32,000 bases of DNA from Candidatus Saccharimonadota bacterium. Lineage in GTDB: Bacteria; Patescibacteriota; Saccharimonadia; Saccharimonadales; UBA4665. The stretch is from contig CP064993.1 in the NCBI GenBank assembly GCA_016699955.1, forward strand, positions 780,001 to 812,000, in the 5' to 3' direction. The translations under genes and the position numbers were made by a program. The notes beneath the pieces are model-generated. The model ran no database searches. It was not told where the DNA came from and saw only the letters and a list, made by a program, of their open reading frames with translations. Positions 1 through 32,000 of this stretch are shown piece after piece. Position 1 is the stretch's first letter. Each line of letters begins with the position of its first letter.

Positions 1-944
1 AGCAGAGAAAACTGCCGCTTTCCCTCGTTGCCTGGGTGGGTGTTGCCGTATTGGTAACATTACAGACAAAATACGCATTTTTCCCGGCGGCGTTAGGCGC
101 GGGGCTGTATATGATTGGTTACTTAACCAGGCAAACCTATCAGAAACGCTTGCGTTGGTCGAGTATCTGGCAGTCTTGGCGAACTGACGCCTCCAAAGGT
201 TCTGGCGCTGTGGCTGTTGGGGTACTGCTTCTTACTGGGGTACTGTTTGTTCAGCGGTATGGGATGAATTACCTGAACTACGGCAGCTTGGTTCCGGAAT
301 GCCAGGTTGTTTTAAGCCATGAGCGTTGTCTTGGCTTTGCACCCTATGGACGTGATGCCGACATACGAGAAAAAGGTTGGTACAAGACAATAACTCAGAA
401 GCAGCGGCTAACATATCCATACAAATGGTATGAAAAAATGATCTACGAATCATACTTTGCGGTCGGGCCGAAAGAAATTGCGTATCCAGTTGCAGAACCG
501 TTGCCCGTTCCTTACACAGCGGGAAAGATAGTCGCAGCGCTGGGAGCTCTGACAATATTACTGCGCCTGCCCTGGATACTCCGAAAAAACATATACGCCC
601 AGCTACTCTTTGCAGTTACGGGCACATATGTTGTATTTTTATTTCTCAAAAACTATGGTGCGTTTCTTGCAACGGCAGTTCCTCTCTCAATTCATGGGCG
701 CTACGTCTTGCCCTTCTTGCCGCTCGCTGGCTACCTAGTATACATCGGCTTGCGGCCACTTTTGCGTAAGCAAAAAATGCAGACCGTTTCCGCTGTAGCA
801 GTTTCTATACTTCTTCTTGCAAGCTTGTGGGGCGGCGGTATGGCAGCTTACATTATCCGTTCGCAGGATACATGGTATTGGCCGACAATGCAGCCTATCA
901 GCCGTGTCGTCCGCAGCGTCGTAGCGCCATTCATTTTGAAATAA
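1..944 (+). CDS. C-terminal part of a polytopic membrane protein, candidate GT-C/DUF2142-like glycosyltransferase; 5' end lies outside the window
   Basis: The frame of ORF 36-944 stays open back to base 3. There are multiple hydrophobic helices and a GRYVLPFLPL-type motif near the C-terminus. It lies next to a GT2 polyprenol-phosphate glycosyltransferase-like gene. Product assignment is weak. Confidence 0.55.
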   Translation, partial: QRKLPLSLVAWVGVAVLVTLQTKYAFFPAALGAGLYMIGYLTRQTYQKRLRWSSIWQSWRTDASKGSGAVAVGVLLLTGVLFVQRYGMNYLNYGSLVPECQVVLSHERCLGFAPYGRDADIREKGWYKTITQKQRLTYPYKWYEKMIYESYFAVGPKEIAYPVAEPLPVPYTAGKIVAALGALTILLRLPWILRKNIYAQLLFAVTGTYVVFLFLKNYGAFLATAVPLSIHGRYVLPFLPLAGYLVYIGLRPLLRKQKMQTVSAVAVSILLLASLWGGGMAAYIIRSQDTWYWPTMQPISRVVRSVVAPFILK

Positions 945-953
945 CCCAAGCAC

Positions 954-975
954 CCACGCATTTCGCACTTTAACC
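954..975. repeat. Left terminal inverted repeat of IS copy 1 (CCACGCATTTCGCACTTTAACC)
   Basis: Reverse-complement match to 2015-2036 with a single mismatch at position 16. Confidence 0.85.
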
Positions 976-1037
976 CCCAACCTGCATAATTAGTAGCAGG
1001 GCGTTAGCCCTGCAAAACTAAGCAGGATAAAATAAAC

Positions 1038-1337
1038 ATGTCTCGATCAAAATGTTCTCGCGATCTGTATTGTGCTTTCTTGGAAGTAACAGCAGATAGA
1101 TATTCAGCATTGTCACTGAGCGAAGTTGCTCCAGATGGATCGACGCTATCACATGACAGCATCTCTCGTTGGCTTGCAGACGAAAAGGTACAGCCCAAGG
1201 ATCTGTGGCAGGCTGCTAAGTCTGAGGTAGCCTCTAAACCTGGTATCCTTGTCTTTGACGATGTAGTCATAGACAAAAGTCGTAGTGGTAAGACTGAATT
1301 AGTAACTGGCAGTATGCCGGCTCAAAGCACGACATAA
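1038..1337 (+). CDS. Transposase N-terminal frame (orfA-like, 99 aa) carrying the first catalytic Asp region (LVFDDVVIDKSRSGK)
   Basis: ORF track. Homology continues in the -1 frame from about 1298 (NWQYAGSKHDITKGIGVVNALW). Confidence 0.75.
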   Translation: MSRSKCSRDLYCAFLEVTADRYSALSLSEVAPDGSTLSHDSISRWLADEKVQPKDLWQAAKSEVASKPGILVFDDVVIDKSRSGKTELVTGSMPAQSTT

Positions 1338-1390
1338 CTAAAGGTATTGGTGTAGTTAATGCCTTATGGCAAACCAGTAAAGAAGACTAC

Positions 1391-2020
1391 ATGCCGATGG
1401 ACTACCGTATATGGAATCCGTCGGAAGATGGCAAGACTAAAAACAACCATTTCAGGGATATGCTGACAGCTAAAACAGCGTCAACTACGCCTGAAATGGT
1501 TGTTGCCGACAGTTGGTATTCCAGTTTAGATAACCTTAAAGCCACTCGCTCTCATGGCTGGGATTGGGTGATGGGGTTACGTAGTAACCGTTTGGTCAAC
1601 AAACCACATGTACAGATTAAAACCCTCGAGATACCAGATGAAGGTCTGGTCGTACACCTCAAAGGATACGGATGGATCAAGCTATTCCGGTTCGTGACCA
1701 AACACGGTCGCACGGATTACATTGGTACTAGCAAGCTCGATCTATCCAGGAGCCAAGTCAAAGAGTACTTTGAAAGACGTTGGAGCGTCGAAGTGTTGCA
1801 TCGTGAACTCAAACAAACCTGTGGTTTTACTCGCTGTCTGGCCAACACTGGCCGAGCACAGAGAAACCACATTGGGCTCTCTATGCTCACCTGGATACAA
1901 AGACACAAGAGAAGACAACAAGACAGGCTAAACAATATACAAAACAGCATGTACCAACAAAAGTGGGAGGTCATAAAACCGAGCATCCAGCTAGCGCTGG
2001 CTGCTCGTATGCGTGGTTAA
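1391..2020 (+). CDS. Transposase C-terminal frame (orfB-like); frame is open from 1298, first ATG at 1391
   Basis: ORF track. ADSWY (second Asp) and RWSVEVLHRELK (Glu/Lys) motifs are present. The sequence is nearly identical to the partial copy at 31523-32000. Confidence 0.8.
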   Translation: MPMDYRIWNPSEDGKTKNNHFRDMLTAKTASTTPEMVVADSWYSSLDNLKATRSHGWDWVMGLRSNRLVNKPHVQIKTLEIPDEGLVVHLKGYGWIKLFRFVTKHGRTDYIGTSKLDLSRSQVKEYFERRWSVEVLHRELKQTCGFTRCLANTGRAQRNHIGLSMLTWIQRHKRRQQDRLNNIQNSMYQQKWEVIKPSIQLALAARMRG

Positions 2021-2036
2021 GGTGCGAAATGCGTGG
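2015..2036. repeat. Right terminal inverted repeat of IS copy 1 (GGTTAAGGTGCGAAATGCGTGG)
   Basis: Reverse-complement match to 954-975. The same sequence ends IS copy 2 at 31507-31528. Confidence 0.85.
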
Positions 2037-2088
2037 CACCCTTGAAAGCGCTAATAGCGGTACTGACACTGAGCTGGGGTTGACGTAG

Positions 2089-3057
2089 CTACTTTTTAGG
2101 GTAGCGGAGTCGCTTGACGTCTTCGTAGGTTTTTTCCTGAGTACCTTGCAAACGGACAAGCATGTCGGCAACGAGACCGAGTGACCAGAAGAATATGCCG
2201 AGTGTTGTCAGGTACAGTCCGGCTATACCAAAAGCTTTGTATGGTGAAATACTGCCGGTCTGGAACCAGTGCCAACCTGCAATAGACATGCCAATCGCCC
2301 CAAGGACAAATGGGATGAAGCCGACAGAGAAGAAAAAACGTAATGGGGCGAAATCGCGGTAGGCACGCAGTATATTTAGGCTGCTGATGGCGATGTAGCT
2401 AACCAGGCTTTTGACCACCCGAGATTTGCGACCTTTATAGTAGGTGACATGAGTCGGTATGGTTGTTATTCGCATACGTTTAGCGGCGATAATCTGAAAT
2501 GACTCCTGAGTGTAGGTGTGGGTACTGTTAAGATTGAGTGCAAATAGTGCTCGGCGGTTGTAGGCGCGAAATCCGCAAGTAACATCATTGAAGCGTTGTT
2601 TTGAAAAATTACTAATAACACGGGCGCCCAGTTTGTTGCCGTAGTACTTACCAGCCGGCATGTTTTCTGGACGGCGCTGCCGATTTGTTTTGGGGTCAGT
2701 AAAACGGTCGGCGGCGACAAAATCTGCCTCGTTTTTAACAATGGGTGCTACGAACTGCGGTATATCTTCCGGCCTGAACTGCAGGTCGCCGTCTATGTTG
2801 ACGAGCACGTCTGCGCCGCGCTCTAGTGCTATATCGATAACTTCTCGAAACCGAAACGCCAGTCCTTTGCCAGCTCCGTCGCTGTAAACCACCGCTCCAG
2901 CATTTTTGGCGATTTTGGCAGTGCCATCTGTGCTACCATCATCCACAATGCAGACCTCGAGCTCACTGATACCGGTATATTTTTTTGGAATGCGGCTGAT
3001 GAGTTCAGCAATGGTGTCGGCCTCGTTTTTGCATATTGAAACAACAACTAGTTTCAC
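2089..3057 (-). CDS. Family 2 glycosyltransferase, polyprenol-phosphate sugar transferase-like (GtrB/ArnC-like) with C-terminal TM helices
   Basis: N-terminal VVSICKNE...DDGSTDGT...DGDLQF motifs with two C-terminal hydrophobic helices. GTG start at 3057 with AAGGAG 8 nt upstream. Confidence 0.88.
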   Translation of the reverse strand: MKLVVVSICKNEADTIAELISRIPKKYTGISELEVCIVDDGSTDGTAKIAKNAGAVVYSDGAGKGLAFRFREVIDIALERGADVLVNIDGDLQFRPEDIPQFVAPIVKNEADFVAADRFTDPKTNRQRRPENMPAGKYYGNKLGARVISNFSKQRFNDVTCGFRAYNRRALFALNLNSTHTYTQESFQIIAAKRMRITTIPTHVTYYKGRKSRVVKSLVSYIAISSLNILRAYRDFAPLRFFFSVGFIPFVLGAIGMSIAGWHWFQTGSISPYKAFGIAGLYLTTLGIFFWSLGLVADMLVRLQGTQEKTYEDVKRLRYPKK

Positions 3058-3190
3058 TTGTTTGGCTCCTTATCTTCCCTCATGATAGCATATTATCTAC
3101 CTCTAATTTATCAACCCCCACGAATAAGGTATAGCAGCCCCTCCTATTGAGTGAAACGAACCGGTGCGAAGCGCCGGCTTTAGGGGGTAG

Positions 3191-3222
3191 AAAAAAGCCC
3201 CGAATTTACTTCGGGGCTTTTT
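3191..3222 (-). terminator. Bidirectional-looking intrinsic terminator hairpin (distal copy)
   Basis: 8-bp GC-rich stem GCCCCGAA/TTCGGGGC, 5-nt loop, A-run on one side and T-run on the other. Confidence 0.6.
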
Positions 3223-3291
3223 AGAAGGGGCAAGCCCCTTCTACTAATTGAGTGAAACGAACCGGTGCGAAGCGCCGGCTTTAGGGGGTAG

Positions 3292-3323
3292 AAAAAAGCC
3301 CCGAATTTACTTCGGGGCTTTTT
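3292..3323 (-). terminator. Intrinsic terminator of the RRM-protein gene (proximal copy)
   Basis: Same hairpin as 3191-3222, about 25 nt downstream of the stop at 3349-3351. On the minus strand the stem is followed by TTTTTT. Confidence 0.75.
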
Positions 3324-3348
3324 AGAAGGGGCAAGCCCCTTCTACTGC

Positions 3349-3660
3349 TTAATAGCGGCGGTCGTTGTAGCCACCGCGGTCGCCACCGAAGTCACGGCGT
3401 GGAGCGCGTGGTTCTTGTGGGCGAGCCTCGTTGACCACAATGGTGCGGCCGTTCATTTCGGTGTTGTTCAGCTTGGCGACAGCTGCTTTTGCAGCCTCGT
3501 CGTCGTCGAACTCAACGAAACCAAAGCCCTTTGAGCGGTTGGTGTCGCGGTCGATGATGACCTTAGCTGATGTAACTTGGCCGAACTCTGCAAAGAGATC
3601 AGCAAGCTGTGTGTCGTCCACTGACCATGGCAGTGAACCGACGAATAATTTGGTTGCCAT
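3349..3660 (-). CDS. RRM-type RNA-binding protein with a Gly/Arg-rich tail
   Basis: RNP2 LFVGSL and RNP1 KGFGFVEF motifs. C-terminal RRDFGGDRGGYNDRRY. Confidence 0.92.
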   Translation of the reverse strand: MATKLFVGSLPWSVDDTQLADLFAEFGQVTSAKVIIDRDTNRSKGFGFVEFDDDEAAKAAVAKLNNTEMNGRTIVVNEARPQEPRAPRRDFGGDRGGYNDRRY

Positions 3661-4181
3661 TAAATGGAACCCTTTCTTTCGGTTGTCGCTGAAGGTAATC
3701 CCGAAAGAACGGTCTTAGCTGCGCCTTGCATCGAACATAACTTATTAATCTTTCTAGAACCTGAATTGCCGGGCTTATGACCGGCCACCCCTTTTTCGCA
3801 GCCTTCTAGTACGTGGAAGCATAGCACTAATTATCAGATAATACAATCAGTTACCCATTTCGTACTTTGAACTCATGCATTTTGTACTGACTCACCGTAC
3901 CATAAGTACGGCTCCCCCCGTGATTTAAGGAGAAAATGTGTGATGAGTTCAAAGTGCGTTCACAAAAAATATTGGCAGACTACGTAGAGCCAAAAAAATG
4001 TTGTGAATAATCCGCGGTAAAGTTGTCAGAGATAAATTGCTCATCTCGGGTGAAATATTATATTTCTGTAATCTAGCTCTCAGACAAACATGAGGGTTTT
4101 GGCGTATGTTAGAGGTAAAGCGTTTAAACGTAGCGCCGAAACGCCCAAATCAAATTAATTTCGTTGAAAGGAACTCTCGCC

Positions 4182-4361
4182 ATGAAACGATTACCACATG
4201 TCAAACAACTAAAAAGGCTTAACATCCTTCGTCGTCCGATTGCGGTCCAGGATTTAAAGGCAGAAATAGGCAGCGAAGACTACAACGATACATGGCTGCT
4301 TGAGGCCGAAAAAATTCAAACTAAACGCCTCCGTCGTTTTCGCCAACAGCTGGCCAGTTAA
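4182..4361 (+). CDS. Small basic hypothetical protein (59 aa from the ATG; the ORF track begins at TTG 4164)
   Basis: ORF only, with a weak GAAAGGA upstream. No recognisable domain. Confidence 0.3.
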   Translation: MKRLPHVKQLKRLNILRRPIAVQDLKAEIGSEDYNDTWLLEAEKIQTKRLRRFRQQLAS

Positions 4362-4444
4362 ATTCAGCTCCAGATAAGCACCACCGGTTATCTCTACGCT
4401 CGACCGTAATGAGCGAAGCGAACGAGCCGAAAGCCCTGTTCGGG

Positions 4445-5074
4445 TTAGTGTAGAACGTCTATGACGAGAGGTGTGGCACGGTTCCACATGGTGTCTATGT
4501 ACAGAAGAGGCATGGAAGTACGGTCGGAAATAGCAAAGCTAAGCTGGCCGGTGGCGGATTGCCCGGGACGAAGATCTTGCGGTAAAAGTGCTTGCCGTAG
4601 TCTTGAGCTTGGGTAGAGGGTAGCGTATTGCCCGTCGGTGGTGCGAACGTAGAACTGGGTGACTGGTATGAGTTGTTGGTCAGTGGTTGTTTTGTTTGTA
4701 ACTGTAACATCCATAATTAGCAGAGTTTTGCCAGGATCTATCGGAAAGGCACGGTCTTGCTCTGTTTTTGTACCGACGTTGCTTACGCGGGCGCTTAGCG
4801 CAAAGTTGTGAGCTGTTTGCAGCGATGTGCTGCTGGTAAGGTTGGCTACCGTTGTTGTGACGCGGTTTTCTTTATCGTAGCGCCGTGCGGTGTATTGTGC
4901 CCAAAAAAGAGTGTTTACGACTAGTAGCGCTACAATTGCTGCTACAAAGACCCCAAAAAGTAAGTTGTTTTCATCACGAAACTTTTCAAATCGTTTATAT
5001 TCACGCTTTAGCTTGTTGGCTTCGTGCTCGATGGCGTCTTCAATCTTCTCTATCGGTGTCTCATGTTTTTTCAT
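4445..5074 (-). CDS. Membrane-anchored DUF4352-like protein
   Basis: Charged N-terminus, then a single TM (LLFGVFVAAIVALLVVNTLFW), then a beta-rich domain with the pattern LLIMDVTVTNKT...FYVRTTDG...GQSATGQLSF typical of DUF4352. Confidence 0.7.
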   Translation of the reverse strand: MKKHETPIEKIEDAIEHEANKLKREYKRFEKFRDENNLLFGVFVAAIVALLVVNTLFWAQYTARRYDKENRVTTTVANLTSSTSLQTAHNFALSARVSNVGTKTEQDRAFPIDPGKTLLIMDVTVTNKTTTDQQLIPVTQFYVRTTDGQYATLYPSSRLRQALLPQDLRPGQSATGQLSFAISDRTSMPLLYIDTMWNRATPLVIDVLH

Positions 5075-5104
5075 GCACTTCCCTTCTTATGTGTTGTCGT
5101 TTTC

Positions 5105-7573
5105 TTATGGTTTCGTTGCATCATAGTAGCCTGCCCTGTACGCATTCAGCGTTGTATTTGAATTTTGCTTGGTGTTGGTTGCGTGATTGCGGCTACCCAC
5201 CCCAGAAAGATTTGTGCCGGCAATAAATGCGGCAAAATCCTTGGCGCCGCAAAGCGCTGTTGCAGACGAAGCGCCTGGCAGCAGGTTTTGCCGTGATCTA
5301 TGCCAGCCATTGTTGAAGTTTGTAATGTTGTATACAGATTTATTGGAAGCGCTTGCCGTAGAAGTGTTGTAACTCCAGCAGTCGGTAAGGCTTGTGTGGG
5401 TGTTTAGGTCGGCGGTGCTGTAGCAGGGCGTCAGGCCTGCGCAATACACGGCGGCGTTTACCGTAACGCTGGCAGTATTACTTGTAGTGCTTCCGCCGGA
5501 ATTGCTACAGGTAAGAGTAAAAGTGTAGGTACCAGCAGCTGCCAGGACAACAGATTGCGAACCACCGCTCGGTGTTTTACTTCCGCTCCACCCCGTACCG
5601 CCCGCTGTGCAGGACGAGGGGCTGTTTCCTGTTGTCCATGCCACGGCTGTGCTGCTGCCCGCAGTAATAGTGCCCGGTGATACGCTAACACTTACCGTTG
5701 GGGTGGCGATGACGGTGATTGTTGCCGAGGCACTGCCAGACCCGACTGCGTTGTTGCACGACAGGCTGTAGGTGTATGTTCCAGCAGGAGTAGGCGACAA
5801 CGTGGTGGTTCCGCTGGCACTTTTTGCTCCGCTCCAGCTTCCGCTGGCGGTGCACGAGCTTGGACTATTTGTGGCCGACCAGCTGAGTGTTGAGCTGCCT
5901 CCTGTTCCTATGGACGTTGGGCTGGCGCTGATGGATACAACTGGCGGATTTGTCGCCCCGCCAGAAGAAGCCGTAACGCTCGTGCTCGCAGTGCCGGTTC
6001 CACCAGCGTTGGCGCAGGATAATGTGTATGTGAAAGTTTGTGCTGTGTTGAGTGCCCCCGTACTTTGCGTGCCACTGCTCGCCTTTGCTCCGCTCCAGCT
6101 TCCGCTGGCGGTGCAGCTGGTGGGGCTATTTGTGGCCGACCAAGTTAAGTTTGAGTTGCCACCTACCGAAACCGAAATTGGGCTTGCACTGAGCGTAATG
6201 ACAGGCTTGGGTGGAGTAGAAACCGTGAGCGGAACATTATTTGCGTAGCCTGTGCCACCAGCGTTCGTGCAGCTGAGATTGTAGGCATATGCACCGGCAT
6301 TCAATGCCCCTGTACTTTGCGTGCCACTGCTCGCCTTTGCTCCGCTCCAGCTTCCGCTGGCGGTGCAGCTGGTGGGGCTATTTGTGGCCGACCAACTTAA
6401 GGTCGAAGACTGCCCCGATATTATGCTGCTTGGATTGACGGTCAGTGACACATTGGGCGGGCTAGGCAGCACTTGAACTGTGGCGGAATCGTCAATAGTA
6501 CCCGTTTCATTCGAGCAGGTAATGGTAAAAACATATTCTTTTATAGTCGACAGATTACTAATTTGTTGGCTCCCGCCCCCAACGGCTTTTGTACCACTCC
6601 AGTCACCACTGGCCAGACATGAGGACGGTGAATTCTCGGTTGTCCAGCTCAAGGTTACGCCGGCGCCAGGCTGAATTGGCCCAGGGGGGGTGCTCGCCAA
6701 AAAAACAACTGGGCTTCCAGGCGGCACTGTTTGCACGGTGAGTTTTGCGCTGATTGATTGGCTGGAGCCTGCGGTATTTTTACATAACAGTGTATAGGTA
6801 TAGGTTTTCGCAGTAATCAAAGTTCCGGTACTCATGCTACCAGAACCCGCTTTGGTTCCGCTCCAGTCACCGCTGGCTGTACATGACGATGGGTTATTGG
6901 TTGCTTCCCATGTGATAGTCGAACTGTCACCGGCAAAGATTAAGTTTGGTTTAGCAGCAATACTCACTGCGGGCACCCCAGTTGTGGCTGTAGACGTGCT
7001 ACCAGGTGCGGAGGTATTTGGTGCTGTTACACTCACAGCCACTGTTTTAAATGCGGTTCCCGTCGCGGTTTTGCAGGTTAGTGTGAACAAGTAGTTCTGT
7101 ACGCTGCTAAGTGTTTGCGTTTGTTCGCTCCCTGTTGTCTTAGACTTTTCTCCGCTCCAGTCGTCACTAGCTGTGCACGTGTTGGGGCTATTTGTTACTG
7201 TCCATTTCAGAGTGCTTTTTTGTCCCTGAACCACGGAGGCTGGTTCGGCGGTGAGTTCTATCGAGGGGGCATTCTTCCCTGTTGTTCCGCCAATTCCGAC
7301 AGCGACCCCGCCGCCCGGTAGTGAGGCATTGTTTTTATCGACACCACTGCTTTGTGGGAGATTGGCGTCTAACCCGTGTTTCTTGCTGAAGTCGGCGTTG
7401 TTGCTCTGCACGGTAAATACTGCGAAGCTGACCATACTGGCAATCATAATGGTCGATATGACAATTATCATCATCTTAGTGCCGCGCGGCCCAAAATGAG
7501 GAAGCTTGTCTCGCCAACTGCCGAGGGGCGTCTTGGGGGCGTTAAACTCGACGACTACCGGTTTAAAATCCAT
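5105..7573 (-). CDS. Anchored surface protein: N-terminal TM, Gly-rich spacer, seven ~84-aa Ig-like repeats, C-terminal cytochrome-b5-like domain
   Basis: TM at aa 34-56. The repeats share L.W.(A/T)TN.P.SCTASG.WSG.K...Y.(F/Y).L.C.N..G with two Cys each. The C-terminus (aa 708-822) aligns with the b5 pattern (H..(T/S)DCW...VYNIT.F...WH...CG.D...NHATN). The start overlaps the upstream stop (TAATG). Confidence 0.85.
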   Translation of the reverse strand: MDFKPVVVEFNAPKTPLGSWRDKLPHFGPRGTKMMIIVISTIMIASMVSFAVFTVQSNNADFSKKHGLDANLPQSSGVDKNNASLPGGGVAVGIGGTTGKNAPSIELTAEPASVVQGQKSTLKWTVTNSPNTCTASDDWSGEKSKTTGSEQTQTLSSVQNYLFTLTCKTATGTAFKTVAVSVTAPNTSAPGSTSTATTGVPAVSIAAKPNLIFAGDSSTITWEATNNPSSCTASGDWSGTKAGSGSMSTGTLITAKTYTYTLLCKNTAGSSQSISAKLTVQTVPPGSPVVFLASTPPGPIQPGAGVTLSWTTENSPSSCLASGDWSGTKAVGGGSQQISNLSTIKEYVFTITCSNETGTIDDSATVQVLPSPPNVSLTVNPSSIISGQSSTLSWSATNSPTSCTASGSWSGAKASSGTQSTGALNAGAYAYNLSCTNAGGTGYANNVPLTVSTPPKPVITLSASPISVSVGGNSNLTWSATNSPTSCTASGSWSGAKASSGTQSTGALNTAQTFTYTLSCANAGGTGTASTSVTASSGGATNPPVVSISASPTSIGTGGSSTLSWSATNSPSSCTASGSWSGAKSASGTTTLSPTPAGTYTYSLSCNNAVGSGSASATITVIATPTVSVSVSPGTITAGSSTAVAWTTGNSPSSCTAGGTGWSGSKTPSGGSQSVVLAAAGTYTFTLTCSNSGGSTTSNTASVTVNAAVYCAGLTPCYSTADLNTHTSLTDCWSYNTSTASASNKSVYNITNFNNGWHRSRQNLLPGASSATALCGAKDFAAFIAGTNLSGVGSRNHATNTKQNSNTTLNAYRAGYYDATKP
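5453..7264 (-). repeat. Intragenic array of seven ~252-bp coding repeats
   Basis: Protein periodicity of 81-86 aa. The DNA block 6060-6143 is identical to 6312-6395. Confidence 0.9.
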
Positions 7574-8154
7574 TACAAATTGTCTCGCTTAAGTTTTTCT
7601 GATTGTGCCATAAACGGAATAGCGCCCCCACTCCAGCTCGATTCAACGTAGAACTTATAGGAGGCGTTTTTTGGGACAAGGTAGCTCAACTGGCCTTCAG
7701 TAGACTCACCCGACAAAACACTGCCACTATGGAATGGATTTGCGAGGTCGTACGGCGTTACATAGCTGACTACGCCTGAGTTTGTTTTTATGTAGGTGTC
7801 GGTAGTCGGGAAAACGTTAAGTGGTTTTTCGCCGTTATTGCGCACATTGAGCGTCAGAACAAGATATTCGTAGCCGCTCCGCGCAATGAAACGCCCAGTG
7901 CCTGGTTTATGGTGAATATCGCTGACGGTGATAGTCGTTGTGCCGGTGGTAATGGGTTTGCCTGCCACTAACCCTGCAAAAGGCACGCGTATACGCTCGC
8001 TTGCAATCGAACTGGCGACCTCAAGAATAAGAAATGATACCATGAGCATTACTATGCTTAGTCCAAACAGCCAACGTTCCCAATTTCGTCTGGGACTGTG
8101 TTTTTCATCTAGTGTTTTTACTTGGGATTGGTTGTTACCTAATTTATTATGCAT
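7573..8154 (-). CDS. Membrane-anchored DUF4352-like protein (paralogue class of 4445-5074)
   Basis: Single TM (WLFGLSIVMLMVSFLILEV) followed by YEYLVLTLNVRNNGEKPL...GESTEGQLSYLVP. Confidence 0.7.
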   Translation of the reverse strand: MHNKLGNNQSQVKTLDEKHSPRRNWERWLFGLSIVMLMVSFLILEVASSIASERIRVPFAGLVAGKPITTGTTTITVSDIHHKPGTGRFIARSGYEYLVLTLNVRNNGEKPLNVFPTTDTYIKTNSGVVSYVTPYDLANPFHSGSVLSGESTEGQLSYLVPKNASYKFYVESSWSGGAIPFMAQSEKLKRDNL

Positions 8155-8171
8155 AGTTTAAATCTCTTTTT

Positions 8172-8558
8172 TTATGGTTTGTTGACGTCAAAGTACCCTA
8201 CAAAGTACGGTATCAGGTTACGGTCGGCGTTGGATTTTGTGGCAGCGTTGTGGTTTCTAGTCTGACCTTCTGCACTGACGCTGCCACCAAGAGAGCCAGA
8301 AAGGTCTTTGCCGCACACCCCACTCACCTCAACGCTCCCAATACCGCTTTTTGCTTTATGATATGCCGCATCGAAACCTGAAATATTTATAACGCGGTTG
8401 CCGTTATATCCCCAGCAGTTCCCGGCACTGCCATGCGCGGCCACTTCACGAGGCCCGTAGCAAGGGGCTGCGCCGTCACAGTATACGGTCGCAGTTTTCG
8501 GTGTGTTAGTTGGCGTAGAGGGCGACGGCGTGCTGGGCTTTCTGTAGGGAAATGAGTA
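8172..8558 (-). pseudogene. 5'-truncated fragment of a surface protein: Pro/Thr/Ser linker plus a cytochrome-b5-like C-terminal domain, paralogous to the end of the 822-aa protein
   Basis: The ORF track gives 8172-8444 from a GTG. The same frame stays open 38 more codons to 8558 (YSFPYRKPSTPSPSTPTNTPKTATVYCDGAAPCYGPRE). Those codons contain no ATG/GTG/TTG, yet still align with AAVYCAGLTPCYSTADL of the large protein. No signal peptide or TM. Confidence 0.65.
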
Positions 8559-8597
8559 TTATTTGCATCCGGCTCAGGGTAGCGTAGTATTAAAGGT

Positions 8598-9884
8598 ATG
8601 AAATTTATGAGCTTGGGTAATCAGAAAGATGTTGTTTCGTTTGAGCAAGCGTTAAGCCGGGGGATTCCTCCTGACGGCAGCCTGTACTATCCGGTAAAAA
8701 TCCCGCGTTTGTCTACAGAGCAAGTTGGCGCAATGCCTCAACTTGAGAAAAATGAAATCGATGCGGTCATGCTCGGTGCTTGGCTGAGCGACGAAATTCC
8801 GGCAGACGATCTTCGTAATATTGTCGATGCTGCTGCCTCTTTTGAAACACCAGCGGTTTCTGTTAGCGACAAGCATGTGCTAGAACTTTTTCATGGGCCT
8901 ACTATGGCATTTAAGGATGTCGCAGCGCGCTATCTTGCAGCCCTGATGGGCTATTTTAATGCCAAGACTGGGCGCACCTCTACAGTGCTTGTCGCCACAA
9001 GCGGCGATACGGGTGGGGCGATTGCCCACGGCTTTGGCGGTGTTGAGGGCACGCGAGTTGTCGTCCTCTACCCGAAAGGTCGTGTCAGCCAGCTTCAACA
9101 AGAACAACTGCGCCGCGCCGCCAACAACGTACATACACTGGAAGTTGAGGGCGACTTTGATACATGTCAGTCACTCGTCAAACAGGCTCTGGCCGACAAG
9201 CAGCTAGTAGAAAAGGTTGGCTTGACTTCAGCAAACTCCATTACTGTGGGGCGGCTACTTCCCCAAACACTATATTATGCACGTGTATACGCTCAGCTGG
9301 GCGGGCGCAGAGACTTGCGCTTTGTAGTACCGAGCGGTAACCTCGGCAATGTAACGGGCGGTGTTTTGGCACAGCAGATGGGTATACCAATTGCTTCTTT
9401 CTTGGCAGCCAATAATGCCAATAATGCCATAGATCGGTACGCGCAAACCGGCAACTTTACCCCGTTTGAAGCGGTGCCAACTATGTCAAACGCCATGGAT
9501 ATCGGGGCGCCAAATAACTTACCACGTTTGCGGCAGATTTTTGGTCAGGACGTCAATGCATTTCGCGCGGATATCCTGACTGCGCAAGTAAGTGACGAGC
9601 AAACGGTGGAGACAATCAAGAAGGTTTACGAAAAAACTGGCTACTTGCTTGACCCTCACACCGCAGTGGCGTGGTATGCGAGCGAACAGCACCCAAACAA
9701 AGATCTTCATGACGTTATTGTTTCTACGGCCGCCCCAGAAAAATTTGCCGAAGAAATTATGCGGGAGACAGGCATATTTGTCGATAACACTGCCGAGCTT
9801 GAAAAACTCCGTACGGTGCCTGAGCGCTTCACTTCAATCCCTAACTCCCTCGAAGCACTTAAACAAGAAATTCTAAACTCTTAA
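8598..9884 (+). CDS. thrC: Threonine synthase
   Basis: 428 aa, with the FHGPTMAFKD PLP-lysine motif and overall long-form ThrC layout. Confidence 0.93.
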   Translation: MKFMSLGNQKDVVSFEQALSRGIPPDGSLYYPVKIPRLSTEQVGAMPQLEKNEIDAVMLGAWLSDEIPADDLRNIVDAAASFETPAVSVSDKHVLELFHGPTMAFKDVAARYLAALMGYFNAKTGRTSTVLVATSGDTGGAIAHGFGGVEGTRVVVLYPKGRVSQLQQEQLRRAANNVHTLEVEGDFDTCQSLVKQALADKQLVEKVGLTSANSITVGRLLPQTLYYARVYAQLGGRRDLRFVVPSGNLGNVTGGVLAQQMGIPIASFLAANNANNAIDRYAQTGNFTPFEAVPTMSNAMDIGAPNNLPRLRQIFGQDVNAFRADILTAQVSDEQTVETIKKVYEKTGYLLDPHTAVAWYASEQHPNKDLHDVIVSTAAPEKFAEEIMRETGIFVDNTAELEKLRTVPERFTSIPNSLEALKQEILNS

Positions 9885-9908
9885 CTTATATCTCTCATCT
9901 CTGACATC

Positions 9909-10745
9909 ATGTATCACCCCATAAACACAAGCCAGCCAATCAGGATTGCCGTAATGGGGCTTAGTGGTGTAGGTAAAACCACGCTGGCGCGGTGCCTACC
10001 AAGCAGTCGGTGGTTTCATTATTCGGTCGATTACCGTATATGGACACATTACCTTGGCGATGAGCTTAATGATTACCTTAAGAAGCTCGCCATGTCTCAC
10101 CCATTACTGTGTGACATGCTAAAACGCGATGCTATAACTGTTGAACATCGGGTTCATTTTGATAACCTGCTTGCGACATCACTCTACATGGGCATGCTCG
10201 GTAACCCGAAAAAGCATGGTTCGACGCTGCCGGATTTCACCGAGCGGATGGCACGGCACGCCGAAAGCGAAATCGCTGCCATGCTAGATATCCCGCGTTT
10301 CATTAAACGGGCTGAAGAGTTGTACAAATATCCACACTTTCTTGCCGATTTAAGCGGAAGTTTATGCGAGGTTGTCGAGCCTGCGAACGATGACGATCCA
10401 GTGCTCCAGATAATGGACGACACAGTAACACTTATCTACATTCGTGCCACCAAAGCGCATGAAAAAGTGCTCATCGAACGTAATATTGCCGACCCAAAAC
10501 CCATCTATTATCGGCCAGATTTTGTGGCTGCTGAGTTGCCGAAACTGCTAGAAAAATTCAACGCGGCTGATGTTACCGAAATTTCACCGAGGCAGGTCGG
10601 CGCCTATCTTTATCCTCGCCTGCTTGCTCACCGCGTCGAGCGCTATGAAGCCATTGCTGCCAAACATGCACTCACGCTTACCATGGAAGAAGCCGCCGCC
10701 ATCCGCAGCGAAGCCGACCTCCTGGACCGATTGTCTAGAAGCTAG
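9909..10745 (+). CDS. P-loop NTPase / kinase-like protein of unknown function
   Basis: Walker A GLSGVGKTT at the N-terminus of a 278-aa protein. It lies 24 nt downstream of thrC on the same strand. Confidence 0.7.
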   Translation: MYHPINTSQPIRIAVMGLSGVGKTTLARCLPSSRWFHYSVDYRIWTHYLGDELNDYLKKLAMSHPLLCDMLKRDAITVEHRVHFDNLLATSLYMGMLGNPKKHGSTLPDFTERMARHAESEIAAMLDIPRFIKRAEELYKYPHFLADLSGSLCEVVEPANDDDPVLQIMDDTVTLIYIRATKAHEKVLIERNIADPKPIYYRPDFVAAELPKLLEKFNAADVTEISPRQVGAYLYPRLLAHRVERYEAIAAKHALTLTMEEAAAIRSEADLLDRLSRS

Positions 10746-11305
10746 CCCTTGGTTTGGGTTTGGAGGGTGATTTTGTAGATTGAGTATAGCAACAGAGCGC
10801 TTCCAACGAGACTAAAAGCGGCGCCGATGTTGTGAACCGCAGTAAGCGACGTTGCACCAAAAGTTGCAAGAAGCGGACCGAGTAGTGAAGTTCCGCATGC
10901 GGCACAGCCGCTACTGAGGATGCCGAGTGTGGCGGCAAGTCCGCTCGTGCCGCTTGCGCGCGCAGAGGCAGTTTTGCGCCGAAGCGCATAGGTAAGTACG
11001 GCAATGTTGATACCAAACAGCAATGATAATGAGGTGATGCTGACAGAGAGAAAACTATCAAATGAAGTAAAAAGCGCCTCGTAGCCATAGCCAAAAAACC
11101 TCACTTTTTGGTCGAACGTCATATCGGGGTTGGTAATGATGTATCCGGCGAGCTCGTAGTTGAGTGACCAAATGATAATCGCAAGCATGAGAAATGCGGT
11201 CGCTACCGCCAGCACGAAGTAAAGTGGGTTTTTTAGAACTATCCTGCCCGTGTTTGTGGCGGCAATTTTGAGCTTGGTTTTTAGCGGTAGTTTGAGCGAG
11301 CTCAT
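10742..11305 (-). CDS. Four-TM membrane protein with an intramembrane CxxC (GCAACG)
   Basis: Hydrophobic helices. ATGA start/stop overlap with the upstream DsbA-like gene. Confidence 0.6.
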   Translation of the reverse strand: MSSLKLPLKTKLKIAATNTGRIVLKNPLYFVLAVATAFLMLAIIIWSLNYELAGYIITNPDMTFDQKVRFFGYGYEALFTSFDSFLSVSITSLSLLFGINIAVLTYALRRKTASARASGTSGLAATLGILSSGCAACGTSLLGPLLATFGATSLTAVHNIGAAFSLVGSALLLYSIYKITLQTQTKG

Positions 11306-12000
11306 TGAATTTGCAACAGAGCCTTATAGATATTGTAGGGTTGCGAGCCGATAATTTTTTGGCCACCGATGATAAGCGTTGGCGTGCCCTGTACCTCGTC
11401 ACCAGCCGCCTTGTCGACAGCTGTGTTGTACGCGTCGGCATGAGATTGCCCACCGGCGCAGGTTGTAAATTCAGTGCCACTTAAACCTGCTCCGTGAGCC
11501 AACTCACCGAGCTTTTCGGGGGTGAATAGTTTTGCGGTGGTGGCATCTAGATCACCTTTACTAAAGTAATTGCCCCACATGTATGCAAACATTTTGTCGT
11601 GGTAGGCAGCAAATTTACCCTGCTCTGCGGCGCAGAATGAAGCGTACAGCGCTAGTCCGGAGTCTTCGCCAAAAAGTGGATATGGCCGGTAGATAATTTT
11701 TGCCTTTCCAGTGTCGACCCATTCTCGACGTATGTCTTTGCCTGCTTTCTGGTGAAAATCATTGCACTTTGGACATTTGTAGTCACCATATTCGACAATG
11801 GTAATCGCTGCATCTGCATTTCCAATAACTAGCTCAGTGGTACCACCTACGGGCTGTTCGTTTGTCTTTTGCGACTGGGTAGTTTTTAAATCTGCTGAGT
11901 TTTTCGAGGTGTTCTGAGGAAGATCGTCAGAACGAAACGCCAAAAACAGTCCAAGTCCGACGGTCGAGATTGCAAGGGATATAATTAGCAGACGTTTCAT
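11302..12000 (-). CDS. DsbA-family thioredoxin-fold thiol:disulfide oxidoreductase, membrane-anchored or secreted
   Basis: N-terminal hydrophobic anchor, CPKC active-site motif (YKCPKCNDFH), and a GTPT cis-Pro-type loop near the C-terminus. Confidence 0.82.
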   Translation of the reverse strand: MKRLLIISLAISTVGLGLFLAFRSDDLPQNTSKNSADLKTTQSQKTNEQPVGGTTELVIGNADAAITIVEYGDYKCPKCNDFHQKAGKDIRREWVDTGKAKIIYRPYPLFGEDSGLALYASFCAAEQGKFAAYHDKMFAYMWGNYFSKGDLDATTAKLFTPEKLGELAHGAGLSGTEFTTCAGGQSHADAYNTAVDKAAGDEVQGTPTLIIGGQKIIGSQPYNIYKALLQIQ

Positions 12001-12018
12001 ATACCAAGTATAACTTAT

Positions 12019-12050
12019 ATTTTAGATTGTCCGGCCGGACAATCTAAAAT
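12019..12050 (-). terminator. 32-bp perfect palindrome ATTTTAGATTGTCCGG/CCGGACAATCTAAAAT downstream of the GH13 gene
   Basis: 16+16 nt perfect inverted repeat, 17 nt after the stop at 12067-12069 and 19 nt before the DsbA-like start. Its function as a terminator or operator is inferred. Confidence 0.5.
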
Positions 12051-12066
12051 GAGGGAGATAAACGGA

Positions 12067-13833
12067 CTACTCGTCCTGGGAGAGGATGAGGACGCAGTAC
12101 GGAGGAAGTGAAATAGTGGCAAGGTTGCTACCCTCAGTCATAATGCTCGCAACATCGACTTCGTGGAAGTCGGGGCTGTAACCTTTCCAGGTACTGTTGA
12201 ATCGTACTTGCCAAGTGCCGTGCACCGGCAGCTGAAGTTGGTAGATATTGTGGGCTTGGTCGCCGAAATTGACGATAATGAGGACGTCGTCGCCTGCACC
12301 GCCTTGGTTCCAGCGATGGTAGCCTAAAACGCCGTTGTTGTCATCCTGGTGAAAGACGGCTGTGCTTTGGCCAAGCAGCCCGGCGGTATTGTTGTGCCGG
12401 TTGAGCCGTAGGTCTATGAGGTGGCGGTGTGCGAGCACTATTCCGCTATATCTTTCGGCTTTGCCCCATTCTAGCTCCTGCCAGTCATTGAAGCTGCCTT
12501 CTTGCAAAAACTCCTGACCCTGCAAAAGCATAGGTATGCCGGGAGCGGTTAGCATAACGGCGTCGGCCAGCAGCGATTTTTCGCGCGCATGGATGTCGGC
12601 AGCATCGCCCGAACTGGCGGCTTCATTTAGTCGAACCGAACCGTTGGCGGCGGTGTCATGCGAATCGCTAAAAACAACTTTCTCAAAAGCAGCGCCGTTG
12701 TAGCGACGTTCGAGTTCGTAGCGTACCCCCGCCAGTGTGCGGCCGCCGCGTAGTCCCAACGCATCACGCAGTGCATGCGGGAATCCAAGCTCCCACTGCG
12801 CATCAAATCCGCAGCCGTTTTCACTACGCGGTTTGGTAAGGTACGCGCTATTGGCACAGTCTTCGGCGATCATAATGGCCGATGGTTTGATTTTGTGAGC
12901 GAGTTCGTTTATGTCTTGCAGCAAGTACCACGCGTGAGATATATCGTGTGCCGGGTCGTTATCGTGGCCTTCGGTGTTGCGCATGTAAATTGTACTATCG
13001 ACGCGCAGTCCATCGAGATGATATTCGTTTAGCCACATGGCAGCGTTATCAAGGAAAAACTGGCGGACTTCCGGGCGGCCATAATCTGGGCGTCCACCCC
13101 ACGGCGTATCGCCTCGGGAATCGTTATAGAAGTATATGCCTCCCCGTTGGTTTTCACTCCACCCGTCGAATTGCCAGAGGTCAGTTTTACCTGAGAAGTG
13201 GTTGTAAACAACGTCCAGAATGACTGCGATGCCCTGTTTGTGGCACTCTCGTACAAACGTTAGTAAGCCATGCCGTCCGCCGTAGGCGTTTTCGACTGAA
13301 AAAATGTGGTTTGGGGCATACCCCCAACCGTAGCCGTGCGCCATGCTGGTGACGGGCATAAGTTCTACGACGTTAACGCCGAGCCCTTTCAGGTAATCAA
13401 GCTTATCGATTGCGTCTTCGAATGTACCAATTGTTGCGGCATCTGGTCGGTTGAAAGTGCCAATGTGAAGTTCATATATGACCTGTTGCTTGGGTGGTAC
13501 TGGCGAGAAATCATCGCCTTGCCAATCAAAATTTGGATCAACGATGACGGAAGCGCCGCTGTCAGATGTTGTAAGTTGCTGCGCTCGAGGGTCGTTACGC
13601 GTGAGTGTGCGGCCGTCTGGTGTCGTAATGAGGTAGACATAGTTTTGGCCGGGTACGACCCCTTTGATACTTACTGACCAATAGCCATCGCCCTCGCTGG
13701 CCATATCGACGCGTTGGCCGTCGTTGACAGTGCCCGCTAGGGTAACGCTGGTGGCAAACGGCGCCCACAGCCGAAACTGCGTACTTTCCCCGTGCCCAGT
13801 CACGCCCAAATTTTTCTTTACCTGATGCTGCAT
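12067..13833 (-). CDS. GH13 alpha-amylase-family enzyme with an N-terminal CBM48-like domain (branching-enzyme / TreZ-like)
   Basis: Conserved regions DVVYNH, GLRVDS, IMIAEDC and FSDSHDT. N-terminal FRLWAP...V.L motif. Confidence 0.85.
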   Translation of the reverse strand: MQHQVKKNLGVTGHGESTQFRLWAPFATSVTLAGTVNDGQRVDMASEGDGYWSVSIKGVVPGQNYVYLITTPDGRTLTRNDPRAQQLTTSDSGASVIVDPNFDWQGDDFSPVPPKQQVIYELHIGTFNRPDAATIGTFEDAIDKLDYLKGLGVNVVELMPVTSMAHGYGWGYAPNHIFSVENAYGGRHGLLTFVRECHKQGIAVILDVVYNHFSGKTDLWQFDGWSENQRGGIYFYNDSRGDTPWGGRPDYGRPEVRQFFLDNAAMWLNEYHLDGLRVDSTIYMRNTEGHDNDPAHDISHAWYLLQDINELAHKIKPSAIMIAEDCANSAYLTKPRSENGCGFDAQWELGFPHALRDALGLRGGRTLAGVRYELERRYNGAAFEKVVFSDSHDTAANGSVRLNEAASSGDAADIHAREKSLLADAVMLTAPGIPMLLQGQEFLQEGSFNDWQELEWGKAERYSGIVLAHRHLIDLRLNRHNNTAGLLGQSTAVFHQDDNNGVLGYHRWNQGGAGDDVLIIVNFGDQAHNIYQLQLPVHGTWQVRFNSTWKGYSPDFHEVDVASIMTEGSNLATISLPPYCVLILSQDE

Positions 13834-14020
13834 TGTCTATCAGTATGAAAGCACGAGCGCTTTATGGCAAGCGCTACATTCATGCGCGGTTCAGACTGGG
13901 CGTGGCGGCCGACTTTGGGTAGCCAACGTTGGACAAAACCACAGGTGAGAATGCAAACGGTCGTCTTACTTACACAAATACTTTTATGCTCTCGGGTTTG
14001 TGTTGAAGTCGTATCAAACC

Positions 14021-14055
14021 AAATATATCCTTGGATTTACTCCAAGGATATATTT
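14021..14055. repeat. Perfect 15-bp-stem hairpin AAATATATCCTTGGA-TTTAC-TCCAAGGATATATTT in the purH/GH13 intergenic region
   Basis: Read directly. No adjoining U-tract on either strand. Confidence 0.8.
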
Positions 14056-14158
14056 ACATCTTTCAGGAAGGAGCAGACCAAGTCGAGTGATCGACCGATT
14101 AGGGAGATGCGAGACCTGGCTCGATGAGGGAAACCTATCACGGTTTCCTCATAGCCTC

Positions 14159-15790
14159 TTAGTGGCCGAAGAAGCCGCGGCCTAGTTTGTCGGGTAGCAT
14201 GGTGGTGGAAACCTTTTTGTCGGCTAGAGTTTTGACGACCTCGGTGTCTTTGACAGAGCCAGATGATGTCAGGATGGCGGTGATGCCAGCCTCGGCAAGC
14301 ACAAGTGGGCCGTCTGGGAATGGGAAGAAACTATCGCTGTAAGCCGCCGCGCCTTTTATGTCGTGGTTGCGGCCGAGGGCACGTGTAACGGCGAGCCTAG
14401 CTGCTCCAACCCTGTCCTGCTGGCCGACGCCGTTGCCCAGTAGTTTGCAATCTTTCACAATGGTAATGGTGTTGCTATTGCTTGTGCTACCGACTGCCCA
14501 GGCGAGGATAAGGTCTTTCTTTGTTTGGTCGCTTACTTCGCCGTGTTGCTCGATGTAGTCAGCTGCAAAGTCTACAACAAATGTGTAGTTTGGTTGCACA
14601 AGTATGCCGCCGCGCACATTACGGTACACAGAGGCAGTCTCTAGAGAATCATTACCCAAAGTTGCAAGTGCCGGGTTTGTCACGACACGCAACTTCGCTC
14701 GCCCAAGTATTTCCAACGCCTCCGCAGTGGCTCCACTACCAACGACACCGTCGAGCAGTCGGTTTTGCCCTTCTGGCATGTGATGTTGCATGAGAATGGT
14801 TGCGACATTGGCGTCAATGAGGCCGTTTACCATGACAACTCCGCCAAATATGGCGATTTCATCACCTTCAAGCATGCGCTGTACCGCCTCTACGGTGGTT
14901 TTTGCCGTTCCTGCCCCACAGGCGTTACCATGCTTGACACCGACTGCGATGAACGGCACCTTACCAAAGTTTTTCTCAAAACCAGCAGCAATATGCGTGA
15001 CAGTTTGCAGCAAGCGGTGCATGTCGGTTTCGTTTATGTAGCTCAGTTCCCAACCTTTTTGGTGGGTGAACTGGTCGAGGCCAAGCGGATCAACTGTGAC
15101 GCGGTTATCGGCGTAGAGCCCGGCTGGTGTTTGCCGCGGGTTTTCGCCGTATTTCGTAGGCGCAACACGTTTGCCTATCCAGCCAGCCACCTCTTCCCCA
15201 CCGTGGTACTTGGCGGAAATCATAATGTAGCGCGCACATTCGTACTCGGCAACGGCACACAATTTGTCCCGGAACGCTTTTTCTTCTGTTTTGCCATCTG
15301 TTAACCAGGCAAGCACTTCACTTCGTTGGTCGGCACGGGAAAGCACAATTCGCCGTGCTTTTGCTCCGGCGCGGAGCATAGTTGGACCCCCGATATCGGT
15401 TTTTTCAATCACGCTTTGCAGTGTGGCTTTGCCGCTGGCAATTTCTTCTTCTAGGGGGTACATGTCCACTGCCACGAGGTCGATAAAAGGAATTCCTCTG
15501 TCTTTTAGCTCCTGTAAGTCTTCTGGCCTGTCGGCGTCAGCCAGCAAGCCGCTGTGTATCTCGCGCGAAAGCGTCACAACACGGTGGCCGAGTATGGCTT
15601 CCCCGCCAACTAGCTCTGCGACATCTGTGACCGGTACGCCCGCCTCGGCAACAACTTTGGCGGTTCCGCCAGACGAAATGATGTTCCACCCCAGATCGTG
15701 CAGCCCCTTGGCAAATTCGGCGATTCCAGTTTTGTCATAGACTGAAAGCAAGGCATTTTGATTAGTTTTAAGTAAGTGGTAGATAGACAT
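14159..15790 (-). CDS. purH: Bifunctional AICAR transformylase / IMP cyclohydrolase
   Basis: 543 aa. N-terminal MGS-like domain (ALLSVYDKTGI...SSGGTA), C-terminal AICARFT domain. AAGGAGG RBS. Confidence 0.95.
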   Translation of the reverse strand: MSIYHLLKTNQNALLSVYDKTGIAEFAKGLHDLGWNIISSGGTAKVVAEAGVPVTDVAELVGGEAILGHRVVTLSREIHSGLLADADRPEDLQELKDRGIPFIDLVAVDMYPLEEEIASGKATLQSVIEKTDIGGPTMLRAGAKARRIVLSRADQRSEVLAWLTDGKTEEKAFRDKLCAVAEYECARYIMISAKYHGGEEVAGWIGKRVAPTKYGENPRQTPAGLYADNRVTVDPLGLDQFTHQKGWELSYINETDMHRLLQTVTHIAAGFEKNFGKVPFIAVGVKHGNACGAGTAKTTVEAVQRMLEGDEIAIFGGVVMVNGLIDANVATILMQHHMPEGQNRLLDGVVGSGATAEALEILGRAKLRVVTNPALATLGNDSLETASVYRNVRGGILVQPNYTFVVDFAADYIEQHGEVSDQTKKDLILAWAVGSTSNSNTITIVKDCKLLGNGVGQQDRVGAARLAVTRALGRNHDIKGAAAYSDSFFPFPDGPLVLAEAGITAILTSSGSVKDTEVVKTLADKKVSTTMLPDKLGRGFFGH

Positions 15791-15822
15791 GTCTCCTCCT
15801 TAATTGAATCATGAATTTTGAA

Positions 15823-16224
15823 TTATGAATCATGTAATTTGTTGTACTGCCGGGTAGTTTTTAGTAGGCCAGTTAGTAGCTTGTGGGTTATTACTGATTG
15901 CTTAGCAAGTATTTTAAAATCATCGGCTGTAATATAGCCAACGTCTCGACTAACTAAAAGTTGATTTTGTAGCTCAGTAAGCGAACCGTGAGCCATTGAA
16001 AAAAAATGTGCTTTATCAGGGTAGGATGGTCTTGAAAAACCCTCAGCAATATTTGATGTCACCGAGACAGCCGCTCGGCGAATCTGGCTGGTTAGCCCAA
16101 ATTGCTCGTTGACAGGAAACGTTTTTGTCGTAGTGTAAATGAGAATTACTAATTTATGACCTTCTTTCCGGGTGTCTAAGTCAGTAAAGCTCCTAATGCT
16201 TTTTTTACCTGCTTCATGATTCAT
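15823..16224 (-). CDS. Four-helix-bundle protein (23S rRNA intervening-sequence protein / Avd-like family)
   Basis: 133 aa with QIRRAAVSVTSNIAEG...HGSLTELQNQL motifs typical of the family. ATGA overlap with the purL stop. Confidence 0.85.
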   Translation of the reverse strand: MNHEAGKKSIRSFTDLDTRKEGHKLVILIYTTTKTFPVNEQFGLTSQIRRAAVSVTSNIAEGFSRPSYPDKAHFFSMAHGSLTELQNQLLVSRDVGYITADDFKILAKQSVITHKLLTGLLKTTRQYNKLHDS

Positions 16225-19200
16225 GCTTCATGATTCCTATCCGTTACCCAGTCGTGGGCGTTTACAAACATCTGGAGCCATGGTGAATCCTCTGGCCAGT
16301 CGGAGGGGTGCCAAGAAAGCTGACGGGTCATGAAAGCACGCTCGGGGTGTGGCATCATAATGGTGGCGCGACCGTCTGGTGTGGTAAGTGCTGTGATGCC
16401 CTCTGGTGAGCCATTTGGGTTGGTTGGATAGACTTCTGTCGGTTTGTGGTTGTCATCGACGAATTGTGCCGAAACTAGGCAGCTTTTTACTGCGGATTGC
16501 TGCTCCTGCTTTGACGCAAACGCCGCATAACCCTCGCCGTGTGCGACCGGTATGGGCAACACAGAGCCAGCCATACCCTTGAAAAAGATTGACGGTGATT
16601 CGTTTAACCTGATTTGCGGCAAGCGGGCTTCAAATCGTTCGCTGCGGTTTTGCAGGAACCGTGGCCAGTTATCTGCGCCTGGTATAAGTTCTTTCAGCTC
16701 AGAAAGCATTTGGCAGCCATTGCAGACGCCTAAACTAAAGGTGTTTGGTCGTTCAAAAAATGCTTTGAACTGTGCTCGAAGTTTTGGGTCAAAGAGGATG
16801 GTTTTTGCCCAGCCGCCCCCAGCGCCAAGCACGTCACCGTAGCTAAACCCGCCACAGGCAACAAGGCCGCTAAAGTCATCGAGTTTTGTTGTGCCAGTAA
16901 TGAGGTCGTTTAGGTGAACGTCTACGGCTAAAAAGCCGGCGCGGTTGAAGGCGGCGGCCATTTCGATTTGACCGTTGACACCTTGCTCACGGAGGATGGC
17001 AATTTGTGGGCGGTTGATATACCTTTTCTTATCTTTTTGAAGAGAGGCTTGCCCCTCTTGAGGTGTTTTCTTTGCTTCGCTCGAAAGCAGCCTCCGCTCC
17101 CCCGCTCGCTGTTCGCTCGCGGTGTGCGCTCGTTCGGTCAGCGGTGTACCCTCATTTGTTTGTTGCCTTAATGCCGCTACTCTTAACTCATAACTCTTAT
17201 CTCTTAACTTTAGCAGCGGGTTTAGCCCGGGGTTATTGTCATGGTTAATCAAAGCGTATTCTTGGTCGGCGCAGGCGGGGTTGTCGCGCAATTTTTGTAT
17301 GAGGTAACTGGTTTCTGCCCACCACTGTTCGAGCTGAGCGCGAGTACTTTTGTATACTATTTTCTGCCCATCGCTAAAAACAATATCTTGCGTTTTTGTG
17401 GGCTTGCCAATTGTGTACGCGGAGTCGCCAAAAACCCGGGATACAGTTTTTTCGTCTGTTGATTTTACTTGGATGACTACGCCGAGCTCTTCGTTAAATA
17501 GTTTTTCAATTGTTTCTCCGGGAAGAGCGGCGATTTTTATATCAAGTCCGCAACGGCTTGCAAATGCCATTTCGCATAGAGTTGTAAGTATTCCGCCATC
17601 TGAGCGGTCGTGGTATGCCAAAATCTTTCCGTCTGCTTTTAATTTTGTCAGTGAGTTAAAGAAGGATTTTAAGAGCGTCGGGTCAGCATCGGGTGTTTTG
17701 TCGCCTGTTTGGTTGTAAGCTTGCGCAAGCGCCGAGCCTCCCATTCGAGTCTGCCCACCGGAAAGATCGACAAACATGAGCAGCGAATCGGTAGTGGTGT
17801 CGAGCTGAGGCGTTAGTGTTTTGGTGACGTTAGTCACTGGGCTAAAGCCGGTTATAATGAGGCTAAGTGGTGATGTAACTGATTTTGCTTCTTTGCCATC
17901 AGTCCAAGTTGAACGCATGCTCAGGGAATCTTTGCCGACAGGAATAGTCAAGCCAAGCGCCGGGCAAAAATCTTCGCCGAGTATGTGGACAGTATCGTAG
18001 AGGGCTTGGTCTTCACTACCTTGTCCGGCCGCCGCCATCCAGTTGGCTGATAGTTTTATGTCTGATAGTTTTTTGACGTCGGCAGCCAGCATGTTTGTGA
18101 TGGTTTCGGCGACAGCCATACGGCCGGAGGCCGGTGCGTTGGAAACAGCCAGCGGCGTGCGTTCGCCCATGGTCATTGCCTCACCATGATTGCTCGTAAA
18201 CCCAACGGCAGAAACGGCTACGTCACTAACAGGCACCTGCCATGGTCCAACCATTTGATCACGGGTAATTAGGCCGGTGACGGTACGGTCGCCGATGGTT
18301 ATGAGGAACTTTTTGCTACCAACAGCGGGTACGTGAAGCACGCGCTCTACGGCCTCTTCAATGTCAATATTTGCAGTATTGAATGAAGCTGTCTGAGCCA
18401 ATACAGATGTATAGGTGCGTGTCATTTTGGGAGGTTTTCCAAAGAGTGTACTCATGGGTAGGTCTACGGTGTCGTTGTCGAGTAGATTATCATGCACGAC
18501 AAGTCGATCTTTGTCTGTCGCAGTACCAATGACGGTGAATGGACATCGTTCTCGTTTGCATATACTCGCGAAACGCTCAACGTCTGCTTCCCTTAGTCCT
18601 ATGACGTAGCGTTCCTGGGCCTCGTTGCACCAGATTTCCATAGGCGACATACCCGGGTCGGCATTGTCGATATTTCGTAGTTCAACCTCTGCTCCTAGGC
18701 CGGCGTCATGCACAAGCTCCGGCACGGCGTTACAGTAACCGCCGGCACCAATGTCGTGAATCATGACGATGGGGTTTTCGCTACTCGCCCAGCACGTGTC
18801 AATGACTTCCTGCGCGCGGCGTTCCATTTCGCCGTTTCCTCGCTGGACTGATGCAAAGTCGAGATCCGCGCTGCTTGCGCCGGTTTGCATGCTGCTGGCT
18901 GCGCCGCCGCCGAGACCAATGAGCATAGCTGGCCCACCGAGGATGATAATTTTGTCGCCGGCTTTTAGCTTGCCTTTTTGAACGTGCTGGTCGCGGATGT
19001 TCCCCAGACCGCCGGCAATCATGATCGGTTTATGATAGCCGCGTACGCTTTGACCATCGTGTTGCTCAAAGGTACGGAAGTAGCCAGCTAGGTTTGGGCG
19101 ACCAAATTCGTTAGCGAACGCCGCGCCGCCTAAAGGAGCGTCTATCATAATGCCCAGCGGTGAGGTAATCCTGCTTGGTTTTCCGTATGGTTTTTCCCAA

Positions 19201-20231
19201 GGTTGTCCTGCGCCAGGCAAGTTCAAATTTGATACGCTGAATCCGGCCAGTCCCATCTTGGGTTTGGCGCCGCGACCGGTGGCGCCCTCGTCCCGGATTT
19301 CACCGCCAGTACCGGTGGCTGCGCCCGGAAACGGTGCAATGGCAGTCGGGTGATTATGTGTCTCAACTTTTATAACAGTATGAATCGGTTCTTTGCTGTA
19401 ACCATATTCATGCGTTTCTGGGTTTGGGAAAAAGCGATCAGCGACAGGACCAGCGATTACGGCGGCGTTATCTGAATATGCACTGAGCACGTCTTCGCCG
19501 CCACGCTCAAACGTGTTACGGATCATTTTGAATAAACTTTTTGGCTGCGGCTTACCGTCTATAACCCAGTCGGCATTGAATATTTTGTGGCGACAGTGTT
19601 CGCTGTTGACTTGGCCGAACATCATGAGTTCGGCGTCAGAGGGGTTACGGCCAAGTTCGGTGTAGGCGGCAACAAGATATTCAATTTCATCGGCACTGAG
19701 GGCAAGCCCCTGCTCTGTGTTTGCCTTTTCTAGCGCGTTTTTGCCACCCTCAAGCACATTGACGATAATGAGTGGCTTCGGTGATGGTTCGGCAAAAAGT
19801 GCCTTGGCCGAACTCAGTGAGTCTAGAACAGCCTCGGTCATGCGGTCATGGAGTAGTGGTTCGATTGTCCCGCGCTCGATTGGCCGAGACGATTCGATAT
19901 AATAAGCCGTTCCTCGCTCAATTCGTTTGATACTAGATAGACCAGCATTGTGTCCAATGTCGGTTGCCTTTGATGACCAGGGAGATATTGTACCTGGCCG
20001 AGGTGTTACCAAAAATAGTTCGCCGCTTCTTGCGCCGTTGTACGGGGTGTCGTAGGCTAGGAGCTTACTGAGCTCTTTGTCTTCATGTGACGAAAGCTTT
20101 TTATCGCCGTTTATGAAGTGTACATACTCTGCGGTAACACTGCCTATGTGTTTGTCGACTGACTGCAACTGTTTGAGCAAATTTTTCGCACGGAAATCCG
20201 ATATTGCGTTGACCCCTTTGTATATCTGCAT
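16221..20231 (-). CDS. purL: Phosphoribosylformylglycinamidine synthase, single-chain large form
   Basis: 1336 aa, with the FGAM synthetase core and a C-terminal glutaminase domain (GVCNGCQM, PHPER). Confidence 0.97.
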   Translation of the reverse strand: MQIYKGVNAISDFRAKNLLKQLQSVDKHIGSVTAEYVHFINGDKKLSSHEDKELSKLLAYDTPYNGARSGELFLVTPRPGTISPWSSKATDIGHNAGLSSIKRIERGTAYYIESSRPIERGTIEPLLHDRMTEAVLDSLSSAKALFAEPSPKPLIIVNVLEGGKNALEKANTEQGLALSADEIEYLVAAYTELGRNPSDAELMMFGQVNSEHCRHKIFNADWVIDGKPQPKSLFKMIRNTFERGGEDVLSAYSDNAAVIAGPVADRFFPNPETHEYGYSKEPIHTVIKVETHNHPTAIAPFPGAATGTGGEIRDEGATGRGAKPKMGLAGFSVSNLNLPGAGQPWEKPYGKPSRITSPLGIMIDAPLGGAAFANEFGRPNLAGYFRTFEQHDGQSVRGYHKPIMIAGGLGNIRDQHVQKGKLKAGDKIIILGGPAMLIGLGGGAASSMQTGASSADLDFASVQRGNGEMERRAQEVIDTCWASSENPIVMIHDIGAGGYCNAVPELVHDAGLGAEVELRNIDNADPGMSPMEIWCNEAQERYVIGLREADVERFASICKRERCPFTVIGTATDKDRLVVHDNLLDNDTVDLPMSTLFGKPPKMTRTYTSVLAQTASFNTANIDIEEAVERVLHVPAVGSKKFLITIGDRTVTGLITRDQMVGPWQVPVSDVAVSAVGFTSNHGEAMTMGERTPLAVSNAPASGRMAVAETITNMLAADVKKLSDIKLSANWMAAAGQGSEDQALYDTVHILGEDFCPALGLTIPVGKDSLSMRSTWTDGKEAKSVTSPLSLIITGFSPVTNVTKTLTPQLDTTTDSLLMFVDLSGGQTRMGGSALAQAYNQTGDKTPDADPTLLKSFFNSLTKLKADGKILAYHDRSDGGILTTLCEMAFASRCGLDIKIAALPGETIEKLFNEELGVVIQVKSTDEKTVSRVFGDSAYTIGKPTKTQDIVFSDGQKIVYKSTRAQLEQWWAETSYLIQKLRDNPACADQEYALINHDNNPGLNPLLKLRDKSYELRVAALRQQTNEGTPLTERAHTASEQRAGERRLLSSEAKKTPQEGQASLQKDKKRYINRPQIAILREQGVNGQIEMAAAFNRAGFLAVDVHLNDLITGTTKLDDFSGLVACGGFSYGDVLGAGGGWAKTILFDPKLRAQFKAFFERPNTFSLGVCNGCQMLSELKELIPGADNWPRFLQNRSERFEARLPQIRLNESPSIFFKGMAGSVLPIPVAHGEGYAAFASKQEQQSAVKSCLVSAQFVDDNHKPTEVYPTNPNGSPEGITALTTPDGRATIMMPHPERAFMTRQLSWHPSDWPEDSPWLQMFVNAHDWVTDRNHEA

Positions 20232-21337
20232 TAGCGCACCTCCAAGGTTTCTGCTGAAAATGTTAGATTCTTTGGCTTGATAATCACCTGCTTCTTACCT
20301 CGTTTGACTTTTCCACCCCTGATGGCTTTTACCCCATTACGCTTAGCGGCTGCGAGAACCGAGTCGGTGTCCTGTGGCGCAACATACAGCACAAACCCGA
20401 CGCCCATGTTGAAATTGCCGTACATTTCGCTGTCATCAACACGGGACTCGGCTTGCATGTGTAGAAATTCTGGTTGGGGCTCCAGTATGGTTTCGATTTC
20501 GTAGGTAAAAGCCGCGTTGGCACGCATTAGCTTGCGCCAGCCATGACCGGTGACGTTTACCATGTAGTGAGGAACAACGCCCGCCTCGAGTACATCACGG
20601 ACGAGAGGTACATACAGTAGTGTAGGGGTTAAGATTGCCTCACCAAATAGTTTCCCGTTGGATAGTGTTGTTTCATAGAGTTGGGGGGTTTTTTCGTATA
20701 AATGCCGCACAAATGAAATACCATTGGCGTGTATACCACTACTTTCTACTAGAATAATTTCGTCACCGTCAGCTAGCTTATCTCCAAGAACGAGATTTTC
20801 TTTTGGGTTAATTATTCCTACGGCCGAACCTCCCAAATCAATTGTGTCTGGGTTAATGATGCCTTTAAGCGCTGGTGTTTCACCGCCCCCCCACGCTGCA
20901 CCAATTGCATTACAAGCCCCTGCCCAGCCAGTCACAAGATCGGTAGCTCGCTTACGGTCGTTCATCCAAGCGCCGTCACCGAGAGCAAAGTAAGCATTTA
21001 CAACCTGCGGCAAGGCCCCAACGACAATTAGGTCATTGACAATCATTGCTACCGTGTCTTGGGCGAGTGAGTCATAGTAAGTTTTTCCGGTGGTTTTACG
21101 CATTGCGTCTGCCACGAGATTCTTAGTACCGAGTCCTTCTATGACAAGTGCACGGTATGCATCTTTTTCTTCCCAAACATAGGCCGATTCTCCTCGGCTC
21201 GCACCGACTTCAGTAGCGCCGAAACGTGCATGATTTTGAGCTGTCGACAGCGCAGCTTTTTGCGCTAGCACCTTCACCGGATCCATCGCGCTGTAATCCA
21301 CACCAGTCTGTGCATAGGTTGTTGGATTGTTTGCCAT
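20231..21337 (-). CDS. purM: Phosphoribosylformylglycinamidine cyclo-ligase (AIR synthase)
   Basis: AIR-synthase-type N- and C-terminal domains. I prefer the ATG at 21337, preceded by GAAAGGAGGG, over the TTG at 21352 used by the ORF track. The stop overlaps the purL start (TAATG). Confidence 0.88.
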   Translation of the reverse strand: MANNPTTYAQTGVDYSAMDPVKVLAQKAALSTAQNHARFGATEVGASRGESAYVWEEKDAYRALVIEGLGTKNLVADAMRKTTGKTYYDSLAQDTVAMIVNDLIVVGALPQVVNAYFALGDGAWMNDRKRATDLVTGWAGACNAIGAAWGGGETPALKGIINPDTIDLGGSAVGIINPKENLVLGDKLADGDEIILVESSGIHANGISFVRHLYEKTPQLYETTLSNGKLFGEAILTPTLLYVPLVRDVLEAGVVPHYMVNVTGHGWRKLMRANAAFTYEIETILEPQPEFLHMQAESRVDDSEMYGNFNMGVGFVLYVAPQDTDSVLAAAKRNGVKAIRGGKVKRGKKQVIIKPKNLTFSAETLEVR

Positions 21338-21512
21338 AGACCCTCCTTTCAACTAATAAAAAGGCACGCATTGCGCCACCTCGTCCGTACTCACCTATTG
21401 TAACAACATTATCTATTCTACTCTACTCGACTTACGAGGGATATTTCATTGTTTCAGCATAGCCAAACGCTTCATACATGGCAGGTAAACAGCAGAGGTT
21501 TAATGGGGCTGG

Positions 21513-21524
21513 TATACTTTTCTT
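21513..21524 (+). promoter_or_regulatory. Candidate -10 element of the HAD hydrolase gene: TATACT-6-ATG
   Basis: Same hexamer and spacing as at purC and crp. I could not identify a -35 element. Confidence 0.35.
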
Positions 21525-22184
21525 ATGCAAGCTGTGATTTTTGACATGGACGGTGTGCTCATAGATAGTGAGCCAATTTTTGAGCAGCACCTGCAAGTCT
21601 TTTTGTTGAGTTTGGGTATCGAAGATCCTAGCAAGCTTACGCATAATCTCAAGGGTGTCAGCTCGAAGAACGTTTCGCGTCTGATTATCGAAACATTTGA
21701 GCTTGATTATCAGGTTGACGAGTTAATTGCGTTATCGCGCAAGGCGTATATGCAGCATCTAAACAACCTCTCAGCGCTACCGTCTATTCCGGGCGCAGTT
21801 AAGCTTGTGAAGAGTCTTGCCGCCGCCGGACACCCCTTGGCATTGGCTTCGTCTGCTTCGGCAGCACGGATCGATCTATTTTTGAAAAAGCTTGGGCTTA
21901 AAAGATATTTTCCTGTTATTGCTTGCGGTGATGATGTGGAACATTCCAAGCCGGCACCGGACATCTTTTTACTGGCCGCAGCCAGACTTGGAGTTGATCC
22001 CGCAAACTGTGTTGTCGTGGAAGATGCCGAAAATGGTGTGCAAGCCGCAAAAACTGCCGGGATGAAATGTATTGCTTACGGTGGCTCCGAGCACAACAGC
22101 GACAACCTACTGGCAGCAGATATTGTTGTGAAAGATTTTGAGCGTTTTGTGGATGCTCTGAGGCCGGGTAAGCTACCGGTTTGA
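21525..22184 (+). CDS. HAD-superfamily hydrolase, subfamily IA (beta-phosphoglucomutase/phosphatase-like)
   Basis: VIFDMDGVLIDSE motif I, LASSA motif II, and the K...VEDAENGVQAA motifs. Confidence 0.85.
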   Translation: MQAVIFDMDGVLIDSEPIFEQHLQVFLLSLGIEDPSKLTHNLKGVSSKNVSRLIIETFELDYQVDELIALSRKAYMQHLNNLSALPSIPGAVKLVKSLAAAGHPLALASSASAARIDLFLKKLGLKRYFPVIACGDDVEHSKPAPDIFLLAAARLGVDPANCVVVEDAENGVQAAKTAGMKCIAYGGSEHNSDNLLAADIVVKDFERFVDALRPGKLPV

Positions 22185-22227
22185 GGTATGTCTTGTCTCT
22201 GCAAACTGGGTAAACTATTCTGTTTGT

Positions 22228-22682
22228 ATGACTAATATTGTTTTTGATTGGAAGCGGACGCTGTACGAACCCGAGGAGGATGAGCTTATTGGCGGGGCGC
22301 TTGAACTTCTGGAATGGCTGGGCAGCCAGGAGATTCCCACGGTACTTATCGGTAAGGGCGACACTGATATGTACGGTAAAGTAGATCGGCTAGGAGTACG
22401 GCAGTATTTCTCGCAAGTTATATTTCGCGAGGGTGCAAAGATACAGATCTATTTGCCCTTTTTGTCAACACGTTTGATGCTAAGCAAACAGTCTTCATCG
22501 GTGACCGTGTACGCTCAGAGCTTGCGGTTGGAAATGTGCTTGGCGCTACAACGATTTGGGTGAAGCAAGGCAAGTTTGCAAACGAGTTACCAGAACTGGA
22601 TAGTGAGAAGCCCACCTCTACAGTTGCCTCATTGACGGAGGTGAAAAACCTTCTCACCAAACTTCAGCAAGTCAAATACTAG
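22228..22682 (+). pseudogene. HAD-like hydrolase interrupted by a -1 frame change at 22437-22440 (AAAG)
   Basis: Frame 1 reads ...FREGAK and then degenerates. The -1 frame continues as DTDLFALFVNTFDAKQTVFIGDRVRSELAVGNVLGATTIWVKQGKF... to a TAG at 22680-22682. Confidence 0.65.
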
Positions 22683-23197
22683 GAGTGGCTTTCTAGGTAG
22701 CCCTGCCAGCCTTGTTGTTGGAGTTTTGCGTCGGCGGTGAGGACGCTGTCGTGTTGATCGGCGCGGAAAGCGACGTACTTATTGGCAAGAGTGGTGTCAC
22801 TCAAGGCTAGGATTTCTACTGCCATAAGGGCGGCGTTGCGGGCACCATTTTCGGGCATGGTTGCTAGCGGGATGCCGGGGGGCATTTTTATACTGGACCA
22901 AAATGCTTCGTGGCCGTGGTGGTCGCGTTTTATGGGAACGGCAATGACGGGCAGCGTGGTGTGTGAGGCCGTCATGCCGGGGAGGTGTGCCGACCCGCCT
23001 GCCCCAGCGATGATAACTTTCAGTCCGCGCTCGGCTGCAGTCCGCGCGTACTCTTCCATGACATCTGGCGTGCGATGCGCCGAAACCACGCGTACCTCAT
23101 AACTAATCCCAAAATTATCTAGCATTTTGGCAGCTTCACTCATGATGTCGAGATCGCTATCTGACCCCATTATGATGCCGACAACTGGTTTGTTCAT
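22679..23197 (-). CDS. purE: N5-carboxyaminoimidazole ribonucleotide mutase (class I PurE)
   Basis: GSDSD and AGGSAHLPGM motifs, a purK partner nearby, and an AAGGAGG RBS. Confidence 0.95.
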   Translation of the reverse strand: MNKPVVGIIMGSDSDLDIMSEAAKMLDNFGISYEVRVVSAHRTPDVMEEYARTAAERGLKVIIAGAGGSAHLPGMTASHTTLPVIAVPIKRDHHGHEAFWSSIKMPPGIPLATMPENGARNAALMAVEILALSDTTLANKYVAFRADQHDSVLTADAKLQQQGWQGYLESHS

Positions 23198-23210
23198 ACA
23201 ATCCTCCTTA

Positions 23211-23292
23211 GATTTAAGAGATAAGAGTCATGAGTCATGAGTTTTGACCAACCGTGCGAAATATCGCTCTTATCTCTTATCTCATATCTCTT
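23211..23292 (-). repeat. Gene-less heptad-repeat hairpin element between purK and purE
   Basis: AAGAGATAAGAG (23216-23227) is perfectly complementary to CTCTTATCTCTT (23267-23278). Both arms continue as 7-nt-periodic GAG/CTC repeats. The loop is 39 nt. The element abuts the purE RBS. Confidence 0.8.
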
Positions 23293-23306
23293 GTCGTTAT
23301 ACCACA

Positions 23307-24440
23307 TCATATGCTCAGTAAGCTCCGGGCTTTTCGGGCGTTTTTACGAGCAGTTTCTATGTCCGAACCTGTGACGGTGATGTGACCCATTTTGCGGTCG
23401 ATTTTGGTCGGGGATTTGCCATAAAGGTGGATGCTTGCACCTGGGATGGCCAAAACATCAGGGGTGCCTTTTACCTGGGTTTCGCCGTCTCGCTCTCCCA
23501 GGATGTTTATCATGACGGCTGCGGCTACGACGAGGCTTGTGTCCCCCAGTGGTAAACCGGCAATGGCGCGGATGTGTTGCTCGAACTGTGAAGTGCGGCA
23601 GGCTTCGGTGGTGTAGTGGCCGCTGTTGTGAACTCGTGGTGCGATTTCGTTTACTAGTACTTCACCATCTCGCGTCAGGAAAAGCTCTATGCCAAATGTT
23701 CCCGCACCGCTAAGCAGCCCAGCGACCTGGCGGGCAACGGCTTCGGCTTGCTTCATTATTTCAGCCGAAACTGGCGCTGGCACAAGTACCTCGGTGCAAA
23801 TGTTCCGCTTGTGAATAGTCTGGACGATGGGGTAGAGTGCGACATTGCCCTGCATGTCTCGCGCAACCATAACGGCTAGTTCGCTTTCAAAGTCGACGAG
23901 GCCTTCGGCGTAAAGAGCCTTGCCCGCAAAATTCTTTAGTGCCTGATCAAGATCAGCTTCAGAGCGAACAACCATGTTGCCACGGCCGTCGTAGGCGCCG
24001 TGACGGGTTTTGACTATCATGCAACCGCCGAACTGCTTGAGGGCATCCCGAGCGGAACTTTCCCCTGTTATTTCGGCGAATGGGGCTAGGGGAACTTTAT
24101 TATCTTGGAGAAACTGCTTCTGAGCATACTTGTCCTGGATGAGCCGGATGGTGCTGGGCGACGGGTTTATTGTCGCCCCATTTTGTTCCAACTTTGCTAA
24201 TGCGTCGGCGTCAAGATGCTCGATTTCCACGGTAATGTAGTTTGACTCGGTCGCCAGTTGTTCGAGCGCGCGTTCGTCATATAGGTTGGCGACGATTTGC
24301 CGCGCTCCTACCTGCTCTGCTGGGCAATGTTTGCCTGGGTCAACAACAACAATTTCAAAGCCAAGCGGTTTGGCGGCAAGCGTGAGCATGCGACCTAACT
24401 GTCCGCCGCCGACAATACCAATAGTCTCGACTGCTCCCAT
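23307..24440 (-). CDS. purK: N5-carboxyaminoimidazole ribonucleotide synthase
   Basis: 377 aa, ATP-grasp, with an N-terminal GIVGGGQLGRM motif. Confidence 0.93.
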   Translation of the reverse strand: MGAVETIGIVGGGQLGRMLTLAAKPLGFEIVVVDPGKHCPAEQVGARQIVANLYDERALEQLATESNYITVEIEHLDADALAKLEQNGATINPSPSTIRLIQDKYAQKQFLQDNKVPLAPFAEITGESSARDALKQFGGCMIVKTRHGAYDGRGNMVVRSEADLDQALKNFAGKALYAEGLVDFESELAVMVARDMQGNVALYPIVQTIHKRNICTEVLVPAPVSAEIMKQAEAVARQVAGLLSGAGTFGIELFLTRDGEVLVNEIAPRVHNSGHYTTEACRTSQFEQHIRAIAGLPLGDTSLVVAAAVMINILGERDGETQVKGTPDVLAIPGASIHLYGKSPTKIDRKMGHITVTGSDIETARKNARKARSLLSI

Positions 24441-24558
24441 ATGGGTTTATCATACCAGTTCTCAGGATACGAGCATAGCACCTGGCGAAAAATGACGATT
24501 ACACGCATATCGCACCAGCTAGCCAGCTCGGCCGGCAGAGCCGTGAAGCACTATTGGC

Positions 24559-24594
24559 TTACTCTTTTGCGCTATTACTCTGTATACTAAAGCC
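24559..24594 (+). promoter_or_regulatory. Candidate promoter of the Crp/Fnr gene: TTACTC-18-TATACT-6-ATG
   Basis: Shares the 12-mer ACTCTGTATACT with the purC upstream region. No Shine-Dalgarno sequence. Confidence 0.4.
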
Positions 24595-25218
24595 ATGATG
24601 CGGGAGAAAAGAGTACGAAAAGAACAGATTGTGCTCTACCAGGGTGAAGCTCTAAGCGGCGTATATGTCATTTCTGAAGGTATTATTCGTGCTTACAGTA
24701 TCCTTGGAACGGGCAGTGAGATAAATATTGCTCTCTATGGCCCGGGAGACTACTTCCCTGTTGAAACGGCGTACCATAGCGCCCCGGCCACACTTTTTTA
24801 CTACGAAGCTTTGACAGACTGCGTGCTTCACAATCAGACAAATGAAGATTTTCAGTCACTTCGAGCAGCAAATGACAGTACTCCTGCGCAAGACAGCAAG
24901 CGGTATGTGGGGGCACTGCTCCATGTCAATGCGCTTGGTCAGGCTAACGCGTACGAAAAACTGGGTCACACCTTGCGTTACCTAGCAATCAGATTTGGCA
25001 TGGCTATGAGCGGCAAAGGATTTGTGAGGATAAATATTCGGCTGACACAACAGGATCTAGCAAATTTGTGCACAATGTCACGCGAGACAGTCAGTATAGA
25101 GCTCGCAAAGTTGAAGGCTAAGAACGCAGTAAGTGAAAAGTTGAAGCTCTACACCGTCAACTTACCGCAGCTCAATAGTTTGCTCGGTGAGGACAACATC
25201 GATGAAATTATTATTTAA
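24595..25218 (+). CDS. Crp/Fnr-family transcriptional regulator
   Basis: N-terminal cNMP-binding-like beta-roll and a C-terminal HTH (RLTQQDLANLCTMSRETVSIELAKL). Confidence 0.85.
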   Translation: MMREKRVRKEQIVLYQGEALSGVYVISEGIIRAYSILGTGSEINIALYGPGDYFPVETAYHSAPATLFYYEALTDCVLHNQTNEDFQSLRAANDSTPAQDSKRYVGALLHVNALGQANAYEKLGHTLRYLAIRFGMAMSGKGFVRINIRLTQQDLANLCTMSRETVSIELAKLKAKNAVSEKLKLYTVNLPQLNSLLGEDNIDEIII

Positions 25219-25227
25219 CTAGCACTG

Positions 25228-25593
25228 CTATTGCAGAGTGTTTTGTATGACGTTGACAAGCTCATTTGGAGTTGCCCAGGCTTTGAGCATAAAACGTGAG
25301 GCACCGAGTCCGAGAACTTCCTCGACGTCCGATTTACTATCTAGGTTGCTAAACACGATAATTGGGATAGGACTATTTTTACCAAGTCGGCGTAGGAATT
25401 CTTTGCCGTCCATAATGGGCATAAGTAAATCAAGAAGGATAACATCTGGCGTGAAGTCACTCATGACATCGAGTGCTTCCTGTCCGTTGAAAACTGCACG
25501 AACATCATAGCCACTTTTTAACAAGATTATGCCGAAAGCGTCATTGAGCGCTGAATCATCTTCGACAAGGAGTACTTTGTGGGTTCGAGGCAT
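25228..25593 (-). CDS. Single-domain response regulator (CheY-like receiver)
   Basis: VLLVEDD...ILLDLLMP...K motifs in a 121-aa protein, 8 nt downstream of the kinase gene. Confidence 0.9.
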   Translation of the reverse strand: MPRTHKVLLVEDDSALNDAFGIILLKSGYDVRAVFNGQEALDVMSDFTPDVILLDLLMPIMDGKEFLRRLGKNSPIPIIVFSNLDSKSDVEEVLGLGASRFMLKAWATPNELVNVIQNTLQ

Positions 25594-25601
25594 GCTAAGT
25601 A

Positions 25602-27416
25602 CTATACGTTGCCGGTGTAGTTGTGTTCTGTTAGCTGGATAACAGTTTCATCACTAATCATATGTTTTGGTAGAATAAGTATGAACTCCGTCCCCCTTGG
25701 ACGACGTTGTTTTGTAGTGATTTTCCCACCATGCGCCACTGCAAGCATTTGGGCAAGATAAAGGCCAAGCCCGCTGCCGGCTTCTTTACTCGAAAGAGGG
25801 TTTTCTATGCGACTAAACTTCTTAAATAACCTACCTAGGTCTTCGCTGGCGATACCAGTCCCAGAATCGCTAACACGCAGTCGTATAGTGCCTAGCTTTT
25901 CCTGCAGGGTGATCTGCACAGTACTGTTGGGATACGAATACTTTATGGCGTTACTCACCAGATTTTCTATAATCATGCGAATAAATCGTTCATCGCCGAT
26001 AATTGTGACATTGGGGGGGACTCTGAGCTGGAAAGATATTTCTTTTGGCTTGGCTTGTTCTCGCATGGCTTCAGCAACATCGAGTACTGTGGCAGAAAGT
26101 GTAAAGCGTTCCGGCTTGAGGCTGAGTTGGCCGGCATCGGCCTTGGCGACGTAGAGCAGCTGATCAATAATCTCGAGCTGGCGGTCATTTGAGGCGTATG
26201 CTTTGTTGATTATGCTGAGTTGTTCGGGCGTTTGGTTACCAAAATAACCCTCGCGGAGCATACCAATGTATTGCTTTACACCTGTAGCGGGGGTACGTAA
26301 CTGGTGTGAAGCGAGTGCAAGCAGTTCATCGCGCGTGTTTTGGAGCTCTGAATTATGTGACTTCGTAAGTTTGTCAATACGGATTTTTAGCAAAAGGAAA
26401 GCGAAACTACCGAGCAGTATGCTTATGCCGAGCCCCCCAAAAAACAATCTTAGCGGATGTACCTGACCACTTACAATAGTCTGTGGGACATGCATGCTAA
26501 GGCGCCAGACGCGTGAGTTCACGCGCAAGGTGTCGCTAACCATATTGCCAGAGATGGCACTGCTTTTTTCGGAAGAGAACAAGCGCTGTGGTTTGCCATC
26601 GGTGACGTCATCTATGGTGTAGCTCACTCCCTTTGCTTCCGACTCTGATGCATATGGTTGTAGCATGTCAGAAACGTAGAACGCGATGTAGACGAACCCT
26701 CTAATGGATAGTCGACGGGCGTCTTGAGCCTTAGGATCTCGGCCGCCAGCATAGACTGGATAATACAAAATTCCATTTTTTGAAGCTTGGTCCGTTCGTG
26801 GTGACTGTTTAAAAAAGTCTATTGGGGCGGTGAGAGTTGTGCTACCGCTATCCGTGGCTTTGGCAATTGCTGTTCTGCGTGCCTGCTCTGAGAACATGTC
26901 ATATCCAACGGTAGCCTGGTTGTTAGAGTTATATGGTTCTATGAACGTCACCGGTACATAAAAGTTTCGTTCGCCTGCTGGTATGATTTGAAAATCAGTA
27001 AATCCGTCTGCTTGCATTTGTGCAAAGTGGGTACTTTTTTGATCATTTGTGATATAGCGCGCATAACCGAGCGCCAATATACCTGGGAATTTTGCCTTGA
27101 TACCATTGGTTTGGTAGTACGTACTCCAGTCTGCCCGGTTGATTGCATCATCTCCCTTTATGTAGGCTGCGGTAGCTCCAGCGAGAAGAATCTGTTCGTA
27201 GGCAATAAATTTGTTTTGTATGTAGGCTTCAGCGTTTTGGAGCTGTTGCCTTTCTGCTAGGGCGTAATCACGTCGATACTGCGTATCAACGATATGGATG
27301 TAAACGTATGTCGTAAAAGTGCCGAGCGCGGTAACGATAATGGCGATGACAAGGGCTGCAGTGCTGAGACGTTGTCGGTCTGCTCGTTTTACTCGCCCTA
27401 AAAAGAAGCGTTTCAT
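25602..27416 (-). CDS. Sensor histidine kinase with an extracytoplasmic CHASE-like domain
   Basis: Two TM segments flank a ~270-aa domain (FQIIPAGERNFYVPVTFIEPYNSNNQATVGYDM...RRTAIAKA). H-box SHQLRTP, and HATPase N/G boxes. Confidence 0.85.
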   Translation of the reverse strand: MKRFFLGRVKRADRQRLSTAALVIAIIVTALGTFTTYVYIHIVDTQYRRDYALAERQQLQNAEAYIQNKFIAYEQILLAGATAAYIKGDDAINRADWSTYYQTNGIKAKFPGILALGYARYITNDQKSTHFAQMQADGFTDFQIIPAGERNFYVPVTFIEPYNSNNQATVGYDMFSEQARRTAIAKATDSGSTTLTAPIDFFKQSPRTDQASKNGILYYPVYAGGRDPKAQDARRLSIRGFVYIAFYVSDMLQPYASESEAKGVSYTIDDVTDGKPQRLFSSEKSSAISGNMVSDTLRVNSRVWRLSMHVPQTIVSGQVHPLRLFFGGLGISILLGSFAFLLLKIRIDKLTKSHNSELQNTRDELLALASHQLRTPATGVKQYIGMLREGYFGNQTPEQLSIINKAYASNDRQLEIIDQLLYVAKADAGQLSLKPERFTLSATVLDVAEAMREQAKPKEISFQLRVPPNVTIIGDERFIRMIIENLVSNAIKYSYPNSTVQITLQEKLGTIRLRVSDSGTGIASEDLGRLFKKFSRIENPLSSKEAGSGLGLYLAQMLAVAHGGKITTKQRRPRGTEFILILPKHMISDETVIQLTEHNYTGNV

Positions 27417-27948
27417 GTAGCTATCCTAACAGATACCCGCCAATCGCTATGTGAGCTGGGCCACACATTGTTGGTTTGCGGGCTCATAGTTTTGATTTTA
27501 TAAGCGGCCTATTATGGAGATGTTGCCATAGAAACATTGCCACGCAGCACTTTGACAAACAGCCAAGCACTATTAACGGATCATGCGACAGGTCCTTTAG
27601 CCGGCTTACCCTTTGTCCCAAGAAATCAATGCTCTGTAGAGAAACCAGTGTAGAGCGACGCTAACAGTCTTAGCTCCACTTAAATTCTTCAGAAAGGAAC
27701 ACGATATGAAACATTTGGAACTTGAAATACGGATTGAGCGGTTTTTAAACCGAAAAACCCGTGAGTTTCCCGACATTTTTAACACTAGCTAGACTAGATA
27801 ATGACAGGGCCAGCAGCGAGCCGTTTAAACGGTCCGGTTGCTGGCTCGCGGTCAGTCAGAGATATCGGTCGGGCGCACACTACTGTGGCCGCGCTCGGCA
27901 TACTACAATAAAAAATAATTAAATTACATTATATAAAGGAAAAAAACT

Positions 27949-28200
27949 ATGAATATACTACTTTGGATCATTTTTGGAGCACTTGCTGGATGGATTGCAT
28001 CACTTATTGCCGGAACAGATGCGCGTCAGGGGGCTATTGCTAATATAATTGTTGGCATTATTGGTGCTTTTGTCGGTGGATTCCTCATGCAGCTACTTGA
28101 TAAAAGCGGCGTAACAGGGTTTAACCTCTATAGTATGTTGGTTGCCGTTCTTGGTGCAGTCGTTACGCTCTTCATTTACCGCAAACTTTCACGGAGCTAA
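27949..28200 (+). CDS. GlsB/YeaQ/YmgE-family small membrane protein (transglycosylase-associated type)
   Basis: 83 aa with three Gly-rich TM helices (WIIFGALAGWIA...IVGIIGAFVGG). Confidence 0.75.
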   Translation: MNILLWIIFGALAGWIASLIAGTDARQGAIANIIVGIIGAFVGGFLMQLLDKSGVTGFNLYSMLVAVLGAVVTLFIYRKLSRS

Positions 28201-28298
28201 GAGCACATTAGTGCACTCTGCCCGGATATCCCATCCTTAAAAAATGGCCGGGCAGTTCACCAGGTTACAATAACAAGGATAAGAAAAGGAAAAATACC

Positions 28299-28703
28299 AT
28301 GGTTCAGGAATCACAAGTCGAAGTAACCCGCGAAAGCGGTATTGATGAGGCTGGCAATGATGTGCAGTCACAACGCGTCGTTCGTCAGGAAGAAAACGCG
28401 GCCAGTAATTCAGGAGTTGCCCGAAATGTCATTTGGCTTGTTTACGGCATTGTTGCAGGGCTGCATGTTATTCGCTTTTTACTTTCGCTCCTTGGAGCGA
28501 ACGGCAACAATGGCTTTGCAAATCTGATTTACAACATAACAAACCCATTTGTTGCTCCATTTCGATCGCTGTTCAGTGTTGATACAACGGTTGGAAATGG
28601 TACCGGTCGGTTTGAGATCGAGACACTGGTCGCTCTCCTTGTCTACGGTTTAATTGCCTGGGTGCTGGTACGTATTGTTCGTATTCGTAAGGATACAGAC
28701 TGA
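28299..28703 (+). CDS. YggT-like membrane protein with an acidic N-terminal extension
   Basis: T.PF..PFR motif followed by an E.E..VALLVY helix. The assignment is tentative. Confidence 0.5.
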   Translation: MVQESQVEVTRESGIDEAGNDVQSQRVVRQEENAASNSGVARNVIWLVYGIVAGLHVIRFLLSLLGANGNNGFANLIYNITNPFVAPFRSLFSVDTTVGNGTGRFEIETLVALLVYGLIAWVLVRIVRIRKDTD

Positions 28704-28723
28704 ATAAAAGGGGCGGGTTTTGC

Positions 28724-28749
28724 CTGCTAGCGCCTGAACGCGCTAGCAG
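28724..28749 (+). terminator. Stable hairpin CTGCTAGCGC-CTGAAC-GCGCTAGCAG downstream of the YggT-like gene
   Basis: 10-bp perfect stem, with a weak T-tract after it. Confidence 0.45.
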
Positions 28750-28778
28750 TGGTGTTTACATCGAACTGAAGTTACATT

Positions 28779-28815
28779 AATATGCCCGCTGAAATTCAGC
28801 GGGCATATTTTATTG
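28779..28815 (+). terminator. Intrinsic terminator AATATGCCCGCTGAA-A-TTCAGCGGGCATATT followed by TTATT
   Basis: 15-nt perfectly complementary arms with a T-rich tail. Confidence 0.65.
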
Positions 28816-28912
28816 CCCAGAATAATCCACTTTATTCATCTTCTTAAAATCACTGTAGCCAGCATTATGTCATCACTGTAGGTGCTGATGTGCGGGTTGC
28901 ACCGGAGAACTC

Positions 28913-28947
28913 TTAACTCTAAACCCATAACTCTGTATACTGAAAGC
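28913..28947 (+). promoter_or_regulatory. Candidate promoter of purC: TTAACT-17-TATACT-6-ATG
   Basis: Hexamers read directly. There is no Shine-Dalgarno sequence in the 6-nt gap. Confidence 0.4.
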
Positions 28948-29906
28948 ATGAGTGAAAAAATTCTTGAGGGAACGAGTTTTTCGTTGCCTGGTCAACAGGC
29001 GGTGTATCACGGCAAAGTACGTGATGTCTATGACTTTGGCGACAAACTGATGATGGTAACGAGCGACCGCTATAGCGCCTTTGACCGGATTCTGGCGGTG
29101 GTCCCTAACAAGGGTGCACTACTGACGGCAACTAGCCGTTGGTGGTTCGAGCAAACAGCGCACATAGTACCGAATCATATTATTTCCTACCCCGATCCAA
29201 ACGTCAGCTACTGCCACAAATACGAAGTTATACCGCTGGAAATGGTTGTACGTGGCTACATAACGGGCGTGACAAATACATCCCTGTGGCATACCTACTC
29301 AGAAGGTCAGCGTAATTACGGTGCTTTCACTCTACCAAACGGGCTGAAAAAGAATGATAAGCTAACCGAACCAGTGCTGACGCCGACAACGAAGTTCGAA
29401 ATCCATGACCGCAACCTGACACCGGCCGAAGCGCTGACAGAAGGACTTTTGAAGGACGAAGTTTGGCAGCGCGTCAGTAACTTTGCGGTTCAGCTTTTTA
29501 CATTTGGTCAGAAAAAGCCGAAGCAAAAGGACTGCTGCTGGTCGACACTAAGTACGAGTTTGGCCTTACCCCACAAGGTGAAATTATATTGATAGATGAA
29601 ATACACACCCAGGATTCGTCGCGCTATTGGCTGGCCGAAACCTACCATCAGCGCATTGCCCAGGGCATGGAACCAGAAAACTATGACAAAGAATATTTGC
29701 GACTGTGGTTCAAGGAGCGTTTCGACCCCTACAGTGACACGCCCGCGCCAGAAGTGCCAGCCGATATAATTGCCGAGTTGGAGCGCCGCTACCTGTTTGT
29801 TTACGAAAGCCTGACAGGCGAAGTTTTTGAGCAGCCCGATACGGAAAATATTGAAAAACGGATTGAAACAAATTTGCGTCAAGCGCTGGGTCAATATGAT
29901 AGTTAA
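28948..29906 (+). pseudogene. purC: SAICAR synthase interrupted by a -1 frame change at 29512-29517 (AAAAAG)
   Basis: Frame 1 (ATG 28948) reads MSEKILEG...YHGKVRDVYDFG...SDRYSAFDR... to FGQKK and then degenerates. The -1 frame continues as AEAKGLLLVDTKYEFGLTPQGEIILIDEIHTQDSSRYW... to 29906. Confidence 0.85.
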
Positions 29907-29984
29907 GGGTTACGAGATAGGAGATAAGAATTGTGCTTTGCATAGTGCATTTCGTGCCTTAACTCACATATCCTATCCCTTAAC
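29902..29984 (+). repeat. Gene-less heptad-repeat hairpin element between purC and purB
   Basis: The purine arm TAAGGGT TACGAGA TAGGAGA TAAGAAT (29902-29930) faces the pyrimidine arm CCTTAACTCACATATCCTATCCCTTAAC (29957-29984). The terminal 8 bp GTTAAGGG/CCCTTAAC are perfect. The element abuts the purB RBS. Confidence 0.75.
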
Positions 29985-30008
29985 TTTAACCGCTAAGGAG
30001 GAAAGACG

Positions 30009-31421
30009 ATGACCTTATCACCACTAGATTTTTCACCTACCTCTGGAGACAATCGCTTTAACAGCATAGATCCGCTCGATGGTCGGTACTATGATCCCGA
30101 AATTGCCCGATATTTGTCTGAGCGCACACGTATTTTGACGCAGGCGCACGTGGAAGCTGCCCTTGCCTATGGGCTGGCTGAATTTGGGCTGTGCAGTCAG
30201 GAAATTGCCGAGCAGATAGATGCCGCGAGCCGAAAGATTAGCGTGGAGGCTGTCTCAGAAGAAGAAAAAACCACCCGTCATGACGTAAAAGCCATTGTCA
30301 ACACTATTAAAAAAGAGCTGCCCGAAACGGCGCAGCCCTATGTACATTTTGGCGCGACATCATACGACATTGTTTCAACCGCCATGAGTTTGCAGCTGCG
30401 CCGGGCGATTCGTGAGCTGGTGTTGCCGCGCCTGCAAGACTTGCAAAAAACACTGGCGCAGCTCGCGGAACGTTACGCCGAAACCGTACAAATAGGTCGC
30501 ACACACGGTCAACATGCCGTGCCAATTACATTTGGATATTTTCTGGCTACGTATGTAGAGCGGCTAGACGACAGTATACGGCATCTTGATATTTTGGCCG
30601 GCGAGCTGAAGGGTAAATTTTCTGGTGCGGTCGGTACATACAATGCTATTTCAGTGTTTGTCGATGACCCGCTAAAGTTCGAAAAAACCGTACTTGGGTT
30701 TGTCGGGCTTGAACCTGCTCCGGCTGCGACGCAAATTGTCCCAGCAGAGGGTTACATACGCCTTCTAGATGAGCTTGCAATTGCTGCCGGTGTGATGGCA
30801 AACCTATCGCACGATATGCGCAACCTACAGCGTAGTGAAATTGGTGAGGTGCGTGAAAAGTTTGAGGAAGGCCAGACGGGATCTTCGACCATGGCGCACA
30901 AGCGCAACCCATGGAACTTCGAAAACGTCATTGGCATGTGGAAACAAGTCACGGCGCAAGTTGTGAACGCGAACCTCAATATTAGCAGTGAGCACCAGCG
31001 CGACCTGACCGATTCATCGTCTGCTCGTTTCTACACGACTTCATTTGCGCTCGTTGCGTCCATGGCGAAACGGCTGCAAGAGGTGATGAGTAAGATTGAA
31101 GTTGACGAAGCGGCCATGAAGCGGAATCTTTATCTTACTAAGGGAGCAATTGCCGCCGAACCTCTGTACTTACTGCTCGAAAAGTACGGGCACACCACAG
31201 CGCACGAAGTATCCAAGGCTCTCGCCCACAAAGCAATGGAACAAAACGTACCCCTGTACGAAGTGGCATCCCAGGCGGAAACCATCGCCCCCTATTGGGC
31301 AAAATTCACCGAAAAAGAGCGCGAACTAATCCTCTCCCCAGAAATCCACTACACTGGCCTCGCAATGATGAGAGCACATAGTTTAGCAGTTCTAAATTTG
31401 ACAAACATACAACATATGTAA
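30009..31421 (+). CDS. purB: Adenylosuccinate lyase
   Basis: 470 aa, fumarate-lyase signature GSSTMAHKRNP, AAGGAGG RBS. Confidence 0.95.
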   Translation: MTLSPLDFSPTSGDNRFNSIDPLDGRYYDPEIARYLSERTRILTQAHVEAALAYGLAEFGLCSQEIAEQIDAASRKISVEAVSEEEKTTRHDVKAIVNTIKKELPETAQPYVHFGATSYDIVSTAMSLQLRRAIRELVLPRLQDLQKTLAQLAERYAETVQIGRTHGQHAVPITFGYFLATYVERLDDSIRHLDILAGELKGKFSGAVGTYNAISVFVDDPLKFEKTVLGFVGLEPAPAATQIVPAEGYIRLLDELAIAAGVMANLSHDMRNLQRSEIGEVREKFEEGQTGSSTMAHKRNPWNFENVIGMWKQVTAQVVNANLNISSEHQRDLTDSSSARFYTTSFALVASMAKRLQEVMSKIEVDEAAMKRNLYLTKGAIAAEPLYLLLEKYGHTTAHEVSKALAHKAMEQNVPLYEVASQAETIAPYWAKFTEKERELILSPEIHYTGLAMMRAHSLAVLNLTNIQHM

Positions 31422-31506
31422 TAAGATAGACAAGATTTTTAACTAAGTTTTTCAGAAAGATAACACCGCCAATATGATAGGTATTGCTCAAGAATTAGCC
31501 ACAAAT

Positions 31507-32000
31507 CCACGCATTTCGCACCTTAACCACGCATACGAGCAGCCAGCGCTAGCTGGATGCTCGGTTTTATGACCTCCCACTTTTGTTGGTACATGCTGTT
31601 TTGTATATTGTTTAGCCTGTCCTGAGATCTTCTCTTGTGTCTTTGTATCCAGGTGAGCATAGAGAGCCCAATGTGGTTTCTCTGTGCTCGGCCAGTGTTG
31701 GCCAGACAGCGAGTAAAACCACAGGTTTGTTTGAGTTCACGATGCAACACTTCGACGCTCCAACGTCTTTCAAAGTACTCTTTGACTTGGCTCCTGGATA
31801 GATCGAGCTTGCTAGTACCAATGTAATCCGTGCGACCGTGTTTGGTCACGAACCGGAATAGCTTGATCCATCCGTATCCTTTGAGGTGTACGACCAGACC
31901 TTCATCTGGTATCTCGAGGGTTTTAATCTGTACATGTGGTTTGTTGACCAAACGGTTACTACGTAACCCCATCACCCAATCCCAGCCATGAGAGCGAGTG
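31507..32000 (-). mobile_element. Insertion sequence copy 2, inverted relative to copy 1 and truncated by the window edge
   Basis: The reverse complement of 31507-32000 matches 1543-2036 except for a 4-of-6 cluster at 31622-31627. Identity stops exactly at the IR tip. Confidence 0.9.
31523..32000 (-). CDS. Transposase C-terminal part of IS copy 2 (partial, continues beyond the window)
   Basis: The protein is identical to 1391-2020 except Q to S at one residue. Confidence 0.85.
   Translation of the reverse strand, partial: TRSHGWDWVMGLRSNRLVNKPHVQIKTLEIPDEGLVVHLKGYGWIKLFRFVTKHGRTDYIGTSKLDLSRSQVKEYFERRWSVEVLHRELKQTCGFTRCLANTGRAQRNHIGLSMLTWIQRHKRRSQDRLNNIQNSMYQQKWEVIKPSIQLALAARMRG

Follow-up and report, generated by a model that had tools for sequence, protein, structure and literature searches.

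The purL gene in the 32,000-nt stretch of DNA analyzed here (the window) encodes an enzyme with approximately 50-55 extra residues, which are probably the translation of an in-frame copy of a small, non-autonomous palindromic element that is low in copy number, restricted to one clade and tolerated in a permissive linker. The insert has two separable modules, a 7-nt-periodic heptad array and a multi-hairpin core. An initial annotation of this DNA had proposed, as the first of two explanations, that a repeat inserted into a permissive linker and was kept in frame. That proposal is supported by the homology of the insert to intergenic DNA, a copy in topA, the pattern of conservation across codon positions, turnover among relatives and the low pLDDT of the inserted residues.

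The host gene, purL (16221-20231, complementary strand), encodes a large single-chain FGAM synthase of 1336 aa. Salmonella PurL (1T3T) aligned to this protein with E=0 (phmmer), and a homologue search placed its closest homologues among the PurLs of Saccharibacteria/Saccharimonadales, the nearest being 76% identical. Alignments and AlphaFold delimited an interdomain linker of 71 aa (residues 1005-1075; 17007-17219, complementary strand) between the FGAM-synthetase and glutaminase domains. In the phmmer alignment 65 aa of the window protein (residues 1009-1073) lie opposite 16 aa of 1T3T (residues 1031-1046), and the spacing between the motifs ...PGL[TN] and [KR][IV]AI[FL]RE is 21-26 residues in most Saccharibacteria PurLs versus 71 in the window. 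These differences indicate an insertion of ~49-55 aa, which confirms the in-frame linker insertion of ~50 aa that had been proposed, against both Salmonella and Saccharibacteria orthologues. As for the earlier suggestion that the insert might be a disordered loop, AlphaFold (pTM 0.83) gave pLDDT < 50 across the insert core (residues 1026-1068) between confidently predicted flanking domains, so that the interdomain linker appears, in the model, to be an insertion site compatible with the protein fold.

The multi-hairpin core spans 120 nt (17037-17156, complementary strand), is translated as NEGTPLTERAHTASEQRAGERRLLSSEAKKTPQEGQASLQ and scored 101.9 bits in a cmsearch with R1, a covariance model built solely from the purL linker inserts of seven Saccharibacteria. 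It comprises four to five short GC-rich hairpins with GNRA-like or GNA loops, separated by the conserved spacers CCGAAC and GGGGGAG. The last of these, hairpin 5 (AAGAGGGGC-AA-GCCTCTCTT; 17040-17059, complementary strand, from folding and alignment), reads AAGAGGGGCAAGCCTCTCTT and is the hairpin spotted in the initial annotation; it has compensatory changes in relatives (e.g., AGGAGAGGC/GCCTCTCCT in L004). RNAalifold predicted 38 pairs in five helices from the seven purL inserts, with compensatory changes at 18/38 pairs in these sequences. Across 13 copies, 95% of cells were paired and 30 of the 38 pairs covaried, compared with 0/500 shuffles as good and ~40% pairing in slid controls, although these counts lean towards structure because the alignment used for them was fitted to the R1 model.

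The extent of this covariation could indicate a functional structure rather than a merely selfish one, i.e., that the hairpin array is a cis-acting element kept by selection (a site of mRNA processing or stability, a translational pause aiding co-translational folding, or a protein-bound ssDNA site) and that the peptide is its by-product. Several observations are consistent with this possibility, which overlaps with that of a palindromic element. G.U pairs outnumber A.C pairs on the sense strand (24 vs 5), and the stems vary around loops and spacers (GCGAAGC, CCGAAC, GGGGGAG) that are conserved. Identity at first, second and third codon positions is 68/70/73% in the core versus 77/78/43% in the upstream flank and 87/92/50% in the downstream flank; the core is conserved at the nucleotide level and lacks the codon-position signature of protein-level selection. 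However, the copy in the window has the most decayed base pairing among the purL copies (27 Watson-Crick pairs, 2 G.U pairs, 5 gaps and 4 mismatches at the 38 positions). Its hairpin 2 has no 3' arm as a result of a 6-nt in-frame deletion, its hairpin 4 has two broken pairs, and the fold z-score of the whole linker is only -1.97. This copy is likely decaying, with parts of hairpins 2 and 4 gone. Also counting against a cis-acting role, no terminator or promoter was found on the sense strand within the insert, and Rfam had no match in the window at gathering thresholds; even the permissive E-value mode returned generic sub-threshold terminator-like hairpins only. Together with further evidence below, including from close relatives, these data lead us to consider selection for a cis-acting structure possible but unlikely. 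The second of the earlier explanations, that the region acts within the gene as a structured RNA site, is partly supported, on the side of structure, by the strong covariation and the excess of G.U pairs.

Homologous copies of the core outside purL support the reading as a palindromic element. Two tandem intergenic units of 101 bp, 100% identical to each other, are present at 3146-3346 on the forward strand, and R1 matched both (3146-3245 and 3247-3346) with a score of 51.5 bits (E~1e-10), despite neither having been in the training set. The likeness between the far-end hairpin of the purL insert and this repeat, which had been noted earlier, is thus homology and not chance. The units lie between the genes for an RRM protein (3349-3660) and a glycosyltransferase (2089-3057), both on the complementary strand, and are antisense to both, which argues against a cis-acting role. 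They have a fold z-score of -4.16 and contain an A6-hairpin-T5 module resembling a bidirectional terminator. A six-frame peptide motif scan found that one frame reads NEPVRSAG, while stops occur in all six frames. In intergenic relatives a CGAA-TTTAC-TTCG apex is conserved on covarying stems, a retention that a functional structure would also explain.

Further copies were found in a single MAG, JBGAWL01, which has a purL copy (L005), a copy inside topA (L042; 91.7 bits in an 829-aa ORF) and, between genes, a copy preceded by a heptad array (L028; 84.7 bits). The topA segment comprises ~77 residues that are unmatched in solved TopA structures and that are situated between contiguously aligning blocks. 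The three copies share only 63-68% identity within this one genome and thus give no indication that they were copied recently or have evolved in concert. In all, copies were identified at three positions in the window, three in JBGAWL01 and in the purL of 8 genomes; the only two host genes were purL, in its linker, and topA, in a loop, the remaining copies being intergenic. An R1 scan of ~240 kb of related loci recovered only the purL copies and those in topA, L028 and 3146-3346, and a stricter pattern gave 2 weak matches on metagenome contigs. Searched with a peptide profile, a set of 1.84 billion representative proteins yielded no more than 4-5 small ORFs of relevance, and an index of 5.8 billion proteins yielded only 138 candidates and 3 small hypothetical ORFs. 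With so low a copy number, the evidence for current mobility is indirect.

The distribution of copies also bears on whether the insert is a lineage-specific adaptation of the protein, for instance one that lengthens the tether or adds a segment for interactions, with the intergenic DNA having been copied out of purL. The frame used is open in all purL copies (0 stops in 8/8, compared with mostly 1-3 in the other sense frames), the peptide segments SEQRAGE..L.SS and PQEGRAPL recur among relatives, and AlphaFold predicted a weak helix for SYELRVAALRQQTN, as might be expected of a selected peptide. Against this, topA reads the same DNA in a different frame (...RRGASPSS... vs ...EEGRAPL... in purL), the copy at 3146-3346 is closed in every frame, conservation has no codon-position periodicity, and residues encoded by the stems vary freely with compensating DNA changes. 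The low pLDDT of the insert and its absence from several close relatives are likewise difficult to reconcile with adaptation, and we regard this explanation as improbable.

Comparison of relatives revealed considerable turnover at this site. The core is absent from several close relatives (P0004, P0005, P0009 and P0011), which speaks against both a cis-acting structure kept by selection and a protein adaptation. The initial annotation had recommended checking close relatives for alleles without the insert; for the window's own PurL, no allele closer than 76% identity was available. The PurLs of P0004/P0005 and P0037 are 96% identical and differ by a 147-nt indel directly 3' of the heptads. Those of P0012 and P0016 are 94% identical with cores only 61% identical, while the window and L001 have PurLs 79% identical and cores 85% identical; core similarity does not follow host-gene similarity. 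L004 has a tandem duplication inside purL. In the one near-isogenic filled/empty pair (L131 and L010), a 147-nt segment is present in place of 14 nt with no visible duplication, resembling a replacement and not a clean insertion, and the segment is a different hairpin sequence with no R1 match. Neither terminal inverted repeats nor a target-site duplication could be defined from this pair.

A mature PurL that lacks the insert, because an intron-, intein- or IVS-like intervening sequence is removed after transcription or translation, would be compatible with the highly structured nature of the insert. It would also be compatible with the neighboring IVP gene (see below), which belongs to a family originally discovered within 23S rRNA intervening sequences (PMC4990558). 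Excision would require neither an open frame nor a length that is a multiple of three, yet both were observed for the insert in 10 genomes. Moreover, there was no match to an Rfam intron family, and a segment of ~55 aa without Cys/Ser/Thr-...-HN junction residues is far too short for an intein. Bacteria are also not known to re-ligate mRNA after an IVS has been excised in the manner of RNase III, which we count against excision as well, and we give this explanation very little credence.

The second module, the heptad array, was located at 17180-17210 (complementary strand) by pattern and repeat searches and reads AAGTTAA GAGATAA GAGTTAT GAGTTAA GAG, translated KLRDKSYELR. Heptad units in these arrays were GAGTTAA, GAGATAA, GAGTTAT, GAGTCAT, or GAATCAT, GAAGCAT, and are low-complexity sequence. 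The array is open in one of three frames only, and reading of the sequence indicated that a TAA is avoided by an in-frame GAGTTAT heptad in place of GAGTTAA, in agreement with the earlier observation that the array is translated without stops. The initial annotation had also reported that this part of purL matches an arm elsewhere in the window. That identity holds, as GTTAAGAGATAAGAGTTATGAGTTAAGAG (the reverse complement of 17180-17208) equals TTTAAGAGATAAGAGTCATGAGTCATGAG (23213-23241) at 25/29 positions, but the purL coordinates given then, 17183-17211, were offset by 3 nt. In the repeat search, the array and the purK/purE arm had 85% complementarity over 34 nt. A 7-bp stem that brackets the array in the minimum free energy fold of the window was taken as chance and is absent in relatives. 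In the window and relatives, inspection of the 3' end of the purL insert found no convincing right-hand arm of heptads in inverted orientation.

It had been asked whether a 25/29 match might be typical of chance among low-complexity tracts. Chance similarity among purine-rich or GC-rich sequence would be favored by the compositional simplicity of the heptads and by the behavior of a loose hairpin pattern, which had many chance matches in genome contigs of unrelated phyla, true copies being separated only by re-scanning with R1. However, a 21-nt heptad pattern allowing <=3 mismatches matched only the purL and purK/purE loci and gave 0 matches in 100 shuffles, and only period 7 was enriched (7 windows, compared with 0-1 for periods 5, 6, 8, 9 and 10). 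The arrays in the purL linkers of the window and L004 are identical over 27/27 nt, whereas the proteins are only 78% identical, and the R1 matches extended over the full length of the model with E-values of 1e-10 to 1e-32. Chance is thus an extremely improbable source of these similarities.

Heptad arrays were also found as inverted repeats across the pur region in repeat searches. The arm compared in the initial annotation belongs to an inverted repeat without cargo in the purK/purE gap (23209-23295), whose arms (23209-23242 and 23264-23295) are separated by a short spacer and which immediately precedes the Shine-Dalgarno sequence of purE. A similar repeat with a short spacer (29898-29985, forward strand) immediately precedes that of purB (30009-31421). 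A third (15805-16238, complementary strand; arms 16205-16238 and 15805-15837) encloses a gene at 15823-16224 for a four-helix-bundle protein of the 23S_rRNA_IVP family (PF05635), and the purL stop and IVP start overlap as ATGA within the left arm. Relatives have the same inverted repeat at the purL-purH junction with a spacer only and no gene, and tblastn with the IVP protein against related loci found no link between IVP and heptads beyond this orthologous locus. Single pyrimidine-type arms were found on the forward strand at two places. One overlaps the thrC stop and extends up to the start codon, ATG, of the following gene (9873-9908). The other is looser (28912-28947) and stops a few bases short of an ATG (28949) that is in frame and close to the start of the purC reading frame, for which the listed ORF begins at GTG 28882. 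Heptads are therefore near starts or across upstream stops at purK/purE, purL/IVP/purH, purC/purB and thrC/next gene in the window and at purL-purH in relatives.

A bold reading of these repeats is that they serve as cassette sites for a mobile or recombination system of Saccharibacteria that is as yet undescribed, with a cargo that may be nothing, multi-hairpin modules or an Avd-like IVP gene. The hairpins would then be functional ssDNA or RNA recognition structures, and the purL and topA copies would result from ongoing structure-targeted insertion instead of being ancient accidents. We consider this speculative and rather doubtful. Both the covarying hairpins within an ORF and the variable cargo of the heptad inverted repeats provide concrete leads to a mobility or RNA-processing mechanism.

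We favor the reading that the purL insert is a translated copy of a palindromic element, for which we propose the following model. The element consists of an imperfect 7-nt-periodic GAGNNAN array and a ~125-nt core of four to five hairpins. Elsewhere, both modules are intergenic, with heptad arms forming inverted repeats just upstream of Shine-Dalgarno sequences that can enclose cargo, and with the core present as the tandem pair at 3146-3346. The composite may have inserted, or recombined, into the surface-exposed synthetase-glutaminase tether of PurL, which would accept extra disordered hydrophilic sequence, the survivors being stop-free copies with a length that is a multiple of 3. The resulting peptide likely has no catalytic role, and the hairpins are likely maintained at the DNA or RNA level by the needs of the element or by exchange between copies, and not for PurL. 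Inserts of this type make proteins look more novel than they are, give rise to spurious small ORFs (P0121-P0123) and may mislead domain annotation in MAGs. The purL gene, which has at least five hot spots for indels and several families of repeats within one clade, also offers a natural experiment on where the surface of a large multidomain enzyme will accept insertions.

Some known systems resemble only one module or a neighboring feature. The TAACTGA heptamers, intergenic direct repeats of Beggiatoaceae, Cyanobacteria and Bacteroidetes (MacGregor 2015, PMC4679880), are like the present heptads in being 7-nt-periodic, in containing stop triplets and in their location a few bases upstream of starts or across an upstream stop. 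They also occur occasionally in ORFs, only in a stop-avoiding orientation or frame and at the periphery or between modules. The units here, however, are imperfect GAGNNAN or GAATCNN and not TAACTGA, are usually in inverted pairs around a spacer, hairpin core or gene, and are in Saccharibacteria. The 23S rRNA intervening sequences with an IVP/S23p ORF in Coxiella and Leptospira (PMC4990558) likewise have a PF05635 gene in a long inverted-repeat loop. The cassette here differs in that it lies in the pur operon, between genes for proteins and not in rRNA, and in having heptad-array arms, and the likeness applies to this neighboring cassette only and not to the purL insert.

Other systems are closer to the hairpin core. 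REP/BIME and terminator-like repeats (SPRITE) are also GC-rich extragenic hairpins found 3' of genes or between convergent genes. REPs are single palindromes of 20-40 bp tagged GTAG or CGTC that are high in copy number and associated with a RAYT gene (PMC3733652), whereas the copies here are few and some are inside ORFs. Such a tag does not characterize the present copies, as GGGGGTAG precedes a hairpin only in the units at 3146-3346, its place being taken by GGGGGAG(T/C)G in purL, topA and the remaining copies, and a Pfam scan of thirty ORFs of the window found no Y1/RAYT gene. Bacterial MITEs (Coxiella QMITE, ERIC, Correia; PMC5896051, PMC10969869) are similarly non-autonomous structured repeats that extend or interrupt ORFs in frame. 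They are defined, however, by terminal inverted repeats and target-site duplications that match a parent IS, and none were definable here. The ends of the element (AATGAGG... and ...CCCCTCTTCAA) are not inverted repeats and are unlike the 22-bp IS repeats at 954-975 and 2015-2036. Those terminal repeats belong to the sole transposase in the window, an IS4/IS5-type DDE enzyme (DDE_Tnp_1) that is unrelated in sequence to the element.

The closest parallel is with the Rickettsia palindromic elements (RPEs), which, together with Coxiella QMITEs, make in-frame fusions (PMC10969869, PMC5896051) and which occur both in frame in unrelated housekeeping genes and in intergenic regions (Ogata et al. 2000, as summarized in PMC10969869). 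Both are hairpin-forming repeats of ~100-150 bp in small, reduced genomes, have no transposase of their own, and are found intergenically as well as in frame in unrelated housekeeping genes, where they add ~40-50 residues at fold-compatible positions. The element here differs in its far lower copy number, in having four to five small GNRA-capped hairpins and a heptad array in place of one long palindrome, in stems that differ between copies with compensating changes, and in its host, a member of the Saccharibacteria (CPR/Patescibacteria); no similarity to RPEs in sequence is expected. In the literature searched, we found no report of RPE-like selfish DNA in housekeeping genes of Saccharibacteria or other CPR. 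Given its dispersed homologous copies, hairpins, in-frame and intergenic locations and fold-compatible site, the purL insert element is probably a new member of the Rickettsia RPE-like type, which it would resemble as a functional class and not as a sequence family. It would thus parallel Rickettsia in another lineage with reduced genomes, that of the ultra-small Saccharibacteria.

Alignment of the window PurL with its best 60 homologues (MAFFT) revealed additional residues in the linker between the FGAM-synthetase and glutaminase domains. The spacing from ...PGL[TN] to [KR][IV]AI[FL]RE is 21-26 residues in most Saccharibacteria PurLs and 71 residues in the window PurL (1005-1075; window 17007-17219), and Salmonella PurL (1T3T) has 16 residues opposite window residues 1009-1073. 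The linker insertion proposed in the initial annotation was borne out by both comparisons. The nearest homologues of the window protein carry the names Candidatus Saccharibacteria or Saccharimonadales. The host gene, purL (16221-20231), belongs to a minus-strand purine-synthesis cluster with purK (23307-24440), purE (22679-23197), purM (20231-21352) and purH (14159-15790), and a minus-strand gene of 133 aa (15823-16224), encoding a 23S_rRNA_IVP four-helix bundle, lies between purL and purH. Further along the window, purC and purB are on the plus strand.

Comparison of linker DNA across eleven fetched related purL loci showed that the insert consists of two separable modules, a heptad array and a hairpin core. 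The array is an imperfect run of GAGNNAN units (GAATCNN in some genomes), read as K-L-R-D-K-S-Y-E-L-R in the window, the translations in relatives being ESRDMSHESR or ESGMWNLES. In a perfect array TAA or TGA would fall in all three frames; the purL unit lying in frame is GAGTTAT. The reported match to the heptad arm at 23213-23241 was exact at 25/29 positions, with its coordinates 3 nt off (the true segment is the reverse complement of 17180-17208). A 21-nt heptad pattern, with <=3 mismatches, had the purL linker and the purK/purE spacer as its sole matches and was found in 0 of 100 shuffles, so the similarity is not due to chance, contrary to the possibility raised in that annotation. Arrays in the window and related loci were found for period 7 only.

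The second module, a ~125-nt core of 4-5 hairpins, runs in the order TGAGG, hairpin 1, CCGAAC, hairpin 2 (C-GNA-G triloop), hairpin 3, GGGGGAG, hairpin 4 (apex GAGCGAAGCGA) and hairpin 5 (AAGAGGGGC-GA-GCCCCTCTT). RNAalifold analysis of seven purL cores gave 38 pairs, with compensatory double changes in 18 of them. Among the purL copies, base pairing is most eroded in the window core, where a 6-nt in-frame deletion has removed the 3' arm of hairpin 2 and two pairs of hairpin 4 are broken; the fold z-score of the whole window linker was only -1.97, versus -4.16 for the intergenic unit at 3146-3346.

Pairwise identities by codon position in the purL flanks (77/78/43% upstream, 87/92/50% downstream) show the pattern usual for selection on the protein, third positions being close to saturation. 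The core values were 68/70/73%, so what is conserved there is the nucleic acid and not the peptide. When 13 copies were aligned to the model, a fit that biases pair counts towards structure, 95% of cells were paired and double changes were present in 30/38 pairs; none of 500 shuffles was as good, and slid controls were ~40% paired. The modelled strand had 24 G.U versus 5 A.C pairs. No purL copy has a stop in the used frame, and 1-3 stops are usual in the other sense frames; this indicates translation of the segment. AlphaFold2 modelling of residues 620-1336 (alignment of 54 sequences; pTM 0.83) gave confident domains, pLDDT <50 at residues 1026-1068, and a weak helix alone at 1013-1026 (pLDDT 53-59). 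The simplest reading of the insert is that it lengthens the tether by a disordered, hydrophilic segment.

A covariance model (R1) built from the seven purL cores matched the window, scanned with and without filters, at the purL copy (17037-17156, 101.9 bits) and at two tandem 101-bp units (3146-3245 and 3247-3346; 51.5 bits, E~1e-10), and nowhere else. One frame of the 101-bp unit contains NEPVRSAG, the motif EPVRSAG of relatives' PurL inserts. The hairpin resemblance noticed initially therefore represents homology. Species-representative genomes were pattern-scanned and R1 applied to the matches listed; among these, two further strong copies were found, both in the MAG that carries the L005 purL copy (L-numbers denote DNA loci of relatives). 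One (L042, 91.7 bits) lies within the topA ORF in a reading frame different from that of purL, in a ~77-residue TopA stretch to which nothing corresponds in the solved structures of that protein. The other (L028, 84.7 bits) is upstream of a gene, directly 3' of a heptad array. Other Saccharibacteria have weaker relatives between genes (L070, L087, L017); these resemble the window 101-bp unit and consist of a small hairpin, CTTTAGGGGG, a long hairpin whose covarying stems bear a conserved CGAA-TTTAC-TTCG apex, and GGGGC(G/A)AGCCCC. The element family is low-copy and confined to one clade. Five Saccharimonadales "hypothetical proteins" of 65-94 aa (P0121, P0122, P0123, P0125, P0126) match the translated element, some with heptad-like beginnings (MRHE(P/S)R..., GLSSLN.EG.S.PEPVRSAGGERSEPGEGGL...QEGRAPL), and probably represent intergenic copies miscalled as ORFs.

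Heptad arms usually occur as inverted pairs directly 5' of a Shine-Dalgarno sequence. The window has such pairs at purK/purE (23209-23295), 5' of purB (29898-29985) and flanking the IVP gene (15805-16238). At the purL-purH junction the Avd-like IVP gene lies in the loop of the heptad inverted repeat, and the purL stop and IVP start overlap as ATGA within a heptad arm. The inverted repeat at this junction holds an IVP gene in the window, L001, L003 and L132, and a bare 25-60-nt spacer in L008, L005 and L010/L131; the IVP gene thus acts as a cargo that the hairpin site may carry or lack. In intergenic DNA of L010 and L028, heptad arrays are followed by GNRA-capped hairpins, and the purL linker therefore holds a typical intergenic composite that is open in one frame. 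Heptad arrays also supply the final codons and stop of upstream genes (L007 14478-14503; L004 5855-5884; window 16205-16238 and 9873-9908), giving PurL C-termini of ...EIRDMS* (L007), ...SQES* (L004) and ...NHEA* (window); the window thrC stop is likewise inside an array. Such placement is in keeping with an array that provides stop codons, and ATG starts, whichever of the three frames is read.

Other features of the window were noted. The purC gene is broken into two ORFs (28882-29592 and 29589-29906), its conserved frame shifting at an A5 run (GGTCAGAAAAAGCC; about 29480-29530) through a single-base homopolymer frameshift, for which a sequencing error, a pseudogene and a slippage site are all possible explanations. 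A 25-nt motif, ATWACTCTGTATACTRAARSCATGA, which includes the extended -10-like TGTATACT, occurs at 24574-24598, ending at the ATG of a Crp-like regulator ORF (24595), and at 28927-28951, ending at an in-frame ATG (28949) near the purC ORF 5' end. An 822-aa surface-type protein (5105-7573; DUF5979 and PKD-like matches) comprises six tandem repeats of ~252-294 nt, 60-94% identical. An IS element (954-2036) has 22-bp terminal inverted repeats (CCACGCATTTCGCACTTTAACC / GGTTAAGGTGCGAAATGCGTGG) and a DDE_Tnp_1 transposase ORF (1391-2020); an inverted second copy (31493-32000, 99% identical over 494 nt) continues past the window end, and a degenerate, repeat-like sequence lies at 3837-3872.

Core similarity was not in step with host-gene similarity. 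The PurLs P0012 and P0016 are 94% identical, with cores 61% identical and different heptads; those of the window and L001 are 79% identical, with cores 85% identical. A 27-nt heptad stretch, GAGATAAGAGTTATGAGTTAAGAGTAG, is identical in the window and L004, whose PurLs are 78% identical, and the L004 purL holds a partial tandem duplication of the core. P0004/P0005 and P0037 (96% identical) differ by a 147-nt indel directly 3' of the heptad array; R1 does not match the P0037 segment, a different multi-hairpin sequence. Further in-frame repeat insertions occur elsewhere in PurLs of the clade (P0010, P0012, P0016, P0017, P0003, P0008, P0015; loci L001, L005, L007, L132), which range from 1275 to 1499 aa. 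One family, DFLDEERTEPYENTVKGVPESKNSL... (DFL(D/A)EERTEPYENTVK..PE.KNSL), follows residue 346 in one genome and 391 in others, and a hairpin-type family, VILSEA..VERS...IPRQARNDS, follows residues 614-618 and 904. Fast gain, loss and replacement thus mark the linker as one hot spot among several, a turnover more in keeping with element activity or recombination than with one ancient insertion.

No Rfam family matches the element, and literature searches returned no account of such elements in Saccharibacteria. It could not be assigned to MITEs, based on terminal inverted repeats and target-site duplication, or to REPs, based on the GTAG/CGTC tag and a RAYT gene. The IVP gene within a heptad inverted repeat recalls the IVP ORFs of 23S rRNA intervening sequences. 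The nearest analogues of the heptads are the TAACTGA repeats found between genes in Beggiatoaceae and Cyanobacteria; these lie just 5' of start codons and occur inside ORFs only where they introduce no stops (PMC4679880); the heptads share both the start-codon-proximal placement and the restriction to stop-avoiding cases. Overall, our data support the first reading of the initial annotation, a repeat element in a permissive linker kept in frame, and support that the PurL insert is an in-frame palindromic repeat, a known kind of element here in a CPR bacterium, its nearest analogues being the Rickettsia palindromic elements and other in-frame-fusion repeats (PMC10969869, PMC5896051).

What the first reader, a model, noticed from the sequence alone, without database searches (positions are those of the whole stretch)
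23211..23292. Gene-less version of the heptad hairpin directly upstream of the purE RBS
Seen: AAGAGATAAGAG (23216-23227) and CTCTTATCTCTT (23267-23278) form a perfect 12-bp stem. It is extended by heptad repeats: ...GAGTCAT GAGTCAT GAG on one side and CTCTTAT CTCTTAT CTCATAT CTCTT on the other. The loop is only 39 nt and has no ORF. Read in the purE sense, the order is purine arm, loop, pyrimidine arm, then AAGGAGG and the start codon. That is the same order as around the four-helix-bundle ORF upstream of purH. Inference: this is either a decayed or miniature cassette that lost its ORF, or the basic RNA element into which the ORF is sometimes inserted. Because it sits between purK and purE, it may control processing, stability or translational coupling of that transcript.
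Basis: partly seen in the sequence, partly recalled or inferred. Interest (0 to 1): 0.62.

Follow-up and report, generated by a model that had tools for sequence, protein, structure and literature searches.

The report
Empty heptad-armed gene cassette before purE
The hairpin between purK and purE is a partly decayed, gene-less copy of a small insertion element whose two mirror-image arms of 7-base repeats elsewhere enclose a four-helix-bundle "rRNA intervening-sequence protein" gene, which ties an uncharacterised protein family to unexplained 7-base repeats.

Summary
There is a 13-bp perfect inverted repeat (23215-23227 / 23267-23279), extended by tandem heptads, in the 109-nt purK-purE spacer of a 1.21-Mb Saccharibacteria genome.

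It is not a purE-specific regulator. It belongs to a dispersed family, found in 17 of 28 genomes of the genus at up to about 17 loci each. At least 19 of 21 sampled copies fill a stop-to-Shine-Dalgarno spacer between co-directional genes.

Its 5' arm matches 24 of 26 bases of the 5' arm of cassettes that carry a PF05635 (23S_rRNA_IVP) gene between rpsG and fusA in sister species. Nearly every IVP gene in the genus, and in 30 sampled Patescibacteria loci, lies between two mutually complementary heptad arms. The heptad word differs from cassette to cassette.

At orthologous junctions I found naked, gene-less, filled and truncated states.

A regulatory role remains untested. Arms within the hairpin family show no covariation, there is no G.U excess on the sense strand, and the copy here is the weakest folder. 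Processing by RNase III, as in rRNA intervening sequences, is inferred only.

Earlier notes of this scan describe the same cassette design on other DNA. I found no published description.

The parts
23267..23292 (-). 5' (purine) arm in purE sense: AAGAGAT ATGAGAT AAGAGAT AAGAG, 3.7 heptads
   Evidence: Tandem repeat and inverted repeat. It matches 24 of 26 bases of the 5' arm of the IVP cassette between rpsG and fusA in G003 and G006.
23242..23266 (-). Loop in the in-register fold (25 nt). In the slipped 13-bp fold the loop is 39 nt (23228-23266). No ORF.
   Evidence: The loop sequence is unrelated to the loop of the orthologous copy in G003. tblastn finds no IVP remnant.
23215..23241 (-). 3' (pyrimidine) arm in purE sense: CTCATGA CTCATGA CTCTTAT CTCTTAA. 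It is a mosaic of two heptad families.
   Evidence: In register it pairs with the 5' arm at 19 Watson-Crick plus 2 G.U of 26 positions (-14.7 kcal/mol). The slipped register gives 13 perfect bp within the -24.3 kcal/mol minimum-energy fold.
23206..23301 (-). Whole element as matched by covariance model R1
   Evidence: 73.6 bits, E 6e-16 on the purE strand; 45.1 bits on the other strand.
23195..23209 (-). purE Shine-Dalgarno AAGGAGG (23209-23203) and ATG (23197-23195), 5 nt after the 3' arm. Unpaired in the predicted fold.
   Evidence: PF00731 AIRC.
23307..24440 (-). purK; its stop codon lies 14 nt before the 5' arm
29892..29991 (+). Second gene-less hairpin of the same family, in the spacer between purC and purB
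   Evidence: R1 77.5 bits, E 6e-17. Fold z -3.6. An ortholog lies upstream of purB in G003 (L116).
15804..16236 (-). Filled cassette between purL and purH: 5' arm (16236-16210, GAATCAT type), the PF05635 ORF (16224-15823) whose ATG overlaps the purL stop (ATGA), and 3' arm (15839-15804)
   Evidence: Orthologous filled cassettes occur in G006, G017, G008, G032 and G039.
28908..28941 (+). Solo pyrimidine heptad array that supplies TTAACT (28913-28918) 17 nt upstream of TATACT (28936-28941). The purC ATG is at 28948.
17179..17209 (-). Heptad array of the same word family read in frame inside purL (peptide KLRDKSYELRV), in a hypervariable linker
9878..9902 (+). Solo heptad array that overlaps the stop codon of a threonine-synthase-like gene, 7 nt before the next start codon

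Best explanation
The purK-purE hairpin is a gene-less ('empty'), partly decayed member of a family of small insertions. Each member is built from two opposed, mutually complementary arrays of about four 7-nt units. In this Saccharibacteria genus, and widely in Patescibacteria, such arm pairs enclose a PF05635 four-helix-bundle gene, the protein first known from ORF-bearing intervening sequences of 23S rRNA. The insertions sit exactly between the stop codon of one gene and the Shine-Dalgarno sequence of the next gene in an operon.

Shown here:
- the anatomy of the element;
- arm identity with filled cassettes;
- the type of site;
- the distribution of the family;
- arm-to-arm complementarity that tracks each cassette;
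- naked, empty, filled and truncated states at orthologous junctions.

Inferred:
- In the purK-purE transcript the arms fold back. The insertion then becomes a self-contained hairpin whose base brings the purK stop next to the free purE ribosome-binding site, so operon expression is little disturbed.
- By analogy with rRNA intervening sequences, whose 28-bp terminal stem is cut by RNase III, well-paired copies are probable RNase III substrates (the genome has rnc).

This copy keeps only 13 perfect bp, or 21 of 26 in register, and its 3' arm is a mosaic. No IVP cassette in this genome has arms of its word family. It is therefore most likely a nearly neutral relic rather than a tuned regulator of purE. 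My odds: identity as an empty cassette about 0.8. Within that, neutral passenger about 0.5, RNase III processing or mRNA-stability effect about 0.3, and site bound by an IVP-type protein about 0.1.
For: 1. Arm identity. The 5' arm AAGAGATATGAGATAAGAGATAAGAG matches 24 of 26 bases of the 5' arm that directly precedes the IVP start codon in the rpsG-fusA cassettes of G003 and G006. G037 carries the same arm.

2. Cassette design. In most of the 29 IVP loci analysed in the genus the order is stop codon, heptad arm, IVP ORF, complementary heptad arm, then Shine-Dalgarno sequence (exceptions under evidence against). The heptad words differ between cassettes (GAGTCAT, AGTAAGT, CAGCAGA, GAATTAC, GATTATC and others). 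Duplex energy between a cassette's own arms averages -35.6 kcal/mol, against -20.1 (sd 7.0) for arms taken from cassettes at different sites. The same holds for 30 loci from other Patescibacteria families: -31.0 against -20.0.

3. Site. At least 19 of 21 sampled gene-less copies fill a spacer between co-directional genes, with the stop codon at the 5' arm and the start codon 10-20 nt after the 3' arm. About 67% of adjacent gene pairs in this genome are co-directional.

4. Distribution. Model R1 finds the hairpin in 17 of 28 genomes of the genus, with 0-34 matches per genome counting both strands. All 17 also have IVP genes, and the 7 genomes without IVP have no hairpin (Spearman rho 0.82).

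5. States at single junctions.
- purL-purH: filled in 6 genomes, gene-less hairpin in 2, 5' arm only in 4, naked 28-38 nt spacer in 2.
- rpsG-fusA: filled in 9 of the 22 genomes scored there (G003 adds a tenth), naked in 2. G031 keeps only the last ~50 nt of an IVP ORF plus the 3' arm.
- purK-(HAD)-purE, the purE-proximal junction: R1-type hairpin in own, G003, G015, G014; diverged arms in G010; other heptad arms around a 445-nt insert in G008; 3' arm only in G006; none in 6 others.

6. IVP proteins cluster by insertion site, not by genome (rpsG-fusA 96/91, prfA 100/100, ssb-rpsR 99/99). The elements are therefore old residents whose two arms changed their word together.

7. RNase III is encoded in the genome. 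The Coxiella IVS has a 28-bp terminal stem cut in mid-stem by RNase III, with the S23p ORF in the loop (PMC4990558).

8. No Rfam family matches.
Against: - No relative sampled has a filled cassette at purK-purE, and the loop holds no IVP remnant. Descent from a filled cassette is therefore not shown.
- Within the R1 hairpin family the arms show no covariation beyond shuffles. Some mismatches are conserved, for example T-T in 7 of 7 copies.
- G.U pairs are not enriched over A.C on the sense strand: 15 against 30 in hairpins, 16 against 20 in cassettes.
- Model scores show no consistent orientation relative to the genes.
- The three points above argue against selection on the sense RNA alone. 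They leave DNA-level folding or templated arm homogenisation open. Loops often contain GCGAAGC, which I recall as a very stable DNA mini-hairpin.
- The hairpin-IVP correlation is confounded by phylogeny and genome size. Y1_Tnp-like gene counts correlate just as well (rho 0.86).
- Three of the four prfA-site cassettes have a complete hairpin before the ORF rather than arms around it; one atpG-atpD cassette (L134) shows no clear 3' arm.
- No RNA data could be consulted.
Confidence: 0.75

Rival explanations
1. A dedicated cis-regulatory RNA of the pur operon (an attenuator, processing signal or translational-coupling device) selected for control of purE.
For: It lies exactly between purK and purE and leaves the Shine-Dalgarno sequence free. 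About six heptad loci fall within this 32-kb pur-rich window, against roughly 25 in the rest of the 1.2-Mb genome. The purE-proximal junction carries an R1-type hairpin in 3 congeners, and heptad arms of some kind in 3 more.
Against: The same element sits before rplF, atpG and other genes unrelated to purines. It is missing from the purE-proximal junction in 6 of 12 congeners with purE. The loop is not conserved between the own genome and G003. There is no covariation, no Rfam match and no terminator-like U tract.
Confidence: 0.05
2. A REP/BIME- or MITE-like palindrome mobilised by a Y1 (IS200/RAYT-type) transposase. Its association with IVP genes would be secondary.
For: Dispersed imperfect palindromes of 75-150 nt occur in operon spacers, with 0-17 loci per genome. 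Y1_Tnp-like gene number correlates with hairpin number (rho 0.86): hairpin-free genomes have exactly one copy, apart from G004, which has four. Near-identical copies cluster locally in G015.
Against: Y1-like genes are present in all 28 genomes, including those without hairpins. In the own genome and in G015 they are not next to heptad arrays or hairpins. I saw no conserved GTAG-type head. The arm words are copy-specific rather than one consensus. IVP cassettes are site-faithful over the genus. The identical copies in G015 include the adjacent ribosome-binding site and start codon, so they spread with paralogous genes.
Confidence: 0.08
3. A DNA-level promoter or operator element. The pyrimidine array would act as a -35 / upstream element, or as the binding site of a transcription factor for purE.
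For: Solo CTCTTAA arrays place TTAACT exactly 17 nt upstream of a TATACT -10 box at six genes, including purC. TATACT followed by 6-8 nt and ATG is a recurrent arrangement in this genome, consistent with leaderless transcripts. 27 of 33 heptad arrays lie 0-40 nt upstream of a start codon.
Against: No TATACT-like -10 box follows the array at purE; instead there is a Shine-Dalgarno leader. The orthologous copies likewise run straight into AAGGAG. This reading explains neither the second, complementary arm nor the IVP cassettes.
Confidence: 0.05
4. Slippage-born low-complexity sequence (STRR-like) whose complementarity is accidental, with no relation to the IVP cassettes.
For: Perfect (CTCTTAA)x6-7 arrays elsewhere show active slippage. 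The fold z-score here is modest. Most arm mismatches are A.A or T.T, arising from shuffled unit variants.
Against: The order of unit variants in the 5' arm (..AGAGATA TGAGATA AGAGWTA..) is conserved across species and shared with filled cassettes. R1 E-values are 1e-16 or lower for the best copy in five genomes and below 1e-10 in most of the 17. Paired arms recur at the same junction type. Expected chance arrays are about 1, against 18 found.
Confidence: 0.04

Closest known systems
ORF-bearing intervening sequences (IVS) of 23S rRNA, e.g. the Coxiella burnetii IVS with S23p (PMC4990558); Leptospira, from memory
   Same: [quoted passage not shown] Stems of the family here span about 27-31 positions. 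The loop of filled relatives carries a PF05635 protein gene. The element rides inside a host transcript. RNase III is present in the host.
   Different: The element here lies in an mRNA spacer, not in helix 25 or 45 of 23S rRNA. Its arms are tandem 7-nt units. This copy has no ORF. Excision by RNase III has not been shown.
STRR short tandemly repeated heptamers of heterocystous cyanobacteria (Mazel et al. 1990, from memory)
   Same: Tandem 7-nt units in intergenic DNA, several word families per genome, function unexplained.
   Different: The words and the phylum are different. Here the arrays come as opposed complementary pairs, tied to a specific gene family and to stop-to-Shine-Dalgarno spacers. 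Whether STRR share this link was not tested here.
REP/BIME palindromes with RAYT transposases
   Same: Imperfect palindromes inside operons, tens of copies, possible effects on mRNA stability.
   Different: There is no single consensus and no conserved head motif. The palindromes do not flank the Y1-like genes, and the arm word is copy-specific.
Integron attC sites and gene cassettes
   Same: Sequence-variable imperfect palindromes with conserved mismatches lie between promoterless genes. In G015 and G014 a HAD gene is bracketed by two hairpins.
   Different: No integrase link was examined or seen. Cassettes are site-faithful across species. Each cassette has two arms around its ORF rather than one attC after it.
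Avd accessory protein of diversity-generating retroelements (same Pfam family, PMC10053308)
   Same: The cargo of filled cassettes is a four-helix-bundle protein of family PF05635. The closest solved relatives, 2gsc and 2rld, each have five chains in the entry.
   Different: No reverse transcriptase is found in this genome, and there are no template or variable repeats.

Membership tests
Heptad-armed PF05635 cassette family, gene-less form (defined here; apparently unpublished) | Two opposed arrays of about 3-5 tandem 7-nt units that are complementary to each other | tested here: met
   13 perfect bp, or 19 Watson-Crick plus 2 G.U of 26 in register. This is weaker than in relatives.
Heptad-armed PF05635 cassette family, gene-less form (defined here; apparently unpublished) | Arm sequence shared with arms of a cassette that carries the IVP gene | tested here: met
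   24 of 26 identity to the 5' arm of the rpsG-fusA cassettes of G003 and G006.
Heptad-armed PF05635 cassette family, gene-less form (defined here; apparently unpublished) | Fills the spacer from a stop codon to the next Shine-Dalgarno sequence, between co-directional genes | tested here: met
   The purK stop is 14 nt before the 5' arm and the Shine-Dalgarno sequence is 5 nt after the 3' arm. The same layout holds in at least 19 of 21 sampled copies.
Heptad-armed PF05635 cassette family, gene-less form (defined here; apparently unpublished) | Derived from a filled cassette by loss of the ORF | tested here: inconclusive
   No IVP remnant in the loop or in orthologous spacers. Decay by deletion is seen elsewhere (G031), and empty and filled states share the purL-purH site.
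23S rRNA intervening sequence (IVS) | Inserted in a 23S (or 16S) rRNA helix | tested here: not met
   It lies between purK and purE. No rRNA or other Rfam family is found in the window.
23S rRNA intervening sequence (IVS) | Excised from the transcript by RNase III cutting in the terminal stem | not testable with these tools
   The rnc gene is present.
23S rRNA intervening sequence (IVS) | Carries an S23p / PF05635 ORF in the loop (for the ORF-bearing class) | tested here: not met
   The loop is 25-39 nt and has no ORF.
REP/BIME with RAYT | Palindromes flank, or are associated with, a Y1 transposase gene and share one consensus | tested here: not met
   The three Y1-like genes of the own genome have no heptad array or R1 match nearby. 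Arm words differ between copies.
Intrinsic (Rho-independent) terminator | G+C-rich stem followed by a run of U | tested here: not met
   The stem is A/U-rich, and in purE sense it is followed by AAAUCUAAGGAGG.
Known structured RNA families (Rfam 15), including purine riboswitches | Match at the gathering score | tested here: not met
   No match in the window. The only sub-threshold match is a chance snoRNA hit at E 0.69.
Cyanobacterial STRR | The heptamer words STRR1-3 in heterocystous cyanobacteria (recalled from memory) | not tested
   The organism is a Saccharibacterium and the words differ. The resemblance is in design only.

The most novel reading that the evidence does not exclude
The PF05635 proteins and the heptad arrays form one previously unrecognised system. 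A pentameric four-helix-bundle protein would read the 7-nt units, about 4 to 4.5 units per arm, on folded DNA or RNA. The gene-less hairpins such as this one would be non-autonomous sites served in trans, or orphaned when the cognate gene is lost. Heptamer repeats near bacterial genes, including the cyanobacterial STRR, would then be footprints of this system, and the rRNA intervening sequence would be just one special insertion site.
Probability: 0.2. Interest if true: 0.85.

Novelty: new variant of a known kind. Interest (0 to 1): 0.62.

Why it matters
PF05635 / '23S rRNA intervening sequence protein' is a very common family of unknown function. It was found in 96 of 201 sampled Patescibacteria genomes, with up to 12 copies in genomes of about 1 Mb. 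Tandem heptamers next to bacterial genes have been unexplained since their description in cyanobacteria.

This hairpin shares its arms with cassettes that carry such a gene. Naked, empty, filled and truncated forms also occur at the same junctions. Together these results give a concrete, testable link between the two phenomena and the classical rRNA intervening sequence.

It also matters in practice:
- these elements sit inside core operons (ribosomal proteins, ATP synthase, purine synthesis, EF-G) of minimal genomes;
- they can supply -35 boxes;
- they can be absorbed into coding sequence, as in purL;
- they could be misread as gene-specific regulators.

Tried and rejected
- Covariation inside the hairpin family: none above shuffles or slid controls. 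I rejected this as support for an RNA structure.
- Wobble test (G.U against A.C on the sense strand): no excess.
- IVP remnants in the purK-purE spacers of 12 genomes: none by tblastn, best E 0.5.
- Rfam: nothing.
- Literature: no paper combines Saccharibacteria with heptanucleotide repeats. Searches on PF05635, TIGR02436 and 'four helix bundle protein' and on STRR returned nothing that describes heptad-armed cassettes in operons.
- Reverse transcriptase as a DGR-type partner for an Avd-like protein: absent from this genome.
- RAYT-like partner: Y1_Tnp-like genes exist and correlate in number, but they occur in all genomes and are not adjacent to the elements. I kept this as a low-probability rival.
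- The HAD gene that lies between purK and purE in seven relatives has no ortholog in this genome. In G015 and G014 two direct hairpin copies flank it. Deletion by recombination between flanking hairpins is therefore plausible, but the EF-G tree is too poorly resolved to set the direction of change.
- Orientation of model hits relative to the genes: mixed outside the training set, so I make no claim of strand specificity.

Full report
**Observation**

The window is bases 780001-812000 of a single-contig 1.21-Mb genome with 47.8% G+C. Public relatives of its purE gene are titled Candidatus Saccharibacteria or Saccharimonadales.

purE is at 22679-23197 and purK at 23307-24440, both on the minus strand, and they are separated by 109 nt. 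In that spacer:
- The repeat finder reports a 13-nt perfect inverted repeat (23215-23227 / 23267-23279) with 39 nt between the arms;
- Tandem Repeats Finder reports GAGTCAT x2.6 and CTCTTAT x3.7.

As RNA the spacer folds at -26.6 kcal/mol (z -2.1), with the purE ribosome-binding site unpaired. The 92-nt element alone gives z -2.9.

An inverted repeat of the form purine arm, loop, pyrimidine arm reads the same way on both strands. The 'same order relative to the gene' therefore carries no information.

**The hairpin belongs to a family**

Arrays of the CTCTTAW word occur at about 18 loci in the genome, against about 1 expected from order-3 Markov shuffles. Counting all heptad words, 27 of 33 arrays lie 0-40 nt upstream of a start codon.

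The purK-purE region in 12 congeners shows every kind of state at the purE-proximal junction:
- the same two-armed element before purE in G003;
- two copies bracketing an extra HAD-type gene in G015 and G014, with the two G015 copies nearly identical including the loop;
- a copy with diverged heptads in G010;
- heptad arms of another word (CGAAACT) around a 445-nt insert in G008;
- only the pyrimidine arm in G006;
- nothing before purE in the other six (G002, G004, G007, G013, G016, G017).

Seven copies align without gaps. The 5' arm has a conserved order of unit variants, AGAGATA AGAGATA TGAGATA AGAGWTA AGA.

A covariance model built from these seven copies (R1) finds the element in 17 of 28 genomes of the genus. 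Matches range from 0 to 34 per genome, counting both strands. The own genome has three loci (purE, purB, rpsH-rplF) and one weak fourth.

In at least 19 of 21 sampled copies the element fills the spacer between two co-directional genes. The stop codon lies at the 5' arm and the start codon 10-20 nt after the 3' arm. About 67% of neighbouring gene pairs in this genome are co-directional. The site before rplF is occupied in six genomes, and the site between atpA and atpG in at least four.

**The link to the four-helix-bundle gene**

The 133-codon ORF between purL and purH is a PF05635 (23S_rRNA_IVP) protein. It is the only one in this genome. Relatives have up to 12.

I read the flanks of 30 such genes in the genus and analysed 29 of them. 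In most, the order is:
1. stop codon of a housekeeping gene;
2. an arm of 3-5 heptads;
3. the IVP ORF, which starts in or just after the arm;
4. a second arm complementary to the first;
5. the Shine-Dalgarno sequence and start codon of the next gene.

In this window the IVP ATG overlaps the purL TGA as ATGA, inside the arm. Three of the four prfA-site cassettes are exceptions, because a complete hairpin precedes the ORF there. One atpG-atpD cassette (L134) shows no clear 3' arm.

The heptad word differs from cassette to cassette, yet the two arms of each cassette match. Duplex energy between a cassette's own arms averages -35.6 kcal/mol, against -20.1 (sd 7.0) for arms from cassettes at different sites. 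Thirty loci drawn from other Patescibacteria families behave the same way, at -31.0 against -20.0.

The cassettes between rpsG and fusA in G003, G006 and G037 (and, more diverged, G032) use the same arms as the gene-less hairpins. The 5' arm studied here matches the G003/G006 arm at 24 of 26 bases.

**History of the elements**

IVP proteins cluster by insertion site rather than by genome:

| Site | Support (ultrafast bootstrap / SH-aLRT) |
|---|---|
| rpsG-fusA | 96/91 |
| prfA | 100/100 |
| ssb-rpsR | 99/99 |
| efp | 100/94 |
| purL-purH | 82/90 |

The cassettes are therefore old, vertically inherited residents. At a single site the arm word has changed between species while both arms stayed complementary.

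Single junctions show all states:
- purL-purH: filled in six genomes, a gene-less heptad hairpin in two, a lone 5' arm plus other repeats in four, and a naked spacer of 28-38 nt in two.
- rpsG-fusA: filled in nine of the 22 genomes scored there (G003, seen, makes ten) and naked (5-8 nt) in two. G031 keeps only the last ~50 nt of an IVP ORF plus the 3' arm, so decay by deletion does occur.

I could not show that the purE copy ever held an ORF. There is no IVP remnant in any purK-purE spacer, and no filled cassette at this junction in the genomes sampled.

This genome lacks the HAD gene that seven relatives carry between purK and purE. In G015 and G014 that gene is flanked by two direct hairpin copies. 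Recombination between such copies would leave a solo hairpin like the one here. This is an inference, because the EF-G tree is too unresolved to set the direction of change.

**How it works: what the data say**

Hairpin numbers track IVP numbers across genomes (rho 0.82). All seven genomes without IVP lack hairpins, and all 17 genomes with hairpins have IVP. However, the labels are clustered on the tree, genome size also correlates, and Y1_Tnp-like gene numbers correlate as well (rho 0.86). The Y1-like genes occur in every genome and are not adjacent to hairpins or arrays in the own genome or in G015. I therefore keep a RAYT-type mechanism only as a minor rival.

Evidence about RNA-level selection is mixed.
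- For: the elements sit inside operons, exactly between stop codon and Shine-Dalgarno sequence. Well-kept copies fold strongly (z -4.2 to -6.5).
- Against selection on the sense RNA alone:
  - no covariation within the R1 family, and conserved mismatches;
  - no excess of G.U over A.C pairs (15 against 30 in hairpins, 16 against 20 in cassettes);
  - no consistent orientation of model hits outside the training copies.
- Loops often contain GCGAAGC or its complement. From memory, GCGAAGC is an unusually stable DNA mini-hairpin. Folding of single-stranded DNA, or arm-to-arm templated repair, could therefore maintain complementarity instead.

The closest documented mechanism is that of the rRNA intervening sequences. 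The Coxiella element has a 28-bp terminal stem that RNase III cuts in mid-stem, with the S23p ORF in the loop (PMC4990558). The stems of the family studied here span about 27-31 positions, medians taken from the list. The genome also encodes RNase III. Processing of well-paired copies is thus a reasonable inference, but it was not observed.

**The copy in question**

This copy is the weakest of the five family members folded. It has 13 perfect bp in a slipped register, or 19 Watson-Crick plus 2 G.U of 26 in register. Its 3' arm is a mosaic of CTCATGA and CTCTTAW units. This genome's only IVP cassette uses GAATCAT-type arms, not the AGAGWTA word. I therefore read it as an orphaned, slowly decaying empty cassette that is tolerated because it folds on itself and leaves the purE ribosome-binding site free. 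It is not a regulator tuned for purE.

**Comparison with what is known, and novelty**

No Rfam family matches. The literature searches found:
- the rRNA intervening sequences;
- IVP ORFs in rRNA insertions of CPR bacteria (PMC11270868);
- the cyanobacterial STRR heptamers.

None describes heptad-armed IVP cassettes or their empty forms in operons.

Earlier notes of this scan describe the same design on other DNA, including gene-less copies. Those notes are unchecked AI notes. What I rely on here I tested myself, in the genus and in a phylum-wide sample.

I class the finding as a new variant of a known kind: an intervening-sequence-type element living in mRNA spacers, here without its gene.

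Noticed in passing
window 28908-28950; genome 457026, 675379, 1015158(-), 1085942, 480456(-): Solo (CTCTTAA)n arrays place TTAACT exactly 17 nt upstream of a TATACT box, which is followed after 6-10 nt by the start codon. For purC: TTAACT 28913-28918, TATACT 28936-28941, ATG 28948. The array thus supplies the -35 box of a promoter for a leaderless or near-leaderless mRNA. The GTG start that the ORF listing gives for purC (28882) is probably wrong.
   Followed up: partly
whole genome: GTATACT occurs 228 times, and TATACT (739 occurrences) is more frequent than TATAAT (552). Dozens of GTATACT copies lie 6-9 nt before an ATG, which suggests widespread leaderless transcripts with a TATACT -10 box in this Saccharibacterium.
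   Followed up: partly
window 17179-17209 (inside purL, minus strand): A heptad array of the AGAGTTA family is read in frame (KLRDKSYELRV) in a hypervariable linker, just after the conserved DPGLxP motif and before the glutaminase domain. Relatives encode other heptad-derived peptides at the same spot (ESRGMRHE, ESGIWNLESR). An intercistronic-type element seems to have been absorbed into coding sequence.
   Followed up: partly
window 16221-16224: The IVP start codon overlaps the purL stop codon (ATGA) inside the 5' heptad arm. The IVP gene therefore appears translationally coupled to purL, and its start would be buried whenever the arms pair.
   Followed up: no
L224 (G031 rpsG-fusA spacer, 164 nt): A truncated cassette. 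Only the last ~50 nt of an IVP ORF and the 3' heptad arm remain, in a genome that otherwise scores zero for IVP and for hairpins.
   Followed up: yes
L010 (G015) and L011 (G014), between purK and purE: An extra HAD-family hydrolase gene is bracketed by two direct copies of the hairpin, nearly identical in G015 including the loop. This genome has no ortholog of that gene.
   Followed up: partly
L240, L243, L248, L126, L108, L241, L116 (hairpin loops in relatives): Many loops contain a short stem around GCGAAGC or its complement GCTTCGC. From memory, GCGAAGC is an exceptionally stable DNA mini-hairpin, which hints at folding of single-stranded DNA.
   Followed up: no
genome 1157418-1157440 (outside the window): The RNase III gene (rnc, 1156717-1157409, minus strand) has a GTAGATT x3 heptad array 9 nt upstream of its start codon.
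   Followed up: no
L241, L242, L244 (G015 contig C33, positions 114-122 kb): Three near-identical copies of hairpin plus ribosome-binding site plus start codon lie within 8 kb. They apparently spread together with the starts of paralogous genes.
   Followed up: partly
genus-wide: Y1_Tnp-like (IS200/RAYT-type) genes are present once in nearly every hairpin-free genome and 2-7 times in hairpin-bearing genomes (rho 0.86). They are not adjacent to the hairpins.
   Followed up: partly
L004, L005, L012 (purK-purE spacers of G010, G008, G013): Other palindromic repeat families (GTCATCCTGA...TCAGGATGAC-like and GATTCCGGA...TCCGGAATGAC-like) have also accumulated in these spacers, sometimes inside the loop of a heptad hairpin.
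   Followed up: no
window 3146-3346: A perfect 101-bp tandem duplication (2.0 copies, 100% identity) contains terminator-like G+C-rich hairpins.
   Followed up: no
genome 862776-862870 and 986586-986684 (outside the window): Two further decayed two-armed elements. The one between atpA and atpG has a CATGAAT x4 5' arm and a degraded 3' arm. The second has arms of non-matching heptad words (GAGACAA against CATGACT).
   Followed up: partly
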